A stretch of 64,000 nucleotides of DNA from NCBI GenBank assembly GCA_028709785.1, contig JAQUTK010000010.1:29467-93466 (forward strand). The letters are read 5' to 3'. Position 1 is the first letter of the stretch. Each line of letters begins with the position of its first letter. Source of the DNA: Bacteroidales bacterium (lineage in GTDB: Bacteria > Bacteroidota > Bacteroidia > Bacteroidales > JAQUTK01). The position numbers were made by a program, and so were the translations under genes. The notes beneath the pieces were generated by a model. The model did not search any database, was not told where the DNA came from, and saw nothing but the letters and a program-made list of their open reading frames with translations. Of this stretch, positions 1 through 64,000 are shown one piece after another.

Positions 1-1398
1 ATCACCTGCAACTCAGTCACCCCGCTCACAGTCAATGAGGAGTGTTTCAAAAATTCAGATTCTTATCTTTGTATTCTCTTTGTTCCCAATGGAGCCAAAC
101 CTGCCTATAAAGTCGCTCCTGTGTGGAGTGGTTTTCTCAATATCCTTGAAGAGGGTACTGCCACCGCGTATGAGGTGACTCTTCAAAAGGCCGGCGAACT
201 TAGTTATGCGATTGGATGGGATGAATACGCTGACGTGTACAAACTCTCCCTCTCCGGACCGATTAATGCGGAGGATGTTTATACCTTTAGAAATAAGTTT
301 CCTGCCCTCCGGATACTGGATCTGCGCAATGCTACGATCGTTTCGGGAGGAGGCAGCTATTATGAAACAGCGGGTACGACCGATAATGAGATCGGTGACT
401 TTATGTTTAGCAAGATGGCTCTGCAATCGTTGATCCTTCCTGAAAATAGTATCTCTATCGGTAAACAGGCTTTTTCCGGCTGTATGGAACTTGCCGCTTT
501 GACTATCCCTGAAGGAGTGATCTCCATCGGCGAACGTGCGTTTGAGGGATGCAGAAGGTTGGCAACCATTACCATCCCATCGACTGTCACTACGATAGCA
601 AAAGATGCCTTTCAGCTGTGTGATGCATTGTGCAGTTACATTGTGGCGGACAATCAGGAGATATTCTCGACAATCGACGGGATTCTCTTTTCTGCTAATC
701 TCGATACACTTGTGGCCTATCCGCAAGGCAGAACCTCAGCGTATACTATTCCCGATGGAGTAAAAGTGATCGGCGATTATGCTTTTGCCGCCTGCAAATA
801 TCTTCCTTCTGTCGTTATCGCAGAGACCGTTACTGCGATCGGCGACTATGCCTTTGCCTGTTGCACCAAACTGTCTGCGCTGACGATTCCGGAGGGTGTG
901 CTTACTATTGGTGCAGGTGCGTTTCAGTGCAGCGGACTAGCCACCGTATCGATACCCTCGACGGTGGTATCCATTGGAATGTATGCTTTTGCCTGGTGCA
1001 GCAATCTGACGACTATTCATGCGCTTAATGCGACACCGCCTGAGATCGGTGTCGATGGATTTAGCAGTGTCGATAAGTTTGGTTGTACCGTATTTGTGCC
1101 TGAGGGTTCGATGAAAGCCTATGAAATGGCCAACAAATGGAGAGATTTTAAGGATATCATGGAGATCGCGCTGACAGAGACGGAGGCAATCGTTGATATG
1201 CCGCTGGTACTCTCTACGGAAAGAGGTGCAGTCGTTGTGAAAGGTGTGGTGGCAGGTAGTAAGATCACGGTCTGTAACCTGCAGGGAACAGAGCTGCGGA
1301 GCGTTTACTCCGACGGCGATGAACAGCGTATCGAACTTCCTTCCGGATCGATCTACATCGTCAGAGCCGGGAATCAATGGACGAAAGTAGCGCTGTAA
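1..1398 (+). CDS. BspA-type leucine-rich-repeat surface protein, 5' end outside the window, T9SS-like C-terminal domain
   Basis: The frame of ORF 121..1398 stays open back to nt 1. The body is tandem ~23-25 aa repeats (IPEGV.SIG..AF..C..L..ITIPSTV..I). The last ~75 aa (KITVCNLQGTELRSVY...IYIVRAGNQWTKVAL) resemble a type IX secretion sorting domain. Confidence 0.75.
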   Translation: MTCNSVTPLTVNEECFKNSDSYLCILFVPNGAKPAYKVAPVWSGFLNILEEGTATAYEVTLQKAGELSYAIGWDEYADVYKLSLSGPINAEDVYTFRNKFPALRILDLRNATIVSGGGSYYETAGTTDNEIGDFMFSKMALQSLILPENSISIGKQAFSGCMELAALTIPEGVISIGERAFEGCRRLATITIPSTVTTIAKDAFQLCDALCSYIVADNQEIFSTIDGILFSANLDTLVAYPQGRTSAYTIPDGVKVIGDYAFAACKYLPSVVIAETVTAIGDYAFACCTKLSALTIPEGVLTIGAGAFQCSGLATVSIPSTVVSIGMYAFAWCSNLTTIHALNATPPEIGVDGFSSVDKFGCTVFVPEGSMKAYEMANKWRDFKDIMEIALTETEAIVDMPLVLSTERGAVVVKGVVAGSKITVCNLQGTELRSVYSDGDEQRIELPSGSIYIVRAGNQWTKVAL

Positions 1399-1478
1399 GG
1401 AAGTGGTGTTGATTTAGAAGCGAACAGCTTTATACGGGAATGATTAAAATGAATCGTTTAGTGTGATAATAAAAGAGC

Positions 1479-2924
1479 ATGGTTATGAGCAATGAGCATC
1501 CACAATGTGACAGAGAACCGGCCGTGTCGGGACAGTTTTATCCTCGCAATCCGGAAAAACTTCAGGAAGAGCTGCAAGAACTTTTTGCCGCAGCGATTCC
1601 CCGACAGAGAGAGCGTCTCCGTGCAATTATTTCCCCTCATGCGGGATATCAATTTTCAGGCGAAGTGGCCGCCTCCGCTTTCAATCAGATAGATACCAGT
1701 GTGGCCTGTGAGCGGGTCTTTGTGATCGGATCATCGCATCAGGTACGTTTTGAAGGAGCTTCCGTATATTGTGACGGAGACTTCCTGATGCCTTACGGCA
1801 AAGAAAAGGTAGACTGTGAGTTTGGAAATGCACTGGTGAATAATCATCCCGATCTGTTTAGCAAAGACATCTATCCGCACAGGGGTGAACATACCATTGA
1901 AGTGCAACTTCCGTTTCTGCATCATGTGCTCAAAGGGAAATACAAGATTGTTCCCATCCTGTTGGGATGCGTGCTGCCGACTCAATGCAAACGTATTGCC
2001 ACCGTATTAAAGCCCTGGCTAAAGGAAGGCAACCTCTTTGTGATCAGTTCGGACTTTTCCCATTACCCGAATTATGAAGATGCGATGACTCTTGATGCCA
2101 TTACAGCAGAGGCCATTCTTTCCAACAATCCCGAACAACTCATAACCACGCTTAAAGAGAATACGTACAGAAAAATCCCACAATTATATACCAGTTTATG
2201 TGGGTGGACATCGGTGCTTACACTTATGTATATGACCGTGCACGAAGATAGCTATCAGTACTGGCCGATTCAATATAAGAATTCAGGAGATGTGGCTGTG
2301 TATGGCGATCAGGAAAGAGTGGTCGGCTACTATTCCATTGCCGTGACGGAAAAGAAGAATAGTGAACCTGACTTTTATCTTTCAGATCGCGAGAAAGAGC
2401 TGTTGCTTGAGGAGGCCCGGTATACCATCGAAGGTCTTTTTGAACCTGCCGGTCAGAAGCGCTTGAAGCCACTCGAATGTTCCGGCGGACTCTTAGCCAA
2501 GTGTGGGGCGTTTGTAACCTTACGTCATAACGGACGTCTTCGTGGGTGCTGTGGAATGATGATGAGCGACAAACCATTAATTCAGACGATTCAGGATATG
2601 GCTGTATCTTCTGCCAAGCATGATTACCGTTTTCCGCCACTTTCCGCGCATGAACTGTCTGATCTGGATCTGGAGATCTCTGTCTTGTCTCCCTTGTACA
2701 AGATCAGCGACATCTCTGAGATCGAGTTGGGAGTTCATGGGATTTATATCGAACAGGATGCTGCCAGCGGAGTCTTCCTGCCTCAGGTAGCCATTGAGAC
2801 CGGATGGGATAAAAAGAATTTCCTCGGACACTGTGCACGTGACAAAGCCGGTATCGGATGGGAGGGATGGAAGAATGCGGATATCTATATCTTCACAGCG
2901 ACCATCTTTTCGGAAAAGGAGTAG
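1479..2924 (+). CDS. AmmeMemoRadiSam system fusion protein: Memo-like (protein B) N-terminal half plus AMMECR1 (protein A) C-terminal half
   Basis: The N-terminal part carries PAVSGQFYP and ISPHAGYQFSG, followed by ISSDFSHY (Memo/dioxygenase-like signatures). The C-terminal part carries CGAFVTLRHNGRLRGCCG and GVFLPQV (AMMECR1 signatures). It is a single 481-aa ORF. Confidence 0.8.
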   Translation: MVMSNEHPQCDREPAVSGQFYPRNPEKLQEELQELFAAAIPRQRERLRAIISPHAGYQFSGEVAASAFNQIDTSVACERVFVIGSSHQVRFEGASVYCDGDFLMPYGKEKVDCEFGNALVNNHPDLFSKDIYPHRGEHTIEVQLPFLHHVLKGKYKIVPILLGCVLPTQCKRIATVLKPWLKEGNLFVISSDFSHYPNYEDAMTLDAITAEAILSNNPEQLITTLKENTYRKIPQLYTSLCGWTSVLTLMYMTVHEDSYQYWPIQYKNSGDVAVYGDQERVVGYYSIAVTEKKNSEPDFYLSDREKELLLEEARYTIEGLFEPAGQKRLKPLECSGGLLAKCGAFVTLRHNGRLRGCCGMMMSDKPLIQTIQDMAVSSAKHDYRFPPLSAHELSDLDLEISVLSPLYKISDISEIELGVHGIYIEQDAASGVFLPQVAIETGWDKKNFLGHCARDKAGIGWEGWKNADIYIFTATIFSEKE

Positions 2925-2930
2925 CGGAGC

Positions 2931-3962
2931 TTATTTCCAGACCCCTGCCACCGGTTCGCCGCAAAAGCCGCAGACCCCTTCTGTCACATGGTTTTCAACG
3001 ATTTTGTAGCCGTTGCGCACCATTATCCTTCGGTTGCAGCGGGTGCAATTCGTATGTTCATAGCCCAGATCAGGCATGTTGCCGATGTAGACATAACTGA
3101 TCCCCGCTTTCTTTGCTGTTTTTCTGGCTTCGATCAACGAGAGCTTTGGAGTGGGAGGTACCGACGACAATTTGTAAGACGGATAGAACCGGCTGAAGTG
3201 AAGCGGTGTATCCTTAAAGCCATTATCGACCAGCCAAAGGCACATGGATTCGATCATTTCCATCGCATCGGTATATCCGGGAATGATCAGACAAGTGATT
3301 TCGAGCCATACTCCCTGATTCTTCAGCGTTTTCAGAGTTTGGAGCACAGGCTGTAGTGTGCCACCGCACAACGAACGATAGATGCCATCGTCAAAACATT
3401 TCAGATCGATATTGGCGGCATCCAGCGAGGGACAAAGATCGAGCAGGGGCTGTTGGTTGATATATCCGTTGGAGATGAGTACCGTTTTCACCCCCTTCTT
3501 GTGGGCGTATTGCGCAATGTCAAACATATACTCGTAATACACGGTCGGTTCGGTGTACGTGAAGGCAATCAGTTTGCAGCGGTGTCCAATGGCTTGTTGC
3601 ACTACATCTACAGGCATCAGATCGTACCGGTTCATCATCTGCGGCGACACTTGTGAAATCTCATGGTTCTGACAGTTGAGGCAGTGAAAGTTGCATCCCG
3701 GAGTGGCTAGCGAAAAGATGGGTTCACCCGGTAGATAATGAAACAGTGGTTTCTTTTCGATCGGATCGATGCTCACCGAACACGGATTGCCGTAAGCCGT
3801 ACTGTAAAGCACTCCTTGATTATTTACCCTTGTCTTGCAAATCCCCGTCATTCCGTCGCGTATCGTGCAGTTGTGCGGACAGAGATGGCAGTGTACGATA
3901 TTTCCTTTCTCTGCTTCCTGATACAGCGAAAGCTTATGCCATTTTCCCGGATTCATAATCAT
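2931..3962 (-). CDS. AmmeMemoRadiSam system radical SAM enzyme (AmrS-like)
   Basis: CxxxCxxC radical SAM motif in PGCNFHCLNCQN, plus an N-terminal Cys cluster CHLCPHNCTIRDGMTGICKTR. It converges on the Memo-AMMECR1 gene. The likely start is Met 3962 or 3956; the ORF-track start at 4025 adds a non-conserved leader. Confidence 0.8.
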   Translation of the reverse strand: MIMNPGKWHKLSLYQEAEKGNIVHCHLCPHNCTIRDGMTGICKTRVNNQGVLYSTAYGNPCSVSIDPIEKKPLFHYLPGEPIFSLATPGCNFHCLNCQNHEISQVSPQMMNRYDLMPVDVVQQAIGHRCKLIAFTYTEPTVYYEYMFDIAQYAHKKGVKTVLISNGYINQQPLLDLCPSLDAANIDLKCFDDGIYRSLCGGTLQPVLQTLKTLKNQGVWLEITCLIIPGYTDAMEMIESMCLWLVDNGFKDTPLHFSRFYPSYKLSSVPPTPKLSLIEARKTAKKAGISYVYIGNMPDLGYEHTNCTRCNRRIMVRNGYKIVENHVTEGVCGFCGEPVAGVWK

Positions 3963-4178
3963 ATCAATTAGGTTAAACACAAATCTTCTGAGATGAGTAC
4001 CCGTTCTTGCGATACAAATATACATAACATTTATGATAACGCATTGATTATCATAATAAATTGCTGATATTCGAAGAGCAGATCCATTCTAAGAGCTACC
4101 CGCTAACCGTACAGAAAAGATTTTAGGCAATACTCATTTTTTAGGAGAGTACCAGGTTTAGATCTCATTTTTATTGCT

Positions 4179-4186
4179 TATTTTTG
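4179..4186 (+). promoter_or_regulatory. candidate Bacteroidetes -7 promoter box (TAnnTTTG)
   Basis: TATTTTTG lies 25 nt upstream of ATG 4211 in an AT-rich intergenic region. Confidence 0.35.
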
Positions 4187-4210
4187 TAGAAATCTAAAAT
4201 ATTGAAAAGC

Positions 4211-5533
4211 ATGAGAAAAATTTTTTGTTCGCAATGGATGAATCAAATCAGAGTTCTGTCTCTTTCAGCCTTGTGTCTTACCGGACTGGTAAGTTGTGAT
4301 AACGATGATGAAGTAAAAGGGGGTGATGATGAAAAAATTGTGCTCACGATGGCAAGCTGGCGTGTTGAAGACGTTGCTCAGATGAACCGTATCAATGCCC
4401 TTTTTACCCAAAAGCACCCGAATATAACCATTCAGTTTGAGGCGGTTGTTCCAGAAGTGTTTGACAGTGTCAATCTAAGTAAGTTTGCTGAAGGCAAAGG
4501 TGCCGATATCGTCTTTCTTCGTTCGTATGATAAAGGAAGTGCACTCTACGATCGGGGCTATCTCTGTGACCTGACCAATGTAATCCCTAACCTGGATGCC
4601 TACAATCCAACCTATGTAGATGCATGGTCCTCGGACAATGGTGTTACCTACGGAGTACCTTCGGTTGGAGTTACGCAAGGTATTTACTACAACAAGGCTA
4701 TCTTTGCGCAATACAATCTGACCGAACCGACCACATGGGATCAGTTGATGACGATCTGCGAAACACTCCGTACTGCGGGTGTCACACCTTTTGCACAGGG
4801 AGGCGCTGATACCTGGACACTTTACGAAAATATCTATTCCGGTCTGGGTGCCAATTTCTACGGAGGTGAGCTTGGCAGACAAGCGCTCATGGAAGGCACA
4901 GAAACGGTGACAAATACCGATTTTGTGGATGCCTTCGTTATGCTGGATAATTTGACAATCTATTTCCCGGACAATTTCATCGACATGGGATATGAAGATT
5001 TGCGCGCTCAGTTTGCAGAAGGCGATTACGCGATGTTGATCAGCGGATCCTGGGAGATCGCTGTTTTGGAACAAATGGGAGCCGATACCACAAAGATTGG
5101 CTGGTTTCCCGCACCGGTTAAGGAGGAAGGAGACAAACTTCAGTACTGCTATCACGTAGATGCAGGTATCGGAGTCAATAAAAACACCAAGCATATGCAG
5201 GCTGCCCTTGAGTATATCAAATGGGTATCTGGCACAGAATATGCGGAGAATATAATGAAAGAGCTTCCGGGTTTCTTCTCTTACACACCGGGTGTGACAG
5301 TAACACCAACTCATCCGCTGGCAAAGGAAATGTATGCTCTGATTGCAACATCTGATCTTACTGTCCGTACGATGTGTCAGGATCTGAGCACATCAACAGG
5401 CTCGGGTGACGCATTGATGGGAGCGGTGCTACGCGATATGCTGAAAGGTACCTATACGCCTCAGCAAGCAGCCAATTATGTGGAGAGTCAGTTGGAGACA
5501 AGACTTCAGCTCTCACCTTACGCATTAAAGTAA
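4211..5533 (+). CDS. family-1 extracellular solute-binding protein (sugar ABC-type SBP), lipoprotein
   Basis: Lipobox LTGLVSC follows a signal peptide. The length (~440 aa) and the motifs DIVFLRSYD, GVPSVGVTQGIYYNK and LISGSWE are typical of the SBP_bac_1 family. ATG 4211 is preferred over TTG 4202. Confidence 0.7.
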   Translation: MRKIFCSQWMNQIRVLSLSALCLTGLVSCDNDDEVKGGDDEKIVLTMASWRVEDVAQMNRINALFTQKHPNITIQFEAVVPEVFDSVNLSKFAEGKGADIVFLRSYDKGSALYDRGYLCDLTNVIPNLDAYNPTYVDAWSSDNGVTYGVPSVGVTQGIYYNKAIFAQYNLTEPTTWDQLMTICETLRTAGVTPFAQGGADTWTLYENIYSGLGANFYGGELGRQALMEGTETVTNTDFVDAFVMLDNLTIYFPDNFIDMGYEDLRAQFAEGDYAMLISGSWEIAVLEQMGADTTKIGWFPAPVKEEGDKLQYCYHVDAGIGVNKNTKHMQAALEYIKWVSGTEYAENIMKELPGFFSYTPGVTVTPTHPLAKEMYALIATSDLTVRTMCQDLSTSTGSGDALMGAVLRDMLKGTYTPQQAANYVESQLETRLQLSPYALK

Positions 5534-5546
5534 TCTGTTAAATTGC

Positions 5547-5585
5547 AATGGCGGTAAAGAGGGTCTTATTCTCTTTACCGCCATT
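5547..5585. terminator. 15-bp perfect hairpin between convergent genes
   Basis: AATGGCGGTAAAGAG (5547-5561) pairs with CTCTTTACCGCCATT (5571-5585) across a 9-nt loop. It sits between the SBP stop and the CDGSH gene stop. Confidence 0.5.
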
Positions 5586-5614
5586 TGTATGTCCGGATAC
5601 GAACAGACTGTCAG

Positions 5615-5851
5615 TTACAGTTTCGTGTGTTCGCCATCGCAATACGGTGGATTTTTTGTGCGTTTGCATCCACATAAGAATGCTTTACCAGATTTCTCAG
5701 CTTTGAAAGCCAACGGAGTAAATTCCGTTCCATGGTGAGAACCATCGCAAAACGGCTGACCTTTACTTCTTCCACAACTACACCAATGATACTCCTTACC
5801 GGCTTCCAGTTCAACGGCAAAAGGACCTTTCTTTGCAATTTCCGCTTCCAT
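5615..5851 (-). CDS. CDGSH-type iron-sulfur domain protein (two CDGSH motifs)
   Basis: [16 protein letters not shown] and [16 protein letters not shown] in a 78-aa protein. Confidence 0.85.
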
Positions 5852-6023
5852 AATTGATGATTTTAAAATGTGATCTCAATAACTTTATCTCTACGTTTGC
5901 AGGGATCCAACCAGCAGACCTGATTGGATTCGAAAGTTAGAAAAGAAATTCCAAATAAGCACATTTGTTTCGACTTATTTCAAAAGATACAGATTTTCCC
6001 GTCTCTCTGGATGGAACTACTCT

Positions 6024-8129
6024 TTAAAATGATGGAACGAAGTTTTCGGCACGAACCGTCCAGTTCCCGTCCTTCGGAAAGCCGGGAGTCGGGCCTGTCG
6101 AACCATCCCATCCGCCTGCCATCATCGCAATGGCGGAGAGTAAGGCACCATTGGAGGGGAAATAGGGGAATGGTCCGCCGGTAGCCAGACCATGTTCGTC
6201 AAACTGAAAACCTCCGGAAGGATGCAACAGGAAATGAATCGCATCCTCTTGTTTGCCGCATCGTGCAGCCGCCATGGCCAGCATTGGGAAATCCCATCCC
6301 CAGGTGCGGTCAAAGTTCCATGTGGCAGTCACTTTATCCAATGTGCGGGCAAAGACCTCCTTGTCCACACCATCACCTGGCAACATCCCATACGCACCGG
6401 TCAGTCCCGGATGCTCAAAGGTGAAGTCCGTCCACATATTTCGGATTCCTTCATGCGTCACATAAAGTCCATCCTCCACAGGAAGAGGAGCGAGCTTCTC
6501 CAGCACTTCTTCCCATTTCTTCTCTTCAGGAAGAGATAAAAGCTTCCGCCATTCCTGTGCTACACGCAATCCATAGCGCCAATACCCCAGTTCGAAGGTC
6601 GGATTGGATGTGGTCTCCGGCTTTGTGTTTTCAGATACAATAGTAATAGGAGGACCTAATACATACCGCTCTTTCGATGGATCATAAAAAGCGAAATCAG
6701 CCATGAAATCAGCCGTCGCAAAGACGATATCCTTCCATTTCTCCAGTGTCTTTTGCGTGGGATGAAGTCTGTAATCCAGCGCGGCAAAAAAGATCGGATG
6801 AGGTTGTTGCCAGATCAGTGTGGCATGTGTGATATGAGGCCACTCCCGATCGAAATCAGCCGTACACTTTGGCCATCGGGCACCTTGGTAACCCTGACCG
6901 GCAGCTCTTTGTTTGGAGGTAGGAAGATAATCGGCATACACAGAAAGACTCTTTTCAAGCAGCGGCCAACGGTTCCATAAGGCGTAATGTACCTCATGCC
7001 ACCAGATCATCTCAAAATGGAAGCGGCCAAACCATCCATTATTTTCCAGTCCGCTTTCCTGAGGTGGCAGCGAACCGGCTTCATTCACCTTCATAATATA
7101 TTGCGACAGTACGATTCTTCGTTCCAGTTCCTTCCAGCGCGGATCCTTGCTCTGCGACAGATCAATGGCAGCACCCGATTGCCAGAACGCTTTCCAGCCA
7201 AGGGCACTCTCTTTAAATATCTGGTTGGCAGTCAAGGCAGCGGGAGTTTCTTTTTGAGAGAAAAGAGTGGTGAAGGAGAGCTTATCCGTTGCAACCGGTT
7301 CCAGGTAAAAACGATGCGAGGATCTGGATGCCGGCGCTATCAGTCGGGCAGGTGTATCCCAACGGAGCGAGGTGTAATAGCGGGTATCATCCATCTCGCG
7401 AGCAATTAGCACTGAAGTGGAAGTCTGTTTGGTAACGAGAGAACGATGCTTCTCCGGGGAATTATAAGTGCCCACATAATCCGCAAATTGCCGGTTGTCA
7501 GCGTATGGGAAATCCACAAAAACCGATAATCGTCCCTTTCCGATCAACGCACTTTCTATTGTTACTCCGAGAGCATCCTGCTTTGGATGACAAGCCGTTT
7601 GCACCAACACAGGAACACCCTCCAGTTCGAAGCTACTGGTAATGATTCCTTTCCACAGATCAACCTGCTGTCGGGTGTTAGTCAGATCGCCCGCGACAGC
7701 CTCTGTTCCGTTAGCCTTCAAAAGCCTGAGTCCGATGCGTCCCAGGTTGAAGCGATGCGGATTACCTGCCAGCCAGGCAGACAATTCCGGTTGTTCGTCA
7801 TTGGGCAGATCAAACCCTTTCATTACCCCGTGAACATCCATCGGTGTCTTCTTAAAATCGGCCACCTTCATGCCATTGGGTAGCGGAAAACTGTGCCAGC
7901 TCCATTGCGCCATTGTGTTGAAAGGCACAAAAGATTGCAGACCGGTTATATCCACTCCAAAAGCAAACTCGCCGTTACCCACCTGAGCCGGACTCTTTGC
8001 ATTCGTCTTTGTCGTTATGATCGTATGTCGGCTGACCACTGCTTGCCGGTCGATTGGAGTCTGCTTTGCCGCAGCGACAAACTGCGCGATACAAAAAAGA
8101 CACAGCGCAATCGGAAGTACTCTTTTCAT
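6024..8129 (-). CDS. secreted putative glycoside hydrolase, family not assignable by eye
   Basis: Signal peptide MKRVLPIALCLFCIAQFVAAA from Met 8129. Using that start also removes the overlap with the upstream gene stop at 8134. A Trp/aromatic-rich C-terminal two thirds suggests an alpha/alpha barrel. It appears co-transcribed with the GH78 gene (4-nt gap). Confidence 0.45.
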   Translation of the reverse strand: MKRVLPIALCLFCIAQFVAAAKQTPIDRQAVVSRHTIITTKTNAKSPAQVGNGEFAFGVDITGLQSFVPFNTMAQWSWHSFPLPNGMKVADFKKTPMDVHGVMKGFDLPNDEQPELSAWLAGNPHRFNLGRIGLRLLKANGTEAVAGDLTNTRQQVDLWKGIITSSFELEGVPVLVQTACHPKQDALGVTIESALIGKGRLSVFVDFPYADNRQFADYVGTYNSPEKHRSLVTKQTSTSVLIAREMDDTRYYTSLRWDTPARLIAPASRSSHRFYLEPVATDKLSFTTLFSQKETPAALTANQIFKESALGWKAFWQSGAAIDLSQSKDPRWKELERRIVLSQYIMKVNEAGSLPPQESGLENNGWFGRFHFEMIWWHEVHYALWNRWPLLEKSLSVYADYLPTSKQRAAGQGYQGARWPKCTADFDREWPHITHATLIWQQPHPIFFAALDYRLHPTQKTLEKWKDIVFATADFMADFAFYDPSKERYVLGPPITIVSENTKPETTSNPTFELGYWRYGLRVAQEWRKLLSLPEEKKWEEVLEKLAPLPVEDGLYVTHEGIRNMWTDFTFEHPGLTGAYGMLPGDGVDKEVFARTLDKVTATWNFDRTWGWDFPMLAMAAARCGKQEDAIHFLLHPSGGFQFDEHGLATGGPFPYFPSNGALLSAIAMMAGGWDGSTGPTPGFPKDGNWTVRAENFVPSF

Positions 8130-8133
8130 TCGT

Positions 8134-11100
8134 TTAACGTAGTTTTTTGGGAGAAACACCTTCAAAAGTCATCACAACCGGTTTGATGGTTCCATTAGCA
8201 TCAAACTCCATCTTATCAATACAGGTCACTCTGGAGTTACCGTTTGTCTCGCTCAAAGGTCTGCGGTGATAGACGATATACCACTCATCCGTGCCCGGAA
8301 CTTGTATCACCGAATGGTGACCTGCTCCGGTAGCAATGGTAGCATCCTGTTGAAGAATCAGTCCGATGCGTTTAAACGGGCCGAAAGGAGAGTCCCCGAT
8401 GGCATACGCCACCCGGTAATCCGGTCCGGTCCAACCCCCTTCAGACCACATGAAGTAATACTTGTTATTTCGGCGAAACATGACCGGGCCTTCCACATAA
8501 CCTTCGGGTGTAATCTCTTTAAAAGTCGTGCCATCGGCAAACGGAGTAAACGCCTTGAAATCATTCTGCAATTTAGCGATGTTGCAATGCCGCCATCCGC
8601 CATAGATCATATAATACTGACCATCCACATCCTGAAAGACAAACTGATCAATCGGCTGAGCACCGTTATAAAACTTATCCAACAAAGGTTTACCCAGATA
8701 ATCTTTAAACGGACCTTCCGGCTTGTCCGAAACAGCCACGCCAATACCCCCCACAGAGTTATCATCCTGAATGTCGTTGGCACTGAAAAACAGATAAAAC
8801 TTTTTCTCTTTTTCGATGATAGCAGGTGCCCACATCGCTTTATTCGCCCATTTTACCTGTGCGGTATCAATGATAGAACTATGTTTTGTCCAGGTGACCA
8901 GATCCTTCGAGGAGAAAGCATCCATAAAAACCTGTTTCTCGTACGGAGCCGAATAGGTCGGATAGATCCAGTACTGATTGTTGAAAATCACACCTTCCGG
9001 ATCGGCATACCAACCTTCAAACACCGGATTGCCTGCTTTCTGAGCCAGGAGGTGACTCTCTTTTGCCGGCACATTCAGACCAAACGAGTAAGTTCCCGCT
9101 TTCAGTTCGTATACCGCTTTCCCGTTTTCCCGCTTCACAAAGGTGACCCCTTTCGCTTTGTTGGCAAGTGTCAGACCTTCATAGACCACATCCGATGCTT
9201 TGGACAACGGCAGATAGAGGGTTGCCGTTGTATTAGCCGGTACTGTCGCGGTGTAGGCAAGATTGCCGTCTTTGCGGATTTCCCATGCACTCTTGATATC
9301 GCCGTAGTAGGATTTGAACGTTGCATCCACCGATGTGATCCGTTCCTGACCTTCCGGCAAGGTGGTCCTATTATCCAGATTAGGTTGGAGGATAAAATGT
9401 TTGAAACCAGGAGCCGATTCATCAGCTTCGATGCCTGCCATATAGCGATACATCCATTCTTCCACTGCACCATACGAATAATGATTGAATGAATTCATGC
9501 CCACATCATGAAAACCTTGATCCTTCGTGTAGGAATCCCAACGCTCCCAAATGGTGGTTGCTCCCTGATCGATGCTGTATATCCACGAAGGATTGCTTCT
9601 TTGCAACAACAGATTATAGGCTGTATTTGTCGCACCATATTGACTCAATGTCTGATTCAGGATTCCCGTTCCAACAAACCCGGTACTCAACTTGTTACCA
9701 TTGTCAGCGATTTTCTGAGTCAGATAACTTAATCCTTTCTTCGAAGCAGCTTCTGTAGGGAATAAATCAAGCTTTAATGCCAGCAAATAAGCTGTCTGAG
9801 ACACCTCTTTCAAGGAACCATCCGCATTCACATAGCGTTTTCCAAACTCCGCTTTGATCTTTCCATACAAAGCGGCATATTCATTGCTCTTCACGTCATA
9901 CCGGTCACCCTTTGTCTGACTTAGCACTTTAGACATCTTCGACATCAACTGAGCCGCATAGGCGTAATAACATACGCTGACATAGCGGTTTTCCAGTTTC
10001 TCGTACGAAACCCAGTCGCCATAACTCGTGCCTGCTCCGTTATACAAATATCCATCACCCTTTTGTGCTGCCAGAAAGTCCATGTATTTTTCCATTTCCG
10101 GATAATTCTCTGTAATGATCTCGATGTCATTATACATCAGATAGACATTCCATGGAACAATGATACCGGCTTCCGCCCAGGCACCCTGACCATGACCACC
10201 CCATATCACAGGCGCAGTACTTGGGAAAGCACCATCCTCGCGCTGGCAATCGCGCATGTCACCCATCCATTTGTGGAAGAACGAAGCAACATCGGCATTA
10301 TAAGCCGCAGTCCGGGAGAAGATCTGTGTATCGCCTGTCCATCCCTGACGTTCATCCCGTTGCGGACAATCGGTAGGCACGCTCAGGAAATTACTCCGTT
10401 GTCCCCAGATCACATTGCTATACAACTGGTTAACGATGGCGCTGCTTGTCTTGAATGTGGAACCCTCTTCCGTCGCATTTCCAACCACTTCCGCTGTCAT
10501 GGACTGAATCTCCACATCCTCACTCGCCAACACTTCGCAATATCTGAAACCAAAGAACGTGAGACTCGGATGATAACTCTCCGACCTTTCGCTCCCTTTG
10601 AAAATGTAGTTTATCGTTGCCTTTGCCGAACGGAGATTGGCTGTGTACAAACTTCCCGCCGGACCGTCATTGCCTCTGGCTAAAGCGCCATTGTCATTGA
10701 CCATTTCACCAAAACGAATTTGCATCTTTGTTCCAACAGCCGATTTTGCCGTGAAACGAACCCATCCGGCCATGTTCTGTCCAAAATCATAAATAGCCGT
10801 CTGACCTTTTTTGAGTTGAACCACACCCGGGCCATTGATCACCTTGATGGTGTTGATCGCGCCAAATGTTTGTCCGTTATCCTTCTTTCCCTCATAAACC
10901 GTAATGGTAGCAGGCTTTCTGTTGAGCTCTGTGCGAACTTGAACAGTAGGTCCGACAAAGGCTTTCATTGTTCCTTTGAAATCATCTGACACAGCCGTCT
11001 GAAGCCATTTAGAGTCATCATATCCGGCCGTTTTCCAGTCACTTTCCTTTCTGGCGTCATACGTTTCGCCACTGTAGATATCAGCCATACAGATCGGTCC

Positions 11101-12522
11101 GTCCGAATTACAGACCCAGGTAGGATCCGTCACCACCGTTTGCGTTGTTCCGTCGGTATATTGAATTACCAGTTTGGCGATAAAAGCAAGATCCTTATCC
11201 CCGTACATTCCACGGGCAATATTTCCTCTCCACCAGCCTGAAGCCACATGCGCCCCGATGGCATTTGCACCCGAGAGCAGGAGGGAAGTTACATCATACG
11301 TTGAGTATAGTACCGTCTTGCTGTAGTCCGTCCAACCCGGTTTCAGTTCGTCGTAAACCACTTTCCCGCTTTCTGTGGAAGTACCCACCCGGGTTCCATT
11401 GATAAACAGATCATAGACACCCAGCGCAGAGGTATAGATCTTCGCCGATTTTATCTTCCGATCCAGCTTAAATGTTGTTCTGAACATCGGAATTCCGGCA
11501 GCGCTCCCCTGAAACACACGAGAGTCATCGCCCGAGCTTACGAGCAATCGCCCATCAACCACCGGTCCCTGCGTAAACTGAAAATTGTCCGGATTGGAGA
11601 AGTTCTCCGCAAAAATCACTTTCTCAACCCCCTGAACCTTTGTGGTCACTTTGATATTATCAAACGAAGCAGACTCTTTATTCGAACTGGTTTCGCCATG
11701 CGAGGAACGGAAGCCCACACCTCCCAGACCATAATTGCCACCCCTTGGGTTTACCCGATTGGCATCTACCAGGATATTGTTGATATAGGTTGAAGCTTTA
11801 TCCCCTTTGACTTCGATCCGAAGCGTATACGTTACCCCCTTTTTGATCTCGATCAAACGAGTGATATCGATGTTTTCATGGCAAACCACATTGCCATCCT
11901 TCCAGGAATGAGGACGCAGACGGCTTTTCCCGTCCTTCTCGATATTGATCTGCCACATGTAAAAGTTATTTACGTCTTTGATCCCAAAGCAAGGACCTGC
12001 GGCAATCTCATTCAGGATAAAATCCATCTCAATCGTGTAATCCGTAGTGGCGCTCTTTGTTGCAGATGCCTTTTCCCCTTGCTTGAGCGTCGTTGCCTTG
12101 ATCCATTTGGCATTACCCCAACCCGTATCCATTAAGCCCGTTTCAAAGTAAGCAGTCTCTGAGGAAGAGATCTTTTTATTGTTCGCATCCCAAATATCCA
12201 CACGCCAGAAATAGCGGGTAGAAGGCATCAGAGCCACACCTGCGTAACTGTTGTTGATTGACTGGTCGGAGTTTACACGGCCTGAATTCCACACCGTTTT
12301 ATTTCCCGATCTGTCCGTCGAAACAATTATCTGATACGCTGTTTGTTTGGCGCCACGTTCGGAGGTGGAAAAGATCCAGCTGAATCGCGGTTTTTTCACA
12401 TCAATCCCGACGGGATTTTGGAGATATTCAGTGCGAAGATGCTTCACTTCAGGAGCATTTTTAGCCGGCAAACTGAATGAAAACAACAGGAAGAGTCCCA
12501 ATAAATAGAGTAGCTTTCTCAT
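8134..12522 (-). CDS. multidomain alpha-L-rhamnosidase (GH78) with an inserted lectin-like domain and a C-terminal GH43-like domain
   Basis: GH78 N-terminal signature LRTEYLQNPVGIDVKKPRFSW. Catalytic-region motif VPTDCPQRDERQGWTGD. The C-terminal ~330 aa (NPVFEGWYADPEGVIF...WAPAIIEKEKKFYLFFSA...EGPVMFRRNNKYYFMWSEG) match the GH43 five-bladed propeller pattern. Confidence 0.85.
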   Translation of the reverse strand: MRKLLYLLGLFLLFSFSLPAKNAPEVKHLRTEYLQNPVGIDVKKPRFSWIFSTSERGAKQTAYQIIVSTDRSGNKTVWNSGRVNSDQSINNSYAGVALMPSTRYFWRVDIWDANNKKISSSETAYFETGLMDTGWGNAKWIKATTLKQGEKASATKSATTDYTIEMDFILNEIAAGPCFGIKDVNNFYMWQINIEKDGKSRLRPHSWKDGNVVCHENIDITRLIEIKKGVTYTLRIEVKGDKASTYINNILVDANRVNPRGGNYGLGGVGFRSSHGETSSNKESASFDNIKVTTKVQGVEKVIFAENFSNPDNFQFTQGPVVDGRLLVSSGDDSRVFQGSAAGIPMFRTTFKLDRKIKSAKIYTSALGVYDLFINGTRVGTSTESGKVVYDELKPGWTDYSKTVLYSTYDVTSLLLSGANAIGAHVASGWWRGNIARGMYGDKDLAFIAKLVIQYTDGTTQTVVTDPTWVCNSDGPICMADIYSGETYDARKESDWKTAGYDDSKWLQTAVSDDFKGTMKAFVGPTVQVRTELNRKPATITVYEGKKDNGQTFGAINTIKVINGPGVVQLKKGQTAIYDFGQNMAGWVRFTAKSAVGTKMQIRFGEMVNDNGALARGNDGPAGSLYTANLRSAKATINYIFKGSERSESYHPSLTFFGFRYCEVLASEDVEIQSMTAEVVGNATEEGSTFKTSSAIVNQLYSNVIWGQRSNFLSVPTDCPQRDERQGWTGDTQIFSRTAAYNADVASFFHKWMGDMRDCQREDGAFPSTAPVIWGGHGQGAWAEAGIIVPWNVYLMYNDIEIITENYPEMEKYMDFLAAQKGDGYLYNGAGTSYGDWVSYEKLENRYVSVCYYAYAAQLMSKMSKVLSQTKGDRYDVKSNEYAALYGKIKAEFGKRYVNADGSLKEVSQTAYLLALKLDLFPTEAASKKGLSYLTQKIADNGNKLSTGFVGTGILNQTLSQYGATNTAYNLLLQRSNPSWIYSIDQGATTIWERWDSYTKDQGFHDVGMNSFNHYSYGAVEEWMYRYMAGIEADESAPGFKHFILQPNLDNRTTLPEGQERITSVDATFKSYYGDIKSAWEIRKDGNLAYTATVPANTTATLYLPLSKASDVVYEGLTLANKAKGVTFVKRENGKAVYELKAGTYSFGLNVPAKESHLLAQKAGNPVFEGWYADPEGVIFNNQYWIYPTYSAPYEKQVFMDAFSSKDLVTWTKHSSIIDTAQVKWANKAMWAPAIIEKEKKFYLFFSANDIQDDNSVGGIGVAVSDKPEGPFKDYLGKPLLDKFYNGAQPIDQFVFQDVDGQYYMIYGGWRHCNIAKLQNDFKAFTPFADGTTFKEITPEGYVEGPVMFRRNNKYYFMWSEGGWTGPDYRVAYAIGDSPFGPFKRIGLILQQDATIATGAGHHSVIQVPGTDEWYIVYHRRPLSETNGNSRVTCIDKMEFDANGTIKPVVMTFEGVSPKKLR

Positions 12523-12663
12523 AATTTTAGATTTAACGAAGCAGGTATTATTTGTTTTTATGTATAGATTTCAAAGGTACAAAAATACAAGAAGATACAG
12601 AAGCAGAACATTCAAAAATGATCAATAATGTTTCAAAATTGATTTCTCTCTTTCTATTGAGAA

Positions 12664-12762
12664 TTCTTCTTCTTCATCATCATCTTCTTCTCCTGTGGAG
12701 CATCTCTTTTTGTTCAAATAATTTTGAGGAAATAGAAGAGGAAGAAGATATAGATGAAGAAG
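12664..12762. repeat. imperfect polypyrimidine/polypurine inverted repeat
   Basis: The CTT/CAT-rich arm 12664-12694 faces the GAA/GAT-rich arm 12727-12762 (shared CTTCTTCATC and CTTCTTC blocks in reverse complement), with a ~32-nt spacer. Confidence 0.6.
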
Positions 12763-12806
12763 TAGTTTTATTTTTCTATGGTTTACTCTAGTATACTCTT
12801 CTCTGG

Positions 12807-12831
12807 TCTTCTCTTCTCTTCTCTTCTCTTC
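12807..12831. repeat. (TCTTC)5 pentanucleotide microsatellite
   Basis: Five perfect tandem TCTTC units read directly from the sequence. Confidence 0.9.
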
Positions 12832-13108
12832 TGTGCTTTTTGAAAAGTTCTATGTTGTTGTTATATAGTGAGATGTAATTTTGTTTTAACATAGTTTGTC
12901 ACACAAATTGAGGGTTCATCTATGTTAAATCACTCGTCAATCTTGTTTTTTGAATCAAAAAAGTAGCTTATTGTGCACTGCTTTTTACTGTCCACTTTTA
13001 CGAGAGCAGCTCATTTCTCAACCTCTTTTCTAGTCTGCGGATTAGAAAAACCAGATGTTTTTCCCCACGCTATTGAGTGATCAAACACGAATTCCCTGTT
13101 CTGCTCTT

Positions 13109-13174
13109 CGTTTGCCAATCGGTAACTTTCCGTTTGCCGATGGATGACTCCCCGTTGGCCTATTGGCAAACGAG
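13109..13174. repeat. 22-bp tandem repeat (three units) with an inverted copy of its core
   Basis: CGTTTGCCAAT at 13109, CGTTTGCCGAT at 13131 and CGTTGGCCTAT at 13153 are spaced exactly 22 bp apart. ATTGGCAAACG at 13162-13172 is the exact reverse complement of the first core. Confidence 0.8.
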
Positions 13175-13451
13175 ACGAACATCAGCTCGCATGAGATGCA
13201 CTGTCGTTTGTGTTTGAAAGTCTATAACTGTGGATTTAAGCGTTTATAACCGCTAAAGATATGTTTAATAACAATCCGCTGGAAACGTAAATATTTAAAA
13301 GTAATCCGGGTTAATCCGGAAAAATATAGATACATTTGTTTCATTACAATTAACGCTTTACTCTTTCGTTCATATTCAATTATATAGGGCGAGTCATTAT
13401 AGCTCATGCTAAAGAGGATAAAGGAATTCGATCATTTAAATTAAGATTACT

Positions 13452-15083
13452 TTGAATAATCAAGACAAAACCAAAGAAGAACTCATAAAGGAACTACAGA
13501 CATTAAAGCAAGCGCATGATGCCTTGAAAGTTTCTTTTGAAGAAAATATAAGCGAACGAAGGTTGATGGAAGCAGCTTTGAGCGAAAGTGAAAGCAAATA
13601 TCGCCTGCTGGCACAGAATAGCTCAGATGTGATCTGGACGTTGGACAACTACTATCGCTTTACCTATATCAGCCCATCCATCTACCAATTGCGAGGACTG
13701 ACATCCGAAGAGGCAATGCGCGAATCGATTCAGGATACTATGCCTCCTCATTCACTGGAAGTGGTTAATAAAATCATTGTTGAGAGCAAGGAACTGGAAC
13801 AGAAGAAGATGTATCCTCCCGTGCATATTGAAATTGAACAATATCACAAAGATGGACATTTGATCTGGGTTGACATTACTCTTCGCGTGATGTTAGATGA
13901 TAAAGGCGAGAAGATTGGCTATGTGGCTGCTTCCCGCAATATTACTGAACGCAAAATGGCTGAGAAAGCATTGCAAGAAAGTGAAGAAAATTTCCGCACT
14001 TTGGTTGATCAGGCAAAGGTTGTGATTTCTATTGTGGGAGATGTTCAGTGTTCAAAATATCTATATGTGAATGAAGAATGGTCGCGCGTTCAAGGATATA
14101 GCAAAGAGGAAGCACAAAACCTGAGACCTCTCGATTTGATAGCACCCGATTTAAGACCACAAATACTGGATTATGCGGCGAAACGCATGAACGGAGGTTC
14201 AGTTCCCAATAATTATGAGTTGAAGATAATCACTAAAAGTGGCGAAATAAAGTATCTTGATTTTTCTCCGACAATCATAACCTTTCAAAACCAAAAAGCT
14301 ATTTTAACAACCTCCATAGACCTTACCGAGCGAAAGAAAGCAGAAGAAACACTGCGAGAAAGTGAAGCCAAATTGAGAGAAAGTAATGCTCAAAAAGATA
14401 AATTCTTCTCGATCATTGCCCATGACCTTATAAACCCGTTCAACTCCATTATGGGATTCAGTGAAGTGCTGCTCAATCGAATCAATGAGAAAGATTATAA
14501 TGGCATTGACGAATATGCAAGGATGATAGGCCAATCCTCAAAACAAGCGATGGACTTATTGAAAAATCTATTGGAATGGTCGCGTGCACAAACAGGCCGA
14601 TTGCAGTTTAAACCTGAAAACTTTGATTTGGTGGATTTGATCGGACAATACATGATGCTTTTCGACTTGATTGCCTGCCAAAAATCCATTACCATCCATA
14701 AAGTGTTACCTCCTGAAATTATGGTTTTTGCTGATCAACAGATGATCGGTACAGTACTCCGGAATTTGATCTCCAATGCCATCAAATTTACCCCAAAAGG
14801 CGGTGATATTATTATTTCAGCAGAGAAAAGAGCTGATGAAATCCTTGTTTCAGTCAGTGATAACGGAGTAGGCATCGCACCGGAAAGACTTGAAAAGCTA
14901 TTTCACATTGATGAAAGCGATACAACCCCAGGCACAAACAACGAAAATGGAACCGGCCTTGGTCTGATCCTCTGCAAAGAATTTGTAAAAAATCATGGTG
15001 GTAAATTATGGGTAGAAAGTGAGAATGGAAAGGGTTCTACATTTTATTTTGCTCTTTCGAGTAGCACCGAGCCATTGAAATAA
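13452..15083 (+). CDS. PAS-domain sensor histidine kinase (coiled-coil, 2 PAS, HisKA, HATPase_c)
   Basis: Phospho-acceptor box FFSIIAHDLINP. ATP-binding N box LRNLISNAIKFT. G boxes DNGVGI and GTGLGL. SRNITERK PAS linkers. The TTG start at 13452 is uncertain. Confidence 0.85.
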   Translation: MNNQDKTKEELIKELQTLKQAHDALKVSFEENISERRLMEAALSESESKYRLLAQNSSDVIWTLDNYYRFTYISPSIYQLRGLTSEEAMRESIQDTMPPHSLEVVNKIIVESKELEQKKMYPPVHIEIEQYHKDGHLIWVDITLRVMLDDKGEKIGYVAASRNITERKMAEKALQESEENFRTLVDQAKVVISIVGDVQCSKYLYVNEEWSRVQGYSKEEAQNLRPLDLIAPDLRPQILDYAAKRMNGGSVPNNYELKIITKSGEIKYLDFSPTIITFQNQKAILTTSIDLTERKKAEETLRESEAKLRESNAQKDKFFSIIAHDLINPFNSIMGFSEVLLNRINEKDYNGIDEYARMIGQSSKQAMDLLKNLLEWSRAQTGRLQFKPENFDLVDLIGQYMMLFDLIACQKSITIHKVLPPEIMVFADQQMIGTVLRNLISNAIKFTPKGGDIIISAEKRADEILVSVSDNGVGIAPERLEKLFHIDESDTTPGTNNENGTGLGLILCKEFVKNHGGKLWVESENGKGSTFYFALSSSTEPLK

Positions 15084-15635
15084 AATGGTATTCAAAAGTT
15101 CTTTTCATACAGATCTCTGGACTCGAAAAAACAACAGAATGGCAAAACCTACAAACAAATGAACTGCTTGTAGCGTATGATCACAATCGGTGTTTTAGAA
15201 CAATTCGCCCTACCTTAAAGAATGATCAGATTCAACAGAAAAGGATGTTGAGAGACTGGACTCTGTCTTCACTGTCGATTCTGGAGATCTTTATGTGATT
15301 GGTAAATAATGAGTTGTGCTTTCAGAAATTGTATTCTGAAGGGCAATAAATTTCAACCTGAAGAAATTTATATTTTATCAGGTTCGGATGACAAAAAGTA
15401 TTAGATGTTTTTACCAAAACTATTAGAAGATTTTCGGCACTTTTCAGGCCGTTATTTGCGATGAAACCGGATCATACAAATCGGTGTTTTAGAACAATTT
15501 GAAGAATGGCAATACCAAGCATAGTAATGGAAAACTATACCTTAGGAGTGCAATACTTCAGAAAGAGCAGTTCGCCCTTGTGCATTGATCCACGCAAAGG
15601 CATCCGTGATGCGTTTGAAAGTCCTTAAACGAAAA

Positions 15636-16188
15636 TGCAACAGTTGTACAACGATTATTAGGCTATACCAAATGGGAGAACTTTGAAAAAGTAATTCTAA
15701 AAGCCAAAGATGCGTGCAGGAATGCAGGGGAAGAAAACGAAAACCATTTTCCTGACGTCAGGAAAACGATACCGATGCCAAAAGGTGCTGAAAAAGAGAT
15801 AGATGATATTCTTTTAACGCGTTATGCCTGTTATCTAATAGCACAAAACGGCGATCAAGCTCTTTTCAATATAAATACTCAACTATTGAAGCGAAAAATG
15901 GGAGTGCCTGATAGCCGACCAGTAGCCGATTTCTTACCGACAATAAGTATCAAAGCCAAAGACCTTGCCGCAGAAATGACTGGGCTGAATGTGCAAAACA
16001 AAGACCTGAAAGGGCAAGCCAAAATAGAAAAGGAACATGTTGACAATAATCTTGCTGTAAGAAATATGCTTACCCAACGGGGTATTGTACCGGAAAACTT
16101 ACCACCTGCGGATGATGTAAAGAAACTGCAACGAAAGCTCGATGGTGATGAAAAGAAAATGCTAAAAGGTACAAAAAAGAAGAACTGA
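15636..16188 (+). pseudogene. DinD-like (DNA-damage-inducible protein D family) remnant
   Basis: LLGYTKWENFEKVILKAKDAC...KGAEKEIDDILLTRYACYLIAQNGD matches the DinD core, but the N-terminal part is out of frame or stopped upstream of 15775 and the middle is shortened. Only ORF 15775..16188 remains open. Confidence 0.5.
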
Positions 16189-16254
16189 TGGAAATTCAAT
16201 AGAACATACCGAAGTTGCGATTTCCTGAGTTTGAAGGGGAGTGGAGATTAATCT
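16188..16254 (+). pseudogene. type I restriction-modification specificity subunit (HsdS) N-terminal remnant
   Basis: ATG GAA ATT CAA TAG is followed in frame by NIPKLRFPEFEGEW, the characteristic HsdS N-terminus. It is interrupted by a stop and abuts the recombinase fragment. Confidence 0.45.
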
Positions 16255-16395
16255 TTACACTGGTTACGACACTCGTATGCTACTCATTTATTGGAAACTG
16301 GCACCGATCTTAGATATATACATGAACTATTAGGACATAGAAGCAGTAAAACAACGGAGATTTACACTCACGTTACGTTACGGAAAAAAGTTTAA
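16255..16395 (+). pseudogene. tyrosine recombinase/integrase C-terminal remnant (46 codons)
   Basis: Translates to [46 protein letters not shown]-stop. This is the box II region with the catalytic His and Tyr. No upstream part of the gene exists. Confidence 0.75.
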
Positions 16396-16580
16396 AAAAA
16401 ATTGCCAACCCATTCGATCTTTTGTAATGAATTTAATATCTTTACAAAATAAATAAATAACTACTGACATTTATCAGCGTTATCCACCAGTATTTAGGTG
16501 CTAAAGGATGGTTCTGTCAGCGGTATATTGATGTTGGTGGCAAGGCAAGAAACCAAACTACCCCGAATTAAATTACTACT

Positions 16581-17177
16581 ATGATATTTGAAAGAGGACA
16601 TTTTAGCAACAGTAATATTCAAGAATCGTTTATCAACGAATCATTAAGAGACGTAAGGACATTTAGTTCTAAGTCTGCGTATTCGGCAAAACCCACTGTT
16701 TTCTTATCGCATAAACATGATGATTTGAAAGATTTACAAGGATTTATGGGTAAACTTCAAGAATTGGGAGCTAAAGTATATATTGACAGTATGGATAATA
16801 AAATGCCTGACCAAACTTCTGGAGATACTGCTATAAGGATAAAGGAGGTTATTAAATACTGTAATAAATTTATTTTGTTAGCAACAGAAAAAGCGATTGA
16901 ATCATACTGGTGTAATTGGGAGTTAGGAATTGGAGATACGCATAAATTTATTGAGCATATTGCAATTTTACCAATGAAGGAAAGAGGTTTAAATGATTTA
17001 CAGTACAAAGGGAATGAGTATCTCCAAATATATCCAAGAATAGATTATGAAGATGGTACGAATCACTATCGAAATAATGGAGGTATTATCCCCCAAGGAT
17101 ATTATGTTAGTAAACCTATAAATAAAGAGGGCATTAGGTACATTACTTTACTTACAGATTGGTTAAATCAAAAATAA
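16581..17177 (+). CDS. TIR-domain protein (additional ThsB-type sensor of the Thoeris locus)
   Basis: TVFLSHKHDD and FILLATEKAIESYWCNWELG resemble the bacterial TIR beta-A strand and catalytic Glu region. It lies 10 nt upstream of thsA. Confidence 0.7.
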   Translation: MIFERGHFSNSNIQESFINESLRDVRTFSSKSAYSAKPTVFLSHKHDDLKDLQGFMGKLQELGAKVYIDSMDNKMPDQTSGDTAIRIKEVIKYCNKFILLATEKAIESYWCNWELGIGDTHKFIEHIAILPMKERGLNDLQYKGNEYLQIYPRIDYEDGTNHYRNNGGIIPQGYYVSKPINKEGIRYITLLTDWLNQK

Positions 17178-17187
17178 TATAATAAAT

Positions 17188-18627
17188 ATGCCATTTGATA
17201 GAGAAATTGAAGCGTTTATTAAGAACTTTGTTCTAGACCTTTCAGAAAACAATGTAGCTATATTTGCAGGAGCAGGAATGTCCAAAGGAGCTGGGTATGT
17301 CGATTGGTCAGAACTTTTAAATGATATAGCTGAGGAAATAGGATTAAATGTAAAAATTGAAAGTGATTTAATTTCTTTAGCTCAATATCATGTAAATGAA
17401 CGAGGTGGAAAAGCTGGAATAATTAAGAAAATACTACAGGAATTTTCAGAACAAGCAGAACCTTCAGATAATCATAAACTTTTAGCACGATTGCCTATCA
17501 CGACTTATTGGACAACTAATTATGATACACTTATTGAAGATTCTTTAAAAGATGCATTTAAGATTGTAGACATTAAACATCAAGTTGAACAATTATCCAA
17601 TACTAGACCGAAAAGAGATGTTGTTTTGTATAAAATGCATGGTGATGTTCACCACCCAGCTGATGCAATTCTTACAAAGGAACAATATGAATTTTATTAT
17701 AGAACCCATGAGCATTTCATTACAGCTTTAAGTGGCGATTTAATTTCAAAGACATTTCTATTCATTGGTTTTAGTTTTACCGACCCTAATCTTGATTATG
17801 TATTAAGCAGACTAAATTATCAGTTTGGAGATATTAACAAGCAGCATTATTGTTTTATTAAAAAAGAGAGTAAAGAGACAGATGATGATGATGAAGTTTT
17901 CAAATACAAACAAAGAAAACAGAAATTAAGAGTTGATGATTTAAAGCGTTATAGAATTAAAGCACTATTAGTTGATAATTATATCGATATTACAGAGATA
18001 CTTAAAGAAATTGAAAAGCGGTATATAAAGAAAACCATTTTTATATCCGGCAGTGCGGAGGAATATGGCCAATGGGATAGAAACCAAGCCCAATCTTTTG
18101 TTCATACTATGAGTAAAAAGATTGTAACCTCAAATTTTAGAGTTGTAAATGGTTTTGGTTGGGGCATCGGTAGCGCTGTAATTAATGGTGCGTTAGAAGC
18201 TGTTTATGAGAGACCAGATAAATATTCAGAAGACCAATTAATAATAAAACCATTTCCTCAATTTGAAACAGGTGGGAAAAAACTATCCGAACTTTGGGAG
18301 GATTATCGTCAAAGAATGATAGCACTTGCAGGTATTGCTGTTTTTATTTTTGGCAATAAAAGTGATGGGAAAGGAGCCGTTATTCCAGCAAATGGAGTTA
18401 TGAGAGAATTCGAGATTGCTGTTCAGCATGGCTTAATTCCAATTCCGATTGCAGGAACTGGCTATATTACTAATGACATTTACAAAGAGATACTGAAAAG
18501 TCCTGAAAAGTATTATACTGGTATAGAATGGATAATTCCAATTATTAAAGAGCTTGCTTCTGATAAACTAACGGTTGACGAAATAATAAAAAAGGTGCTA
18601 TTCATAATTCAAACAATTAATAAATAA
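17188..18627 (+). CDS. thsA: Thoeris ThsA (N-terminal SIR2 NADase, C-terminal SLOG domain)
   Basis: Colinear by eye with Bacillus cereus ThsA: IFAGAGMSKGAGYVDW, LARLPITTYWTTNYDTLIE, VLYKMHGDVHHP, TFLFIGFSFTDPNLDYVLSR, then the SLOG part IFISGSAEEYGQW...VVNGFGWGIGSAVINGALE. Confidence 0.9.
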   Translation: MPFDREIEAFIKNFVLDLSENNVAIFAGAGMSKGAGYVDWSELLNDIAEEIGLNVKIESDLISLAQYHVNERGGKAGIIKKILQEFSEQAEPSDNHKLLARLPITTYWTTNYDTLIEDSLKDAFKIVDIKHQVEQLSNTRPKRDVVLYKMHGDVHHPADAILTKEQYEFYYRTHEHFITALSGDLISKTFLFIGFSFTDPNLDYVLSRLNYQFGDINKQHYCFIKKESKETDDDDEVFKYKQRKQKLRVDDLKRYRIKALLVDNYIDITEILKEIEKRYIKKTIFISGSAEEYGQWDRNQAQSFVHTMSKKIVTSNFRVVNGFGWGIGSAVINGALEAVYERPDKYSEDQLIIKPFPQFETGGKKLSELWEDYRQRMIALAGIAVFIFGNKSDGKGAVIPANGVMREFEIAVQHGLIPIPIAGTGYITNDIYKEILKSPEKYYTGIEWIIPIIKELASDKLTVDEIIKKVLFIIQTINK

Positions 18628-18631
18628 AGCT

Positions 18632-19120
18632 ATGGCAAGAAAATCATTTTTTAGTTTTCATTTTAAAGGCGATAACTGGCGGGCTGGAATTGTCCGTAAT
18701 AGTTGGGTAACTCAAGATAGAGAAGCTGCTGGTTTCTTTGATTCTGTTGAATGGGAAAAAGTTAAAAAAAAGAATGATAGTGATATTGAGGCTTGGATTG
18801 ATAGTCAATTAAAGGGAACTTCTGTCACAGTAGTTTTAATTGGAGAGAATACCGCAGGTAGAAAATGGATAAATTATGAGATTACAAGCAGCTATAAAAA
18901 AGGAAATGGTCTCTTAGGTATTTATATTCATAATTTAAAAGATAAAGACCAAAAGACAAGTAATAAAGGACGAAGCCCTTTTAGTGATTGGTATGTAGAA
19001 AAGGATGGTAAAAAAGTCTATTTTTCTGACATGTATGATACTTATGATTGGGTTAATGATGATGGTTATAAAAATATGGGTGATTGGATTGAAAAAGCCG
19101 CAAAGAAAGCAGGAAAATAA
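18632..19120 (+). CDS. thsB: Thoeris ThsB (DUF1863/TIR-like)
   Basis: FFSFHFKGDNWRAGIVRNSWVT...AAGFFDSVEWEKVKKK...SVTVVLIGENTAGRKWINYEITSS is colinear with B. cereus ThsB, including the YEI Glu. Confidence 0.9.
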   Translation: MARKSFFSFHFKGDNWRAGIVRNSWVTQDREAAGFFDSVEWEKVKKKNDSDIEAWIDSQLKGTSVTVVLIGENTAGRKWINYEITSSYKKGNGLLGIYIHNLKDKDQKTSNKGRSPFSDWYVEKDGKKVYFSDMYDTYDWVNDDGYKNMGDWIEKAAKKAGK

Positions 19121-19128
19121 ACCCTAGC

Positions 19129-19259
19129 CGTCAACAACGGCTATACCCAATGCGGATTTCAGCGGTTTTGCAAGTTAAGTTCCCGCAGGCAAGGTTTGCA
19201 TCGTGGGATACAGACGCAGCCACGCAATCCCGCACTGGGCATAGCCGCGAACGTATAAG
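19129..19259 (+). repeat. attC-like recombination site 1 (131 bp)
   Basis: Starts with CGTCAAC and ends with GTATAAG. Inner arms GGCTATACCCAATGCGGATT (19139-19158) and AATCCCGCACTGGGCATAGCC (19226-19246) pair with one extra base. It is GC-rich in an AT-rich context. Confidence 0.6.
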
Positions 19260-19280
19260 GCAGTTTTAAAATCACACTAT

Positions 19281-19985
19281 ATGACAGAGAATATAAAGAA
19301 AATTAATAATCCTTTGACAATAATTGCAATATTTGCAGCTCTTGCAGAAATAAATGCAACTGTTTCTTTAGGTTTAATACCAGAAAATCTTCAAGCCATC
19401 TTTATTTGGTTTATTCTAGCATTTCCCACCTTACTTGTCATTTGCTTTTTCTTAACACTTAACTTTAACCCACGAGTAATGTATGCTCCAAGTGATTATA
19501 AAGACGAAAAGAACTTCTTGGATACGATTTCAGGGCGATTTAAAGAAATGCAATTCAATGTAACAAAGGACAATATAATTGAAATTGAGCAGAAATTACA
19601 GGCTGAAAGCATTGACATTTTGGATCGTTATGAGTCAAGCGACATTTCAATTAAGATGTTGAATTATGGAAATAGTTTCTTTTCTGAATTGATTTCCTTG
19701 TTTAAAAATAAACTTGAAGAACATGTATTTGACTCTTTTGGATTTGGAATTCAATCCGAAGATTTGTTTTTATTGTCGATAGTTTTAAATAAACATAGAT
19801 TCCCAAAAAATTTTGCGACTGATCACAATTACATATTGCGATTCACTGAAAAACAAGGTAAAGTTATTGGAGAAATTGCAGGGAAAAATATCAAGAGCGA
19901 CAGTTATAAAACTCTTTCAAAGCAAACCTTTGAATTAATTGAAAAAATGATAAGTCAGAGCATAGTCAAGAAAACCGCCTTATAA
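19281..19985 (+). CDS. hypothetical membrane protein (two N-terminal TM helices plus ~160-aa soluble domain), cassette A cargo
   Basis: Hydrophobic segments LTIIAIFAALAEINATVSLGLI and AIFIWFILAFPTLLVICFFLTL. I recognise no family motif. The stop codon lies inside the next attC-like site. Confidence 0.6.
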   Translation: MTENIKKINNPLTIIAIFAALAEINATVSLGLIPENLQAIFIWFILAFPTLLVICFFLTLNFNPRVMYAPSDYKDEKNFLDTISGRFKEMQFNVTKDNIIEIEQKLQAESIDILDRYESSDISIKMLNYGNSFFSELISLFKNKLEEHVFDSFGFGIQSEDLFLLSIVLNKHRFPKNFATDHNYILRFTEKQGKVIGEIAGKNIKSDSYKTLSKQTFELIEKMISQSIVKKTAL

Positions 19986-20109
19986 CATTAGCTACCCGCA
20001 AGGTCGGCGGCAGTTGGTATTCGGTGGGCATCTTTCCGCTCAAACTGTTTTTCGGCTTGACAGAAAATCTCCCGCAATCCGCCCCTGCGTGTAGCTTCCT
20101 GCGTTACAT
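19980..20109 (+). repeat. attC-like recombination site 2 (130 bp)
   Basis: Starts with TTATAAC (contains the TAA stop of the upstream ORF) and ends with GTTACAT. Arms TAGCTACCCGCAAGGTCGGCGG and CCGCCCCTGCGTGTAGCT pair imperfectly. Confidence 0.6.
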
Positions 20110-20176
20110 GGCATTTAAAGGACAATACCCATAAACTCAACTAATAGTGTTATTATTAATATTAAAATTTTCAGTG

Positions 20177-20752
20177 ATGAGTATTCATCCAACAATTATA
20201 GCTGCTATTATAACAACATCAGGAGCCATTATAACTGCTATAATTACTAAAAAAGAGTGGATTCTATTTTTTGAAAAACCGAAAATTAAATTAGATGGAA
20301 AATGGAAAGGCATATCAATTTATGTTCCTTTAGAAAACGATAACGATTTAGAATGTGTTTATAAAATAAACGCTGATATTGAACAAAAAGGGCGAAGGAT
20401 TAAATTAACTGAGAATATATATGAAATACTTGACTTTAACAACAATGTTCTACGTAAAGAACCGAGGACATTTGTAGGTAAAGGAAAAATAATGAGAGAA
20501 CAAGATATAACTATTGATTTTAATGAAAAGAGAGGCTTGACTTGTGGTGTTATGTATTTGGTATCTGATTATTGGGGTAATGAATTAAAAGGTCTAATGG
20601 CCGTTACTAATCCTTACTGTGGAAAACCTGTCGTTGTTAAGATTCTTTTGAGAAGGGTAGATAAAGAAGATATTAAAGTTGATGATTTAGGATTTAATTA
20701 TCTTAGGCCCATATATACACATTACTTTGACATTAATTCAAATAAAGAATGA
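20177..20752 (+). CDS. hypothetical single-pass membrane-anchored protein, cassette B gene 1
   Basis: N-terminal TM IHPTIIAAIITTSGAIITAIIT is followed by a ~160-aa domain with no motif I recognise. ATG 20177 is preferred over GTG 20147. The stop overlaps the next gene start (ATGA). Confidence 0.55.
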   Translation: MSIHPTIIAAIITTSGAIITAIITKKEWILFFEKPKIKLDGKWKGISIYVPLENDNDLECVYKINADIEQKGRRIKLTENIYEILDFNNNVLRKEPRTFVGKGKIMREQDITIDFNEKRGLTCGVMYLVSDYWGNELKGLMAVTNPYCGKPVVVKILLRRVDKEDIKVDDLGFNYLRPIYTHYFDINSNKE

Positions 20753-21324
20753 GTAATATATTGAAAATAAGAATTTCTGATAAAATACTTCTAAAGCAAA
20801 TTGAGTATATAGATGCCGAGATTATTTTTAAAACAATAAATAGTCAGAGAGAAAGCCTTCGAAAATGGTTGACATTTATAGATACAACAAAAAAAATTGC
20901 AGATACTCAAAAATATATTAAAAGTGTAATTGATGTTCCTGACGAAAATCGTGAGTATATTTTTGTAATATTTTATGATAGTGTTTTTGCTGGTTTAATC
21001 GGTTTTGAAGGAACAAATAAGTACAACAAAAAAACAGAAATTGGTTATTGGCTTTCTGAAGATTATAGAAAAAAAGGGATTGTTACTGAATCTGTCAAGG
21101 GATTAATGAGATTTGCATATAAAGACTTAGAGATTAATAGAATTCAAATTAAATGTGCTGTTGGAAATATTCAGAGTAGTAATATTCCTAAACAACTAGG
21201 TTATAAATTCGAAGGAATTGAACGAGCAGGAGAATTACTTTCAGATGGAACTTTTACTAATGTTGAAGTTTATAGTTTACTAAAGTATGAATTTGATGAT
21301 TTAACAAACAAAAATGCCATGTAA
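20749..21324 (+). CDS. GNAT family N-acetyltransferase (RimJ/RimL-like), cassette B gene 2
   Basis: The EIGYWLSEDYRKKGIVTESVKGLMRFAY acetyl-CoA binding region (R/Q-x-x-G-x-G/A-like RKKG) and overall length match the Acetyltransf_3 type. Confidence 0.8.
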   Translation: MSNILKIRISDKILLKQIEYIDAEIIFKTINSQRESLRKWLTFIDTTKKIADTQKYIKSVIDVPDENREYIFVIFYDSVFAGLIGFEGTNKYNKKTEIGYWLSEDYRKKGIVTESVKGLMRFAYKDLEINRIQIKCAVGNIQSSNIPKQLGYKFEGIERAGELLSDGTFTNVEVYSLLKYEFDDLTNKNAM

Positions 21325-21447
21325 CACGCGGTATATAAAATTGCCGGTTCAGTAGGTTATTTATGAGTTGTAGCTCGCTTCAACTTTTGTGTAACAAGAT
21401 AGGAAATCGCCTGCAATCGGCAACTTTTCATACCGCCGCTGTTGTAC
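21319..21447 (+). repeat. attC-like recombination site 3 (129 bp)
   Basis: Starts with ATGTAAC (contains the GNAT TAA stop) and ends with GTTGTAC. Arms GCGGTATATAAAATTGCCGGTT and AATCGGCAACTTTTCATACCGC pair imperfectly. Confidence 0.6.
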
Positions 21448-21482
21448 GCCATAATAAAAAGCCGAAAACGACCACTTTGATT

Positions 21483-21740
21483 ATGAAGATTAGATTTGCA
21501 AATGGATTGATTGATAAGCTAGAATATAGCAATCATGACGATTATGAGACATATCCGAATTCGGTTTTCATCTGTGATAAATGTGGCGATAAAATTGGAT
21601 TTGCGTATAAGGATTTAGAAAAACATAGATTCTCAAAGAATTCAAATCTAAATGGTAATGATAAAATTATTGCTGATAAATTGATTCTTTCGATGATCCC
21701 AAAGTACAAGATTGAAAAAAAATACAGATTTCGGCATTGA
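21483..21740 (+). CDS. small hypothetical protein with a CxxC knuckle, cassette C (possibly the 5' half of a split gene)
   Basis: ATG 21483 lies just after attC-like site 3. Contains FICDKCGDK. Ends 18 nt after an A8 run (21715-21722). Confidence 0.45.
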   Translation: MKIRFANGLIDKLEYSNHDDYETYPNSVFICDKCGDKIGFAYKDLEKHRFSKNSNLNGNDKIIADKLILSMIPKYKIEKKYRFRH

Positions 21741-21964
21741 CTAATCGAGACAGATTAATCGTAAGGATTCAAAGACTTTATCTAAGAATGATTGGTGTAA
21801 AAGGATTTTTTTTACCAATACCAAAGATTAATGAAAATATTCCAGATTCATATATTGATTATTACTGCCCCAAATGCCAAACACCTATAAGGATTTATTA
21901 TAGTAGTTTTATGGGTGGTAGTCATTGTGAAATAGGTTTTGAAATTAAGTATGTAATGAATTGA
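21737..21964 (+). CDS. small hypothetical protein with a CxxC knuckle, cassette C (possibly the 3' half of a split gene)
   Basis: Only a TTG start is available (TTGA overlap). Contains YYCPKCQTP. This frame would be joined to the upstream ORF by a single extra A in the A8 run. Confidence 0.35.
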   Translation: MTNRDRLIVRIQRLYLRMIGVKGFFLPIPKINENIPDSYIDYYCPKCQTPIRIYYSSFMGGSHCEIGFEIKYVMN

Positions 21965-21967
21965 AAT

Positions 21968-22201
21968 CACTAGTGTCCACTAAATGCTAAAATATTATCC
22001 TATAACCAATTGGATTTATGCAATTTACAAGCGAATTTTTGTGTCCACGATTTGAATTCCCAGATTTACTCCATAAGAAAGAATTGAACCAATCTATATT
22101 GGTAAGTTGGGCTATACCCTATCAAGAGCCTACTCTCGCAAGTGTCTGAGATTGAAGATGAATTTTAATTATGTCTTAATTTCTTTTAGTGGACACTAGT
22201 G
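21968..22201. mobile_element. 234-bp MITE with 17-bp perfect terminal inverted repeats and a 9-bp target-site duplication
   Basis: CACTAGTGTCCACTAAA (21968-21984) and TTTAGTGGACACTAGTG (22185-22201) are exact reverse complements. They are flanked by direct AATTGAAAT at 21959-21967 and 22202-22210. There is no ORF inside, and an internal third GTGTCCAC copy lies near 22041. Confidence 0.8.
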
Positions 22202-22226
22202 AATTGAAATAATAAAAAATTACGGC

Positions 22227-22356
22227 GCACAACACAGTATATACTCCATAGGGGTTTCAGAGGTATGCCAAGTGCATCGCTCGCTGGAAAGGTTTTTACC
22301 AGCGGATAGTGAAGCGTCCACGAAATCCCCTACGTAGCATATACTCAACGTCTATT
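22227..22356 (+). repeat. attC-like recombination site 4 (130 bp)
   Basis: Starts with GCACAAC and ends with GTCTATT. Arms AGTATATACTCCATAGGGGTTT and AAATCCCCTACGTAGCATATACT pair imperfectly with one extra base. Confidence 0.55.
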
Positions 22357-22388
22357 AATGGCAAAGAGAAAAAAAATCACATAATCGC

Positions 22389-22697
22389 ATTTATTACGAT
22401 AATATTTCAAATCTATCTATGGTTGTAAATATCAGCTTAAGCAGGAAAAACTCGCTGTTTTGTGGCAGCCATGCTGGAGCAAAGAGATCGGCATTGATCT
22501 ATTCACTGGCGTGTTCCTGCAGGCTGCACGGAATAAACACCTTCGAATACTTCACAGACGTACTCAATCGGATGACCTCTATCAGCTCGAACGCTTCAGA
22601 CGATAGATATCGGGAGCTTCTTCCAAATTACTGGAAATAGCAAGCGTAAGAAAACGGGCTTTTGAATATTCCTATACGGTATCGTGGAGACGCTTAC
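22389..22697 (+). mobile_element. truncated IS66-family element: 3' end of the transposase gene plus right terminal repeat
   Basis: ISLSRKNSLFCGSHAGAKRSALIYSLACSCRLHGINTFEYFTDVLNRM matches the conserved IS66 TnpC C-terminus. The sequence ends ...GAGACGCTTAC at 22697 (complement of the GTAAGCG IS66 terminus). The rest of the IS is missing. Confidence 0.7.
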
Positions 22698-22779
22698 GCT
22701 TAATCTTTCAAAATTGACACATTCCGTATTCATCAAATGTAATGATCAATTCCATGAAAAATAATTTTACCAAGGCATA

Positions 22780-23787
22780 ATGAAAAAGTATTCAATCATC
22801 GTTTTATCAGTAGCTGTAATAGCAGCGCTTTGCTTACTGCTTTACAAAACCTGCAACCGTGCAGAAGGTAACAAACCGGCAGGTTTGACAAAAGTCCGTG
22901 TTCAACTTCAATGGTTTGACGGTACACAATTCATAGGACTTTATATTGCACAAAATAAAAAGTTTTTTGAAGAGGAAGGACTTGATGTCGAACTACTTTC
23001 CGGATCATATTCAATGGACCCTTTTCAAATCGTTAGTGATGGGAGAGCAGATATTGGAATGACAACAGGTGATCGTTTATTAATGCAGTTTGCTGAAAAA
23101 GGAGGTTTAAAAGTACTCGGAACGGTGTTCAATCAAAGCACGGCTTGCTTTATGGCTATGAAAGGAAAAATAGAAACAGTCAATGATTTTAAAGGGAAAA
23201 AAATTGGTGTTTACTCAAACTGTGATACCGATAATATCCTGAGGGCATTACTTCAACTGCATAACATTGACACGAGTGATGTGAATTTTGTTCAGGCTGA
23301 AGACATTGCTGCATTTCGAACCGGCGAAATTGATTTGTTCCCCTCTTATGTTTTCAACGAACCAATAAGAATGGAGCTTGAAGGTATCCAAACGAAGTTA
23401 TTCTTTCCGAAAGATTATGGAGTTACTTTTTATTCTGATATCTATTTTTCAACAGATAAATATTATAAGGATAATAGGGATGTAATCAAACGGTTTTTAA
23501 GAGCATCGGCAAAAGGTTGGGATTATGCAAAGAACAATCAAAAAGAATCGATCAAGACAATGTTTTCTATGTTTAAGAATATGACATTTGACGAGAATCA
23601 TGTCAAGGAGGAAAAGTCTTTGGAGGTAATCTCAACCTATTTGGGTGATGGCAGCGAACATAAAATCAATTATATGCAGCGTGAAAAGTGGCTGGAGATG
23701 GAAGATCTGTTAGTGAAGATTGGGAAGATTAAACAATCTGGTCATGTGGATCAGTTATGCGACTTTAAAATCATTGATGAGCAGTAG
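22780..23787 (+). CDS. NMT1/THI5-like (NitT/TauT-type) substrate-binding protein with an N-terminal membrane anchor
   Basis: VQLQWFDGTQFIGLYIAQNKKFFEEEGLDVELLSG and KIGVYSNCDTDN are typical of the family. No partner permease or ATPase is nearby. Confidence 0.6.
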   Translation: MKKYSIIVLSVAVIAALCLLLYKTCNRAEGNKPAGLTKVRVQLQWFDGTQFIGLYIAQNKKFFEEEGLDVELLSGSYSMDPFQIVSDGRADIGMTTGDRLLMQFAEKGGLKVLGTVFNQSTACFMAMKGKIETVNDFKGKKIGVYSNCDTDNILRALLQLHNIDTSDVNFVQAEDIAAFRTGEIDLFPSYVFNEPIRMELEGIQTKLFFPKDYGVTFYSDIYFSTDKYYKDNRDVIKRFLRASAKGWDYAKNNQKESIKTMFSMFKNMTFDENHVKEEKSLEVISTYLGDGSEHKINYMQREKWLEMEDLLVKIGKIKQSGHVDQLCDFKIIDEQ

Positions 23788-23906
23788 AAAACACTTCTCC
23801 TTCACTCATTTGTCGCATACCATTTGAATCGGCTTTGATTGGGTGAAGGATGTTCTTGCTCAGAGGAGTGTTTCGGTATGTATTTCCTGGTAAATAGTTG
23901 TTTCCA

Positions 23907-23941
23907 GAACAGATAATTTATTGAATTAGTATTATCTGTTC
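23907..23941. promoter_or_regulatory. candidate AbiEi operator: 11-bp perfect inverted repeat
   Basis: GAACAGATAAT (23907-23917) and ATTATCTGTTC (23931-23941) are separated by 13 nt, immediately upstream of a TATATTTG box (23952-23959) and the abiEi start. Confidence 0.4.
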
Positions 23942-23951
23942 ATATTTTTAC

Positions 23952-23959
23952 TATATTTG
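23952..23959 (+). promoter_or_regulatory. candidate -7 promoter box (TAnnTTTG) of the AbiE operon
   Basis: TATATTTG lies 25 nt upstream of ATG 23984. Confidence 0.4.
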
Positions 23960-23983
23960 CCGACGAATGAACGTAGATTGGAT

Positions 23984-24607
23984 ATGATGACATTATCTGA
24001 AATAGGGAATATACCTGTTGATTTTGCAGTCTTGAAATCGATATTTCCGGATCATAAATCTGTACACAATAAAATCAGTGAGTTGGAAAAGTCTGGAACA
24101 CTTATCAGGCTTAAGAAAGGCATGTACGTACTATCTCCCAAAGAAAGTGGAAAATTAATATCTGTGGAGCTTGTTGCCAATCACCTATACGGACCGTCTT
24201 ACGTTTCGAAGGAGTCGGCTTTACGTTATTACGGACTAATTCCGGAAAGTGTTTATTCTGTTCAATCAATGACTACAAAGCATTCAAGGGTTTTTGTTAA
24301 TTCACTTGGAAAATTTGAATATACACAATGTGAAAAGTCTTATTTTTCAGTTGGTATCAGACAGGAAATAATGGACAATACCTCGTTTCTTATTGCCTGT
24401 CCGGAGAAAGCCTTGTGCGATTTAATCATCCATACACCAAACCTGAATTTGCGTTTTCAGAAAGATATGCTTGCTTATCTGAAAGATGATCTTCGCTTCG
24501 ATATGGATGCTTTCTATCGGATGGATAGTTCTCTTTTTGAGCAATGTGCACAGATGGGAAAGAAAAGGACTGTTATTGAGAATATGATCAAAATCAAACA
24601 ACGATGA
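23984..24607 (+). CDS. type IV toxin-antitoxin system AbiEi-family antitoxin/transcriptional regulator
   Basis: N-terminal winged-helix-like region (KISELEKSGTLIRLKKGMYVL) followed by GPSYVSKESALRYYGLIPE. 4-bp overlap with the AbiEii gene. Confidence 0.75.
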   Translation: MMTLSEIGNIPVDFAVLKSIFPDHKSVHNKISELEKSGTLIRLKKGMYVLSPKESGKLISVELVANHLYGPSYVSKESALRYYGLIPESVYSVQSMTTKHSRVFVNSLGKFEYTQCEKSYFSVGIRQEIMDNTSFLIACPEKALCDLIIHTPNLNLRFQKDMLAYLKDDLRFDMDAFYRMDSSLFEQCAQMGKKRTVIENMIKIKQR

Positions 24608-25428
24608 ACAATATCTTCGAGCAGATGCTCTCGCACTATCAGATAGTTACTGAAAAAGATCGTCGTAATGCTATCTATGAAGTGATGCAACAAATCACAT
24701 TAGCTGGTCTATATCGTGGAGGCTTCTTTAATAAAGCTGCCTTCTATGGAGGCACTTGCTTAAGAATATTTCATCAACTGGAAAGGGCTTCAGAAGATAT
24801 GGATTTTTCGCTTTTAGCTCCTGATAAAGCATTTAAGTTAGATGAATACTTTCCGGCAATCATCGAAGAGTTTAACACCTTGGGGAGAGATGTTGTGATC
24901 ACCAAAAAGAATAAACAAAATTTCGGTAAGGTTGAGTCTGCTTTCTTGAAAGATGACACTGAAGTGTACGATGTCGCATTTCAAACGGAAAGAGGATTAA
25001 AAATAAAAATAGAGGTGGATACTCAACCTCCCTTAATGTTTCAGACCGAACAAAAATTGCTGTTACATCCTTTTTCTTTTATGACACGTTGCTTTACGCT
25101 TCCGGATTTGTATGCTGGAAAGATGCATGCTCTGATTTTCAGAAGTTGGAAGAATCGTGTGAAAGGTCGTGATTGGTATGACTTTGAATGGTATGTAAGA
25201 AAGGGTATTCAATTGGATTTCGTGCATCTTCAAGAGCGTATCCGAGAGTTTAATGGCATTGAAATGGATAAAGAAGAGTTTATCAGATTGCTAAAAGAAC
25301 GGCTAGCCTCTACTGATATTAAAATGGTAAAGCACGATGTTGAACCTTTTATTAAGAATCCGGCTAGCCTTGAAATATGGTCAAATGACTACTTTCTACA
25401 GTTGGCAGATAGGATAAAGTTGGAATAA
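24604..25428 (+). CDS. nucleotidyltransferase AbiEii/AbiGii-family toxin
   Basis: FYGGTCLRIFHQLERASEDMDFS (nucleotidyltransferase GG...D.D region) and GRDWYDFEWY. Paired with the upstream AbiEi. Confidence 0.8.
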   Translation: MNNIFEQMLSHYQIVTEKDRRNAIYEVMQQITLAGLYRGGFFNKAAFYGGTCLRIFHQLERASEDMDFSLLAPDKAFKLDEYFPAIIEEFNTLGRDVVITKKNKQNFGKVESAFLKDDTEVYDVAFQTERGLKIKIEVDTQPPLMFQTEQKLLLHPFSFMTRCFTLPDLYAGKMHALIFRSWKNRVKGRDWYDFEWYVRKGIQLDFVHLQERIREFNGIEMDKEEFIRLLKERLASTDIKMVKHDVEPFIKNPASLEIWSNDYFLQLADRIKLE

Positions 25429-25537
25429 TGCCTTTCATTGATCTTCACTTAACAATAGCTCTAGTAAATATTTACCGAACTATTGTTAGATAGTACTATT
25501 TGCGAATTAGTCATAACTGTCCATAAAAATAGAAACG

Positions 25538-26185
25538 ATGGAAGATGAAACAAAAATAGCCATATTACTGTTTGATAACTTTACGGCGCTTGATGTTGTG
25601 GGCCTGTATGAGGTTCTCTCAAAGATTCCCAATTCCAGAATCTACTTTGTGTCCGAGACTGTAAGAGCGTATAAAGATTCAAAAGGTCTGCAGATTATAG
25701 CGGATAGTTCTTTTGATTCTTTGCCAGCCGCGGATATTATCGTTTTACCCGGCGGTTTTGGAATAGATGCGATCTTGAATAATTCCAGAGTGATAAATTG
25801 GGTGAAGGGCGTTCATGCTCAGAGTAAATGGACTGTTTCAGTTTGTTCAGGAGCTTTGTTACTTGGTGCGGCCGGATTACTGAAAGATTGCACGGCTACT
25901 ACACATTGGAATCGAAAGGAGCAACTTGCTCAATATTGTTCCAATATTACGGATGACCGCTATGTTGTTGACGGCAAAATTATCACTTCGGCCGGAGTCT
26001 CTGCCGGGATAGATATGGCATTGTATTTACTGTCTCTTGTGACAAATGAAACTTATGCCAAGGTTGTTCAGTTGGGGATGGAGTATGATCCGCAACCTCC
26101 GTTTAATACTGGTTCTCCCCGAACTGCTCCGAAGGAACTGGTCGATTTGATCAAGAATCAGAGAAAAATCAACGCTGCCACATAG
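25538..26185 (+). CDS. DJ-1/PfpI family protein
   Basis: ILLFDNFTALDVVGLYEVL, IVLPGGFG and the nucleophile elbow SVCSGALLLGAAGLL. Confidence 0.8.
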   Translation: MEDETKIAILLFDNFTALDVVGLYEVLSKIPNSRIYFVSETVRAYKDSKGLQIIADSSFDSLPAADIIVLPGGFGIDAILNNSRVINWVKGVHAQSKWTVSVCSGALLLGAAGLLKDCTATTHWNRKEQLAQYCSNITDDRYVVDGKIITSAGVSAGIDMALYLLSLVTNETYAKVVQLGMEYDPQPPFNTGSPRTAPKELVDLIKNQRKINAAT

Positions 26186-26234
26186 TAAACTCGCAAACTT
26201 CACGTTCTATGTTCAGTAATTTAAGAAAAGAGAT

Positions 26235-27086
26235 ATGAAAAAAGGTGAGAATGCTTGTAATGATGAAGCGCAAAAAAAAGGACAAGGAAGTTATGTTCAT
26301 GGATATTCAGTGAGAGAAGCACTGAGGTTGAAGGATCAGGCCGCAACGCTGGATGATATTATTCATAATGATTCTCTTTTTCCCAAAGGAGGTTTAGTTC
26401 TTGAAGCGGGTTGCGGAGTTGGTGCGCAAACTAAAATAATTGCAACAAAAAACCCAGACTCAAATTTTGTTTCGGTTGATTTATCGGAGGATTCAATAGA
26501 GAAAGCGAAGGAAATGGTGGGTTCTTTAGGCATTGGTAATGTTGAATTGATGCGAGCCGATATTTATGAATTGCCTTTTAAAGACGAAACTTTTGATAGT
26601 GTGATAGTCTGTTTTGTATTAGAGCACCTGCATGATCCGATACAAGCACTCAAGGAATTGAAACGGGTATTGAAGAAAGGAGGGACTATGATGGCGATTG
26701 AGGGAGATCATGGTTCAACGTTTTTCTATCCTGACAGTGAGTTTGCTCATTCTGCAATCAACTGTCAGATACAGCTCCAACGACAGAGTGGTGGCAACTC
26801 AAACATTGGCAGAGAGCTTTATCCATTGTTTAAATCGGCTGAATTGACTGATATTTCAGTTTCACCAAGAGTCGTTTATGTAGATGCAAGCCGCCCACAA
26901 CTTGTGGATGGATTTATTAAGAACACTTTTACGGCAATGATTGAAGGAGTCGGAAATATCGCTGTTGATCAGGGGATTATTGATCGTCTTACTTTTGAAA
27001 AAGGAATTAAAGATTTATACCGTACCGCTGAACCTGACGGGGTTTTTAGCTATACCTTTTTTAAAGGGTTTGGTGTGAAACGATAG
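26235..27086 (+). CDS. class I SAM-dependent methyltransferase
   Basis: Motif [13 protein letters not shown], motif [15 protein letters not shown], motif [14 protein letters not shown]. Confidence 0.8.
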
Positions 27087-27150
27087 TTTACGTCACAGCA
27101 ATACCTTCCAGGAAAACAGGAAGTCCATTTAATATCATAAAAAACGAATC

Positions 27151-28482
27151 ATGAGTGTTCTGATGCTTTCCATCGTTGTCTTTTTAAGCATTGTGCTTAT
27201 CATCCTGCTCACTTCAGTCGCCAAACTGAATGCTTTCATTTCGTTGTTCGTCGTCTCTTTGTTGCTGGCGATTGTCGCGGTTCCTGATCATGATGTGATC
27301 ACGATTCTCAAGGAGGGCTTTGGAAATACAATGGGTTCCATCGGTCTGCTGATCATTTTTGGAGCAATCATTGCCGCTGTCCTTGATGAATCCGGAGGTG
27401 CAGCCAGCATAGCCAATTATATCTTGTCCAAAACCGGTAAGGAGAGAGCTCCGGCTGCTTTGGGGATCACGGGATTTATTGCCGGACTGCCGATCTTTTG
27501 TGATTCGGGGTTCATTATCTTGAGTGGACTGGCAAAGTCTTTCAGCAGTAAGACGAAAACGGCGATGCCTTTCATCGCGGTGGTTTTGGCTACTTCCTTG
27601 TATTCTGTTCATAACATAATTCCGACTCATCCGGGCTCGTTGGCTGCTTCCGGCATGCTGAACGTAAATGTTGGATATCTGATTGTGCTTGGTATTATCT
27701 TTGCCATACCCGGTGCACTGGCTGCTTATTTCTGGGTCCGATGGAAAACCCGTAAATCTGTTTTTGGAGATGAATCTGAGGAGAGTTTTACGGAAGATAG
27801 TGCTGAAAAAGAGCTTCCGGGTGTCTTCAAATCATTGCTTCCTGTCGCTGCTCCTATTGTTTTGATTGCTATCAACTCGTTGTTGAGCGTTTTTGGTCTG
27901 ACGGATGAGTTTTTTCTCATTCCCATACTGTTGTTTTTGGGACAACCGATTATTGCACTTTTTGTGGGTGTCTTGCTCTCTTTGTTGCTGTTGAAAAGAG
28001 TCAATATTGAATCGATCAACACGCTTCTTGAAAGAGCAATCAGGAAGGCGGGTCCAATTTTAGTGGTGACCGCTGCCGGGGGAATGTTTGGCCTCGTGAT
28101 AAAAGATACCGGAATAGGAACCTATGCCGGAGAGTTTCTGGTCCAAACAGGAATGGGCATTGCTGTTCCGTTTCTAATTTCTGCTGTCTTAAAAACCGCA
28201 CAGGGATCTTCGACCGTAGCGATTATCACTGCCGCTGCATTTGTTACACCTATTCTTCCTGTGTTAGGATTGGATAGTGAAACGGGCAAATTGCTGACGA
28301 TGCTTGCGATGAGTGCCGGTTCCATGATGATTTCACATGCCAATGACTCTTACTTCTGGGTGGTCACCCGGTTTTCAGGGATTACTCCGGATACTACGCT
28401 GAAGCTTTTTTCTACTGCTACTGTCATTATGGGCGTTACTGTTTTTGGTTGTGTGTTGATTACTTCCTGGTTCATTCTTTAA
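27151..28482 (+). CDS. GntP family permease
   Basis: ~12 TM segments. Length and motifs (GITGFIAGLPIFCDSGFIIL, ISHANDSYFWVV) are typical of gluconate/glycerate:H+ symporters. Confidence 0.8.
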   Translation: MSVLMLSIVVFLSIVLIILLTSVAKLNAFISLFVVSLLLAIVAVPDHDVITILKEGFGNTMGSIGLLIIFGAIIAAVLDESGGAASIANYILSKTGKERAPAALGITGFIAGLPIFCDSGFIILSGLAKSFSSKTKTAMPFIAVVLATSLYSVHNIIPTHPGSLAASGMLNVNVGYLIVLGIIFAIPGALAAYFWVRWKTRKSVFGDESEESFTEDSAEKELPGVFKSLLPVAAPIVLIAINSLLSVFGLTDEFFLIPILLFLGQPIIALFVGVLLSLLLLKRVNIESINTLLERAIRKAGPILVVTAAGGMFGLVIKDTGIGTYAGEFLVQTGMGIAVPFLISAVLKTAQGSSTVAIITAAAFVTPILPVLGLDSETGKLLTMLAMSAGSMMISHANDSYFWVVTRFSGITPDTTLKLFSTATVIMGVTVFGCVLITSWFIL

Positions 28483-28598
28483 TAAATTAGTAGATAATCT
28501 TGAATAATCAGAGATAATAAATGTATATTTGTGCGAATCAACAGTTATCCCTTTCAGCGATTTGTTATTCCCTATTGTACTTAAATACGTAATGAAAA

Positions 28599-30692
28599 AT
28601 GACAAGCCAATCATATAAAGAGTTAGAACAAACAATTTTATTTCTGGAGCAAGAACTGAGCGATAAAGATGAAAGGCTTTCGCTTTTGAAGTCAGATTTT
28701 GACAGTAATGGCAAACCGTTACATGCATTAGAATCAGTCGCTAATAGTACTGACAGGATGAAGATTGAGACGGAATTAAAAGATGCCTTGGAAAAGGTAC
28801 GCGAAAAAGAGAGCGATATTCAAGATATAATATCAAACTTTGAAGCCTTTTTTAATACGATTGATGATTTCCTGTTTGTCTTGGATGAAATGGGGAATAT
28901 CCTTCATTGTAACGAGACAGTTATAAAACGGCTGGGTTATACACTGGAAGAGTTGAATGGGATGCCTGTCTTGAACGTACATCCGGAAGAGCGTAGGAAT
29001 GATGCGCTGCAAATAATTACTGAGATGCTTAGTGGGAAAAGCGATTTTTGCCCCATACCATTAATCACCAAACAAGGCAAAGAAATTTATGTTGAGACGC
29101 GGATCAGTCACGGTGTATGGAATGGAAAACCGGCATTGTTTGGTGTTTCAAAAGATATTTCCAAACTAAAACTATCCGAAGAGAAATTTTCGACAGCGTT
29201 TTATCTAAATCCTTCGGCTTGCGGTTTGAGTGAAGCGGATTCAGGTAGATATGTTGAAGTAAATGAGGCGTTTTACAGATTGTTCGGCTTTACAAAAGAA
29301 GAAACAATCGGCCATACAGCTACCGAGTTACAACTAATGCCAGAGAAAACGAGGGCTGCGATCTTGTCAAAAGCCGACAGTTTGGGCAGAATATTTAATG
29401 AGGAAGCTGAACTAAGAACAAAGAATGGTGAGATAAAAAGAGTTTTATTATCAGGACAGAATATACAGATCCAGGATCATGACTATCGTTATACGGTTGT
29501 TCATGATGTGACGGAGATACACAAAGCAAAAGAAAAGATTGAAGAAAGCGAAGGTAAATTCAGAAATCTGTATGAATCACTATCGCTTGCTTATCTGATC
29601 ATTAAAGACGGAGTCTGTATTGAATGTAATGAAGCTGCGCTTGAAATATATAAAGCAGATAAAAAGGAGGAGATTATCGGGAAATCGCCTATAAACTATT
29701 CACCTGAATTTCAAACGAATAATAATAAATCATCGGAAGAGGCTAAACGGCATATTAAACTGGCTATTGAAAAAGGGTTTCATACGTTTGAATGGCTGGG
29801 CATGCGAAAAAACAAAGAAGAGTTTTATGCTGAAGTTTCATTAAAAAAATTCTATTTTAAAGACCAATTGTATATTCAATGCCTGACCAGCGATATTACG
29901 GAACGTAAGAGAGTTGAATCTGAACTTATAGCAGCGAAGGAAAGAGCGGAGGAAAGCGACCGTCTGAAAACAGCTTTTCTTCAAAATATGTCGCACGAAA
30001 TCAGAACGCCGTTAAATGCTATCTGTGGCTTCTCGGCCTTTTTGGATGACGATGATATAGATGCTGATAGACGTAAAAGTTATGTTCAGATTATTCAAAA
30101 CAACAGTAATCAATTGTTATCTATTGTATCGGATGTACTTACGATTTCTGCCCTCGAAACGAAACAGGCGCAGATTAATATATCAAAGGTTTGTATCAAT
30201 GACGTCATTGTCGAATTACTGGCTGTTTTCAAACAACAGGCAAGTAATCAGACTGTTTCTCTTCTTGCAAAACGACCCTTGTCTGATAAACAATCAACTA
30301 TTTACACGGATAAAACGAAGATCACTCAGATATTAACCAATTTGTTGACCAATGCGTTAAAGTTTACGCATGACGGTTTCATTGAGTTTGGCTATCTGCT
30401 CATCAATGACGAAATCGAATTTTATATGAAAGATAGTGGAATAGGAGTCAAGCCGGAATTGCATGAGAAGATTTTTGAACGCTTCTGTCAAGCTGACAAA
30501 ACAATACAAATTAATTATGGTGGCACAGGTTTGGGCCTTTCAATTTGTAAGGGTTTTGTGGAGTTATTAGGCGGAAAGATCCGGGTTCAATCAGAGTTTG
30601 GAAAAGGCTCAACCTTTTATTTTACGCTTCCATACAAACCTGTCAGTGAGATGGGGAAAAATACGATTAAAAGTGACAATCCCAAAGGATAA
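28599..30692 (+). CDS. multi-PAS sensor histidine kinase
   Basis: Three PAS-like modules. H box FLQNMSHEIRTPLNAI, N box LTNLLTNALKFT, G boxes DSGIGV and GTGLGLSIC. Confidence 0.85.
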   Translation: MTSQSYKELEQTILFLEQELSDKDERLSLLKSDFDSNGKPLHALESVANSTDRMKIETELKDALEKVREKESDIQDIISNFEAFFNTIDDFLFVLDEMGNILHCNETVIKRLGYTLEELNGMPVLNVHPEERRNDALQIITEMLSGKSDFCPIPLITKQGKEIYVETRISHGVWNGKPALFGVSKDISKLKLSEEKFSTAFYLNPSACGLSEADSGRYVEVNEAFYRLFGFTKEETIGHTATELQLMPEKTRAAILSKADSLGRIFNEEAELRTKNGEIKRVLLSGQNIQIQDHDYRYTVVHDVTEIHKAKEKIEESEGKFRNLYESLSLAYLIIKDGVCIECNEAALEIYKADKKEEIIGKSPINYSPEFQTNNNKSSEEAKRHIKLAIEKGFHTFEWLGMRKNKEEFYAEVSLKKFYFKDQLYIQCLTSDITERKRVESELIAAKERAEESDRLKTAFLQNMSHEIRTPLNAICGFSAFLDDDDIDADRRKSYVQIIQNNSNQLLSIVSDVLTISALETKQAQINISKVCINDVIVELLAVFKQQASNQTVSLLAKRPLSDKQSTIYTDKTKITQILTNLLTNALKFTHDGFIEFGYLLINDEIEFYMKDSGIGVKPELHEKIFERFCQADKTIQINYGGTGLGLSICKGFVELLGGKIRVQSEFGKGSTFYFTLPYKPVSEMGKNTIKSDNPKG

Positions 30693-30727
30693 TGATGGGG
30701 CTGCAATGTTCCTGTTTTTTGAATTCA

Positions 30728-32062
30728 ATGAATACAAAGAGTTACGCAGAACAAATATTCCGTTCGGGTGTTGATCGTGTGTTGCCTGATCAATTGATCC
30801 GTTCGCAGGTAAAGATCGCAGATCATATTCTTTATCTGGCCGATCATCCTTTTCCTCTTGACACTTTTCATCATATCTATGTGATAGGTGCGGGTAAAGC
30901 AAGTGCCTTGATGGCGAGCGAACTTGAATCTATATTGGGTGAAAGGATCACGCAGGGACATATTGTGGTAAAGCAGGGGCATACGTGCGCGTTAAAACGG
31001 ATGCGTATCACAGAGGCTGCTCATCCAATACCAGATCAGAAGGGTGTTCAGGCGACAAAGGAATTATTGGAGATTGTGAACAAAGCCGGTAAAGATGATC
31101 TGGTGATCTGTCTGATATCGGGTGGCGCTTCTTCCTTGTTAGCCGACTATCCGGAAGGTTCATCGCTGGATGATCTGGTCGCGATGAATCGGTTGCTGAT
31201 TGAAAGTGGGGCGGATATCCAACAGATCAATACTGTACGAAAACATCTCTCAAAAGTAAAAGGCGGACAACTGGCGAAAGCTATTGATCCGGCTTGTTTT
31301 GTCAGTTTCATCCTCTCGGATGTGATCGGTGATCCTCTTGATGTGATTGCCTCCGGTCCGACGACTCCCGATAGTTCCACCTTTGCCGATGCGTGGCACG
31401 TGCTCGAGGAACTGGATCTTCTGCCTGTGTTTCCTCTTTCCATGGTCAATTATCTTCGGATGGGGATGGACGGTTTGGTGCCGGAGACTCCCAAACCGGG
31501 TGATCCGCTGTTTGCCCGTGGCCATTCGCTTCTGATTGGCAACAACACGCTCGCGTTGGAAGCTGCGAAAGAGAAGGCGCTTGAACTGGGATTTGAGGTT
31601 CGTATCCTGACTTCGGCACTGCAGAGAGAGGTGAGAAAGGTGGCTGATTTCATACTGGATGAAGCAGTAAAGATTCAGAATGACCCGGCTGTAAAGAAAC
31701 CGTTTTGTCTGCTTGCCGGAGGCGAACCGACTATCAAAGTGACAGGACGTGGAATAGGTGGACGTAATCAGCACTTTGCATTGTACTGTGCGACCCGCTT
31801 GGAAGGGAAGCAGGGGATTACCGTGCTTTGTGCGGGAAGTGACGGAACGGATGGTCCGACGGATGCGGCCGGAGCTGTGGTTGATGGCGACACGCTGAGA
31901 GTGGCATTGGAGAAGAAGATAGATTCCCGGGTCTATCTGGAAGCCTGCGACTCCTATTCATTCTTCCGGCAGGTTGGCGGACATATAATGACCGGTAACA
32001 CACGAACGAATGTGATGGATCTGGTCGTCGTGATCATACTACCTGTTCATCCGCAGAAATGA
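30728..32062 (+). CDS. glycerate 2-kinase / hydroxypyruvate reductase-like protein (DUF4147 + MOFRL)
   Basis: VIGAGKASALMA, LISGGASSLL, INTVRKHLSKVKGGQLA, LLAGGEPTIKVTG.GIGGRNQ, AGSDGTDGPTDAAGA. ATG 30728 is preferred over 30692. Confidence 0.8.
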   Translation: MNTKSYAEQIFRSGVDRVLPDQLIRSQVKIADHILYLADHPFPLDTFHHIYVIGAGKASALMASELESILGERITQGHIVVKQGHTCALKRMRITEAAHPIPDQKGVQATKELLEIVNKAGKDDLVICLISGGASSLLADYPEGSSLDDLVAMNRLLIESGADIQQINTVRKHLSKVKGGQLAKAIDPACFVSFILSDVIGDPLDVIASGPTTPDSSTFADAWHVLEELDLLPVFPLSMVNYLRMGMDGLVPETPKPGDPLFARGHSLLIGNNTLALEAAKEKALELGFEVRILTSALQREVRKVADFILDEAVKIQNDPAVKKPFCLLAGGEPTIKVTGRGIGGRNQHFALYCATRLEGKQGITVLCAGSDGTDGPTDAAGAVVDGDTLRVALEKKIDSRVYLEACDSYSFFRQVGGHIMTGNTRTNVMDLVVVIILPVHPQK

Positions 32063-32228
32063 ATAAACGTTGCTATTGTTTGATATTTCATTCAATTTCT
32101 TTTGTGCGTTTGAATAAAACATTCTACATTTGAGAAACTATTGCGATAGTTGATTTTTCCTGTTGAGTGCTGTTTTTGTTACTGAATGAACGTGTTTCTA
32201 TTTCTGATAACCTTATAAATTGTATTAC

Positions 32229-33665
32229 ATGAAAGAGCTTAGAATGTTTATCGATGGGAAATTTGTGGAGAATAAATCCGACAAATGGATCAATGTGTTG
32301 AATCCTTCTACGGAAGAAGTGGTGTCACGCCAGCCGGAAGGAACAGTAGAGGATACGAAAGCTGCTATTGATGCTGCTGAAAAAGCACAGCCTGCCTGGG
32401 CTAAACTCACGCCTGTGGAGCGTGCCGGATATCTGAGAAAAATCGCTGCCGGCATCCGGAAGAGAGAAAAAGAACTGACTGATATTATTGTCAAAGAGGG
32501 TGGAAAGACACAGGGTCTGGCTAATGTGGAGGCTATGTTTACCGCTGATTATTTAGATTATATGGCTGAATGGGCGCGTCGTTATGAAGGAGAAATCATC
32601 AACAGCGATCGTCCGAAAGAGACTATTTTACTGTTTAAAAAGCCAATCGGTGTGACTACCGGTATACTTCCCTGGAACTTCCCGTTTTTCCTGATTGCCC
32701 GCAAAGCCGGTCCGGCATTGGTTACCGGAAATACCATCGTGGTTAAGCCGAGTCAGTTGACACCGGAGAATGCGTATGTCTTTGCACAGATCGTCGAAGA
32801 GGTAGGTTTGCCGAAGGGTGTGTTTAACCTCGTCATGGGAAAAGGCTCTGTCGTGGGTCACGAACTTGCTGCCAACCCGAAAGTGGGTATGGTCAGTCTG
32901 ACAGGTAGTGTTTCCGCGGGACAGCAGATTATGGTTGCCGCGGCTGATAATATAACGAAGGTTTCACTCGAACTGGGCGGTAAAGCTCCTGCTATCGTTA
33001 TGGATGATTGTGATCTGGATCTGGCTGTCAAATCGATCATCGCTTCACGTGTCATCAATACCGGACAGGTATGTAACTGTTGTGAACGGGTGTATGTGCA
33101 GAAGGGGATCAAAGAGGCCTTCCTGAAAAAAGTGATTGCCGGAATGAAAGTAGTTAAATCTGGTGATCCTGCTCAGATAAAAGACCTGGATATGGGTCCG
33201 TTGGTTGAAGCGAATGCGCTGAAGTCTATCGAAGCCAAACTGGAAAAAGCAGTGAAACAGGGTGCGACCATTGAATGTGGTGGACACAGAATAGGCACAA
33301 AAGGTTATTTCTTTGAACCGACAGTATTGACCGGTGTGACTCAGGATATGGATATTGTACATGAAGAGACCTTTGGTCCGGTGCTACCTATTGTTGAATT
33401 CTCTACGCTCGATGAAGCGATCGAAATGGCAAATGATTGTGAGTTTGGTCTGACTTCTTCTATCTATACAACCAATCTGAATACATCGTTGAAGGCGGTG
33501 CGCGAACTGAAATTCGGTGAAACGTATGTCAACAGGGAGAACTTTGAAGCGATGCAGGGATTCCATGCCGGATGGCGTAAGTCAGGTATCGGCGGTGCTG
33601 ACGGTAAACATGGTTTGGAAGAATATCTGCAAACGCACGTTGTTTATATTGAAACACAGGATTAA
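32229..33665 (+). CDS. aldA: lactaldehyde dehydrogenase (NAD-dependent aldehyde dehydrogenase A)
   Basis: Near-colinear by eye with E. coli AldA: FTADYLDYMAEWARRYEGEII, GILPWNFPFFLIARK, ELGGKAPAIVMDD, VINTGQVCNCCERVYVQ, NRENFEAMQGFHAGWRKSGIGGADGKHGL. Confidence 0.9.
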   Translation: MKELRMFIDGKFVENKSDKWINVLNPSTEEVVSRQPEGTVEDTKAAIDAAEKAQPAWAKLTPVERAGYLRKIAAGIRKREKELTDIIVKEGGKTQGLANVEAMFTADYLDYMAEWARRYEGEIINSDRPKETILLFKKPIGVTTGILPWNFPFFLIARKAGPALVTGNTIVVKPSQLTPENAYVFAQIVEEVGLPKGVFNLVMGKGSVVGHELAANPKVGMVSLTGSVSAGQQIMVAAADNITKVSLELGGKAPAIVMDDCDLDLAVKSIIASRVINTGQVCNCCERVYVQKGIKEAFLKKVIAGMKVVKSGDPAQIKDLDMGPLVEANALKSIEAKLEKAVKQGATIECGGHRIGTKGYFFEPTVLTGVTQDMDIVHEETFGPVLPIVEFSTLDEAIEMANDCEFGLTSSIYTTNLNTSLKAVRELKFGETYVNRENFEAMQGFHAGWRKSGIGGADGKHGLEEYLQTHVVYIETQD

Positions 33666-34420
33666 TGGATCATTTAGCTAAGATCGGTTTATTTATTCCA
33701 TGTTATGTGAATGCTGTATTCCCGGAAGTGGGTATAGCAACCTATAAATTACTAAAACAGTTGGGAATAGACGTTGACTATCCGGTTGACCAGACTTGTT
33801 GTGGTCAACCGATGGCCAATGCCGGCTTTGAAGGGAAAAGTCTGCCGTTGATTCATAAGTTTAATGATCTTTTTGATACCTATGATTATGTGGTGGGTCC
33901 TTCGGCCAGTTGCGTGGCCTTTGTGAAGGAGAATCATCCACACATACTGGCGGCTCATGGACAACATCAATGTCAAATGAGCGGAAAGATCTATGAGGTC
34001 TGCGAATTTCTGCATGATATCGTGAAAGTAGAGAAGTTTCCCGGAGCTTTTCCTCATAAAGTGAGTGTGCATAATAGCTGTCACGGGGTGAGGGAGTTGC
34101 ATTTGTCTTCGCCTAGCGAACTCCATACGCCACGCTATTCGAAGATAAAGGATTTGTTATCTTTAAAAGAAGGTGTGGAGGTCTTTGAACCTCAGCGTGT
34201 GGATGAATGTTGTGGATTTGGCGGTATGTTTGCCATTGAAGAGGATGCGGTGTCTGTGCAGATGGGGAAAGACAAACTCCGCAATCACATCGCTACCGGC
34301 GCTGAATATGTGACCGGTGCCGATAGTTCCTGTCTGATGCACATGCAAGGTATTGCGAGGCGCGAGAAGTTGCCCATTCAGTTTATACACGTCGTAGAAA
34401 TTTTAGCTGCCGGACTATGA
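33665..34420 (+). CDS. lutA: L-lactate utilization protein LutA ((Fe-S)-binding, two CCG domains)
   Basis: CCGQP and CCGFGG motifs. First gene of the three-gene lutABC order, with overlapping stops and starts. Confidence 0.85.
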   Translation: MDHLAKIGLFIPCYVNAVFPEVGIATYKLLKQLGIDVDYPVDQTCCGQPMANAGFEGKSLPLIHKFNDLFDTYDYVVGPSASCVAFVKENHPHILAAHGQHQCQMSGKIYEVCEFLHDIVKVEKFPGAFPHKVSVHNSCHGVRELHLSSPSELHTPRYSKIKDLLSLKEGVEVFEPQRVDECCGFGGMFAIEEDAVSVQMGKDKLRNHIATGAEYVTGADSSCLMHMQGIARREKLPIQFIHVVEILAAGL

Positions 34421-35790
34421 AAAAAGAAACGCATATTCACGCTGCGGAACGCTTCCTGAATAATAAGAAGAATGCGGTGTGGCACGACGAGACGCTCTGG
34501 CAGACCCGTGCCAAGAGGGACAGGCAAGCGGCTCTGATTCCGGAATGGGAGCAACTGAGAGAGTTGGCGAGCAAGATAAAGATGCACACCATCACTCATC
34601 TGGATCACTATCTGGAGCAATTTGCCGCAGCTGCGGAAAAGAATGGTGCCACAGTGCACTGGGCCAAAGATGCTGCCGAACACAATGCGATCGTTCTTCA
34701 GATCCTTCAGCAGCATCAAGCGACCCAACTGGTCAAGAGTAAGTCAATGCTTACGGAAGAGTGTCATCTCAATCCGTTTCTCATAGAAAAAGGTGTTGAT
34801 GTGGTGGAAAGTGACTTGGGTGAGCGGATCCTGCAACTCATGGATATTCCGCCAAGCCACATCGTGATGCCTGCCATTCATATTCAGAGAGAGGCAGTGG
34901 GAAAGTTGTTTGAGGAAAAACTGAATACCGAAAAGGGAAATGCCGATCCAACCTATCTTACCCGGGCGATGCGAAAGAGTCTCCGTCAGAAGTTTCTGGC
35001 TTCCACCGTGGCTATGACCGGCGCTAATTTTGGAATTGCTGAGACTGGAGATGTGGTGGTCTGCACGAATGAGGGAAATGCCGATATGGGCACATCCATT
35101 GCTAAAGTGCATATCGTCTCTATGGGTATTGAGAAAGTCATTCCCAGCCATGACGCGCTGAGCGTGTTTGTTCGTCTCCTGGCCCGTTCGGCTACCGGAC
35201 AACCCAGCACTTCTTACACGTCTCATTACCAGAAACCGCAAAAAGAAGGGGAACTCCATATCATATTGGTTGATAACGGGAGAAGTTCTATTTTGGCGGA
35301 TAAAGATCATATCCAGACCCTGAAATGCATTCGTTGCGGCGCATGTATGAACACCTGTCCGGTTTATCGTCGCAGTGGAGGGTATTCGTATTCCTATTTC
35401 ATACCGGGCCCCATCGGCATCAATCTGGGCATGTTGAAAGCACCGAAGAACTATTATACCAATTTGTCGGCCTGTACACTCTGTTTCTCCTGTAATTCGG
35501 TTTGTCCCGTCCAGGTGGATCTGGGCAATCAGATTTATAAATGGAGGCAGGGACTGGATTCCATCGGCAAAGCCAATCGGACAAAGAAAGTGATGTCGGA
35601 CGGCATGAGGATGATGTTTAAACAGTCGGGGATTTACCATGCTGCTTTAAAGGCTGCTCCGCTCATTAACCTGATGCCCCGTGCGCTGATCTATTGCAAA
35701 GCGGACAAATGGGGTATAGGCAGGGAGTTGCCGCAATTTGCCAAACAATCATTTAATTCCTGGTGGAAAAAAGAAGTTCTGAAGAAATGA
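34417..35790 (+). CDS. lutB: L-lactate utilization protein LutB (4Fe-4S ferredoxin-type)
   Basis: CIRCGACMNTCP and CTLCFSCNSVCP clusters, LUD-like N-terminal part. Confidence 0.85.
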   Translation: MKKETHIHAAERFLNNKKNAVWHDETLWQTRAKRDRQAALIPEWEQLRELASKIKMHTITHLDHYLEQFAAAAEKNGATVHWAKDAAEHNAIVLQILQQHQATQLVKSKSMLTEECHLNPFLIEKGVDVVESDLGERILQLMDIPPSHIVMPAIHIQREAVGKLFEEKLNTEKGNADPTYLTRAMRKSLRQKFLASTVAMTGANFGIAETGDVVVCTNEGNADMGTSIAKVHIVSMGIEKVIPSHDALSVFVRLLARSATGQPSTSYTSHYQKPQKEGELHIILVDNGRSSILADKDHIQTLKCIRCGACMNTCPVYRRSGGYSYSYFIPGPIGINLGMLKAPKNYYTNLSACTLCFSCNSVCPVQVDLGNQIYKWRQGLDSIGKANRTKKVMSDGMRMMFKQSGIYHAALKAAPLINLMPRALIYCKADKWGIGRELPQFAKQSFNSWWKKEVLKK

Positions 35791-36362
35791 GCAACAAGGA
35801 GGAAATACTAAAGAATATCAGACTGCATACCCAAGAGACGTATGAGATGCCTTTGATAACATTGGATGCCATCCACTATCCGGATAAGGTGGAACAGTTT
35901 ATCCAGGTAAGTAAAAGCGTGGGAGGAAATGCGGTCGTGCTGAGGGAAGGGGAAGATCTCAATGAGTTGATACGATCCTTGTATCCGGATGCCGGCAAGA
36001 GTGCCTCCAATGTGCCGGGAATTCATGCGGCAATCAATCCGGATGATGTCCGGACTTCTCAGGAACTTAACGGGATAGATCTGGGAATTGTTCAGGGAGT
36101 TTTTGGAGTTGCTGAAAATGGCGGTGTGTGGGTGGTTCAGAACGTGAAGGAGAGGAGTTTGTATTTCATCTCGGAATATCTGGTCATCCTCATTGACAAA
36201 GATCAGATCGTTGATAACATGCACGAGGCGTACAAAAAAGCTGCGTTCAATGACTATGGGTTCGGATGTTTTATTTCCGGTCCTTCGAAGACGGCAGACA
36301 TCGAACAGGCACTGGTGGTGGGAGCTCACGGTCCGAAGGGGCTGACTGTCATTTTGAGATAG
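35787..36362 (+). CDS. lutC: L-lactate utilization protein LutC (LUD domain)
   Basis: ATGA overlap with the lutB stop. AENGGVWV and ISGPSKTADIE motifs. Confidence 0.8.
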   Translation: MSNKEEILKNIRLHTQETYEMPLITLDAIHYPDKVEQFIQVSKSVGGNAVVLREGEDLNELIRSLYPDAGKSASNVPGIHAAINPDDVRTSQELNGIDLGIVQGVFGVAENGGVWVVQNVKERSLYFISEYLVILIDKDQIVDNMHEAYKKAAFNDYGFGCFISGPSKTADIEQALVVGAHGPKGLTVILR

Positions 36363-36422
36363 TTGCGATTCTTCTTTCTTCTGTTGAATACGATCCTGAA
36401 GAAAGATATGCTGTCCGGATTC

Positions 36423-37916
36423 CTAAAACTGGAAGTATATGAACGGTTGAATCTCCGCTGATTTAATTTGAAAGATCCAGATAATAAGCAATGTGATAGC
36501 GACAGCCTGCAGCACGAGCGGCATGCGGACTACCGCCTCGTTTACCTGTGTCTCGAGTTTCTGAGGTACAAAGTGAAGCAGGTAACCGAGAATCATGAAC
36601 GAGAAGACAACTTTGTAGCCCAGCACAAACTGGGGCAATACTTCCGGATGAAATGCGGTGAATATACGGTTGAACACTTCTACCGCATGGGCAAAACTGT
36701 CGGCTCTGAAAAAGACCCAGCACGCACTCACAATATGGAAGGTGATAAGCACACCGAACAATCGTTGCCACGGAGACATATCTGATCCATTCACTTTCAT
36801 CCATGGGAACAGTCTCATCAGAAGTTTGTGGACGATCAGTGAAAGACCGTGCAATCCTCCCCAAAAGACGAATTTCAGCGATGCACCATGCCATAATCCA
36901 CCTAATAACATTGTGATAAACAGATTGAAATAGGTCCGGAGCTTTCCTTTCTTGTTTCCTCCCAGAGCAATATAGAGATAATCTTTTAGCCAGGAGGAGA
37001 GAGAAATATGCCAACGACGCCAGAACTCTGTGACGGAAGCGGATTTATATGGAGAATCAAAGTTTGCCTTGAGCCGGAAGCCTAACAGCAGAGCGATACC
37101 TATCGCCATATCGGAATAGCCCGAGAAGTCGCAATAGATCTGAAGGGAATAACCATACATTCCCATCAGGTTCTCAAAGCCTGTATAAAGGGAAGGATTA
37201 TCAAAGATCCGGTCCACAAAATTGAGACCAATGTAATCGGATATAATTGCTTTCTTGAACAGCCCCGCGAAAATAAGAAAGATTCCGTTGCCAAACATCT
37301 CGCGGGTCACAACCTGGCTGGTTGCAATCTGAGGGATAAAGTCTTTTGCCCGGACAATCGGACCGGCCACCAACGCCGGGAAGAAGGATATGTAAAAGGC
37401 ATAATCCATAAACCGTTTCACCGGTTGAAGCTGTTTGCGATACACATCTACAATGTAACTGATGGATTCAAAAGTCCAGAAAGAGATACCTATCGGCAGG
37501 AAGATACGCTGAAACTCAAAAGTCTGGTGGGTGATGTTTGAAAAGAGTTCCAGCGTCAGATTGAAATATTTAAAGTAACCCAGTAAGGCCAAGTGAAAAC
37601 TGACAGAGAGAAATACAAAGAATTTCTTTGCATGATTGCTCTTTACCTGTCCGATTTTCTGACCAAGTAAATAATCTACGACCGTCGATATCAACAGGAA
37701 GATCAGATAAAAGCCACTCGATTTGTAATAGAAATAATAGGAGAAGAGTAGCACCCAAACGATTTTCATCGTCAGATTCTTCTTTACCAGATTGTATAGG
37801 ATCAGGAAACCGAGAAATACAAACAAGAACATCCCACTATTGAAAATAAGAGGCTCTTTGGGGTTGCATACAAATAACTGCAAGAGTTTATCGACGTCGA
37901 AGTTCCAGGTATTCAT
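36423..37916 (-). CDS. MBOAT family O-acyltransferase (AlgI/PatA-like)
   Basis: Polytopic membrane protein with FWRRWHISLSSWLKDYLYIALGGN and LLGGLWHGAS (conserved MBOAT His). Confidence 0.85.
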   Translation of the reverse strand: MNTWNFDVDKLLQLFVCNPKEPLIFNSGMFLFVFLGFLILYNLVKKNLTMKIVWVLLFSYYFYYKSSGFYLIFLLISTVVDYLLGQKIGQVKSNHAKKFFVFLSVSFHLALLGYFKYFNLTLELFSNITHQTFEFQRIFLPIGISFWTFESISYIVDVYRKQLQPVKRFMDYAFYISFFPALVAGPIVRAKDFIPQIATSQVVTREMFGNGIFLIFAGLFKKAIISDYIGLNFVDRIFDNPSLYTGFENLMGMYGYSLQIYCDFSGYSDMAIGIALLLGFRLKANFDSPYKSASVTEFWRRWHISLSSWLKDYLYIALGGNKKGKLRTYFNLFITMLLGGLWHGASLKFVFWGGLHGLSLIVHKLLMRLFPWMKVNGSDMSPWQRLFGVLITFHIVSACWVFFRADSFAHAVEVFNRIFTAFHPEVLPQFVLGYKVVFSFMILGYLLHFVPQKLETQVNEAVVRMPLVLQAVAITLLIIWIFQIKSAEIQPFIYFQF

Positions 37917-39165
37917 TGTAATGGTCTGTAAATGATTGAAAGAATAAGTCGGCCTGAATAGTATATCCTTTTTCAGTAAAATGGACTCTGTCGGATTTTA
38001 ATAAATGATTTTTCTGCCAGATCTTGCAGGAGTTATCTCCTCCGGTTGTCCGAAAAAGATCCCAGACAGGAATTCCTCTTTCTCTGCCGAAACCAAGAAT
38101 GACATCAGCCACCAGTTTGCATTTTTTGTTGACCACATAGACAGATTTTCTTTTGATACGTTGTTTTGCATATACTTCCGGAGGCGTAGTTAATAGTAAC
38201 TTAGCACCGGGGTTTGCCTGCTGAAGCGTAGTGACCATCTCTTCCAGTTGGGTATAGACCTGTTGTTTCGTGCAGTTCTTTCCAAATGCTTCGTTGGTGC
38301 CCAGTGAGATGATAATCAGATTGGGCTTGAGCAAGGAAATCTGCTGAAATAATTCGGGATGGTTGGTGTAATCATAGAAATGGGCGCCATTAACTCCGAT
38401 AGCGTGATACAACACACCTTTTTCTCCATTTTCCAAAGAAACGCCGCTGAAGTATGTGGGTGTGTCGGACAAACAGGAGGTATCGGGTACGAAAGTGAGC
38501 GTGTGTCTTTTCTGTTTTAAGATCCATGTGCATGAATCATCTCCTGAATAGCCCGGTACATCATCAGCACTGTCCGGTTTATATATCTTTGATAACTCGC
38601 CGGGGAAAAACCGGATCTGATTGAATGAATAATCCAAAGTGTCCGCTTCGTCAGAGACAGTGAAAGAGAGGTTGGCATGTTTATCTTTTGCAGTGAGTGT
38701 CATGCCGGTAACTCCGATGGGGAAGGTTGTATTTGCGGTAATCATTCGTTCGCTTTCCCATGATCCGTCTGACTCAAAGGAGTAATCAACCGGGTTGTTG
38801 GAACGGGTTAATTTGTAGGGGGAAATCAATCCTCTTCCGGCATTTCCAAAGTACTGATGAAAATTCTGTCTTATCTTTCCGCTTAGGGTGCCACCCTGGA
38901 TATGAGAGTCTCCAAGATGAACAATCACAAATGGAGAGGTATCACAGGAAGCAGATCTCAGTTTAGCCAGACTTTCAAAAACAGCATCCAGCACATGTGC
39001 AGAATCGATCATCACGTTTTTAGTGGATGGAAACAGAGATAAATCGGACGCGGGGAGAAAGAGTATTGGGTCAGCGACTTCCTCTGACGGATCAGTAACC
39101 GGCACGGAACTCGTTGAAACGAGAAGCAGAAAAAGGAACAGCAGGCTGTTTTGTATATACTTCAT
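37888..39165 (-). CDS. SGNH/GDSL hydrolase-type protein, secreted (partner of the MBOAT)
   Basis: Block I HLGDSHIQGG, block III IISLGTNEA, block V SDRVHFTEKGY. Signal peptide present. Confidence 0.7.
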   Translation of the reverse strand: MKYIQNSLLFLFLLLVSTSSVPVTDPSEEVADPILFLPASDLSLFPSTKNVMIDSAHVLDAVFESLAKLRSASCDTSPFVIVHLGDSHIQGGTLSGKIRQNFHQYFGNAGRGLISPYKLTRSNNPVDYSFESDGSWESERMITANTTFPIGVTGMTLTAKDKHANLSFTVSDEADTLDYSFNQIRFFPGELSKIYKPDSADDVPGYSGDDSCTWILKQKRHTLTFVPDTSCLSDTPTYFSGVSLENGEKGVLYHAIGVNGAHFYDYTNHPELFQQISLLKPNLIIISLGTNEAFGKNCTKQQVYTQLEEMVTTLQQANPGAKLLLTTPPEVYAKQRIKRKSVYVVNKKCKLVADVILGFGRERGIPVWDLFRTTGGDNSCKIWQKNHLLKSDRVHFTEKGYTIQADLFFQSFTDHYNEYLELRRR

Positions 39166-39191
39166 TGTGGGTTAATTGGTTTTATCCTTCA

Positions 39192-40547
39192 TTACTGGTA
39201 CTTCTTTTGCTCAAACAGGAAAGAAGAGACAAATTGTTTCGCGATGATTCGTCCTCCTGCAGGTGCAATGTGAGTATAGTCCTTAGCAGCCATCGGCTTT
39301 TCAGCCTGAGCCCATCGGGCAATCGTACCATCACCACCCATGGCTTCAAACATGTTCCAGAAGCAGATACCGGATTGGCGGGCAATCTCCTTTTGTGCCT
39401 GAATGAATTCAGGTACTAAATGGTTTGTCACGATTTCGCCGTCTCTCATTTCACCCTTGTCACCAATGCTGAACAGCACAAAGCGCGCATTGGGCAGCGC
39501 AGATTTTAGATGATTGATGGCACGAACCATTCCTTTCTTATAACCTTCATAATTGCCGGTAGTGTTGAAGGCGTTTAATCCATATTGTATTATAACCAAA
39601 TCGTAAGGTCTTTGTTGATTGAATTCGTTTAGCGTGCTGTTTGGTAAAGAGGAGAGAGACAAACCGGAATTACTTCTTAAGGATAGATTATCCAGAATCA
39701 CGCCGTTCGGGTTATCATACGCTACTCCATAGAGAATAATACTATCCGTTTGTTGTAATTTGAACGTGAGATTATTTACATTTCCATCTATTTGGAGCAT
39801 TTTAAGCGAAGGGTCAGACTCGTAGTGAACGGTATCCCATGACATTTTATCTTTTGAATAGGTGATATCCACGGCATGAAGCGGGCGAAAAAGAAGACGG
39901 GCAAACGCTGCATTGGCAGCTTTCGCTTTAAACTTATTGCAGCGTATGGAGAACTCGGAGTTATTGCGCCCGATAAAATACTTTCCTGAAATGCACTGAA
40001 AGGCATAGCTACCCGGCTTGGAGACGACAGAGTAGGACTCGATGCTATTTTGGGAGACTTCTGCTAGCGGACTCACTCCAGCCGATTCGATTTTCAGCGG
40101 AACCAGTCCGCCGCCACCTCCGCCAAATTTCTCCTGCAACATTTCACGGATATCTCCCGTCATTATTTCACACTCTGTAAACGAGTCCCCCAGAAATGCA
40201 ATACGGAAGGGTTGGTTCAGAGAGGAAAGTGAATTGAGCTTCTGATAAACAGGTTGCAAATAAAGACTGTCTTGCGAATAATCCTCTATTTCAACCAATC
40301 CTTTGGGTAAGATGACTCCGGCTTTAGACTTCTTTATCGCATTGCTGTCTGTCGTAAGAGTATCCACTGTGATTTGTTTGTTTGCATCCGGCTTTTTAAG
40401 TTTCTGTTTCATCCGGATATCGCTCAGAATATCACTTCTTTTGTAAGAGAAGAAAGAAGTTGAGTAATCCGGCAACAAAGAGACAATCACCAAAAAAACG
40501 ATAACTAAAGTACACACTATGATCGCATGCAGACTGTAATCTTTCAT
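39192..40547 (-). CDS. SGNH/GDSL hydrolase-type protein, membrane-anchored
   Basis: N-terminal TM. Block I AFLGDSFTE, block III IIQYGLNAF, block V KDYTHIAPAGG. Confidence 0.65.
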   Translation of the reverse strand: MKDYSLHAIIVCTLVIVFLVIVSLLPDYSTSFFSYKRSDILSDIRMKQKLKKPDANKQITVDTLTTDSNAIKKSKAGVILPKGLVEIEDYSQDSLYLQPVYQKLNSLSSLNQPFRIAFLGDSFTECEIMTGDIREMLQEKFGGGGGGLVPLKIESAGVSPLAEVSQNSIESYSVVSKPGSYAFQCISGKYFIGRNNSEFSIRCNKFKAKAANAAFARLLFRPLHAVDITYSKDKMSWDTVHYESDPSLKMLQIDGNVNNLTFKLQQTDSIILYGVAYDNPNGVILDNLSLRSNSGLSLSSLPNSTLNEFNQQRPYDLVIIQYGLNAFNTTGNYEGYKKGMVRAINHLKSALPNARFVLFSIGDKGEMRDGEIVTNHLVPEFIQAQKEIARQSGICFWNMFEAMGGDGTIARWAQAEKPMAAKDYTHIAPAGGRIIAKQFVSSFLFEQKKYQ

Positions 40548-40708
40548 CTTACTTTATGAGGTCAAAATAAATTTGAGCGCAAAACTACAAAATAATAATC
40601 AAAATGAGGGGTGTTTTGTAAAAAGCCGGTCATCTATTTTTCTTCTGACAAGAGACCGGACATTTTGGTGCAACATTGTGATGGGAAAGGACTTTTGAAT
40701 AGAAGCTG

Positions 40709-41131
40709 CTATTCGATAAAACCTTTGGCTCTTCTGGACTCTGCATCTTCAAAATAGGCCATTGCTGTGCGCATCTTGAAAAAGCCGTTTTTGCGGTAGA
40801 AATCTTCTTTTCCCGGTGACGCATACAGAATAAGATTATAGCCGGAGAGCTCTTCCCTGATTTTCTGAATCACCATTTTACCCCATCCTTTCCCTTGGTA
40901 GGAGGGTTGAATCGCGACATCATAAATGGCTGCCTGGGACACTCCGTCACTTATCGCCCTTCCAAATCCGACCAATATCTCGTTGTCAAAGATGAAGATG
41001 GTAGAAGCACTGTTTCGGAATGCTTTTTCCTGAACGTCAGGGTCATGGTATTTCATTCCTACGGTTTTTATGATTCTCACGACTTCTTTGAAATCAATTC
41101 CTTCGCAGGTATTCTGTATTCTATATGGCAT
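40709..41131 (-). CDS. GNAT family N-acetyltransferase
   Basis: IYDVAIQPSYQGKGWGKMVIQKI (Q/R-x-x-G-x-G motif), 140 aa. Confidence 0.8.
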   Translation of the reverse strand: MPYRIQNTCEGIDFKEVVRIIKTVGMKYHDPDVQEKAFRNSASTIFIFDNEILVGFGRAISDGVSQAAIYDVAIQPSYQGKGWGKMVIQKIREELSGYNLILYASPGKEDFYRKNGFFKMRTAMAYFEDAESRRAKGFIE

Positions 41132-41327
41132 ATCCTGTTGTAGTTTTTCTCAGCTTGGCTTTAAGATTGGAATCGTTTACTCCTTCATATCAGGACAAAT
41201 ATACGCATTATTTGCCATGAACGGAACAATTTAAATCTTTTCGAAGTCTGATCATATGAAATATATAGACAGAGTATCCTTTGTGATTGCTGGAATGATT
41301 ATATTTGTAAATAAAATCGGACGAAGT

Positions 41328-41765
41328 ATGGAAGATATTAAATTCAAACACTTGGTTCCCATTCAGTTGCGTTTTAGCGACTTTGATTCAATGGGTCTTG
41401 TTTATAATGGTGTGTACTTATCCTTTTTTGATCTGGGCAAATCGTATTACTTCAATGATGTCCTACCGGATATGAATGCGCATAAGGATATGGGGGTGGT
41501 TGTGGCTAAGAACTATGTGAACTATTTTTTGCCTGTATATCCCAATGAAAAAGTAGCTGTGGAAACTACTGTGATGGAAATAGGGCATAAAAGCATCAAG
41601 TTAAATCAGCGACTGATTGATCTTGATACTAAAGAGATAAAGAGCTTTTGCGAAACGGTAGTAGTAGGCTTTGATGTAAAGACGCGGACTTCTACGGTCA
41701 TTTCGGATGCCTGGAGAAAGGCTATTTCTGCTTTTGAAGGAAGGGACTTTACCAAAGTTGAGTGA
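41328..41765 (+). CDS. acyl-CoA thioesterase (hotdog fold, YbgC/4HBT-like)
   Basis: VPIQLRFSDFDSMGLVYNGVYLSFFD is the typical N-terminal catalytic Asp region. ATG 41328 is preferred over 41256. Confidence 0.7.
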   Translation: MEDIKFKHLVPIQLRFSDFDSMGLVYNGVYLSFFDLGKSYYFNDVLPDMNAHKDMGVVVAKNYVNYFLPVYPNEKVAVETTVMEIGHKSIKLNQRLIDLDTKEIKSFCETVVVGFDVKTRTSTVISDAWRKAISAFEGRDFTKVE

Positions 41766-41798
41766 TCTGAAAAGTATTTCTCTTCTTTGGGACTCTTT

Positions 41799-43436
41799 CT
41801 ACTTGATCAATTCTTCGAGTTTGAGCTGTTGAAACACGAGTTGAGACTGACTACCTTCATAGACAAAACCCAATGTGTGCTCATCTATGGAAGTGATACA
41901 CGAATAACCAAATCCGGATCCTTCGTCTAACTCAATCCAATATTTCTCAGGCCAGCTCATCCCATCGTCAAAACTTACTTTAACCGTAAAATGGTTCCGG
42001 GATTCATAATTGTTGGGGTTCATAAAAACAAGTATGTGTTTTTGCTTTCCTTTTTCTGTATATACATGTTTATGAATGGATGCCATACAGGTTGGTTCGG
42101 TCAATACTTTATGGGAAGTAGGATGTTCTTTCCATGTTTGCCCAAGATCGTGAGTCACGCAAACCCGTCTTCCATTCGTTTCTTTGTTCCCGCCATTTCT
42201 GTTATCGCGCATATTGAGCATCAGACTGCCATCTGATAATTGAACAACCATACATTCTGTGACATCATCGTATGCCGGATTACTGGCCGTCCATGTCTTG
42301 CCTCCATCTTTACTGTAGGTAATGTTTGAGAATGTTTTACCATTTTTATCACGTCCTTGCGTAGGAAATACCAGCGTACCATCGTTCATGGTAATTCCAT
42401 GCCCGGGTGCCGGTGCATAGAGCCACCATTCCGGGTGTTTAGTTGCAGAAGTGATATTGACAGGTTTACTCCATGTCTTTCCATTGTCTACACTTTTGAC
42501 AATCATAAACTGTGATGTTTCCTTGACTCCTAAGCCTGGCTGCGAACCACGTCCTACCCATTGGTGCATCCAACGTGTGCTGTCTTTTGTCATTCCTTCG
42601 ATCCATTTACCTGTGTTACGATCTAATACACCATGCATCCAAAGACCTGCAACAAAGATGTCTCCATTCTTTTCATTGACAAGAACAGATCCGTCACTTA
42701 CCCCGTTGTATTTTTCAGGAAGACCTCCCCATTCTTTCATATTCAAGACAATTTGCATGGGTAACCAACTCTGTCCACCGTCCTTACTTCGATTCATCGC
42801 AATATCAATATCTCCTTGAAGATCGCGTGAAGATTCCCATCTTGCATCGTATAGTACCAAAAGGGTACCATCTTTTGCCGTAGCAAGTCCGGGAATACGG
42901 GATGTGTTTACCCCATCTTGTTTTGCTTGTCGTAATGCCACTCCTATACGGGCACCATTCTTATTATCGGTAGAGGTCATTTTTAGATCACCATTTTCCG
43001 TTTTTGCTCCTTTACAATTTATGTTTATCCGATGCGTCAGGTCTACTTTGTCCTTTGTTTTTACCGTCAACCAAAAATAAGAGGTGTCTTTTTCTAGTTT
43101 TGTATCTAAAGAGAAGGAGCCTTTGGAGGCAGAGATATCGGAACAGGCAATCAGTTTGTTTATATCCGGAAGTCCTTTTTTGTCAGTTCCATAGACAGAG
43201 ATATGAATAATATCTTTAATATCGGTAGTCCCTTTCGTAGAATAGGTCAGACGACAAAGGCTCTGTGGTTCATCCGAACCTTTAATAATACGTACTTTAC
43301 AAACAGGATTGACTTCAAGACCTGCTAAAACCGGTAATACCGGATGACTGCATGATATCTGAGAATCGGTATTTGCCAGTACCATCATACTTTGTATACT
43401 GATCAGAATTGCTCCGATAACATTCTTGATATTCAT
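41799..43436 (-). CDS. exo-alpha-sialidase (GH33) with an N-terminal accessory domain
   Basis: RIP motif (SRIPGLATAKDGTLLVLYDAR). Asp boxes SKDGGQSW, SVDNGKTW, SKDGGKTW, THDLGQTW and SFDDGMSW. Signal peptide from Met 43436. Confidence 0.85.
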   Translation of the reverse strand: MNIKNVIGAILISIQSMMVLANTDSQISCSHPVLPVLAGLEVNPVCKVRIIKGSDEPQSLCRLTYSTKGTTDIKDIIHISVYGTDKKGLPDINKLIACSDISASKGSFSLDTKLEKDTSYFWLTVKTKDKVDLTHRININCKGAKTENGDLKMTSTDNKNGARIGVALRQAKQDGVNTSRIPGLATAKDGTLLVLYDARWESSRDLQGDIDIAMNRSKDGGQSWLPMQIVLNMKEWGGLPEKYNGVSDGSVLVNEKNGDIFVAGLWMHGVLDRNTGKWIEGMTKDSTRWMHQWVGRGSQPGLGVKETSQFMIVKSVDNGKTWSKPVNITSATKHPEWWLYAPAPGHGITMNDGTLVFPTQGRDKNGKTFSNITYSKDGGKTWTASNPAYDDVTECMVVQLSDGSLMLNMRDNRNGGNKETNGRRVCVTHDLGQTWKEHPTSHKVLTEPTCMASIHKHVYTEKGKQKHILVFMNPNNYESRNHFTVKVSFDDGMSWPEKYWIELDEGSGFGYSCITSIDEHTLGFVYEGSQSQLVFQQLKLEELIK

Positions 43437-43600
43437 TATTCTATATGAGTGTAACTCTAAAAAGGCGTTTACTATTTTTCTGGTATCAAAGATAAGCAAT
43501 GTTTTTTTGCATTGAGATAGGTTTTAGACAAATTACTCTTATATTTGGACATTGATCTTTTTGCCAGAAAATACAGATACATAATAATACGATATCGAAC

Positions 43601-45115
43601 ATGAAAAAAACAAAGACATTTATTGGTTTAGCATTGATTAGCACTGTGCCCGGATATGGAGCCGGCAAAGCAGGTATAGAAAAAAAAACCAATATAATTT
43701 ATATTTTGGCAGATGATTTAGGCTTTGCCGATTTAGGGTGTTATGGACAAGAGCGTATAGAGACGCCGAACATTGACGGATTGGCAGCAAATGGCATTCG
43801 CTTTACGCAACATTATTCCGGTTCGGCAGTATCTGCCCCGTCTCGATGTGTCTTGCTCACCGGTAAACATACAGGGCATGCTTATATAAGAGGAAACGAC
43901 GAGATGGAAGAACGAGGTGATGTATGGAATCATGCTGCTATGCTTGCAGACTCTTCGCTGGAAGGGCAAAGACCTTTACCGGCAGGTACACAAATACTCC
44001 CCATGATATTGAAAAAGGCAGGTTATACGACAGCCTGTATTGGCAAATGGGGGCTCGGATATCCTGGTTCAGAAGGCACGCCCAATAAGATGGGATTTGA
44101 CTTTTTCTATGGCTATAATTGCCAACGTCAGGCACATACCTATTATCCTCCCTTCTTATATAGGAATGAAAGACGTGAATACTTGTCCAATAAATTGTTG
44201 GCTCCCGGGACAAAGTTAAATCCTGGCTCTGATCCGAGACTAGAAACAAACTATGACAAGTACACACAAAAAGAGTATGCTCCTGATCTGATGTTTAACG
44301 AGATTACCCGGTTTGTAGAGAATAATAAGGATAATGCCTTTTTTATGATGTGGACTACACCTGTGCCTCATGTGCCATTGCAAGCTCCAGAAAGATGGAT
44401 CAGACATTATGTCGAGAAGTTTGGAGATGAACTCCCTTACATTGGAAATAAAGGCTATTTTCCTGCCAGATATCCGCATGCAACATATGCCGCGATGATA
44501 AGTCACTGGGATGAACAAATTGGTCAGTTGATCACACAATTGAAGAAACTTGGACTTTATGAAAATACACTGATTATCTTTACAAGTGACAACGGACCTA
44601 CATTCAATGGAGGTACGGACTCTCCTTGGTTTGATAGTGCGAAGCCTTTTAAAAGTGAAGTAGGATGGGGAAAAGCATCGCTTCGTGAAGGTGGTATTCG
44701 TGTGCCGATGATCGCATGTTGGCCGTCAAAAATCAAACCGGGCACTACCAGCAATCATATCTCTGCTTTCTGGGATGTAATGCCTACATTTGCAGAGGTT
44801 GCAGGAGTGAAAGCTACTGATAATGATGGTATAAGTTTTTTGCCTTCGCTGATTGGGAAGAGACAACCCAAACACGAGTATCTTTATTGGGAATATCCGG
44901 AAGGTAGTGGTTCCAAAGCTATTCGGATGGGTAACTGGAAAGGTTACATTACCGATATCAGAAAAGGAAATATAACAATGGAACTCTATGATCTGAATAC
45001 TGATCCGCGTGAACAAATAAATGTTGCTGACAAACATCCTGATATTATCAAACAACTGGAGTTTAAAATGAAAGAGGCTCACAGGGATCCTATTATCAAA
45101 CAATTTTCCATGTAA
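43601..45115 (+). CDS. sulfatase (arylsulfatase A-like, Ser-type active site)
   Basis: ILADDLGFADLGCYG and SAPSRCVLLTGKH (S-x-P-x-R formylglycine motif with Ser). Signal peptide present. Confidence 0.85.
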   Translation: MKKTKTFIGLALISTVPGYGAGKAGIEKKTNIIYILADDLGFADLGCYGQERIETPNIDGLAANGIRFTQHYSGSAVSAPSRCVLLTGKHTGHAYIRGNDEMEERGDVWNHAAMLADSSLEGQRPLPAGTQILPMILKKAGYTTACIGKWGLGYPGSEGTPNKMGFDFFYGYNCQRQAHTYYPPFLYRNERREYLSNKLLAPGTKLNPGSDPRLETNYDKYTQKEYAPDLMFNEITRFVENNKDNAFFMMWTTPVPHVPLQAPERWIRHYVEKFGDELPYIGNKGYFPARYPHATYAAMISHWDEQIGQLITQLKKLGLYENTLIIFTSDNGPTFNGGTDSPWFDSAKPFKSEVGWGKASLREGGIRVPMIACWPSKIKPGTTSNHISAFWDVMPTFAEVAGVKATDNDGISFLPSLIGKRQPKHEYLYWEYPEGSGSKAIRMGNWKGYITDIRKGNITMELYDLNTDPREQINVADKHPDIIKQLEFKMKEAHRDPIIKQFSM

Positions 45116-45440
45116 TAAAAAAATAGAAAGACTCTATTTATCCATACTTTTATTAAAAAATGCGAGGTTTTTTAAAGTAAAAAGATTTACTTTGTAAAGT
45201 TATATCTTTGACAAGATTTGTGCGAACGAGAGGCCAGGAATATCCGTCAAATGGAAAACATGGAGACCCTGAAAAGATAATCGAATAGGGAATTGTTTAC
45301 CCGTTCATATTAAAAGGTTCCTGCTTTTGTTTTTCAATATTAGATATTGCTTTGATTACTTCTTGTATATTTCGCATAAACAGGGTTTTGAGGACAATAG
45401 ACACGGGATGGCTGGCTATGGAAATAGTCCGAATTAATTA

Positions 45441-46412
45441 ATGGATTTCATCATGAAAAGACTTTTATTGCTTTGCTTTCTTTTTGCAATTGGAAGCATT
45501 CACTCTCAAGCTTCCCTCAGGAGTATGACTCCTGAATTGGACGATGCCTTGTTGTGGGAAATTTCCGGCAACGGACTGACAAATTCCTCCTTTCTGTATG
45601 GTACCTTTCATACGATGAATGGTACGTTTCTGGACAGTGTCCCAAACTTTTATGCCTCTTTTAGTAAAGTCAAACAGGTGGTGGCAGAAGTCGATATGGT
45701 GAATCAGGAAATAATTTCGCCTAAACCGGAGGATATAATGTCTTATTATATGCCGAAGGATACGACCTATCAGATGCTCTTTTCAAACAAAGATTACAAG
45801 TTTGTGGATTCTTGTCTGACAACTAAGATACAACAGAAGATGTATTCAGTCCTGAAACCGGCTTATACTTCTTTTATGTACACCCTGCTTTCCACAACTA
45901 ACATTAAGAATTCTGACGAGGGCCTTGATAAGTTTATCATGACAAAGGCAAAACAGAATGCTCAGAAAGTGGTTGGCTTGGAGACCATGGAGGAACACAT
46001 GAAACTTGTCTATGGTTTTTTCAAAACGATGTGTGCCGGCAGTGTGAAGGATCAGGCCGATTTGTTGCTGTTTGAGCTTCGAAACCCGGAATTAAGTAAA
46101 GAGACGATGGACGAGATGGAGTCGTTGTATCGCAGACAGATGTTGAGTAAACTGATGGAACCTTCCCAAAAGATGGAGGGAAAGATAAAGGAGTTCTTTC
46201 CTCAATATTCAGATGAAAAGGTGGAAGAGGCTTCCGAGAAGATGATGGCTGATCTGGTGGATGTACGTAATGATAACTGGCTGAAAAAGATTCCGGCTAT
46301 AATAAAGGAAAATCCGTCTTTGATTATCGTGGGAGCTTTGCACTTGACAGATGAGAAGGGGCTGATTAATCTGCTTAGAAAGATGGGCTATACTGTAAAA
46401 CCTGTAAAGTAA
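45441..46412 (+). CDS. TraB/GumN family protein, paralog 1 (both GxxH motifs intact)
   Basis: ALLWEISGNGL..SFLYGTFH and C-terminal IIVGALHLTDEKGLINLLRKMGYTVKPV. Signal peptide (start may be Met 45453). Confidence 0.75.
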   Translation: MDFIMKRLLLLCFLFAIGSIHSQASLRSMTPELDDALLWEISGNGLTNSSFLYGTFHTMNGTFLDSVPNFYASFSKVKQVVAEVDMVNQEIISPKPEDIMSYYMPKDTTYQMLFSNKDYKFVDSCLTTKIQQKMYSVLKPAYTSFMYTLLSTTNIKNSDEGLDKFIMTKAKQNAQKVVGLETMEEHMKLVYGFFKTMCAGSVKDQADLLLFELRNPELSKETMDEMESLYRRQMLSKLMEPSQKMEGKIKEFFPQYSDEKVEEASEKMMADLVDVRNDNWLKKIPAIIKENPSLIIVGALHLTDEKGLINLLRKMGYTVKPVK

Positions 46413-46424
46413 ATAAGAAAGGGG

Positions 46425-47471
46425 TTGACTATGAAAAAGTTGAATGTGTTGTTTATGCTCTGTTTATTGGGAGTTCTCAGTTGTGATTTTTCTTCAAAGG
46501 AAGAAGAACTTCCTGATATGCAAGATGCCCTTTTATGGAAAATTTCAGGCAATGAACTGCCGGAGCCTTCTTATCTGTTTGGTAGCTTCAATGGTATTCC
46601 GGGTTCTTTCCTGGATAGTGTTGTTGGATTTAAAACTGCATTCAAGTCCGTCAAACAGGTGATGCTGGCTAGTGATAGCGAGAATGCAGACAGAAGCAAA
46701 AACCTCGGCAATACTCCTTCTTTTGATAATGCCGCAATGAGTGACTCCTCCTCTTTGTTGATGCCTGCTGACACGACCTATCAAATGCTCTACAACCAAG
46801 ACGATTATGCATTTGTAGATGGCGAGCTGAATTCCCTGCTACCAGGCTATTCGAAAAGAAAACCAATTGTTGTTGCTCGTGAGTACATGATGTCGATAAA
46901 AGCCTTGCAACAGGCTGTTGAAGGCGACAACCTTCTGGATCATGCTATCATGGAACAAGCGAAGGGCGGAACTGTCAAGTTAATCAGACTGGATGCGTTA
47001 AACGTGAATCTGACGACGATGGAACAAACACAAGTGTATGTGCCAACAGAAGTAAGCAGTTTGAAAGATCAAGCACTTGGACTCTTGTTTTTTCTGAAAG
47101 CAAGACCCATCTACATGAATATAAAGTTAAGGATGGATTCCATGTATCGTCAACAAGTTCCAGGAGAATTATATCTTCCCATAAATGATGGAGTAGATAT
47201 TATCCGCAGAACGCTCAAAGAAATACCTGAGTTTACTATGAAGCAGGCCTATAAGGATAGTGCCATATCACAATTGAACAGCTATTTGGGTTACAAAACA
47301 GACCAAAAGAATGATCTGTGGATGAAAAAGATCCTTAGCGCCATAAAAAAACAACCGACATTGATTTCTGTTGGAGTGTTACATCTGATTGGTGAGAACG
47401 GATTAATCAATCAGCTTCGACAATATGGTTATACTGTAGAGCCGGTATTATCAGATGGTGATCAGGATTAA
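46425..47471 (+). CDS. TraB/GumN family protein, paralog 2 (first GxxH motif degenerate)
   Basis: ALLWKISGNEL..SYLFGSFN (His replaced by Asn). The C-terminal ISVGVLHLIGENGLINQLRQYGYTVEPV is retained. Confidence 0.7.
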   Translation: MTMKKLNVLFMLCLLGVLSCDFSSKEEELPDMQDALLWKISGNELPEPSYLFGSFNGIPGSFLDSVVGFKTAFKSVKQVMLASDSENADRSKNLGNTPSFDNAAMSDSSSLLMPADTTYQMLYNQDDYAFVDGELNSLLPGYSKRKPIVVAREYMMSIKALQQAVEGDNLLDHAIMEQAKGGTVKLIRLDALNVNLTTMEQTQVYVPTEVSSLKDQALGLLFFLKARPIYMNIKLRMDSMYRQQVPGELYLPINDGVDIIRRTLKEIPEFTMKQAYKDSAISQLNSYLGYKTDQKNDLWMKKILSAIKKQPTLISVGVLHLIGENGLINQLRQYGYTVEPVLSDGDQD

Positions 47472-47490
47472 ACTCTAAAACAGAATAAGC

Positions 47491-48516
47491 ATGAAGAGAT
47501 GCATCCTATTGTTGTTTATGATTGTTCTCGTTTGTCCTAACGGACGAGCTCTCCTTCCGGATAGCGATCCCAAGTTGGAGAATGCATTGCTGTGGGAAAT
47601 TTCAGGCAGAGGACTTAATGGTTCTTCTTTTTTATTTGCTGTGAGGAGTACATTGGATAGCTCGTTTTTAGGTCGGGTTGATCGTTTTTATACCACCTTT
47701 CATACAATCGAGCAGGTAGCTGTTGAGGTCAATATGCTCAATCTGGATCCAAAGTCTTTGGCGGCTGTCAAAGAGAGCTGTGTGATGAAGGTGACCAGTT
47801 TGGGTGCGTCCGTGATGCCTTTGGATACAACGTATGAGATGCTGTATAATCCATCGGAACTTGCTTTTGTGAAGTCGCTGCTCGAACCCTCTGTTCCTTC
47901 CTATTTCCGCTATACACCGTATGATAATGCGGTGAGCTATTGGCGTAGCATGGAGCCTGCAAAAAGATACAAAGCACCTTCTACCAGTGTCGGAACAGGA
48001 TTGGATTTACACATTATGAATCTGGCCCGTAACAATTCCAAGAAGTTGACAGGATTGCTTACCGATAAGCAGTTTTTGTCATTTGATAATGCGTTAAAAT
48101 CTCCCTATGTCCTTCAGGAAAGTCTGAAAGCACAGGCGTTGGGACTTTTATTGATGTTGAAAGAGGGCGACGAAATCAACAGATTGCCTGCACAGATCGA
48201 TTCGTTGTACCGCAAGCAACAGTTAGGCGAACTCAATGTGCCGATCGATCGTTTGATCCTGCGTGTCAGAGAGACGCTTGCCGATATCCCGGATAATGGT
48301 TTGAAAAAGGCGTATACGACTGCTATCATGGAGCATTTTAACGGATACTATGGTATGGATTCACAACAGAGAGTGACAAAGTGGATGGAGAGAATCCCTT
48401 CGCTGGTGAAAAAGAACCGGACCTTGATTGCTGTTGATGCCCGGTATGTCATTGGTACTACCGGATTGATCAACCAGCTTCGCAAATATGGATATTCAGT
48501 GACTCCTGTGAAGTAA
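47491..48516 (+). CDS. TraB/GumN family protein, paralog 3 (both GxxH motifs lost)
   Basis: ALLWEISGRGL..SFLFAVRS and IAVDARYVIGTTGLINQLRKYGYSVTPV. Family scaffold is kept and both Gly/His positions are replaced. Confidence 0.65.
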   Translation: MKRCILLLFMIVLVCPNGRALLPDSDPKLENALLWEISGRGLNGSSFLFAVRSTLDSSFLGRVDRFYTTFHTIEQVAVEVNMLNLDPKSLAAVKESCVMKVTSLGASVMPLDTTYEMLYNPSELAFVKSLLEPSVPSYFRYTPYDNAVSYWRSMEPAKRYKAPSTSVGTGLDLHIMNLARNNSKKLTGLLTDKQFLSFDNALKSPYVLQESLKAQALGLLLMLKEGDEINRLPAQIDSLYRKQQLGELNVPIDRLILRVRETLADIPDNGLKKAYTTAIMEHFNGYYGMDSQQRVTKWMERIPSLVKKNRTLIAVDARYVIGTTGLINQLRKYGYSVTPVK

Positions 48517-48565
48517 AAGTGAAACAAATAGTTCCCAATTGTGTGTCGTAATTAATGGTCAGCAG

Positions 48566-48907
48566 ATGGAAAATATTGAAGTGAACAAAGATTTGATAGC
48601 TTATTGCGGTTTGTATTGTGGCTCTTGTCGCCAATACCTCGCAAAGAAATGTGTAGGCTGTATGAAGAATGAAAAAGCTGCCTGGTGTAAGATCAGAACA
48701 TGTTGCCAGGAGAAGCAAATTTCAAATTGTGCCGGTTGTGAAATGGATGCCGGCGATTGCAAGCACTACACAAACCTGATCAGTAAAGCATTTTCCTATC
48801 TGTTTAACTCCAACAGACCGGCTTGTGTCCGAATGATAAAGGAGGTGGGTGAGGAGGCTTTTGCAGCAAAGATGGCACAGGAGAGGTTGCAGACTTTAAA
48901 ACGATAA
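48566..48907 (+). CDS. DUF3795-like Cys-rich protein
   Basis: CGLYCGSCRQY, CVGC, WCKIRTCC and CAGC pattern. ATG 48566 is preferred over 48539. Confidence 0.65.
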   Translation: MENIEVNKDLIAYCGLYCGSCRQYLAKKCVGCMKNEKAAWCKIRTCCQEKQISNCAGCEMDAGDCKHYTNLISKAFSYLFNSNRPACVRMIKEVGEEAFAAKMAQERLQTLKR

Positions 48908-48986
48908 GTACGATAAAGGTCTATTGATGTAAAAAAGGAGAGAGAAGAACTATAAGTCAATCCTAAATAATTGAGATAATAATACT

Positions 48987-50393
48987 TTGGAAAGAAATAA
49001 AATATTAATATTAGGTGTTACAATAGGTACCCCTTTGTTAGCTTCGGGTGCCTGCAAATCCAATGGGGATGCAGTAAAACCCAATATACTGATTATTTTA
49101 CTTGATGATGCCGGATATAATGATTTCGGATTTATGGGTAGCAAAGACCTGCAGACCCCCAATATAGACAAGTTAGCCCGTAAAGGTGTAATTCTTACCG
49201 ATGCACACGTCTCTGCAAGTGTAAGTGGCCCTTCTCGGGCCGGCATTCTTACAGGTCGTTATCAGCAACGTTTTGGATATGAATGCAACCCATCTGAAGA
49301 ATCTTCCGGAATGGCTCTTTCCGAGAAAACAATCGGTGACGTATTTAGTAGCAATGGATATTTAACTTCATGTGTTGGAAAGTGGCATCAGGGGGCTGGA
49401 GATGGGTATCGTCCAAATCGTAGAGGTTTTGATCATTTTTATGGATTCTTGGCAGGTTCTCGTTCCTATTTTTATCGCCCCAATAAGGACGATATTCAGG
49501 GGAGCAGTCAGAGCCTTCAATTAAATGGTGTTCAAAAGAAGTTTGATGGATATCTGACAGATGTTCTTGCCGATGGGGCAATTCGTATACTAAATGAGAG
49601 TGGAAACAAACCCTTTATGATGTATCTGGCTTTTAATGCCGTGCATACTCCCATGGAGGCCACTCAAGAGGATTTGAATCGATTTGCAGGGCATCCCAGA
49701 CAGAAACTGGCTGCCATGACATGGGCTGTTGACCGTGCAATAGGAAAGGTAATTGATCGACTCGAGAAGTTAGGTAAGTTAGACAATACACTGATTTTCT
49801 TCCTGAGTGATAATGGTGGTGCAACCAACAATCAGTCGTCAAATTTGCCTTTGAAAGGTTTTAAAGGAAATAAGTTCGAAGGTGGACAACGAGTACCTTA
49901 TTTTGTCACCTGGATAGATCATTTTAAAGGTGGAACGACTTTTGACGGACTCTGTTCTTCTCTTGATATTTTTGCTACTGCTGCTTCAGCTGCCGGTATT
50001 CAGACTTCGTTATTGAAGAACCCTTTAGACGGAGTGAACTTGCTTCCTTATCTCGAAGGAAAATCGGATGAAAACCCACATAGTAAATTGTTTTGGCGTA
50101 AAGATAAAATGGCTGCGGCACGTATAGGAGATTATAAACTAGTTCGTGTGGAAGGAGTTGGAGAAAGGTTGTATAATCTGAAAGATGACCTTGGAGAAAC
50201 AAAGGATCTTACTACTATTGATCAAGATAAGTATAATGAATTAATGGGAGCTCTATCCTCTTGGGAAACTCAATTAATTCGTCCGTTGTGGACGGAAGGA
50301 AATGCTTGGGATAAAGTAACTCTTGAGATTCATCGGGATCTGATGAATAATGAAAAAGTTCGCTCATATAGTCCCGGACAAAAGAATAAGTAA
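48987..50393 (+). CDS. sulfatase (Ser-type), lipoprotein
   Basis: ILLDDAGYNDFGFMG and SGPSRAGILTGRY. Lipobox-like LLASGAC. TTG start as given by the ORF track. Confidence 0.8.
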   Translation: MERNKILILGVTIGTPLLASGACKSNGDAVKPNILIILLDDAGYNDFGFMGSKDLQTPNIDKLARKGVILTDAHVSASVSGPSRAGILTGRYQQRFGYECNPSEESSGMALSEKTIGDVFSSNGYLTSCVGKWHQGAGDGYRPNRRGFDHFYGFLAGSRSYFYRPNKDDIQGSSQSLQLNGVQKKFDGYLTDVLADGAIRILNESGNKPFMMYLAFNAVHTPMEATQEDLNRFAGHPRQKLAAMTWAVDRAIGKVIDRLEKLGKLDNTLIFFLSDNGGATNNQSSNLPLKGFKGNKFEGGQRVPYFVTWIDHFKGGTTFDGLCSSLDIFATAASAAGIQTSLLKNPLDGVNLLPYLEGKSDENPHSKLFWRKDKMAAARIGDYKLVRVEGVGERLYNLKDDLGETKDLTTIDQDKYNELMGALSSWETQLIRPLWTEGNAWDKVTLEIHRDLMNNEKVRSYSPGQKNK

Positions 50394-50432
50394 AAAGAGT
50401 ATTTACTTTGTAACTATTTTTGAGATAATACA

Positions 50433-52310
50433 ATGAAGAATACATGTGTAAGAGGGTTGGCAATGCTTTCATTTGCCGGTGGGGTAATGCCTGCTATGGC
50501 AGAGAAGAGTATGAAGGATGAGAAGCGTCCTAACTTTGTCTGGTTTATGGCTGAGGATATATCTGCGCATTATCTGAATCTCTATACGAAGGGGAAAGAT
50601 GGGGCAAAAACGCCTAATGTTAATGTGTTAGCAAGAGAGGGAATCTTGTTTAATAATGCATTCTGCAATGCTCCTGTGAGTTCGGCTGCTCGTTCGACAT
50701 TAATTACCGGATGTTATGCCACCCGTTTGGGAGCTAGTTTTCATCGAAAGCTTGAAGAAGTGCCTTTACCTGAGGGACTAAATATGTTTCCATCCTATCT
50801 GCGAAAGGCAGGATATCATACGTCTAATGCTGCAAAAACAGATTACAACTGTTTTATAGATAGTACAGCCTGGGATGTGGTCAGTGGCAAGATGGGAGAG
50901 TGGCGCAATCGTCCCGATAAAAATATGCCTTTCTTTTTTGTACGTACCAATGCTGTGACGCATGAAGGACAATTGCAGTTTGATAGTAAGAAGATGAAGA
51001 ATACTGTTACGCGATATGACCCGGCTACGGTGAAAGTACATCCATATCATCCCGATACAGAACTATTCAGATATACCTATGCAACTTTTTATGATCGAAT
51101 TGAAGATTCCGATGTGGAACTTGGAAAATTGATGAATATGCTTCGACAGGACGGAGAACTGGATAATACATTTATCTTCTATTTTGGTGATAATGGAGGG
51201 GCACTACCCGGCACAAAGGGATATACCGGCGAGACAGGTTTGCATGTGCCATTAGTGGTCTATGTGCCAAAGAAATGGAGAGATCGACTGCCAGTGAAGA
51301 TTGGTGAAAAGACGAACGGATTTGTTAGTTTCGTTGATTTTGGTCCGACATTACTTCACCTCGCAGGCATCAAAGTGCCGGAAGAGATGGATGGGAAACC
51401 TTTTCTTGGTGAGGATATTTCTGCCAAAACGCTGAATGCCCGTGATGAAACATATGGGTATGGAGATCGTTTCGACGAACTGTATGCTTTTAATCGTACG
51501 GTACGCAAGGGAAATCTTAAATATTCACGCAACTTTGAACCCTATCATCCGAAATCGTTGTTTGTTGATTATCGATATAAACAAGCTGCATTCAGAGAAT
51601 GGAAGGAACTGTATATGAATGGACAACTGAATCAAGTTCAGAGCCGTTTCTTCGAACCTCAAGGTGCGGAAGAACTGTATGATTTGTCCCAGGATCCTTA
51701 TGAAACGCATAATTTGGCCGCAGACGCAGAATATCAGGATCAATTGAAGCAACTTCGCGGATTGCTTAAACGCAAGTTAATGACGGATATGGATCTGGGA
51801 TTCTTCCCGGAATGTGTCTGGCTCGAAGAAGGAAGAAAGAATCCGACTGCTTTTGCGTTGGCTAACAAGAATCGGATAGAACGGTACGCTGAGCTTGCAG
51901 ATCTGCAAATGCTCTCTTTTCAGGAAGCTTCTTCTGAAATAATTAAGGCTCTTAGTTCCCCTGATCCGGTAGAACGTTATTGGGGAGCTACGGTCTGCGC
52001 TTCTTTTGGAAGTGATGCGGTTAGTTTGGTCAATCATGTAAAAACACTTTTAGATGATTCCGACTCGTATGTGAGAAGTCGTGCGATTGTCTTTCTTGCT
52101 CAAAATAAGTTGATTACTCCACTGCCTCTGATGAAAGAGGCTCTTCGAAGATCAAAGTCTGGCGCAGAGTCACTGTTGATCTTGAATGATATCGCTTACT
52201 TAAAGGATGCAGGACTTGCAACTGATTTCCAACTGACGATGAGTGATATCCCTCAGAAATGTACGGGTGTTGATTTGAGATTAGATTATCTGAATGCGAA
52301 TAAAAAATAG
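50433..52310 (+). CDS. sulfatase with a variant S-x-A-x-R site and a C-terminal HEAT-like repeat extension
   Basis: FVWFMAEDISA, SSAARSTLITGCY, YFGDNGG. The C-terminal ~170 aa contain DPVERYWGATVCASFG and DSYVRSRAIVFLAQ, which look like helical repeats. Confidence 0.7.
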   Translation: MKNTCVRGLAMLSFAGGVMPAMAEKSMKDEKRPNFVWFMAEDISAHYLNLYTKGKDGAKTPNVNVLAREGILFNNAFCNAPVSSAARSTLITGCYATRLGASFHRKLEEVPLPEGLNMFPSYLRKAGYHTSNAAKTDYNCFIDSTAWDVVSGKMGEWRNRPDKNMPFFFVRTNAVTHEGQLQFDSKKMKNTVTRYDPATVKVHPYHPDTELFRYTYATFYDRIEDSDVELGKLMNMLRQDGELDNTFIFYFGDNGGALPGTKGYTGETGLHVPLVVYVPKKWRDRLPVKIGEKTNGFVSFVDFGPTLLHLAGIKVPEEMDGKPFLGEDISAKTLNARDETYGYGDRFDELYAFNRTVRKGNLKYSRNFEPYHPKSLFVDYRYKQAAFREWKELYMNGQLNQVQSRFFEPQGAEELYDLSQDPYETHNLAADAEYQDQLKQLRGLLKRKLMTDMDLGFFPECVWLEEGRKNPTAFALANKNRIERYAELADLQMLSFQEASSEIIKALSSPDPVERYWGATVCASFGSDAVSLVNHVKTLLDDSDSYVRSRAIVFLAQNKLITPLPLMKEALRRSKSGAESLLILNDIAYLKDAGLATDFQLTMSDIPQKCTGVDLRLDYLNANKK

Positions 52311-52316
52311 GTTATA

Positions 52317-53015
52317 ATGAAAATAAGAATGAATTTAAAGGGAAATGGTTGGTCTGTGGTCTTGGTTAGTTTCTTTCTGATGAGTCACTTTCCGGTGGCT
52401 ATGGCACAAGAGGAAGAGAATAACGAACCATTGACTGCCGCAACTTTTGATTTGGTGGCAGCGACCAATGATGTCATTTATCTGGACAGTGTGGCGCACA
52501 TGATGGATCAGTCGCCATTAAGTTGCTTTTCTGAGTATAAAAAGATTCTCTTTGATGGCACGGTTATTGATACCGACAAGCTGATCCAACGGGCTACCTG
52601 TGCCAGGATCGGATTGAAAGATAAGGAGTATTCGGCGCAATGGGTCATCGTAGATAGCCTGTTATATCTGAGTGATGTCTCTTTTTTGTACGCTATCGGA
52701 AAGAAAATGGTGATACCAATGATGGTAAAAGATAAGATGGTTTTTCAAGAGATTGATGGCGTGATAGGAGATAAATACTATAAAATGTTAGAGACTTTGA
52801 CCGAAAGCAGGTTCATGCAAAAGAAGTTGCTGGTTTACTCCAATGTGCCAGTGAGCCGTTTCGGCTTGATGCCTGCTGGGTGGTTTAATGGTGTGTTAAA
52901 TATTAAGCGGGTGATTGATCCGTTGAAGGAAACGCTGGAAGAGTGGGAGAAGGTGCCATACAGACAGCTTACTTTCAAAACCGGCCGATTGATCGCTGTG
53001 GAAGATAAGAGATAG
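52317..53015 (+). CDS. hypothetical secreted protein
   Basis: Signal peptide (VVLVSFFLMSHFPVAMAQ). No motif recognised. 6 nt after the upstream sulfatase gene. Confidence 0.5.
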   Translation: MKIRMNLKGNGWSVVLVSFFLMSHFPVAMAQEEENNEPLTAATFDLVAATNDVIYLDSVAHMMDQSPLSCFSEYKKILFDGTVIDTDKLIQRATCARIGLKDKEYSAQWVIVDSLLYLSDVSFLYAIGKKMVIPMMVKDKMVFQEIDGVIGDKYYKMLETLTESRFMQKKLLVYSNVPVSRFGLMPAGWFNGVLNIKRVIDPLKETLEEWEKVPYRQLTFKTGRLIAVEDKR

Positions 53016-53137
53016 AAATCAGAGAGAGCCGGATACAGATCCTCTCTGATAAAAGGCATTGGAAAGAACGGTATCTTTCAGTTGCCTTTGTGCTTTTGTG
53101 AGAAAAAAGTTACCTTTGTTTCAAATAGAGATTGAAG

Positions 53138-54625
53138 ATGAAAAAAGACAAGAAGAATATGTTGGCTTTTCTTGCGGGTAAGCAGATACAGCCACGGGTA
53201 GAGATGTATAAGATGCTTTTGGCATCCGGTATGGTTATGCTTCCTTTTGCTTCCGGTCAGGCCGGCAAACCGGGCAACAAACCGGTGACTCCCAATGTTG
53301 TTTTTATACTTGCCGATGATTTGGGTATCGGTGACCTTGGGTGCTATGGACAAACAAAAATTCATACACCGGGCATCGACCAACTGGCTAAGAAGGGGAT
53401 GAAGTTTACGCAACATTATTCCGGTTCGACAGTCAGTGCTCCGTCACGTTGCTGTTTGTTGACAGGGAAACATACCGGCCATTCTTATGTAAGAGGCAAC
53501 GTCGGATATATTGCCGATGACGGCCGCAAATATGATTTGAACTTAGCAGCTGACGAAGTGACTCTGGGGGAAGTGTTTAAGGAGAAAAATTATGTTACTG
53601 CCTGTATGGGTAAATGGGGACTGGGAGGCCCTTCCGGTGAAGGTCATCCAAACAAACAGGGATTTGATTATTTCTTTGGTTATCTGGGACAAGCCAATGC
53701 GCACCGCTATTATCCCGATCAGTTGTTTGAAAACAATACGCCGGTCATGTTGAATAAGAAAGTCTATTCGCATGATCTGATCATGGAAAAGGCGCTGGAT
53801 TTTATCGATAAGAATGCCGGTTCCCCTTTCTTTTTGTATCTCACACCTACGATTCCGCATGCTGACATTATTGTGCCAAACAATGAGTTGTTTGATTACG
53901 ACGGAAAGTTTCAGGAGACACCTTATTTGGGAGGAGGATATACTGCTCAGGATAAACCGAGAGCTACATTTGCCGCAATGGTTTCACGTTTGGACAGAGA
54001 TGTGACGCGGGTCGTGGAGATGTTGAAGAAGAAAGGAGTATTGGAAAATACGATTATCATATTCACTTCTGATAACGGAACCCACAAAGAGGGTGGACAT
54101 GATCCCGAATATTTTGACAGCAACGGTCCGTTCAGAGGAACGAAGCGTGATCTGTACGAAGGAGGTATCCGTACGCCTTTTATTGTGCAGTGGCCAGCCG
54201 TGATAGCTCCGGGTTCGGTGTCGTATCAGGTCTCTGCCTTTTGGGATTTCATGCCGACGGTGTGCGAACTTATTCATACCCCGGTGCCTGCCCATACAGA
54301 TGGCATTTCCTATCTGCCTACTCTGACCGGCAAAGGCAAACAGAAGCAGCACGAGTATCTCTATTTTGAGTTTCACGAAGAGGGAGGGAAGCAGACTGTA
54401 ATAAAAGATGGATGGAAACTGCTGCATTTGCAGGTGAATAATCCAAATAAGGAACACTACGAGTTATATAATCTGGCAACAGATCCTTCTGAGATTGCGG
54501 ATGTAATTAATCAGTATCCGAAGAAGGTGAAGGAGTTGAAGAAAATCATGCAGGAGGCACGGGAGACAAACAATAACTGGAAGTTTAATTTTGAAAAAGA
54601 GAAATATGAGTACGATAACATATAA
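53138..54625 (+). CDS. sulfatase (arylsulfatase A-like, Ser-type), paralog of 43601..45115
   Basis: ILADDLGIGDLGCYG, SAPSRCCLLTGKH, IFTSDNG. Start is ambiguous (TTG 53132, ATG 53138 or ATG 53204 before the hydrophobic signal). Confidence 0.85.
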   Translation: MKKDKKNMLAFLAGKQIQPRVEMYKMLLASGMVMLPFASGQAGKPGNKPVTPNVVFILADDLGIGDLGCYGQTKIHTPGIDQLAKKGMKFTQHYSGSTVSAPSRCCLLTGKHTGHSYVRGNVGYIADDGRKYDLNLAADEVTLGEVFKEKNYVTACMGKWGLGGPSGEGHPNKQGFDYFFGYLGQANAHRYYPDQLFENNTPVMLNKKVYSHDLIMEKALDFIDKNAGSPFFLYLTPTIPHADIIVPNNELFDYDGKFQETPYLGGGYTAQDKPRATFAAMVSRLDRDVTRVVEMLKKKGVLENTIIIFTSDNGTHKEGGHDPEYFDSNGPFRGTKRDLYEGGIRTPFIVQWPAVIAPGSVSYQVSAFWDFMPTVCELIHTPVPAHTDGISYLPTLTGKGKQKQHEYLYFEFHEEGGKQTVIKDGWKLLHLQVNNPNKEHYELYNLATDPSEIADVINQYPKKVKELKKIMQEARETNNNWKFNFEKEKYEYDNI

Positions 54626-55016
54626 AACAACGAAAGAGTTTACTCCCAAAGAACTGGAAGAACTTTTCCTCTCGGTGGAGTGGTCGTCGGGTGCCTATCC
54701 GGACAAACTGGCGCAGGCGATGAGAAACTACGGGAGTGTCTTTTCTGCTTGGGATGGCGACAAACTGGTCGGTCTGATCAGTACCATGGACGACGGTGTC
54801 ATGACGGCTTACATTCACTATGTGCTGGTCAATCCGGCCTATCAGGGATTGGGGATTGGCAGGGAATTGATGCGTCTCACGACGGATCTGTACAAAGACT
54901 ATCTCCGGATTCTTCTTGTTTCCTATCAGCACTCCATGGATTTCTATAAGAGTTTTGGTTTCAAAGAGGGTGGCGATGATCATGTGACGATGTATCTCAC
55001 GACGCTTTGGACATAA
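54606..55016 (+). CDS. GNAT family N-acetyltransferase
   Basis: YVLVNPAYQGLGIGRELM motif. ATG 54606 overlaps the sulfatase gene end by 20 nt. Confidence 0.75.
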   Translation: MSTITYKTTKEFTPKELEELFLSVEWSSGAYPDKLAQAMRNYGSVFSAWDGDKLVGLISTMDDGVMTAYIHYVLVNPAYQGLGIGRELMRLTTDLYKDYLRILLVSYQHSMDFYKSFGFKEGGDDHVTMYLTTLWT

Positions 55017-55048
55017 CATCCTACCTGTCAACCAAAAAATAACGAAAG

Positions 55049-55378
55049 ATGTCGCACGGTCGGATTGAAGAAGAGAAAAATATAATCGCCATAATGGTTG
55101 GCTATTATTGCCGTAAAAAAGAGAAGAATCAGATAATCTGTAGTGATTGCAGGGAACTTATTGAATATGCTCAGGCGCGTTTGGATCATTGCCCTTTTGG
55201 TGATGAAAAAACAGCGTGTAAGAAATGTTCCATTCACTGCTATAAGCCGGACATGAGAGAACGAATGAAGAAAGTAATGTCTTATGCGGGGCCGAGAATG
55301 CTTTTCGTTTTTCCAAGTATTGCATTGAGGCACTATTTTTGCTTCACCTGTTTCTTTCGATTCCGAAAGGCCCAATAG
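55049..55378 (+). CDS. nitrous-oxide-stimulated promoter family protein (YgbA-like)
   Basis: Cys pattern YYCRKKEKN..ICSDC..L..YA..RLDHCPFG..KTACKKCSIHCYKPDMRE is typical of this family. Confidence 0.7.
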   Translation: MSHGRIEEEKNIIAIMVGYYCRKKEKNQIICSDCRELIEYAQARLDHCPFGDEKTACKKCSIHCYKPDMRERMKKVMSYAGPRMLFVFPSIALRHYFCFTCFFRFRKAQ

Positions 55379-55467
55379 AAAGGATACTATTTGTCCGGTG
55401 AACAATGCGACCGGAAGGATCCTTTCATCGGAACTTACACATTGTTGCCCGGATAGGGACACCCTTG

Positions 55468-55534
55468 AAAAAACGTCCTTATGTTTGCTCCGTTTCACGA
55501 AGGTGAAACGGAGCAAACATAAGGACGTTTTTTT
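55468..55534. terminator. bidirectional intrinsic terminator: 25-bp perfect stem, GAAG loop, A6/T7 flanks
   Basis: CGTCCTTATGTTTGCTCCGTTTCAC (55474-55498) pairs with GTGAAACGGAGCAAACATAAGGACG (55503-55527). A6 lies upstream and T7 downstream. It sits between convergent genes. Confidence 0.75.
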
Positions 55535-55595
55535 CCATTCATTAGGACGAAAGGAGCGAGCAATCCGTATGTTTTTGCATAGAGTGAAGGACAGT

Positions 55596-55674
55596 GAGAT
55601 TGCGGGTCAAGCACGCAATGACGGCAATGAATGTAGCGCCCCATCTCGTCATTGCGTGCTTGACCCGCAATCTC
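55596..55674. repeat. 28-bp perfect inverted repeat with a 23-nt loop (REP-like palindromic element)
   Basis: GAGATTGCGGGTCAAGCACGCAATGACG (55596-55623) and CGTCATTGCGTGCTTGACCCGCAATCTC (55647-55674). Confidence 0.8.
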
Positions 55675-55687
55675 CTGATTCATCCGC

Positions 55688-57520
55688 TTAATCTGCCGGA
55701 CGGATAATAATAGCCTGACCGCCTTTAGCTTTAATCTCAAAAGGAAACGACTCGCCTTTTCTGACTTGTTCTGTACGTTTGCGGATACTTCCCGCGCCGT
55801 CGTCTTCATAAACAGTGGCGGTGTACGTCTTTCCCTTCGTCAGAAAATTTAATTGCACAGAGCTCTTCCAATCTTCAAATCCGGCTACATTGCCCACAAA
55901 CCAGGTATCTCCTTTACGACGAGCCACACTGATGTTCTTGCCGATCTCGCCGGACAGATAATGCGATTCGTTCCACACGGTAGGTACATACCGGAAGAAT
56001 TCAATTTCTCCTTCATTGGTATATTCGGTGGGTTTGCCGTACCAGAAAAGAGCCTGTAGCGGACTGAAATAGACGACCGTCAAAGCGAGCTGCTGGGCAT
56101 TGCTTACCTTCAGGTTCTTGCTATACTTGTTTGATTTATTCGGGTAGCAAAAGGTGAAATCTGCCGGTCCGGCCAGAAAGCGGGTGAAGGGCAATACGGT
56201 CGTATGAAAGGCGTCCGGACTGTTTTCATCGCCTCGGATCCCTTCCTGAGTAAGCAGGGCAGGATAGGCTCTGCTTAAGCCGGTGGGTTTGTAGTTGTCG
56301 TGAATATCAATGACAAACCCATAGTCGTTTGCTTTCCTGATAGCAGATGCCAGCCAGGTAAGACCATTCTGGGTTACTCCATCTACAAAACCAAATTTCA
56401 TTCCGCTCACTCCCCATTGTTTGAAGAGAGGCAGGATGGTATCCAACTTGGCTCTGAGTCCGACATAATTGACATAAAGAATCACTCCGATACCCTTCTC
56501 TTTTCCATATTGAATGATTTTGGGCATATCTATTTGCGGGATGACCTGAGTGGGATCAGAAGTAGATCGAAACTCAGCTCCATACCATCCGGCATCAAAC
56601 ATAATGTATTGTAGATTGTTCTTTACTGCAAAATCAATGCATTCCAGTCCGCTTTGAGTGGTTAACTGCGACCGGATTAATTTGCCGGGTTTGATCCAGG
56701 CGGGAACTTCTTTTACCGCTGTCTGCGTGAGCTTCAGGTAGAGTTCGCTGTAATCGTGCAACCCAATTGCTGTTTGGGCGATACTTATCGTGCGCCAGGG
56801 AGTCTGAAATGCTTCACCGCTCTTTACCTCTTTGTCTCGGGGAAAAGCAACGGCAAGACTATTTGATGCATTGCCCTTTGCCAGTTCAGCTTTCGTGTAT
56901 CCCCTGTTATCCGCTTCACCAATACTGAGATAGAGCTTCCCCGCCTGAATTGTGGCCGGAAAATCGCAGGTCTTGGACAGCGTATCAATGGCGGTAGGAG
57001 TGAATACAGACTCCTGGTTGTATTGATAAATGATAAATGGTTGCGTCAAATGAAAGGTCGTAAGCTCTTTCGTTATACTATTGCTTTGAAAAGCTGCTTG
57101 TTGAGGGATCTCATAGCGAAAGGCTACTGAACCGTTGAATACCCGTATGTTCAGGTTACACTGCAAAGAAGAATGTGTGTACGACAGCAGCAATTCAGTA
57201 TAGTTGTTGGTGATGGAGTCATTTTCGCCCAACGGCCATGCAAACTTTTCCGTATGGCTCCCACGTTTGATCTCCTTTATCCCCGTTTTCTCTCCTGCGG
57301 GAATACCATTTAGTTCCAGTCCCAAATCAGACCAGGTGATTGCTTCCTGTTTGGAATAAAAGACCCGATAGCGCAATTGTCCCTGTTTGTCGCTTCCTAC
57401 CTCCATGGATGTTTTTTTATCGGGAGAATAGATGCGGATGGGTTTCTTTACCTGTCCGAAACAAGGAATGGATAACAACAGTGAGAGTGCTGTTAGGATG
57501 ATACCTGTATTTGTTTTCAT
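55688..57520 (-). CDS. glycoside hydrolase family 97 (SusB-like alpha-glucosidase/galactosidase)
   Basis: YIMFDAGWYG, GVSGMKFGFVD, IDIHDNYKPTGLSRAYPALLTQEGIRGDE. Signal peptide from Met 57520. Confidence 0.8.
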   Translation of the reverse strand: MKTNTGIILTALSLLLSIPCFGQVKKPIRIYSPDKKTSMEVGSDKQGQLRYRVFYSKQEAITWSDLGLELNGIPAGEKTGIKEIKRGSHTEKFAWPLGENDSITNNYTELLLSYTHSSLQCNLNIRVFNGSVAFRYEIPQQAAFQSNSITKELTTFHLTQPFIIYQYNQESVFTPTAIDTLSKTCDFPATIQAGKLYLSIGEADNRGYTKAELAKGNASNSLAVAFPRDKEVKSGEAFQTPWRTISIAQTAIGLHDYSELYLKLTQTAVKEVPAWIKPGKLIRSQLTTQSGLECIDFAVKNNLQYIMFDAGWYGAEFRSTSDPTQVIPQIDMPKIIQYGKEKGIGVILYVNYVGLRAKLDTILPLFKQWGVSGMKFGFVDGVTQNGLTWLASAIRKANDYGFVIDIHDNYKPTGLSRAYPALLTQEGIRGDENSPDAFHTTVLPFTRFLAGPADFTFCYPNKSNKYSKNLKVSNAQQLALTVVYFSPLQALFWYGKPTEYTNEGEIEFFRYVPTVWNESHYLSGEIGKNISVARRKGDTWFVGNVAGFEDWKSSVQLNFLTKGKTYTATVYEDDGAGSIRKRTEQVRKGESFPFEIKAKGGQAIIIRPAD

Positions 57521-57548
57521 GTTTGCGTTGATTAAATAGTCTTGTAAA

Positions 57549-58697
57549 TCAATTCGTTTGTTTGCCGGTTCCGTAAAAGAGTAAGGTTCCGAATGCCGGT
57601 TGGTCACGGTCATATCCTTCCGGACGAATCTTGTTGATCACTTGTTCCGTGTAGTGCATCTTCAAACCTTTTCTGTTCACATAATGGTTATAAGCCATCT
57701 CAAAGACCGGCATGAACTTTCCACGGCTTTTATCAGAAATCACTGTCCAGTCAGAATATTTACCTGTCACATCTTTCCAGGTTACAAAAGGCACAGAATC
57801 ATTGCCCAGGTTATAACAGGATACATATTCGAATCCTTTCAGCAAACGATTGTCAAGGGCACCGTACAGGTCGTCTCCCTGGTTATAGGCAATCTCGCAG
57901 ACAGTGGCCAGGGCACCGATTCCTAACTGAGAGTGAGCCTGATCGCGACCGCTTTCCTGAATCTGACCTGTTGCTCCACTGATATAATTCCGGATGGTAC
58001 CGTTGTCGTTTCCGTTGTAATAAAAGTCAAGTGCTTTTTTATACATAGTCTTGTTGTTGAGGTAGATCGCCGCGGAGATATACATCTTTGTTACGATGGC
58101 TCCCCAATTCCCATTTGTGTACGCTTTGGTGGAATAAAAGGTGTCACATACGGGAAGGAAAACGGTGGTAATCATTCGTGTGATCTTCTCTGTCTGTTCG
58201 GGAGTCACCCCCTTATAAGTGTATCGAAGTATTTCCATGGCATTGACAATCTTCGTTCCTTCCAGACCGACCAGAAGAGGAGCGTCATTGGTTGCAGGGA
58301 TTTGCTTTAAACTATCCGCATAGGCGCTCAGTATCTCCAACGATTTGAGTGCATGGTTTTCATCTTTTGTGGCGATCCACATCAAAGCATTCAGATAGGC
58401 GGCACTGAAGTCGGCTTCCATTCTGCTTTTCGTGTATCCATATTGACCATCTCTTGAAATAACAGGAAAGGGTCCCTTCATCTTATATTGGGCACTGGCA
58501 CAGGGATGGCTCTTTAACAATTCATACGAACCGTATTCAGGCATTGTCTGCTTGATGGCTACCTCTCTGATATGTTGCAGGGAAGCTGCGTTGTGAAGTA
58601 TTCCCGGGTGAATAAACACGTTGTTTTTTGCCGGGACCGGGAGGCTCAATTGAAAGAGCAGGCACACAGATAAAAGGAAAATCGCATTCTGTTTCAT
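57549..58697 (-). CDS. alginate-lyase-like (alpha/alpha toroid polysaccharide lyase fold) protein
   Basis: Signal peptide. HPGIL start, NGNWGA, ESGRDQAHSQLG and the overall helical pattern resemble the Alginate_lyase (PF05426-type) family. Assigned by eye only. Confidence 0.45.
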   Translation of the reverse strand: MKQNAIFLLSVCLLFQLSLPVPAKNNVFIHPGILHNAASLQHIREVAIKQTMPEYGSYELLKSHPCASAQYKMKGPFPVISRDGQYGYTKSRMEADFSAAYLNALMWIATKDENHALKSLEILSAYADSLKQIPATNDAPLLVGLEGTKIVNAMEILRYTYKGVTPEQTEKITRMITTVFLPVCDTFYSTKAYTNGNWGAIVTKMYISAAIYLNNKTMYKKALDFYYNGNDNGTIRNYISGATGQIQESGRDQAHSQLGIGALATVCEIAYNQGDDLYGALDNRLLKGFEYVSCYNLGNDSVPFVTWKDVTGKYSDWTVISDKSRGKFMPVFEMAYNHYVNRKGLKMHYTEQVINKIRPEGYDRDQPAFGTLLFYGTGKQTN

Positions 58698-58856
58698 AGT
58701 TTTGATTGTTGTCTTTTTTGAACGTTACAAATATAATACGTTTCTTTCTTTGCCGATACTCAATCGAAATCGAATAAAGATGAACGTCAAATAATAATAA
58801 TCGATATATTTGTGATCTTATTTTATATAAACAGCATCGTTAAACCGGAACACGCC

Positions 58857-61025
58857 ATGAAGAAACTTCTTTTTTCACTGTTTCTTGGATGTGCTGCACT
58901 CTCTGTGCAGGCACAAGGTTCGTATACGTATCCTTTTCAAAATCCGAATCTGAGTGATGATGAGCGTATAGATAATCTGATCTCCCTGATGAATTTTGAG
59001 GAGAAAATTGGAATGTATGGCGGTGGAGGAGTGCCTCGACTCGGCGTGCGTAGTCCCGGTAGTTCCGAGGCAATCCATGGAGTGGTGCAAGGTGGTCCCG
59101 CCTGGAATGAACAAAGATCTCCCAAACAGCCAACCACTATATTTCCGCAAGGCTATGGATTGGGTGAGACCTGGGATCCGGCTTTGCTTCGACAGGTGGC
59201 CGATCAGGTGGCCACTGAGGCACGTTATCTGTATCAGAGTCCGAAGTATCGCAGAAGTGGTCTGGTGTTATGGTCGCCCAATGCCGATCTGGGACGTGAT
59301 ATCCGTTGGGGACGTACAGAAGAGTGTTATGGTGAGGATCCATACCTCGTAGGTGAAATGACCACCGCGTTTGTAAAGGGTTTGCAGGGGAATCATCCGA
59401 AGTATTGGAAAACAGCTTCCCTGATGAAGCATTTTCTGGCAAACAGCAATGAATATGGTCGTACAGAGACCTCTTCTGATTTTGATGATGTGCTTTTTCG
59501 TGAATATTATTCCTATGGTTTTTGGAGAGGGATAAAGAAAGGGGGAGCCAATGCATTGATGACTGCTTATAATGAATATAACGGTATTCCTTGCACCATT
59601 CATCCAATCCTGCGTACGATACTGATGAAGGAGTGGGGATTTAATGGGATGATAACGACAGATGGAGGTGCTTTTCAGCAACTGAAAACGTCACATAAGG
59701 TATTTTCTGATCTGGAATATGCCGCTCAGGCTTGTGTGAAGGCCGGCACTTCCCGCTTTTTAGATAGCTATATGGAGGCACTGGAGGGAGCCTTTAACAA
59801 GGGACTTATTTCCTACGCCGAACTGGAAGGTAATATCAAAGGGAACATCCGGATCATGATTAAACTGGGTTTGCTGGACAGTACCGCCGGCAATCCCTAT
59901 AGCAAGATTGGAATCAGTGATACCATAGATCCATGGACGAAGCAGGAGACAAAGGATTTTGCACGTCTGGTCGCCAATAAATCAGCGGTACTGCTGAAGA
60001 ATGAGAAAGGAATGCTACCATTAAACAAACAGAAGATTACGAAGATTGCTGTGATAGGCAATCGCGCCGATGATGTGATTGAGGATTGGTATAGTGGCAC
60101 ACTGCCATATAAGATAACACCCTTGCAGGGGATTCGTGAGGTTGCTGAAGCAAACAAGATAGAGGTGCGGTATGTAAAAGATGACAGACGCGGCGAGGCT
60201 CAAAAGACAGCTTCTTGGGCTGACGTGGTCATCGTATGCGTGGGTAATCATCCGACATGCAGTCCGGAGTGGGCAAAGTCTCCCTGGGGGCAAGGTGTGA
60301 TTGCCGGCGAGGGACGAGAGGACGTGGATCGTGGCTCGATTCAGTTGGAGCAGGAGGACTTAATCAAATTGGTGTACAAAGCCAATCCACGTACTGTGGT
60401 GGTACTTATCAGTAGTTTTCCGTATGCGATCAACTGGACACAGCAACATGTGCCGGCAATCTTGCATCTGACTCAGGGTTGTCAGGAGTTGGGTCATGCG
60501 GTCGCCGATCTCTTATTTGGTGCCTATAATCCGGCGGGACGGACGACGCAGACCTGGGTAAGTAGCATCGACGAACTGCCTCCGATGCTTGACTATAACA
60601 TTCGCAACGGTCGTACGTATATGTATTTCAAAGGCAAACCATTGTATCCCTTTGGTTACGGGTTAAGCTATACTTCCTTTGCGTATTCCGATCTGAGAAT
60701 TGATAAGAACACCCTCACTTCGGGTGAAACGCTGAAAGTATCTGTGAATATAGAGAATACCGGTTCGTGCGATGGCGAGGAGGTGGTGCAGCTCTATGTA
60801 AAACCGGCCAATGATAAAGCGTCCAAGCAATTGAAGGGTTTTATGCGTGTGCCGCTGAAGAAAGGGGAGAAGAAGAGAGTGATAATCCCGTTGCCTGCTG
60901 AAGATCTGTGTGTGTGGAATATCGATCAGTCTGCGTGGCAGTTGCCGGCGGGTAGCATGAAACTGATGATTGGCTCTTCATCCGAGTCCATCAAACTGGA
61001 TACGAAAGTTGAACTGAAACAATAA
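58857..61025 (+). CDS. glycoside hydrolase family 3 (beta-glucosidase/xylosidase type) with a C-terminal Fn3-like domain
   Basis: KHFLANSNE, GFNGMITTDGGAF (nucleophile Asp region), GREDVDRGSIQLEQEDLI, GLSYTSFAYSDL and EVVQLYV are hallmarks. Confidence 0.85.
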   Translation: MKKLLFSLFLGCAALSVQAQGSYTYPFQNPNLSDDERIDNLISLMNFEEKIGMYGGGGVPRLGVRSPGSSEAIHGVVQGGPAWNEQRSPKQPTTIFPQGYGLGETWDPALLRQVADQVATEARYLYQSPKYRRSGLVLWSPNADLGRDIRWGRTEECYGEDPYLVGEMTTAFVKGLQGNHPKYWKTASLMKHFLANSNEYGRTETSSDFDDVLFREYYSYGFWRGIKKGGANALMTAYNEYNGIPCTIHPILRTILMKEWGFNGMITTDGGAFQQLKTSHKVFSDLEYAAQACVKAGTSRFLDSYMEALEGAFNKGLISYAELEGNIKGNIRIMIKLGLLDSTAGNPYSKIGISDTIDPWTKQETKDFARLVANKSAVLLKNEKGMLPLNKQKITKIAVIGNRADDVIEDWYSGTLPYKITPLQGIREVAEANKIEVRYVKDDRRGEAQKTASWADVVIVCVGNHPTCSPEWAKSPWGQGVIAGEGREDVDRGSIQLEQEDLIKLVYKANPRTVVVLISSFPYAINWTQQHVPAILHLTQGCQELGHAVADLLFGAYNPAGRTTQTWVSSIDELPPMLDYNIRNGRTYMYFKGKPLYPFGYGLSYTSFAYSDLRIDKNTLTSGETLKVSVNIENTGSCDGEEVVQLYVKPANDKASKQLKGFMRVPLKKGEKKRVIIPLPAEDLCVWNIDQSAWQLPAGSMKLMIGSSSESIKLDTKVELKQ

Positions 61026-61035
61026 CAGAACGACG

Positions 61036-61242
61036 ATGAAAAAGTGGTTAAGAAAGAATGTCTACTATTTTTTAGGAGCAAGTTGCGGGGGAGCTGTCGG
61101 CTACCTCTACTATTATTTTATCGGCTACAAGAGTGATTCTTCTCTCTTCTTAACTTCTTCAGGAATGAGTATAGTCTGGGGTGTTGCACTCGGATTACTC
61201 ATTGTAAATCTATTTCGAAAGCAAGATAATTATCCAAAGTAA
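61036..61242 (+). CDS. small two-TM membrane protein
   Basis: 68 aa with two hydrophobic segments (YYFLGASCGGAVGYLYYYFIG; MSIVWGVALGLLIVNLF). Tightly packed between the GH3 and esterase genes. Confidence 0.5.
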   Translation: MKKWLRKNVYYFLGASCGGAVGYLYYYFIGYKSDSSLFLTSSGMSIVWGVALGLLIVNLFRKQDNYPK

Positions 61243-61258
61243 TAATTTAAATAAAAGT

Positions 61259-62557
61259 ATGAAAAAATATGGTTACCATTTAGTTACGTTTCTGATCTGT
61301 TTTTATTATTGTTCCATCTGTTTGGGACAAAACATTGTTCTTCGTCAATCCAATGAATCGGGTGTTTACAAGACGGGAGAGAAAGCACGCGTCACTTTGT
61401 TTGCATCTGATGCGGTAAAAGATTCGCTTTCAGTCAAGATAATCAAGAACTATAACAACAGTCAGACGACCTTGCAAAAGATCAAATTTCAGGGTGACAC
61501 GCTGGTTGTGTTTGATGAAGTGTTGAAAGGTCCGACGACCGTTATCTTTGATGTGCGTTCCCGAAATGACTATGCCAGCATCGGACTGATTGTTGATCCG
61601 GAGAAATATACTCCCGGTACCACTTATCCCAAGGATCTGAAGAGTTATTGGAAAGCCCAAAGAAAAGAGTTGCGTGCTCTTCCAATGCAGGTGAAATCGA
61701 CTACGGTCTCAATCGATGAGAAGGATTATCAGTGTTTTGATGTTGAAATCAATTGTACCGGTCCCAAACCGGTGCGTGGCTATTTAGCCAAACCCATATC
61801 TGCTAAACCCAAGTCGCTTCCAATCGTGCTAAATCTGCATGCGGCAGGTGTAAAAGGCAGCTGGTGCCGCTGCGAGCCATGGAGTATTATGCCGTATGCC
61901 AAGATGGGCAATGGAACGCTCTGTTTTGATCTGAATGCGCACGGTATGCTCAATGGACAGCCGGAAGAGTATTATGCCGGTTTAGAAGTGGGCGAGTTGA
62001 AAGATTACTACCAGATAGGACTGGAAAGCAAAGAAGATATCTATTACCGGGGAATGTACCTGCGTATCATGCGGACACTTGATTATCTTTGCAGTCTGCC
62101 GGAGTGGGATGGTAAACGCATTGTGGTGGTAGGAGAGAGTCAGGGTGGCGGACAGGCACTGGCGGCTGCCGGACTGGATGAGAGAGTGACTGTTGCCGTA
62201 GCTACCGTTCCGGCCATGTGCGACTGGGGTGGCTCTCTGGTAGGACGTCGGGGTGGTTGGTCCCAGCTATTTGAGCTGCCTTATGACAAAGCGAAAATGC
62301 TCGCTACATTGCCCTATTTTGATACAGCCCATTTGCTGAAAGGTTGTAAGGCGACTATTGTTGCTGAGGTCGGACTGATTGACTTCACCTGTCCATCCTC
62401 ATCCATCTATGCAGCCGTCAATCAGTCAAAAGGAAAGAAGATCTTCTATCCGGTTCCTTATCGTGCACATCATGTGGAGCAGCCTTCTTATCAGAAGATA
62501 TGGGAAGAAACGGTCTATGCCCCGAAAATAGGGTTTATGAATGACTATTTGAAATGA
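61259..62557 (+). CDS. acetylxylan esterase / cephalosporin-C deacetylase-like (AXE1) serine esterase
   Basis: GxSxG nucleophile elbow VVGESQGGGQALAAA. YFDTAHL and the C-terminal RAHH region fit the AXE1 family. An extra N-terminal beta domain is present. Confidence 0.7.
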   Translation: MKKYGYHLVTFLICFYYCSICLGQNIVLRQSNESGVYKTGEKARVTLFASDAVKDSLSVKIIKNYNNSQTTLQKIKFQGDTLVVFDEVLKGPTTVIFDVRSRNDYASIGLIVDPEKYTPGTTYPKDLKSYWKAQRKELRALPMQVKSTTVSIDEKDYQCFDVEINCTGPKPVRGYLAKPISAKPKSLPIVLNLHAAGVKGSWCRCEPWSIMPYAKMGNGTLCFDLNAHGMLNGQPEEYYAGLEVGELKDYYQIGLESKEDIYYRGMYLRIMRTLDYLCSLPEWDGKRIVVVGESQGGGQALAAAGLDERVTVAVATVPAMCDWGGSLVGRRGGWSQLFELPYDKAKMLATLPYFDTAHLLKGCKATIVAEVGLIDFTCPSSSIYAAVNQSKGKKIFYPVPYRAHHVEQPSYQKIWEETVYAPKIGFMNDYLK

Positions 62558-62573
62558 AAGTGATCAAAGCATT

Positions 62574-62627
62574 GGCTCTATATAATAAATGGTTGCAGAA
62601 AACTGCAACCATTTATTATATAGAGCC
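62574..62627. terminator. 25-bp perfect hairpin between convergent genes
   Basis: GGCTCTATATAATAAATGGTTGCAG (62574-62598), AAAA loop, CTGCAACCATTTATTATATAGAGCC (62603-62627). Confidence 0.55.
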
Positions 62628-62651
62628 GATAGATATTTATTGGTAGTTCGG

Positions 62652-63746
62652 TCAGTCACATTTCAGACCAAAAGCTTCTGCCACGGCAGGAAATACGATT
62701 TTACCATTCACGATATTCAATCCGCATTTTAATCCCGGATCATCTGCACATGCTTTCTCCCAGCCATTGTTTGCCAACTGAATGGCATACGGCAATGTGG
62801 CATTGGTCAGTGCTAATGTGGACGTATAGGCAACTGCGCCGGGGATGTTAGCAACACAATAATGAACGATACCATCCACAATGAATACCGGATCGGTATG
62901 CGTGGTAGGGTGAGATGTCTCAAAACATCCTCCCTGATCAATGGCTACATCCACCAGAACGCTTCCTTTCTTGAGGAGCTTGATCATCTCTTTTGTAATC
63001 AGATGCGGTGCTTTGGCACCGGGAATCAACACTGAACCTATAACCAGATCGGTATCAGGCAACTCTTTTTCTATGTTGTAGGAGGAAGAGTAGAGCGTTT
63101 TCACGTTGGGAGGCAGTACCTCGCTCAAATAACGCAAACGGGGAAGCGAGATATCTGTCAGTACTACATCGGCTCCCATACCGGCGGCTGTCAGCGCGGC
63201 ATTGTAACCTACGACGCCACCACCAAGTACCAGAACTTTAGCCGGTTTGACTCCCGGCACACCTCCGATGAGAATACCTTTTCCTCCTTGAGGCTTTTCC
63301 AGAAATCGGGCACCTTCATGGATCGCCATTCTTCCGGCCACTTCTGACATAGGAATGAGTAAAGGTAACTCACCCCGTTTGTCTCGTACGGTTTCATAGG
63401 CAAGGCAAATCGCTTTGCTCTTAATCATAGCATGCAAGAGAGTTTCATCGCTTGCAAAATGAAAATAAGTAAATACCAACTGATTTTCCCGAATCAGGTC
63501 GTATTCAGGTTCAACCGGTTCTTTCACTTTGACGATCATTTCGGCAATCCGGTAAATATCCTCAATGGTGGGTAGTATTTTTGCACCCATTGCGACATAT
63601 TCATCATCGGAAAATCCACTATTCTCACCTGCCATATGTTGAACAAATACAGTATGACCGTGTTTTACTAATTCTTTAGTGCCGGCAGGGGTCATTCCTA
63701 CGCGGTTTTCGTTGTTCTTAATTTCTTTTGGTACTCCGATAATCAT
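62652..63746 (-). CDS. ald: alanine dehydrogenase
   Basis: MIIGVPKEIKNNENRVGMTPAG N-terminus, NAD-binding VLVLGGGVVGYNAA, VDVAIDQGGCFETS. Confidence 0.9.
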   Translation of the reverse strand: MIIGVPKEIKNNENRVGMTPAGTKELVKHGHTVFVQHMAGENSGFSDDEYVAMGAKILPTIEDIYRIAEMIVKVKEPVEPEYDLIRENQLVFTYFHFASDETLLHAMIKSKAICLAYETVRDKRGELPLLIPMSEVAGRMAIHEGARFLEKPQGGKGILIGGVPGVKPAKVLVLGGGVVGYNAALTAAGMGADVVLTDISLPRLRYLSEVLPPNVKTLYSSSYNIEKELPDTDLVIGSVLIPGAKAPHLITKEMIKLLKKGSVLVDVAIDQGGCFETSHPTTHTDPVFIVDGIVHYCVANIPGAVAYTSTLALTNATLPYAIQLANNGWEKACADDPGLKCGLNIVNGKIVFPAVAEAFGLKCD

Positions 63747-63861
63747 AACAATAAGATTTAATGTGTAACTTGAGAAAACGGAATGGAAAGGGTACTCTGA
63801 AACGGAATCAAAAGTAACTATTTTATACGTTCAATGATGCTGGCTTTGGTACTTTCTTCAT

Positions 63862-63900
63862 AAAAATTACGCGCAACTTTTAGATGAATAGTTGCGCGTA
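63862..63900 (-). terminator. intrinsic terminator of the partial downstream minus-strand gene
   Basis: TACGCGCAACT (63868-63878) and AGTTGCGCGTA (63890-63900) form an 11-bp stem, followed on the minus strand by a T5 run (63862-63866). Confidence 0.55.
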
Positions 63901-63918
63901 TAAAATCCTATCGGATTA

Positions 63919-64000
63919 TTATTTTTTAGGGTCAAAAGGCTGCGGAAACCAAACTCTGAACCAGGAACGTGCATCTATCGTATTCCCCGCTGATGCAAAG
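63919..64000 (-). CDS. 3' end of an unidentified gene entering from beyond the window
   Basis: The minus-strand frame reads ...FASAGNTIDARSWFRVWFPQPFDPKK-stop (stop at 63919-63921), with a terminator just downstream. Too short to name. Confidence 0.3.
   Translation of the reverse strand, partial: FASAGNTIDARSWFRVWFPQPFDPKK

Follow-up and report, generated by a model that had tools for sequence, protein, structure and literature searches.

A type I Thoeris system as the probable first cassette of an integron-like array in a Bacteroidales genome

Genes and recombination sites of the window

The window (the whole 64-kb stretch of Bacteroidales DNA that was analyzed) holds a three-gene Thoeris system between a recombinase remnant, with its adjoining recombination site, and a series of attC-like hairpins. 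The features read as follows; bit scores come from a covariance model (CM R1).

16252-16427, + strand: tyrosine recombinase remnant, C-terminal ~56 codons (translations, tblastn)
16449-16545, + strand: first recombination site (attI-equivalent, hairpin type), ending in GTTGGTGGCAAG
16534-19253, + strand: probable Thoeris cassette, 2720 nt, bounded by the left box and the attC1 right box under the G/TT crossover convention
16581-17177, + strand: thsB-type TIR sensor gene, 198 aa (PADLOC ThsB PDLC00423, Pfam TIR_2, PDB 8BTN)
17188-18627, + strand: thsA, SIR2 NADase with SLOG/STALD signal-binding domain, 479 aa (Pfam, PADLOC, PDB)
18632-19120, + strand: thsB TIR sensor gene, 162 aa (Pfam ThsB_TIR, PADLOC, PDB)
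19124-19264, + strand: attC1, 141 nt, 104.8 bits, E 9e-24; inner box CTAGCCGTCAAC, outer box GTATAAGGCAGT
19281-19985, + strand: cassette 2 ORF, 234 aa, no family match
19975-20114, + strand: attC2, 92.5 bits, E 1e-20; inner box CCGCCTTATAAC (overlapping the stop codon), outer box GTTACATGGCAT
20147-21324, + strand: cassette 3 ORFs, a 201-aa protein without assigned function and a 191-aa GNAT acetyltransferase
21313-21452, + strand: attC3, 101.2 bits, E 7e-23; inner box ATGCCATGTAAC, outer box GTTGTACGCCAT
21483-21964, + strand: cassette 4 ORFs, 85 and 75 aa, without assigned function
22222-22361, + strand: attC4, last site of the array, 95.4 bits, E 2e-21; inner box ACGGCGCACAAC, outer box GTCTATTAATGG (GTC)

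A preliminary description had recognized an intact type I Thoeris, and matches to Pfam, PADLOC, and PDB identify the three ORFs at 16581-19120 in the same way; PADLOC returns one ThsA and two ThsB, as fits Thoeris. The 479-aa protein (NCBI MDD4822029.1, "SIR2 family protein [Bacteroidales bacterium]") matches PADLOC ThsA PDLC00407 (E 3e-204) and the PDB ThsA structures 8WC0 (E 1e-186), 6LHX (E 5e-148), and 8BTO. Pfam places SIR2_2 at residues 106-237 and STALD at 267-476, so that the SLOG domain claimed earlier is present; the SIR2 catalytic context is likewise kept, with TTNYD (encoded at 17503-17517) and MHGD (17626-17637) identical in the alignment to 8WC0. The 162-aa protein matches Pfam ThsB_TIR (1.3e-25) and PADLOC ThsB PDLC00431 (3e-69); aligned to BcThsB 6LHY/9B7D (8e-32), it sets NYEI opposite RYEI, in agreement with the YEI glutamate already noticed.

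The 198-aa protein matches PDLC00423 (2.4e-65) and the TIR of 8BTN (5.5e-14), with the WELG motif retained. It had been called unrelated to the other TIR, which is true at the sequence level, since similarity between the two is insignificant (BLASTP E 0.35); the word misleads as to identity, both being ThsB sensors by PADLOC. Several ThsB genes per locus are an established Thoeris layout that recurs among the relatives compared here, and "two sensors, one effector" is no novelty. By homology to studied systems, phage infection would cause either of the two dissimilar ThsB TIR proteins to turn NAD+ into a cyclic ADP-ribose isomer; this signal would act through the SLOG domain of ThsA to activate its SIR2 NADase, and depletion of NAD+ would leave the infected cell no longer able to support phage. 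Two ThsB types may be expected to broaden the range of phages sensed. Domain set, order, and catalytic motifs are those of type I Thoeris in Bacillus cereus MSX-D12 and its multi-ThsB relatives; the second TIR resembles 8BTN. What differs is that the host is a Bacteroidales MAG and that the three genes are flanked by attC-type recombination sites.

Four such sites make up the array, one more than listed earlier, when attC3 had been missed. The covariance model was built here from attC sites and is specific to their family, not IntegronFinder's attC model; the scores of the four window sites (92-105 bits, all on the + or gene strand) are partly circular, as these sites were among its seeds. The real test is therefore the set of non-seed matches, which were obtained in L029, L025, L014, L011, L015, L006, and L021/L020 (L numbers denote the contigs and loci compared). 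No further attC was detected by the model in the rest of the 64-kb window. The family comprises 15 sites from six loci, with lengths all within 140-143 nt. Compensatory changes occur in 16 of 17 predicted stem pairs; the covariation score is 0.588, as against 0.145 in shuffles (0/500 reach 0.588) and at most 0.116 with partners slid. The first 17 stem pairs of the family contain no bulged (extrahelical) base of the sort by which integron attC mark the strand to be recombined; the spacers are unequal (2 vs 5-6 nt), and an A.C mismatch (G.T on the bottom strand) is invariant in 15/15 sites. In the window, the bottom strand of attC1 folds at -28.3 kcal/mol (z -3.3), and that of attC4 has z -5.3.

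Other searches contributed less. An energy-only hairpin scan of the window was confounded by GC content and is useful inside the low-GC island only; a home-made finder of AAC...GTT hairpins gave excessive false positives, while pointing to attC3 and to the true attC2 inner box. No Rfam family reached its gathering score in the window, L006, L055, or L020, so there is no RNA support for group II introns. Bacteroidota rely on promoter signals other than the sigma-70 type. A sigma-70 scan was for this reason uninformative, and also because 41 sites where 31 are expected is not a meaningful excess.

Cassette boundaries and related Thoeris blocks

The left boundary box, GTTGGTGGCAAG, lies at 16533-16544. 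At the other end, the extended inner box of attC1 occupies 19124-19135; the 7-nt core CGTCAAC starts at 19129, 8 nt beyond the thsB stop (which ends at 19120), where an attC-like site had been proposed. A 9/12 match between GTTGGTGGCAAG and the reverse complement of 19124-19135 was also proposed, and recomputation gives the same figure. Tested against chance, the match does not stand out across the window (36 matches with at most three mismatches vs 30.3 +/- 5.5 in shuffles), and the left box is upheld instead by position and by other evidence. Among 341 non-cognate box pairs of the attC family, 6.5% score at least 9; the Thoeris value is the lowest cognate score, one failure aside. The best partner of GTTGGTGGCAAG among the 17 inner boxes tested is attC1 (9; next 8), and the box aligns with the invariant GTT of the post-recombinase site in six other loci. 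Going by these alignments, the left box is real by its position rather than by the 9/12 match.

A more general regularity connects the sites. Under this chain rule, the start of a cassette is complementary to the inner box of the cassette's own attC. The window cassettes score 9, 11 (one indel), 12, and 10 of 12, the last three being the matches of attC2 to the attC1 outer box (with one T restored), attC3 to attC2, and attC4 to attC3; five other loci give 9-11 of 12. As scored, 14/16 cognate pairs reach 9-12 of 12, and a fifteenth, attC1 to attC2 of the window, rises from 5 to 11 after restoration of the T; non-cognate pairs center on 6 of 12. The outer box of the first site likewise matches the inner box of the first cassette at 11 of 12 positions in L014, 10 in L016, and 11 in L020. 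From anatomy and comparison, a tyrosine recombinase would have inserted the unit by acting on attC as single strands folded into hairpins and crossing over at the G/TT of the outer box; the first bases of a cassette would pair with its own attC inner box because the crossover falls there. GT boxes had been placed 27-43 nt ahead of the ORFs, and cassettes 2 and 3 show 27 and 43 nt.

Related Thoeris blocks offer a view of the boundaries from outside the window. In L002, L026, and L043, homology starts exactly at GTTATGCC, ~52 nt upstream of the first gene, while the DNA ahead of it is unrelated; an attC follows the genes. The prospect that relatives would carry Thoeris without flanking boxes, raised earlier as grounds for doubt, is not borne out in these three. 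In L002 and L005, thsB is immediately followed by an attC (108 and 79 bits), and in L025 an attC ends 44 nt before thsA. Among the contigs compared, there was no close relative of the window's cassette with readable flanks; the 2.3-kb contig L023 carries the same three genes (62-78% amino acid identity) with just 7 nt of sequence ahead of the first. Exact look-up of the ThsA protein gave only one other contig, L001, with the same layout, and no strain lacking the unit, so that no strain comparison is possible.

The genes might instead belong to an ordinary defense island, brought together by another route such as homologous recombination or IS activity, in which case the hairpins would be terminators or repeats and the GT box a coincidence. 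The setting invites this thought: type I restriction remnants lie upstream, AbiEi/AbiEii at 23957-25428, and an IS66 remnant at 22419-22640, within a low-GC island (30-38% vs about 45%) that fits foreign origin. The chance-level box match across the window points the same way, as do the many ThsA relatives, including the closest (L024, 80%), near which the covariance model finds no attC; Thoeris of this clade therefore also lives outside arrays. Such a view leaves unexplained why the hairpins, confined to the array within 64 kb, make up a single 140-nt family that covaries, keeps one polarity, and has AAC...GTT ends, and why the boxes of neighboring sites are complementary at 10-12 of 12 positions. 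It must further set aside that the GT box falls on the invariant GTT of a site kept in six other genomes and that related Thoeris blocks lose homology exactly at such a box. We consider the ordinary island largely refuted already, and quite improbable as an account of this locus.

A second alternative keeps the array and reverses its reading: the hairpin past thsB would belong to the next unit, with Thoeris antisense and its own attC upstream. It draws on L002, L004, L005, and L006, where a Thoeris block of 85-95% identity loses homology at the inner box GCATAAC, ahead of the hairpin, and on the different hairpins carried by L005 and L002. The covariance model is strand-specific: all matches of at least 35 bits lie on the gene strand and minus-strand matches are weak, the best being the L016 site reversed (25 bits vs 113 forward). 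From the first site on, the chain rule holds in the direction of the genes; L002 and L026 have both the 5' box and the attC type in common, and the window shows no attC ahead of its TIR gene. Reversed orientation was rejected on strand specificity and the chain rule, and is barely credible.

With these alternatives weighed, the four-site attC array, stem covariation, the chain rule, and the boundary of related blocks all agree with the earlier proposal of a 2.7-kb cassette. Very probably, then, 16534-19253 is a three-gene type I Thoeris in one cassette, the first of four in an integron-like Bacteroidales array.

The recombinase remnant and the kind of platform

The array would begin just past the 3' end of a recombinase gene, at a structured first site, and this gene reads in the same direction as the cassettes. 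The recombinase survives in the window as its C-terminal end: tblastn with the full-length relative P0127 recovers residues 329-371 only and no upstream pieces, and the 64 kb contain no other recombinase motif. Compared with L014-L016, the remnant carries a 5-nt insertion, ACGTT, and its frame is shifted near 16371-16380. From the conserved TATCCACC motif onward, the first site aligns almost gap-free with those of L014, L015, L016, L020, L055, and L056; it is kept behind the recombinase stop in seven loci including the window, with GTT invariant. Its consensus hairpin has 9/13 pairs compensated, and the window's own copy shows no significant fold (z -0.7 to -0.8). A place directly 3' of the recombinase stop and a GTT linked to the first cassette by complementarity are features of an attI-type site, although a hairpin shape sets this one apart from classical attI.

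The array is a fossil, with a recombinase remnant, a decayed first site, and two sites, attC1 (outer box GTATAAG, crossover triplet GTA) and attC4, that lack GTT. Since the recombinase gene is cut short and out of frame, the first site decayed, and the attC1 triplet changed, this Thoeris copy has probably lost its mobility, unless an active recombinase from elsewhere can tolerate the changes. Six truncated recombinase copies were verified directly beside arrays or cassette-like gene runs. The short lengths (55-98 aa) of the best 120 relatives of the remnant were discarded as a sign that truncated copies outnumber full-length ones, as word-indexed search may favor short proteins; index-free search found many relatives of 350-390 aa. 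Fragments of an HsdS N terminus and of DinD just upstream had suggested a type I restriction "shufflon" recombinase, which was rejected because the remnant and the site following it head cassette arrays in six other loci.

What the intact enzyme looked like must be read from relatives. Of eight full-length relatives (305-384 aa), the five listed with matches extending to the C terminus are 76-79% identical there. On TIGR02249 (cut-off 265), the eight score 139-211 bits, their matches being split in two with model positions 181-240 left out; where VchIntIA (2A3V) has 64 residues (181-244), P0127 has 22. The IntI-specific domain is thus absent in full-length relatives, and the window remnant does not include that region. 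Seven relatives of 350-384 aa score 211-225 bits on NCBIfam XerA (cut-off 220, reached by three), and the best solved-structure matches are archaeal XerA 4A8E and 5HXY (150 and 123 bits), contiguous across the whole catalytic region. Unlike Xer-type recombinases (XerA, XerC/D), which act at dif, the family has an additional N-terminal ~100 residues and heads cassette arrays beside a hairpin site. In L020, a full-length recombinase, first site, ParDE cassette, and attCs all lie on one strand. Because full-length relatives lack the IntI-specific domain, the platform is, on these comparisons, integron-like and not a demonstrated canonical integron.

Could 16252-16427 nevertheless be what is left of a true IntI, and the locus a canonical integron remnant of the CALIN kind? 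The remnant scores about equally on XerD, XerC, and integron-integrase models, and what it lacks is precisely the stretch that would hold the IntI domain, so that the window alone cannot decide. The attC architecture is that of integrons (inner box ending in AAC, outer starting with GTT, better folding of the bottom strand, ORF followed by attC), and some known integrons carry their integrase on the same strand as the cassettes (PMC13323075). Against this stand the eight full-length relatives, below the TIGR02249 cut-off and skipping positions 181-240, the 22 residues of P0127 where IntI has 64, and the one full-length relative that stands at the start of an array sharing this first site and attC family. 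A true IntI is therefore unlikely. In the descriptive sense of CALIN (at least two attC and no functional integrase nearby; 2016, PMC4889954), the window does qualify, with four sites beside a truncated, frameshifted remnant; it differs in that the 3' recombinase remnant and first site persist and in that attC were detected with their own model, not IntegronFinder's.

Closer in layout are the "inverted integrase" integrons of Treponema, Chlorobi, and others, where the recombinase also reads toward the cassettes with the first site just 3'. Possession of the IntI additional domain defines their integrases (PMC9668308, PMC2426708); the present family lacks it, and the first site here is itself a hairpin with AAC...GTT ends. 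A tentative reading, to which we give somewhat less than an even chance, is that Bacteroidota and Chlorobi carry a separate integron-like lineage with a recombinase lacking the IntI domain, a hairpin first site, ~140-nt attC, and multi-gene defense cargo. Its recombinase would be Xer/XerA-like, 370-385 aa long, without the IntI additional domain, and reading toward the cassettes. The first site would be of hairpin type, directly behind the recombinase stop codon, and the attC uniform at ~140 nt, with no extrahelical bases and the invariant A.C (bottom-strand G.T). Arrays would stockpile complete multi-gene defense systems such as Thoeris. Searches for integrons depend on the IntI domain and would record platforms of this type as orphan attC clusters at most; if the lineage is separate, integrons may look rare in Bacteroidota for that reason.

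Defense cassettes beyond canonical integrons

Defense carried in integron cassettes is a recent finding, so far centered on Vibrio and clinical mobile integrons. Anti-phage systems have been described as cassettes in sedentary chromosomal integrons of Vibrio (bioRxiv 10.1101/2024.07.02.601686), and mobile-integron BRiCs include two-gene cassettes with ThsB homologues whose partners are stated not to be ThsA homologues (bioRxiv 10.1101/2024.07.02.601719). As in those cassettes, an attC and a G/TT start delimit a defense system stockpiled in an array; the difference here is a full three-gene Thoeris with a genuine ThsA in one 2.7-kb cassette, in a Bacteroidota host and beside a recombinase family without the IntI domain. 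In a non-exhaustive literature search, no report came up of Thoeris as a cassette in Bacteroidota, nor of a recombinase other than IntI accompanying attC arrays.

The locus would thus extend the defense-cassette idea to Bacteroidota and suggests that a full-size, 2.7-kb, three-gene Thoeris can form one cassette. It also points to a recombinase without the integron-defining domain, paired with attC sites without the extrahelical bases read by that domain. If this pairing is true, it provides a natural experiment in how single-stranded hairpin recombination and strand choice proceed without the IntI-specific helix, and current integron surveys undercount a whole phylum.

The joining of one Thoeris cargo to different attC hairpins precisely at the inner box bears on cassette genesis. 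Thoeris blocks related to that of the window, and bounded in the same way, are present in Chitinophagaceae, Flavobacteriaceae, and uncultured lineages.

The Thoeris locus and its surroundings

Pfam, PADLOC and PDB alignments of three forward-strand ORFs confirm the preliminary description of an intact type I Thoeris system (TIR, ThsA and ThsB).

Thoeris genes of the window
16581-17177, +: 198-aa TIR gene of ThsB type (PADLOC 2e-65), like the TIR of 8BTN
17188-18627, +: thsA, with SIR2_2 and STALD/SLOG domains (PADLOC ThsA matched end to end, E 3e-204)
18632-19120, +: thsB, Pfam ThsB_TIR (PADLOC 3e-69)

The middle protein also matches the solved ThsA structures 8WC0, 6LHX and 8BTO, and the SIR2 motifs credited to it, TTNYD and MHGD, do stand opposite identical motifs in solved ThsA. 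The YEI motif of the downstream ThsB TIR is likewise kept, in an alignment with BcThsB (6LHY, 9B7D) that runs through it; the upstream TIR protein keeps the WELG motif when compared with 8BTN. This second TIR had been called unrelated: pairwise similarity of the two TIR proteins is indeed not significant, but PADLOC assigns both to the ThsB type. The order TIR-ThsA-ThsB recurs in many relatives. Thoeris loci with several ThsB genes are an established layout, and the two-ThsB, one-ThsA content of this locus is correct but ordinary.

The locus belongs to a low-GC island from ~15 to 26 kb (30-38% GC, about 45% around it), which carries in order DinD and HsdS fragments, a tyrosine-recombinase remnant, Thoeris, three small gene groups, an IS66 remnant, an NMT1-type binding protein and AbiEi/AbiEii. 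Past ~26 kb, genes are again of host type (DJ-1/PfpI protein, methyltransferase, GntP, histidine kinase, lactate utilisation).

Features flanking the array
15775-16250: DinD C-terminal fragment (137 aa; NCBIfam PRK11525; PADLOC PDC-S13) and HsdS-like N-terminus (PKLRFPEFEGEW), adjoining the recombinase remnant
22419-22640: C-terminal element only of IS66, a 73-aa ORF directly after the fourth attC site
23957-25428: intact AbiEi/AbiEii pair (PADLOC 2e-71 and 2e-115), 1.6 kb past the array

The DinD and HsdS fragments are what is left of a type I restriction locus that took the place of the recombinase gene's 5' part; at the other side, the array ends at the IS66 remnant. Counting the intact AbiEi/AbiEii pair with Thoeris, complete defence systems in the island number at least two. 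In the 690-nt non-coding stretch 3' of the histidine kinase gene, 15174-15205 and 15468-15499 form a 32-nt direct repeat (84% identical, CGNATCANACAATCGGTGTTTTAGAACAATT).

A family of attC-type hairpins

The intergenic sites share one design. A box ending in AAC (inner box) stands right behind a stop codon; a long, imperfect stem follows, and the site closes with a box that begins with GTT (outer box). Cut on the same anchors, 15 sites from six loci all measure 140-143 nt and align well. RNAalifold finds compensatory changes in 16 of 17 predicted stem pairs across these sites, and counting pairs gives 89% pairing in helix 2 and 97% in helix 3. The covariation score of 0.588 compares with 0.145 in shuffles (0 of 500 as high) and, as a control, with at most 0.116 once partners are slid. 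A covariance model (CM) built from the 15-site alignment was then run over 492 kb; the four window sites, all of them CM seeds, score 92-105 bits, with no other CM match anywhere in the 64-kb window.

attC sites of the window (CM)
attC1: 19124-19264, +
attC2: 19975-20114, +
attC3: 21313-21452, +
attC4: 22222-22361, +

The preliminary description had listed these sites incompletely, missing the third; with it, cassette 3 becomes a two-gene unit of 1.3 kb. Within cassette 4, just ahead of attC4, 29-nt inverted repeats (86% complementary) at 21956-21984 and 22185-22213 flank 200 nt, a segment that looks like a small MITE-type insertion.

Among the other contigs compared (L numbers), non-seed CM matches occur in L029 (110 bits), L025 (91 and 53), L014 (70), L011 (55), L015 (52), L006 (47) and L021/L020 (41 and 35). 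Every strong match (at least 35 bits) lies on the gene strand; minus-strand matches are weak only, the best being an L016 site read in reverse (25 bits vs 113). Three of the four window sites fold better as bottom strand than as top strand, and the other folds equally well as either (z -2.0 to -5.3).

Bulged bases are absent from the first 17 stem pairs of the family. All 15 sites carry the same A.C mismatch (alignment columns 29/119; window 19150/19235 in attC1), which the bottom strand reads as G.T. Five pairs nearer the boxes, toward the stem base, another position is frequently A.C or A.T. Spacers beside the boxes are unequal. The invariant position may be the strand-choice signal of the family.

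Two attC sites, L002 7884-8024 and L014 13867-14007, are closely similar (roughly 85% by visual estimate), and the cassettes preceding them are unrelated: Thoeris in L002, from a Chitinophagaceae MAG, and a DinB gene in L014, from a Cyclobacteriaceae MAG. Such likeness suggests that attC "types" are common to different bacterial families. In L020 (12005-12290), a structured insert of ~270 nt, for which Rfam gives no match, splits the attC after a ParDE cassette just before the outer box; the same attC in L021 is uninterrupted up to the contig end.

Boundaries of the Thoeris unit

Scans with ThsA yield 12 genome loci and 27 metagenome loci. The TIR-ThsA-ThsB block recurs at 85-95% nucleotide identity in L002 (Chitinophagaceae), L004 (Flavobacterium), L005 (Cerina) and L006 (Bacteroidales), and such identity across such distant hosts points to horizontal transfer of the block. 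Comparison of homologous loci also favours the flanking boxes proposed in the preliminary description: in L002, L026 and L043 the upstream DNA is unrelated and homology begins exactly at the GTT box, GTTATGCC, ~52 nt ahead of the TIR start codon, the same geometry as the 48 nt of the window. The inner box of the attC after that Thoeris block, GCATAAC, is the complement of this starting box. A CM-scored attC follows thsB directly in L002 (108 bits) and L005 (79 bits); that of L026 is weak (19 bits), and L025 has an attC ahead of thsA, with 44 nt between them. No attC lies within 13 kb of the closest ThsA (80%, L024), so members of this Thoeris clade occur outside arrays as well.

Homology of the Thoeris block stops exactly at the inner box GCATAAC, and the same cargo is followed by different hairpins, one type in L002 (7860-8024) and L026 (3575-3727) and another in L005 (2810-2974), which bears on how attC sites become attached to genes or swapped between them. 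Arrays likewise beginning with defence-like cargo are found in L056 (1142-8842: HTH gene, SNF2 helicase [PADLOC C3a139, DrmD-like], Eco57I-type methylase and AAA_15/SMC ATPase) and in L015 (10414-12102: a 562-aa PLD-family protein, then the 52-bit attC).

If insertion is by crossover at G|TT, the opening bases of a cassette should complement the inner box of the attC that it carries. This chain rule was scored as a 12-nt comparison of cognate neighbours against 341 non-cognate pairs.

Cognate matches of 12
L016: 10, 10, 11
L002: 11
L020: 11, 11
L014: 11, 11, 10, 11, and one failure at 4
L025: 9
Window: 9 (Thoeris); 5 as scored (11 with the missing attC1 T allowed); 12; 10

The outer box of attC1 (GTATAAGG), set against the inner box of attC2 (CCGCCTTATAAC), indicates that one T was lost from attC1. 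Non-cognate pairs have their mode at 6, with 6.5% reaching 9 and 1.5% reaching 10; the Thoeris value is therefore compatible with the rule but weak. The 9/12 left-box match noted earlier is present, but such matches occur at chance level window-wide (36 vs 30.3 +/- 5.5 expected). The left box of the Thoeris unit is established by position, not by this match. Downstream of the recombinase stop lies the first site of the array, which aligns nearly without gaps from TATCCACC on in the window, L014, L015, L016, L020, L055 and L056: a conserved core, TATCCACC...GGTG, is followed by a spacer rich in TATA and then by a GTT that is invariant and falls at 16533-16535 in the window. The first-site box is complementary at 11 (L014), 10 (L016) and 11 (L020) of 12 positions to the attC inner box of the first cassette. 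A consensus hairpin of the seven sequences has compensatory changes in 9 of its 13 pairs, and in L016 its 17-nt arms are perfect; the first site of the window no longer folds better than shuffles (z about -0.7).

The recombinase and the state of the array

What remains of the window recombinase is equivalent to residues 329-371 of a 384-aa relative, frameshifted by a 5-nt ACGTT insertion; it scores alike on XerD, XerC and integron-integrase models. Similar 5'-truncated copies adjoin housekeeping genes in five other contigs and are followed by same-strand cassette-like or defence genes.

5'-truncated recombinase copies
Window: 16252-16427
L014: 9986-10225
L015: 10043-10258
L016: 2887-3102
L055: 8001-8288 (an internally deleted form)
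L056: 573-842

These copies retain the last 43-79 aligned residues, with no N-terminal pieces detectable upstream, and CM-scored attC sites lie beside those of L014, L015 and L016 only, L055 and L056 having none. A promoter or binding sites within the end of the gene might account for the consistent retention of this 3' end and of the site after it. The best 120 matches to the remnant are all 98 aa or shorter, which may be a search-index artefact; full-length relatives are found at 350-390 aa. One of them, P0127 (384 aa), heads the L020 array of first site, ParDE cassette, attC and further cassettes, all on one strand. Five other contigs with full-length recombinases (L050-L054) all end 38-90 nt past the stop codon, inside the first site, as would be expected if the junction is repeated or variable and assemblies break there.

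On the integron-integrase model TIGR02249, eight relatives with lengths of 305-384 aa score 139-211 bits, below its cut-off of 265; their matches fall into two stretches and leave model positions 181-240 uncovered. On the XerA model, the seven relatives of 350-384 aa score 211-225 bits, three of them reaching the cut-off of 220. Residues 117-286 and 309-381 of P0127 align to residues 11-180 and 245-317 of VchIntIA, an integron integrase of solved structure, with 22 residues in place of 64 between them; its alignment to XerA (4A8E) is contiguous. IntI is defined by its additional domain (PMC9668308, PMC2426708), and by that definition this recombinase family is not IntI. Recognition in classical integrons involves extrahelical bases and an IntI helix. 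This array family has no bulged bases in the first 17 stem pairs, and its recombinases lack the IntI domain; we infer that the A.C position and unequal spacers replace the classical recognition.

Defence systems are known as cassettes from Vibrio chromosomal integrons (10.1101/2024.07.02.601686) and from mobile integrons (bioRxiv 10.1101/2024.07.02.601719); among the latter are cassettes that pair a ThsB homologue with a protein other than ThsA. Bacteroidota integrons are known in a broad sense, complete ones being very rare. A literature search of incomplete coverage found no report of a complete Thoeris system as a cassette, of Thoeris cassettes in Bacteroidota, or of a recombinase lacking the IntI domain at the head of an attC array.

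The window copy has a dead recombinase and a decayed first site, and GTC opens its attC4 outer box; the Thoeris genes themselves are intact. Most likely, this is a once-mobile Thoeris cassette, now fixed in a decaying array and kept for its defence function.

L055 encodes a reverse transcriptase of the group II intron type (RVT_1, GIIM) at 9007-9711 (-), ~700 nt past the stop of the recombinase fragment and ~600 nt beyond the first site; no Rfam intron RNA reaches gathering score in L055 or L006. Downstream of the L006 Thoeris locus is an unannotated 522-aa ORF (12650-14218, +), which we would guess, from an upstream GTGCG motif alone, to be a group II intron.

What the first reader, a model, noticed from the sequence alone, without database searches (positions are those of the whole stretch)
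19129..22356. Integron-like gene-cassette array: four ~130-bp attC-like palindromes that obey the split-site rule, with no integrase in the window
Four GC-rich elements of nearly identical length sit directly 3' of plus-strand ORF groups in an AT-rich block. They are 19129-19259, 19980-20109, 21319-21447 and 22227-22356 (129-131 bp each). Each begins with an ...AAC box (CGTCAAC, TTATAAC, ATGTAAC, GCACAAC), and in two of them the TAA stop of the cargo gene lies inside the box. Each ends with a GT-initial box (GTATAAG, GTTACAT, GTTGTAC, GTCTATT). Each has imperfectly paired inner arms with single unpaired bases and a shared AATCC(C)GC-type motif in the 3' arm. The strongest evidence is that the first ~15 nt after each GT box is the reverse complement of the ~15 nt ending at the NEXT ...AAC box. 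GTTACATGGCATTT (20103-20116) versus AAATGCCATGTAAC (21312-21325) matches 14/14. GTTGTACGCCATAAT (21441) versus ATTACGGCGCACAAC (22219-22233) matches 13/15. GTATAAGGCAGTTTT (19253) versus AAAACCGCCTTATAAC (19971-19986) has one gap and one mismatch. This pattern is expected if each unit (850, 1338 and 909 bp) was once a circular cassette whose recombination site was opened at G|TT, as in integrons. The boxes deviate from the canonical GTTRRRY, the complementarity is longer than the usual 7 bp, and to my knowledge integrons are not a well-described feature of Bacteroidales. This could therefore be a divergent or undescribed cassette-capture system, present here as an integrase-less cluster.
Basis: partly seen in the sequence, partly recalled or inferred. 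Interest (0 to 1): 0.85.

Follow-up and report, generated by a model that had tools for sequence, protein, structure and literature searches.

The report
Decayed integron-like cassette array, Bacteroidales
The four 130-bp palindromes are real recombination sites of an integron-like gene-capture platform whose enzyme gene survives here only as a stump, and related genomes show the same platform across Bacteroidota, run by an integrase that lacks the domain used to define integron integrases.

Summary
The window (a Bacteroidales MAG contig) holds a whole but dead platform. It consists of a 3' stump of a tyrosine-recombinase gene (16258-16427, 5'-truncated and frameshifted), an attI-like site whose crossover G is at 16533, and four cassettes closed by the four attC-like sites.

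Full-length relatives of the stump occur in Bacteroidota. A covariance model finds 103 such sites downstream of them and co-oriented, against 2 upstream. The split-site rule holds for 74 consecutive site pairs. The first cassette junction lies about 100 nt after the integrase stop in more than 30 loci. Stem pairs covary. Non-Watson-Crick positions are G·T on the bottom strand 147 times and on the top strand 3 times, which points to a folded single strand as substrate.

The integrase resembles IntI and XerA but lacks the IntI-specific insertion. It scores below the integron-integrase cut-off and carries an extra N-terminal domain. Published integron surveys select on that insertion, and I found no description of this family. 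I rate it a new variant of a known kind. The window copy is a fossil, and two of its four GTT cores are mutated.

The parts
16258..16427 (+). 3' remnant (about 55 codons) of the platform's tyrosine-recombinase (integrase) gene. It keeps HWLRHS...LGH...IYTHV...PFDLL*. It is cut off on the 5' side by a junction with an hsdS N-terminal fragment, and frameshifted by a 5-bp tandem duplication (ACGTT).
   Evidence: Three-frame translation. It is 76-91% identical to C-termini of Bacteroidota integrases. Full-length relatives are 350-500 aa.
16428..16535 (+). attI-like site. It has a direct repeat (T)CAGCG(G)T(T)AT, small palindromes, and the conserved ...TAT...A/T-GTT end. The crossover G is at 16533, 106 nt after the remnant's stop codon.
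   Evidence: In more than 30 loci the first-cassette junction (13-14 of 15 matches to the first attC's R'' box) lies 75-135 nt after the integrase stop. The window's best match (10/15) is at the same place. The attI alignment A6 shows the same architecture.
16534..19253 (+). Cassette 1 (2.7 kb): a complete type I Thoeris system, ThsB (16581-17177), ThsA SIR2-STALD (17188-18627) and ThsB (18632-19120), followed by attC e1.
   Evidence: Pfam. PADLOC gives ThsA 3e-204 and ThsB 2e-65 and 3e-69. There is no attC between the three genes.
19129..19259 (+). attC-like site e1. AAC is at 19133-19135. The R' core is degraded to GTA at 19253-19255.
   Evidence: (76 bits with the independent model).
19254..20103 (+). 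Cassette 2 (850 bp): one ORF, 19281-19985 (234 aa, membrane-like N-terminus, no family hit), plus attC e2.
   Evidence: Distant homologues lie next to model-positive sites in 3 of 11 metagenome loci.
19980..20109 (+). attC-like site e2. AAC is at 19984-19986 and GTT at 20103-20105. It is 87% identical to a site in a Prolixibacteraceae MAG (L031).
   Evidence: (95 bits).
20104..21441 (+). Cassette 3 (1338 bp): ORF 20147-20752 (unknown function) and a GNAT acetyltransferase at 20749-21324, plus attC e3.
21319..21447 (+). attC-like site e3. AAC is at 21323-21325 and GTT at 21441-21443. It is 85% identical to a site in a Lentimicrobiaceae MAG (L070).
   Evidence: (99 bits).
21442..22350 (+). Cassette 4 (909 bp): two small overlapping ORFs (21483-21740 and 21737-21964), a MITE-like insertion (21956-22213), and attC e4.
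22227..22356 (+). attC-like site e4. AAC is at 22231-22233. The R' core reads GTC at 22350-22352. This is the distal end of the array.
   Evidence: (74 bits).
22419..22640 (+). C-terminal fragment of an IS66-family transposase, marking where the array is cut off.
   Evidence: NCBIfam transpos_IS66 1e-12, matching profile positions 341-386 of 387. Pfam DDE_Tnp_IS66_C on the identical gene in L087.

Best explanation
The region 16258-22356 is the fossil of an integron-type gene-capture platform. In working relatives a tyrosine recombinase gene is followed, about 100 nt after its stop codon and in the same orientation, by an attI site. After that comes an array of promoterless cassettes, each ending in an attC-like site about 124 nt long.

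Shown by computation:
- Each cassette starts with about 15 nt that are the reverse complement of the 15 nt ending at its own AAC box. Each cassette was therefore once a circle carrying one complete hairpin site, which was opened at or next to G|TT and joined to attI or to another attC.
- The hairpin stems covary.
- Their wobble positions are pairable almost only on the bottom strand.
- The sites are found almost only downstream of this integrase family.
- In the window the integrase is reduced to its last 55 or so codons, and two of the four GTT cores are mutated.

Inferred:
- The integrase recombines the folded single-stranded bottom strand of attC with attI, as IntI does, and the product is resolved by replication.
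- Cassettes are transcribed from upstream, possibly by read-through from the integrase gene.
- The window's array is now frozen because the enzyme is gone.
- Its first cassette supplies Thoeris anti-phage defence.

The recombinase is related to IntI and XerA but lacks the IntI-specific insertion that contacts the extrahelical bases in canonical integrons. It has an extra N-terminal beta/alpha domain of about 75 aa instead. Site recognition probably differs in detail from canonical integrons.
For: Window anatomy.

Site family:
- Model R1 gives 123 matches at E<1 in 85 related loci. Nearly all lie on the strand that matches the window's orientation.
- At E<0.001 there are 103 sites downstream of the integrase (306 kb searched) and 2 upstream (619 kb). 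Of 43 loci with at least 1.5 kb downstream, 35 have a site.
- The independent model R2 recovers the four window sites at 74-99 bits.

Structure:
- 94.8% of cells are paired, against 67% in shuffles and 33-45% when partners are slid. There are 402 double changes against 117.
- RNAalifold predicts 23 pairs, 18 with compensatory changes.
- 147 bottom-strand-compatible G·T positions against 3 top-compatible in the first 15 stem columns.
- The bottom strand is more stable by 3.1 kcal/mol (Wilcoxon p=2e-5).

Circular-cassette signature: 8.86 of 12 matches to the next site, against 4.35 (own site) and 4.40 (other sites). There is a constant A/G difference at position 11, which is a bottom-strand G·T.

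attI: junctions lie 75-135 nt after the stop codon with 13-14 of 15 matches, and the architecture is conserved.

Cassette style: the longest ORF is on the + strand in 102 of 104 cassettes, and median cassette length is 1085 nt.

Integrase:
- Pfam domains Phage_int_SAM_4 plus Phage_integrase.
- TIGR02249 scores 194-214 bits, below the 265 cut-off, in two stretches that skip profile positions of about 180-254.
- Against IntI4 (2A3V) it has 22 residues where IntI4 has 64.
- XerA and IntI4 are the top structural matches.

Cargo: Thoeris. Restriction-modification and pAgo-like systems occupy the first cassettes of relatives.
Against: No recombination has been observed. Everything is inferred from sequence.

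I could not compare strains of one species, so there is no direct presence/absence polymorphism of a cassette. No cassette protein was shared between arrays.

The window's attI junction matches e1's R'' box only 10 of 15.

The single-base bulge in the stem lies on the opposite arm from the extrahelical bases of canonical attC sites (the canonical positions are from my own knowledge of attC aadA7/VCR).

The alignment used for pair counts was fitted to the model.

In 8 of 43 loci with enough downstream DNA the first-pass model found no site.

A canonical IntI elsewhere in these genomes cannot be excluded, because whole genomes were not searched.
Confidence: 0.88

Rival explanations
1. This is an ordinary integron remnant (CALIN). 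The sites are standard attC sites served by a canonical IntI encoded elsewhere in the genome, and the neighbouring Xer-like recombinase is a bystander.
For: The sites have the canonical layout: AAC...GTT boxes, an imperfect palindrome, a split-site junction and co-oriented ORFs. Canonical integrons are known in Chlorobi and Ignavibacteriae, which are relatives of Bacteroidia (10.1101/2022.02.28.482270).
Against: Site density is about 100-fold higher downstream of this integrase than upstream. The first cassette junction lies at a fixed distance of about 100 nt from its stop codon in more than 30 loci from several orders. A conserved attI follows the gene. The window and the Chlorobaculum-like locus both carry remnants of this family, not of a canonical IntI, next to the array. 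Integron surveys report essentially no integrons in Bacteroidia.
Confidence: 0.05
2. The platform is real, but it recombines double-stranded sites in the manner of Xer/dif modules or ordinary att sites. The hairpin potential would then be incidental, for example serving as transcription terminators.
For: The enzyme's core aligns end to end with XerA and lacks the IntI insertion that reads extrahelical bases. The elements sit at gene 3' ends, where terminators are expected.
Against: The strand asymmetry (147 bottom-strand G·T against 3) has no meaning for duplex DNA. Compensatory changes keep the stem while the sequence drifts to 58-65% identity. The split site is one half of a 15-bp stem that exists only in the folded or circular form. 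The sites lack the T-run of intrinsic terminators.
Confidence: 0.05
3. The elements are a REP/MITE-like dispersed repeat family that happens to lie between genes and has nothing to do with cassette capture.
For: They are GC-rich palindromes in intergenic DNA.
Against: There are only four copies in 64 kb, all in one array. There are 2 sites in 619 kb upstream of the integrases against 103 in 306 kb downstream. The junction complementarity rule is not a property of REPs.
Confidence: 0.01

Closest known systems
Canonical integrons (IntI + attI + attC cassettes; for example class 1, Vibrio cholerae VchIntIA/VCR)
   Same: An array of co-oriented, mostly single-ORF cassettes, each ending in an imperfect palindrome with conserved AAC...GTT. 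The crossover is at or next to G|TT, which gives the split-site rule. attI lies next to the integrase gene. The bottom strand is favoured for folding. The integrase has SAM_4-type core-binding and catalytic domains and an IntI-like C-terminal tail (K..SPFD). Cargo includes defence systems, as reported for Vibrio chromosomal integrons (10.1101/2024.07.02.601686).
   Different: The integrase lacks the IntI-specific additional domain and falls below the TIGR02249 cut-off. It has an extra N-terminal domain. The gene is co-oriented with the cassettes, and attI lies after its stop codon. The R stem is about 15 bp with a fixed G·T at position 11, rather than 7 bp. Site length is almost invariant at about 124 nt across orders. 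The bulge lies on the other arm. First cassettes of 5-8 kb occur.
'Inverted-integrase' integrons (Treponema denticola, Chlorobi, Planctomycetes, Cyanobacteria group)
   Same: [quoted passage not shown] This arrangement occurs in the Bacteroidetes/Chlorobi lineage (PMC4889954, PMC2426708).
   Different: Those integrases were collected precisely because they contain the additional domain (PMC2426708). The family found here does not contain it.
[quoted passage not shown]
   Same: The window copy is, in function, an array without a working integrase.
   Different: A recognisable integrase stump and an attI remain. Whether IntegronFinder's attC model would call these sites is untested.
Archaeal XerA / bacterial XerC-XerD and dif modules
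   Same: The recombinase core is as close to XerA (5HXY) as to IntI4. Dif modules are also gene units bounded by Xer sites.
   Different: Xer sites are 28-bp duplex sites. In dif modules the sites alternate in orientation, and there is no adjacent dedicated integrase or attI. Here the sites are 124-nt folded hairpins in direct orientation behind a dedicated gene.
Type I Thoeris (ThsA SIR2-SLOG + ThsB TIR)
   Same: Cassette 1 encodes ThsB-ThsA-ThsB with full-length PADLOC matches.
   Different: Here the system is packaged as a single three-gene cassette bounded by attI and an attC-like site.

Membership tests
Integron (sensu Messier & Roy 2001 / IntegronFinder) | Integrase is a tyrosine recombinase carrying the IntI-specific additional domain around patch III | tested here: not met
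   Six full-length relatives score 194-214 bits on TIGR02249 (cut-off 265), in two stretches that skip profile positions of about 180-254. Against IntI4 (2A3V) there are 22 residues where IntI4 has 64. The predicted structure shows no inserted helix there. The window's own remnant starts after this region, so it cannot be tested directly.
Integron | attI site adjacent to the integrase gene, where cassettes are inserted | tested here: met
   The junction matching the first attC's R'' box lies 75-135 nt after the stop codon in more than 30 loci. In the window it is at 16533. The architecture is conserved.
Integron | attC sites: imperfect palindromes with R''/L''...L'/R' boxes, conserved AAC and GTT, and conserved structure with divergent sequence | tested here: met
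   AAC/GTT pairs are about 99% conserved. 94.8% of stem cells are paired, with 402 double changes. 18 of 23 alifold pairs show compensatory changes. The window sites are only 58-65% identical to each other.
Integron | The bottom strand is the folded substrate, marked by extrahelical bases on the '' arm and an unpaired central spacer | tested here: inconclusive
   Bottom-strand preference is strong: 147 against 3 G·T positions, and an energy difference with p=2e-5. An asymmetric spacer exists (5-6 nt against 2-3 nt). The single-base bulge tends to lie on the ' arm, unlike canonical sites.
Integron | Cassette boundaries at G|TT, so that each cassette starts with the complement of its own R'' box | tested here: met
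   Three of three internal junctions in the window. 74 pairs in other loci give 8.86 of 12 against 4.4 for controls.
Integron | Cassettes are mostly promoterless single ORFs co-oriented with attC | tested here: met
   The longest ORF is on the + strand in 102 of 104 cassettes, and the median length is 1085 nt. Promoters were not assessed.
Integron | Sites are recognised by IntegronFinder's attC covariance model | not testable with these tools
   The attC_4 model is not available here, and Rfam has no hit in the window.
Integron | Integrase-catalysed excision and insertion of cassettes | not testable with these tools
   This needs an experiment or population-level long reads.
CALIN | At least 2 attC sites within 4 kb of each other and no integron integrase nearby | tested here: met
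   There are four sites 850-1338 bp apart. The only integrase sequence is a non-functional stump of about 55 codons. Formally this depends on the IntegronFinder model, which was not run.
Type I Thoeris | ThsA with SIR2 and SLOG/STALD domains plus at least one TIR-domain ThsB in one operon | tested here: met
   Pfam SIR2_2 plus STALD, TIR_2 and ThsB_TIR. PADLOC gives ThsA1 3e-204 and ThsB1 2e-65 and 3e-69.

The most novel reading that the evidence does not exclude
Bacteroidota (Bacteroidales, Cytophagales, Flavobacteriales, Chitinophagales and Chlorobia) carry a large, so far unrecognised class of integrons. Its integrase lacks the 'defining' IntI insertion and uses other determinants to recombine folded single-stranded attC sites. 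Candidates for those determinants are the extra N-terminal domain, a 15-bp R stem with a fixed G·T wobble, and a bulge on the other arm. Standard surveys miss the class because they filter on the IntI domain. The class stocks whole defence systems (Thoeris, restriction-modification, Argonaute-like) as cassettes.
Probability: 0.45. Interest if true: 0.9.

Novelty: new variant of a known kind. Interest (0 to 1): 0.8.

Why it matters
The IntI-specific domain is treated as necessary for integron recombination and is the filter used by intI surveys that state their criterion (PMC2426708, and the IntegronFinder work as I know it). As a result Bacteroidota are described as a clade 'previously found without any integrons' (10.1101/2024.07.02.601686).

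If this family is active, three things follow:
- Integron-type capture of single-stranded cassettes does not require that domain.
- A major environmental phylum has a cassette pool that has not been counted.
- The question of how a tyrosine recombinase chooses the folded bottom strand becomes testable with a second, independent solution. Cultured strains are available: Flavobacterium luteum, Flavobacterium terrisoli, Algoriphagus jejuensis, Algoriphagus ornithinivorans and Cyclobacterium xiamenense.

For the window itself the lesson is more modest. A Thoeris system and three other units reached this genome as cassettes and are now fixed in a dead platform.

Tried and rejected
- Two hand-written hairpin/box scanners were too strict and missed known sites. 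I replaced them with covariance models.
- The first integrase search returned only fragments of 55-95 aa. This is probably a bias of the word-index candidate list towards short proteins, and I drew no conclusion from it.
A 65-site model without window sequences was built instead.
- Cassette-level polymorphism could not be shown. The only other contigs carrying window genes are identical (L001, L087). The genome collection holds one genome per species, so no two loci share flanks. The Chlorobaculum-like contigs are identical to one another.
- No cassette protein is shared between arrays at E<1e-10.
- Rfam has no family here, and no group II intron in L017.
- Eight literature searches found no description of this integrase-array family. 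This covers only the open-access library.
- The REP, terminator and Xer-dif readings were rejected, as set out under the rival explanations.

Full report
**1. The observation**

The distances between their G residues are 850, 1338 and 909 bp. The stop codons of ORFs 19281-19985 and 20749-21324 lie inside the AAC boxes. The repeat finder independently reports the 14/14 inverted repeat between 20103-20116 and 21312-21325 (I13).

Each element folds into a long imperfect hairpin. With DNA parameters the bottom strand is as stable as the top strand or more stable: -28.3/-26.0, -24.2/-18.2, -20.2/-20.2 and -27.0/-21.4 kcal/mol.

Every site has the same layout...AAC, 3-4 nt, a stem of about 20 bp with wobbles and a bulge, a central part, the returning stem, 5-6 nt, then GT(T).

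**2. What surrounds the elements**

The window comes from a Bacteroidales MAG. Its proteins are MDD48220xx on a 98-kb contig.

Upstream of the reported start lie three co-oriented genes with no hairpin between them: TIR (16581-17177), SIR2-STALD (17188-18627) and ThsB-TIR (18632-19120). Together they form a complete type I Thoeris system.

Further upstream, translation reveals the C-terminal 55 or so codons of a tyrosine recombinase at 16258-16427: [40 protein letters not shown] / [14 protein letters not shown]. The reading frame is broken by a 5-bp tandem duplication (ACGTT). The gene is cut off on its 5' side, where it abuts the first 14 codons of an hsdS gene.

Downstream of e4 lies the C-terminal fragment of an IS66 transposase.

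The AT-rich block (GC about 0.29-0.37, against about 0.47 in the flanks) is therefore bounded by gene wreckage on both sides.

**3. Relatives**

The recombinase remnant matches Bacteroidota sequences at 76-91% identity.

In a Chlorobaculum-like contig (L002), a similarly truncated gene is followed by hairpins of the same design. They carry the same long R-box motif, AAAACCAGCCCATAAC ... GTTATGGGCCAGTTT.

A scan of one genome per species found more than 590 loci, and 80 were fetched. All are Bacteroidota: Bacteroidales, Prolixibacteraceae, Lentimicrobiaceae, Algoriphagus, Cyclobacterium, Flavobacterium and Chitinophaga. Most carry a full-length gene of 350-500 codons.

A covariance model built from the four window sites and three L002 sites found only the four sites in the window (filters off). 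In the 85 related loci it found 123 matches at E<1. At E<0.001 there are 103 sites in the 306 kb downstream of the integrase genes and 2 in the 619 kb upstream. Of the 43 loci with at least 1.5 kb of downstream DNA, 35 have at least one site. All sites have the orientation seen in the window.

A second model, trained on 65 sites from other genomes only, recovers exactly the four window sites at 74-99 bits.

**4. Evidence that the sites are structured single-strand recombination sites**

On 112 aligned sites, 94.8% of stem cells pair. The figure is 67% when partners are shuffled and 33-45% when they are slid. There are 402 double changes against 117 expected. That alignment was fitted to the model, so I also ran RNAalifold, which predicts its own structure. 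It predicted 23 pairs, 18 of them with compensatory changes.

In the first 15 columns of the stem, 147 non-Watson-Crick positions are G·T on the bottom strand (A·C on the top strand). Only 3 are the reverse. The bottom strand is also more stable on average, by 3.1 kcal/mol (RNA parameters, Wilcoxon p=2e-5).

The AAC-to-GTT length is almost constant, with a median of 124 nt and an interquartile range of 122-124.

**5. Evidence for circular cassettes**

I examined 74 consecutive site pairs outside the window. The 12 nt after GTT match the reverse complement of the 12 nt before the next AAC at 8.86 of 12 on average, with a mode of 10-11. The match to the same site is 4.35, and to unrelated sites 4.40.

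The complementarity runs for about 15 nt. It has a constant A-versus-G difference at position 11, which is a G·T wobble on the bottom strand. The window's junctions e1>e2 and e3>e4 show exactly this difference.

The sequence that pairs with the first attC's R'' box lies 75-135 nt after the integrase stop codon in more than 30 loci, with 13-14 of 15 matches. The window's best match (10/15) is at 16533, 106 nt after the remnant's stop.

The stretch between the stop codon and this junction has a common architecture: a direct repeat, small palindromes, and ...TATAnAnnnAGTT. The window shares it. This stretch is an attI.

**6. Cassette properties**

The longest ORF is on the array strand in 102 of 104 cassettes. 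Median length is 1085 nt, with a range of 284-8493 nt. No protein is shared between arrays, as expected for a very diverse cassette pool.

The four window sites are only 58-65% identical to each other. However, e2 is 87% identical to a site in a Prolixibacteraceae MAG, and e3 is 85% identical to one in a Lentimicrobiaceae MAG. This fits independent acquisition from a shared pool rather than local duplication.

Distant homologues of the cassette-2 protein lie next to model-positive sites in 3 of 11 metagenome loci.

First cassettes in relatives carry type IIG, type III and type I restriction-modification systems and an Argonaute-like gene.

**7. The enzyme**

The integrases have Phage_int_SAM_4 and Phage_integrase domains. 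Their best NCBIfam hits are recomb_XerA_Arch ('tyrosine recombinase/integron integrase', 207-226 bits against a cut-off of 220) and integrase_gron (194-214 bits against a cut-off of 265). The integrase_gron hit comes in two stretches that leave out profile positions of about 180-254.

Against the solved VchIntIA (2A3V), residues 116-283 align with 11-178 and residues 306-381 align with 243-318. The family therefore has 22 residues where IntI has 64. Against XerA (5HXY) the alignment is continuous.

A predicted structure (mean pLDDT 73) shows no inserted helix at that place. It shows a confident N-terminal beta-beta-alpha-beta-beta-alpha domain of about 75 residues, which has only a weak DUF5710 resemblance. 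XerA and IntI4 are the best fold matches.

**8. Comparison with what is known**

The system works like an integron in every respect I could test: attI, attC, the split site, strand bias and cassette style. It fails the feature used to define integron integrases.

Surveys that selected intI by the additional domain (PMC2426708), IntegronFinder 2.0 (only In0 elements in Bacteroidetes, plus Salinibacter, Chlorobi and Ignavibacteriae) and the taxon-specific attC models (no Bacteroidota; PMC8352920) do not report it. A 2024 preprint counts Bacteroidota among clades 'previously found without any integrons'. [quoted passage not shown]

I found no paper describing this family. The library searched is open-access only, so prior description cannot be excluded.

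**9. Verdict for the window**

The window holds a dead platform: ΔintI – attI – [Thoeris] – [234-aa protein] – [unknown + GNAT] – [two small ORFs + MITE], cut off by an IS66 fragment.

Two of the four R' cores have decayed (GTA at 19253 and GTC at 22350). This is consistent with loss of the enzyme.

The mechanism by which the family recombines is inferred, not shown.

Noticed in passing
window 21956-22213: A MITE-like insertion inside cassette 4. It has 17-bp perfect terminal inverted repeats (CACTAGTGTCCACTAAA) about 200 nt apart, flanked by a direct duplication of about 10 bp (GAATTGAAAT). The only other contig carrying this region (L087) breaks inside it, which suggests a multi-copy element.
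   Followed up: partly
window 15775-16247: Wreckage upstream of the integrase stump. There is a C-terminal fragment of a DinD-like protein (PADLOC PDC-S13; NCBIfam DNA damage-inducible protein D). It is followed by the first 14 codons of a type I restriction specificity subunit (IPKLRFPEFEGEWR), fused directly to the integrase remnant.
   Followed up: partly
window 16372-16381: The frameshift in the integrase remnant is a 5-bp tandem duplication (ACGTTACGTT). Removing one copy restores ...[18 protein letters not shown].
   Followed up: yes
window 15174-15205 and 15468-15499: A 32-nt direct repeat (84% identical, ...AATCGGTGTTTTAGAACAATT) lies 294 nt apart in the non-coding stretch after the histidine-kinase gene. 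Its meaning is unknown.
   Followed up: no
window 23984-25428: Just beyond the array there is an AbiEii-domain gene (24604-25428) with an upstream partner ORF. The neighbourhood looks like a small defence island (Thoeris, AbiE, and restriction-modification remnants).
   Followed up: no
window 12640-12830: A low-complexity, AT-rich intergenic stretch with TTC/CTT-type runs (cttcttcttcatcatcatcttcttctcc ... tcttctcttctcttctcttc) lies upstream of the histidine-kinase gene.
   Followed up: no
L017 11493-18700: Three copies of an IS of about 1.75 kb (534-aa transposase, DUF772 + DDE_Tnp_1_6) are each inserted exactly after the GT of an attC R' core (GT|CAAACTGTCTAAAAACCA). This IS appears to target these attC sites, which recalls the IS1111-attC elements of canonical integrons.
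   Followed up: partly
L016, L021, L043, L059 (first cassettes, about 10260-18000): Very large attI-proximal cassettes (5-8 kb) are bounded by a matching attI junction and attC. They carry type IIG, type III and type I restriction-modification genes and a pAgo-like gene. L072's unit of this kind carries an AcrB-type efflux pump.
   Followed up: partly
L002 2640-3102; P0081; many hits: Several integrase genes of this family are internally deleted, with the N-terminal domain fused to the last 70 or so residues (Chlorobaculum-like contig, Cyclobacterium lianum). Fragments of 55-95 aa dominate the first protein search. Part of this may be a ranking artefact of that search.
   Followed up: no
L049:11751, L043:17903, L040:3887, L067:14791 (alignment A8): Nearly identical attC subtypes recur in different genera (Chitinophaga, a Bacteroidia MAG, Algoriphagus) next to unrelated cargo. 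The central part of the sites also carries conserved motifs (for example CTGTCAA), so it is not a free 'variable' loop.
   Followed up: partly

Follow-up and report, generated by a model that had tools for sequence, protein, structure and literature searches.

What is the role of a membrane-anchored protein of a rare, uncharacterised family that is encoded together with an acetyltransferase? The question is raised by two overlapping genes in a 64,000-nt stretch of Bacteroidales DNA (referred to below as the window). A sequence-only reading of the window had proposed that the two genes form a toxin/immunity or defence module or, alternatively, that they code for a modification or resistance enzyme and an accessory protein. 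We found that the genes are a genuine co-translated pair residing in a single integron-type cassette; of the proposed functions, an enzyme with an accessory protein is the one favoured by our analysis.

The gene pair and its cassette array

Gene 1 (20177..20752, + strand) codes for a 191-aa membrane-anchored β-barrel protein, and gene 2 (20749..21324, +) codes for a 191-aa GNAT N-acetyltransferase of the RimJ/RimL/YdaF/MccE type (Acetyltransf_3). The gene 1 open reading frame, which ends at 20752 (+), has possible starts at 20147 and 20177; the ATG at 20177, which yields the 191-aa product and agrees with the N-termini of homologues, was taken as the start. The gene 2 ATG (20749-20751) overlaps the gene 1 TGA (20750-20752), so the coordinates confirm the ATGA start/stop overlap (20749..20752, +) described in the sequence-only reading. 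An overlap of this kind suggests that translation of the two genes may be coupled.

Both genes are contained in cassette B (20104..21441, +), which extends from the TT of the R′-like box GTTACAT in the upstream attC-like site, B, to the G of GTTGTAC in the cassette's own site, C. The earlier proposal that the pair occupies one cassette thus holds, with an attC-like hairpin on each side. Four such folded elements are present on the + strand within 3.3 kb, and every intervening open reading frame is also on this strand. Site A (19126..19264) ends a cassette that carries a Thoeris system; site B (19978..20114) lies at the 3′ end of the cassette preceding cassette B and sets the 5′ boundary of the latter; site C (21317..21452) has the GNAT stop codon TAA inside its R″-like box, ATGTAAC; and site D (22225..22361), the last of the array, ends a cassette with two small Cys-rich open reading frames. 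The four sites share a 15-pair stem that is 91.7% paired, with compensatory changes in 11 of the 15 pairs. This level of pairing was reached by none of 500 shuffled sequences, and slid controls were 24-43% paired. The trinucleotide AAC is invariant in the 5′ box, as is GT in the 3′ box; in two sites out of four, the latter is GTA or GTC and not the canonical GTT. Two of the four cassettes have their stop codon within the 5′ box, and three of the four sites fold better as the bottom strand. Each element therefore has the properties of a 3′ attC site (R″/R′ boxes and a structurally conserved but sequence-variable imperfect hairpin), and together they have the arrangement by which a cassette array is recognised (at least two attC sites less than 4 kb apart, with co-oriented cassettes). 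No known RNA families were detected by Rfam in the intergenic hairpins. A scan for σ70 promoters and terminators was uninformative, as it is for Bacteroidota.

A motif scan of all six frames of the window revealed no intact integron integrase with attI; the only trace is a C-terminal remnant of a tyrosine recombinase of about 47 codons (16252..16395, +), which precedes the first cassette by about 200 bp. The array is best explained as a decayed chromosomal integron of a Bacteroidales MAG, reduced to an attC cluster and a putative integrase remnant. The GC content of cassette B is 27-31%, compared to 38-48% in the flanks beyond 16.5-22 kb. The first cassette carries a complete type I Thoeris system (ThsB, 16581-17177; ThsA, 17188-18627; ThsB, 18632-19120), and AbiEi/AbiEii genes are located downstream of the pair, at 23957-25428; both systems were confirmed by Pfam and PADLOC searches. 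The AbiE genes are thus where they had been reported, and Thoeris is indeed present, but the pair is not immediately adjacent to it, since one other cassette (19281..19985) lies in between.

The two proteins

The AlphaFold2 (AF2) model of the gene 1 product has a pLDDT of 92.9 and consists of a transmembrane (TM) helix followed by eight strands. The N-terminal helix (residues 4-32; 20186..20272, +) holds the TM anchor, and the most hydrophobic 19-residue window corresponds to residues 6-24. A single hydrophobic window is found in each of 24 family members (24/24), in agreement with the earlier prediction of one N-terminal TM helix. Residues 41-160 (20297..20656, +) form an eight-stranded up-and-down β-barrel according to AF2, Foldseek and the family alignment. 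The best Foldseek matches were de novo designed 8-strand barrels, with TM-scores of 0.70-0.77 (normalised to target), and the list contained many lipocalins, nitrophorins, and retinol-binding proteins. The soluble domain had been described as unrecognisable; at the level of the fold, though not beyond it, the model of the 20177..20752 product identifies it as a predicted eight-stranded lipocalin-like barrel.

By sequence, gene 1 had no match in Pfam, NCBIfam, PADLOC, PHROGs, or the PDB, nor, in tblastn searches, in 72,556 plasmids and 50,697 phages, and no relatives were found in two scans of viral contigs or in a first scan of genome contigs. The family is accordingly small: five clusters among 5.8e9 proteins and 29 representatives among 1.84e9, with at least eight proteins recovered in a search with a 25-sequence profile. 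Residues W43, G45, S47, E59, R97, and G103 are invariant, while G41, Q70, E79, and E117 are nearly so. Two features recall signature regions of lipocalins: the G-x-W motif of the first strand and a basic residue found in the last one. The C-terminal extension of a 359-aa member, P0009, was considered as a Rosetta-stone fusion and rejected, as it is unlike the P0010 neighbour and has no Pfam match.

Among 24 family members, the short N-terminal flank of the TM helix is neutral or acidic with a single exception; the C-terminal flank contains 1-6 Lys/Arg residues. Because of this charge distribution, the topology of the gene 1 product is probably N-out/C-in, with the barrel facing the cytoplasm. 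In one member, P0029, an HTH_3 DNA-binding domain is found in place of the TM helix, which matches the expectation for a cytoplasmic ligand-sensing domain.

The second protein belongs to a much more populated group. Gene 2 matched Pfam Acetyltransf_3 with an E-value of 1.6e-21 (77.8 bits; cut-off, 25.4), covering model positions 2-138 of 138, that is, the whole domain (residues 13-153); its Pfam matches are Acetyltransf_3/4/1. Among structures in the PDB, it matched Bacillus subtilis YdaF (1nsl, 3.3e-26), MccE (3.4e-16), and Salmonella RimL (1.1e-14). Enzymes of the RimL/YdaF/MccE clade acetylate primary amino groups, either those of protein N-termini or those of small molecules that carry an amino acid, for example processed microcin C. 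There are 949 homologues of gene 2 at E ≤ 1e-20, and no PADLOC model matched it. Whether the enzyme clusters with housekeeping ribosomal-protein acetyltransferases received a divided answer. It does belong to a large clade of Bacteroidota acetyltransferases that several sources label as ribosomal-protein-serine acetyltransferases, but its best NCBIfam match, RimL (NF007539; 1.8e-25), scored 89.6 bits, below the equivalog cut-off of 184, and its RimJ match scored 26.4 bits, below the cut-off of 190.

Recurrence of the pair and the question of mutual dependence

The nearest relatives of the barrel (46-49% identity) come from another lineage. In five contigs (L001-L004 and L022), the barrel gene is directly followed, after a 4-nt gap, by a gene coding for an Acetyltransf_3 GNAT, and a gene for an FRG-domain protein is located directly upstream. 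The order barrel-then-GNAT is thus encountered again in a different genomic context, which bears out the expectation that the genes are neighbours elsewhere. The five contigs are unrelated to the window's array. A covariance model of the four attC-like sites had no additional matches, either elsewhere in the window or in contigs L001-L018, so the pair in L001-L004 is not in a cassette of this kind.

The pairing is known from two independent lineages only. The two paired GNATs are 44% identical to each other, compared to 61-67% identity between the window GNAT and its nearest relatives, which are solo enzymes. That the two barrel-linked GNATs are sisters was considered and discarded: across all 120 top relatives, identity to the L001 GNAT is about 40-46%, and the window GNAT ranks no higher than fifth. 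In three of three contexts of the 61-67% identical relatives, sampled out of hundreds of matches, no barrel was found nearby and the neighbourhoods were ordinary chromosomal ones; the enzyme is therefore probably not toxic in itself. In L002 and L003, two assemblies of one lineage, an intact barrel gene lies beside a GNAT gene that is frameshifted by a 1-nt deletion, so that this lineage can do without the GNAT. The more distant barrels lack an adjacent GNAT. Their genes are found beside those coding for a caspase-STAND-WD40 protein, an FkbM methyltransferase, a PALP enzyme, Thi4, a multi-TM protein, and a radical SAM protein, and in L005/L006 the barrel gene is overlapped by a gene for a caspase-AAA_16-WD40 protein. 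The variety of these unrelated neighbours suggests that the barrel has no obligatory enzyme partner. Taken together, these observations are indirect evidence that each gene is tolerated without the other, and they speak against the toxin/immunity reading.

The same observations bear on the possibility that there is no functional link and the genes are merely adjacent, for example because cassettes were fused after the loss of an attC site or because a barrel gene was inserted upstream of a common GNAT gene. The GNAT clade is overwhelmingly free of barrels (as judged by the three sampled contexts), the neighbours of the barrel family are diverse, and the paired GNATs are not sisters. In addition, the FRG and barrel genes of L001 and L002 are 89-93% identical at the DNA level, compared to 63-70% for the GNAT genes, so that a recombination breakpoint lies near the barrel/GNAT junction. 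Against mere adjacency, the genes overlap by 4 nt in the window and are separated by a 4-nt spacer in the other lineage, and a family of just 29 representatives immediately precedes genes of one and the same Pfam family in both nearest-clade lineages with known context. Chance would hardly produce such a coincidence, all the more so if the association has arisen twice, and we consider the absence of a functional link to be unlikely.

Possible functions and comparison with known systems

The reading that we favour, with a probability of roughly 0.35, is that cassette B is a protective module in which an N-acetylating enzyme is accompanied by a membrane-tethered protein that binds a ligand. The GNAT would be the catalytic part, an acetyl-CoA-dependent N-acetyltransferase, and the gene 1 product would be the accessory protein, with a signal-anchor helix holding the barrel, a putative ligand-binding fold with a conserved set of polar residues, at the cytoplasmic face of the inner membrane. 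At the membrane, the barrel, produced from the same transcript as the GNAT, would bind, concentrate, or sense a compound bearing an amine, and N-acetylation by the GNAT would neutralise or modify this compound, the module being a non-addictive accessory of the detoxification/resistance type. Both the physical or functional coupling of the two proteins and the nature of the substrate are, in this reading, what we infer. It is in line with the overlap and the shared cassette, the recurrence of the pairing, the ligand-binding barrels and lipocalins among the best Foldseek matches, the HTH_3 replacement in P0029, the cytoplasmic charge pattern, the kinship with YdaF, MccE, and RimL, the existence of solo GNATs, and the frequency of acetyltransferases as cassette cargo. 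It has to be weighed against the restriction of the pairing to two lineages, the distance between the paired GNATs, the varied neighbours of the barrel, and the dispensability of the GNAT in L002/L003. The Thoeris/AbiE neighbourhood suits defence as well as detoxification.

The main rival is a role in defence signalling, which we regard as doubtful. Here, the TM-β-barrel would be a membrane-disrupting effector similar to Cap15/OptE (S-2TMβ) or type II ThsA, gated by a nucleotide-derived ligand that binds to the barrel, and the GNAT would tune it by modifying the effector or by N-acetylating the ligand, thereby quenching or producing it. The signal would come from the upstream FRG protein in the L001/L022 lineage and, in the window, perhaps from elsewhere, e.g., from the Thoeris TIR proteins. 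The architecture follows S-2TMβ logic: a TM segment and a short basic linker precede a β-barrel (about 125 aa) with L-N/S-G-x-W-x-G at its start (DLNGTWEG in VnOptE), and two family members weakly match PADLOC models of the CBASS "2TM effector" (E-values of 0.0018-0.018) over the TM segment and the first strands. Conflict-type genes are found in the vicinity, namely the FRG genes in L001-L004 and L022, the caspase-AAA_16-WD40 genes in L005/L006, and, in the window, Thoeris two cassettes upstream and AbiE downstream. FRG has been described as an ART-superfamily domain and a candidate NADase/signal generator of prokaryotic immunity (PMC9503650), and Panoptes provides a precedent for a pair of an enzyme and a TM-β-barrel, in which the product of the enzyme can act as an "antitoxin" (PMC12657218, PMC12657230).

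Several observations count against this rival. None of 25 barrel family members matched the S-2TMβ/Cap15-type Pfam families at E ≤ 1, and Cap15 was absent from the best 50 of 1476 Foldseek PDB matches (E ≤ 10). With VnOptE and a plasmid-borne Sulfitobacter homologue as reference sequences, hhalign aligned the barrel with OptE over 8 columns only (probability, 1.6-2.7%), and in hmmsearch the barrel HMM scored 0.7 bits against VnOptE. Assignment of the barrel to the Cap15/OptE family was therefore abandoned: only the 8-residue GxWxG motif aligns, and membership is not claimed. The gene 1 product has one TM helix rather than two; the cassette has no nucleotide cyclase, TIR, or ART gene, and no FRG gene was found in the window. 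If the GNAT were needed to silence a toxic effector, an intact barrel would hardly be expected beside a frameshifted GNAT. Moreover, the GNAT matches no PADLOC model, and several barrel contexts look metabolic.

An improbable alternative is that the substrate is a protein, the GNAT Nα-acetylating the barrel itself or a membrane-proximal protein recruited by it, in the way RimL and RimJ act on ribosomal proteins. RimL is the best NCBIfam match of gene 2 and is represented among its PDB matches, and co-translation would place the enzyme beside a candidate substrate. Yet the match falls far short of the RimL equivalog cut-off, the barrel N-terminus is predicted to be outside the cytoplasm, beyond the reach of a cytoplasmic GNAT, and solo GNAT relatives must have other substrates. 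A more elaborate scheme may also be imagined, though it is a long shot: the barrel family could be new one-TM ligand-gated membrane effectors or sensors, analogous to Cap15/OptE and type II ThsA, answering an amino-acid-bearing NAD-derived signal that FRG would make in the L001/L022 lineage and that, in the window, the Thoeris TIR proteins might supply; the GNAT would control the system by Nα-acetylating this signal. MccE is known to acetylate an aminoacyl-nucleotide. Finally, a toxin–antitoxin pair stabilising the array (GNAT toxin with barrel immunity or barrel toxin with GNAT antidote) is very unlikely: two-gene integron cassettes are very often toxin–antitoxin systems (10.1101/2024.07.02.601686) and the genes overlap, but the architecture is not that of the TacT/AtaT type, as the sequence-only reading had correctly pointed out, the GNAT belongs to Acetyltransf_3, no RHH/DUF1778 partner is present, and solo GNATs, the intact barrel beside a frameshifted GNAT, and distant barrels without any GNAT all argue against it.

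Provided that the two genes work as a unit, the very large RimL/MccE-type family would gain a new accessory partner, a lipocalin-like barrel tethered to the membrane and facing the cytoplasm, and the pairing would offer the first functional handle on a barrel family that is annotated nowhere. Should the barrel be a Cap15-like effector under acetylation control, a new signalling logic in anti-phage immunity would follow, and an Nα-acetylated immune signal would amount to an unprecedented acetylation switch in bacterial immune signalling, borne on an integron cassette. A detoxifying acetyltransferase with a helper would be ordinary cassette cargo. The setting is a decayed integron-like array in a Bacteroidales genome that opens with a Thoeris cassette. 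Recent reports indicate that integron cassettes store defence genes, and the Thoeris cassette fits this pattern.

Compared to known systems, the array resembles integron cassettes and CALIN elements in having co-oriented genes, each group being followed by an imperfect, roughly 135-nt hairpin whose structure rather than sequence is conserved, with an AAC-containing 5′ box and a GT-starting 3′ box. It differs from a complete integron in that it has only a recombinase remnant, which is oriented like the cassettes. Its acetyltransferase cargo is typical, since acetyltransferases are among the commonest reported functions of integron cassettes, and integrons are known from Bacteroidota (PMC8618304).

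With RimL, YdaF, and MccE, gene 2 shares the whole domain and, as its sequence would predict, acetyl-CoA-dependent N-acetylation of a primary amine; it differs from them in being cassette-borne and overlapping a membrane protein gene, and we know of no such membrane-protein partner for any of the three. Falling below both the RimL and RimJ equivalog cut-offs, it is not demonstrably a housekeeping enzyme. The gene 1 product shares the eight-stranded antiparallel up-and-down barrel of lipocalins and calycins, as seen in the AF2 model and by Foldseek, but has no sequence match to any lipocalin family, and its barrel is predicted to be cytoplasmic and anchored by a TM helix, while lipocalins are secreted or lipidated. 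TacAT, AtaRT, and KacAT are likewise two-gene overlapping operons with a GNAT on a mobile-type element. However, the GNAT clade is different, the partner in cassette B is a 191-aa membrane β-barrel without a Pfam match and not a small RHH/DUF1778 antitoxin, and the genomic distribution of the two genes argues against mutual dependence. A canonical TacA1 + GNAT pair is present, for contrast, in contig L011. Cap15/OptE proteins have a similar layout: they, too, are inner-membrane proteins of about 190-200 aa with a TM segment, a basic linker, and a cytoplasmic β-barrel, which in their case binds a nucleotide signal (PMC12657218), and they, too, form two-gene enzyme + effector units; the partner of the barrel in cassette B is a GNAT instead of a nucleotide cyclase (CD-NTase or mCpol).

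A gene pair in a decayed cassette array

An ORF scan placed gene 1 (20147/20177..20752) and gene 2 (20749..21324) on the forward strand, with the ATGA overlap claimed for them: the gene 2 ATG (20749-20751) lies on the gene 1 TGA (20750-20752). Since homologues begin 3-11 residues ahead of the hydrophobic segment, the ATG at 20177, which yields a protein of 191 aa, is the likely gene 1 start. The observation of the pair is solid. GC content is 27-31% over the pair, compared with 38-48% beyond the 16.5-22 kb stretch of the window; this stretch is thus compositionally foreign.

Four intergenic elements on the forward strand, sites A (19126-19264, at the end of the Thoeris cassette), B (19978-20114), C (21317-21452), and D (22225-22361), show low sequence identity on alignment, and a long imperfect hairpin is common to all. 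Their 15-pair stem is 91.7% paired across the four sites, with compensatory double changes at 11 pairs; these values were matched by none of 500 shuffles, and pairing fell to 24-43% when the partners were shifted by 1-3 columns. AAC(A) is invariant at the 5′ ends and GT at the start of the 3′ ends, the 3′ box being GTA/GTC, not GTT, at two of the four sites. A stop codon falls within the 5′ box in two cassettes, and folding favors the bottom strand over the top at three of the four sites. These hairpin, box, and strand features are properties of integron attC sites. Positions 20104 and 21441, between which the sequence-only reading had placed the pair's cassette, proved to coincide with the G|TT junctions in sites B and C. 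With a covariance model of all four sites, no further copy was detected in the window, and no Rfam family was matched. A 47-codon C-terminal tyrosine recombinase remnant (16252-16395) is the sole recombinase trace detected in the window; it points the same way as the cassettes and precedes the first of them by ~200 bp. "Decayed integron", or attC cluster, describes the array best. Bacteroidota have been reported to carry integrons, and acetyltransferases rank among the functions most frequently encoded in cassettes (PMC8618304). Non-coding DNA upstream of the remnant contains a 32-nt direct repeat (15174-15205 and 15468-15499, 84% identical, 294 nt apart).

In the first cassette (16581-19264), unusually large at ~2.7 kb, type I Thoeris is complete: ThsB (16581-17177), ThsA (SIR2-STALD, 17188-18627), and ThsB (18632-19120). 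The second encodes a membrane protein of 234 aa (19281-19985) whose N-terminal region is hydrophobic; residues 1-100 match PHROG 26238 (unknown function, 4.8e-21), and no match was found in Pfam or PADLOC. The pair occupies a cassette, as proposed, but is not adjacent to Thoeris, from which this second cassette separates it. The cassette after the pair contains two small overlapping Cys-rich ORFs (21483-21740 and 21737-21964) with cysteines paired as CxxC. Inverted repeats of 29 nt, 86% complementary and spaced 200 nt (21956-21984 and 22185-22213), are found 3′ of these ORFs before site D, and could represent a small MITE-like insertion. Directly after site D, the last of the array, lies a C-terminal fragment of an IS66-family transposase (22419-22640, 8e-08), followed by a 335-aa ORF (22780-23787) and overlapping AbiEi/AbiEii genes (23957-25428; PADLOC 2e-71 and 2e-115). 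The IS may have shortened the array.

A predicted membrane-tethered barrel and its acetyltransferase neighbor

The gene 1 family is extremely rare, with 5 clusters among 5.8 billion proteins and 29 representatives when 1.84 billion were searched exhaustively with a profile. An AlphaFold model based on a 25-sequence alignment (pLDDT 92.9) contains a helix (residues 4-32), eight β-strands within residues 41-160, and a C-terminal helix. Designed eight-stranded barrels (TM 0.70-0.77, normalized to target) led the PDB matches in Foldseek; lipocalins, nitrophorins, and retinol-binding proteins came next. The soluble domain, initially considered unrecognizable, is thus now defined structurally, and the predicted fold is a lipocalin/calycin-like ligand-binding barrel. 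Residues W43, G45, S47, E59, R97, and G103 are invariant in the family, while G41, Q70, E79, and E117 are nearly so. All but one of 24 members have a short N-terminal flank that is neutral or acidic, and in the 24 the flank C-terminal to the helix contains 1-6 Lys/Arg; by the positive-inside rule for membrane protein topology, the barrel would be located on the cytoplasmic side. In one member an HTH_3 domain replaces the TM helix, which fits a cytoplasmic ligand-sensing domain. This stand-alone HTH fusion is encoded on a plasmid-like contig, L011 (resolvase, ParA, IS1; features at 110-847 and 4459-5278), which also bears a canonical TacA1 and GNAT toxin-antitoxin pair.

The gene 2 product matches Pfam Acetyltransf_3 across the full model (1.6e-21) and no PADLOC model. 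Among solved structures, its nearest relatives are B. subtilis YdaF (3.3e-26), MccE, a microcin C resistance domain (3.4e-16), and RimL (1.1e-14). A threshold of E<=1e-20 gave 949 homologues, with 61-67% identity for the best; among the matches listed, the named sources at 53-61% identity are Bacteroides, Marinilabiliaceae, Mesonia, and Fermentimonas. Three of the closest relatives were looked up, and all lie in ordinary chromosomal contexts, one beside a staphylococcal-nuclease-like gene, one beside a flavodoxin-like gene, and one between two further GNATs next to a TetR/efflux operon. The barrel-family HMM detected no barrel ORF at any of these three loci. The GNAT thus belongs to a common clade, alone in every context sampled, whose enzymes are presumably harmless.

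Recurrence of the barrel-GNAT arrangement

The barrel's nearest clade (46-49% identity) belongs to another lineage, represented by five contigs (L001-L004 and L022). In all five, the barrel gene comes after one for an FRG-domain protein (369 aa) and is separated by 4 nt from a downstream Acetyltransf_3 GNAT; this trio spans 6863-9126 in L001, 4825-7066 in L022, and 1250-3490 in L002. The surrounding locus contains a caspase-like gene and also codes for several proteins that look secreted. No attC-like sites were detected near barrel relatives in L001-L018 by the covariance model. The adjacency, recurrent and tight in this clade, suggests that barrel and GNAT cooperate. Other observations speak against an obligatory link. 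The L001 GNAT shares 44% identity with its window counterpart and a similar 40-46% with all 120 top solo relatives; being roughly equidistant, the two paired GNATs are not sisters. L001 and L002 DNA is mosaic: identity is 89-93% over FRG and barrel, then drops abruptly, and from 110 nt before the end of the barrel gene through the GNAT it is 63-70%. Whereas L001 and L022 have an intact GNAT, that of L002 is frameshifted by a 1-nt deletion, identical in an independent assembly, L003.

Barrels at 29-41% identity, a group that takes in the stand-alone L011 fusion, have other neighbors: an FkbM-type methyltransferase (L007), a PALP enzyme (L008), Thi4 (L009), a multi-TM protein (L019), and a radical-SAM protein accompanied by phage-like genes (L023). 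Within the same identity range, in L005 (739-5564) and also L006, the 3′ end of a gene for a 1427-aa caspase (Peptidase_C14)-AAA_16-WD40 protein overlaps the start of a distant barrel member by 22 nt, a conflict-system-like architecture. Together, these observations are indirect evidence that neither protein needs the other for tolerance.

Candidate functions of the pair

Our preferred reading, to which we assign a probability of about 35%, is a protective N-acetylation module with a membrane-tethered barrel partner. The GNAT would acetylate the primary amine of a small molecule, or possibly of a peptide, as do MccE and RimL, and the co-translated barrel would bind, concentrate, or sense this substrate on the inner side of the membrane.

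The main rival, itself unlikely, is a defence module whose barrel acts like the S-2TMβ effectors Cap15 and OptE, which cross the membrane twice, carry a nucleotide-binding β-barrel, and act by membrane disruption (PMC12657218, PMC12657230). The overall layout is common to both, as is L-N/S-G-x-W-x-G at the barrel start (DLNGTWEG in VnOptE), and two barrel members have weak PADLOC "2TM effector" matches. Some neighbors of barrels are of conflict type, an FRG protein and a caspase-STAND-WD40 protein elsewhere, Thoeris and AbiE in the window; in the literature, FRG is treated as a candidate NADase or signal generator of the ART superfamily (PMC9503650). However, gene 1 has one TM helix instead of two, none of 25 barrel members matches any S-2TMβ/Cap15-type Pfam family, hhalign probability is 1.6-2.7% over 8 columns, the family HMM scores 0.7 bits against OptE, and Cap15 is not among the best 50 Foldseek matches. 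Moreover, the cassette lacks a signal synthase, the window lacks FRG, and the lineage with a broken GNAT still tolerates the barrel. On balance, gene 1 may function like an S-2TMβ effector, but is not classed as a member. A Sulfitobacter plasmid (NZ_CP072616.1; 1133-2115, 3096-3612) carries mCpol and OptE in a Panoptes-type operon, ~1 kb from a DncV-like nucleotidyltransferase (by annotation), in agreement with the published Panoptes-CBASS linkage.

We also hold it improbable that barrel and GNAT are adjacent by chance, given their repeated tight spacing. Protein N-acetylation by the GNAT is doubtful: despite its similarity to RimL, the enzyme scores below the NCBIfam equivalog cut-offs for RimL (89.6 vs 184) and RimJ (26.4 vs 190). 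Equally doubtful is an acetylation-controlled membrane effector gated by an NAD signal. A toxin-antitoxin pair, or the toxin/immunity module initially suggested, is very improbable, as the GNAT clade and partner type are wrong, close GNAT relatives occur alone in all sampled contexts, and the barrel persists beside a frameshifted GNAT.

No published description of the barrel-GNAT arrangement was found. Neither the GNAT, which belongs to a known family, nor an acetyltransferase as cassette cargo is out of the ordinary; what is new is an unannotated, very rare, probably cytoplasm-facing, TM-anchored lipocalin-like barrel as the partner of a GNAT, and the recurrence of this arrangement.
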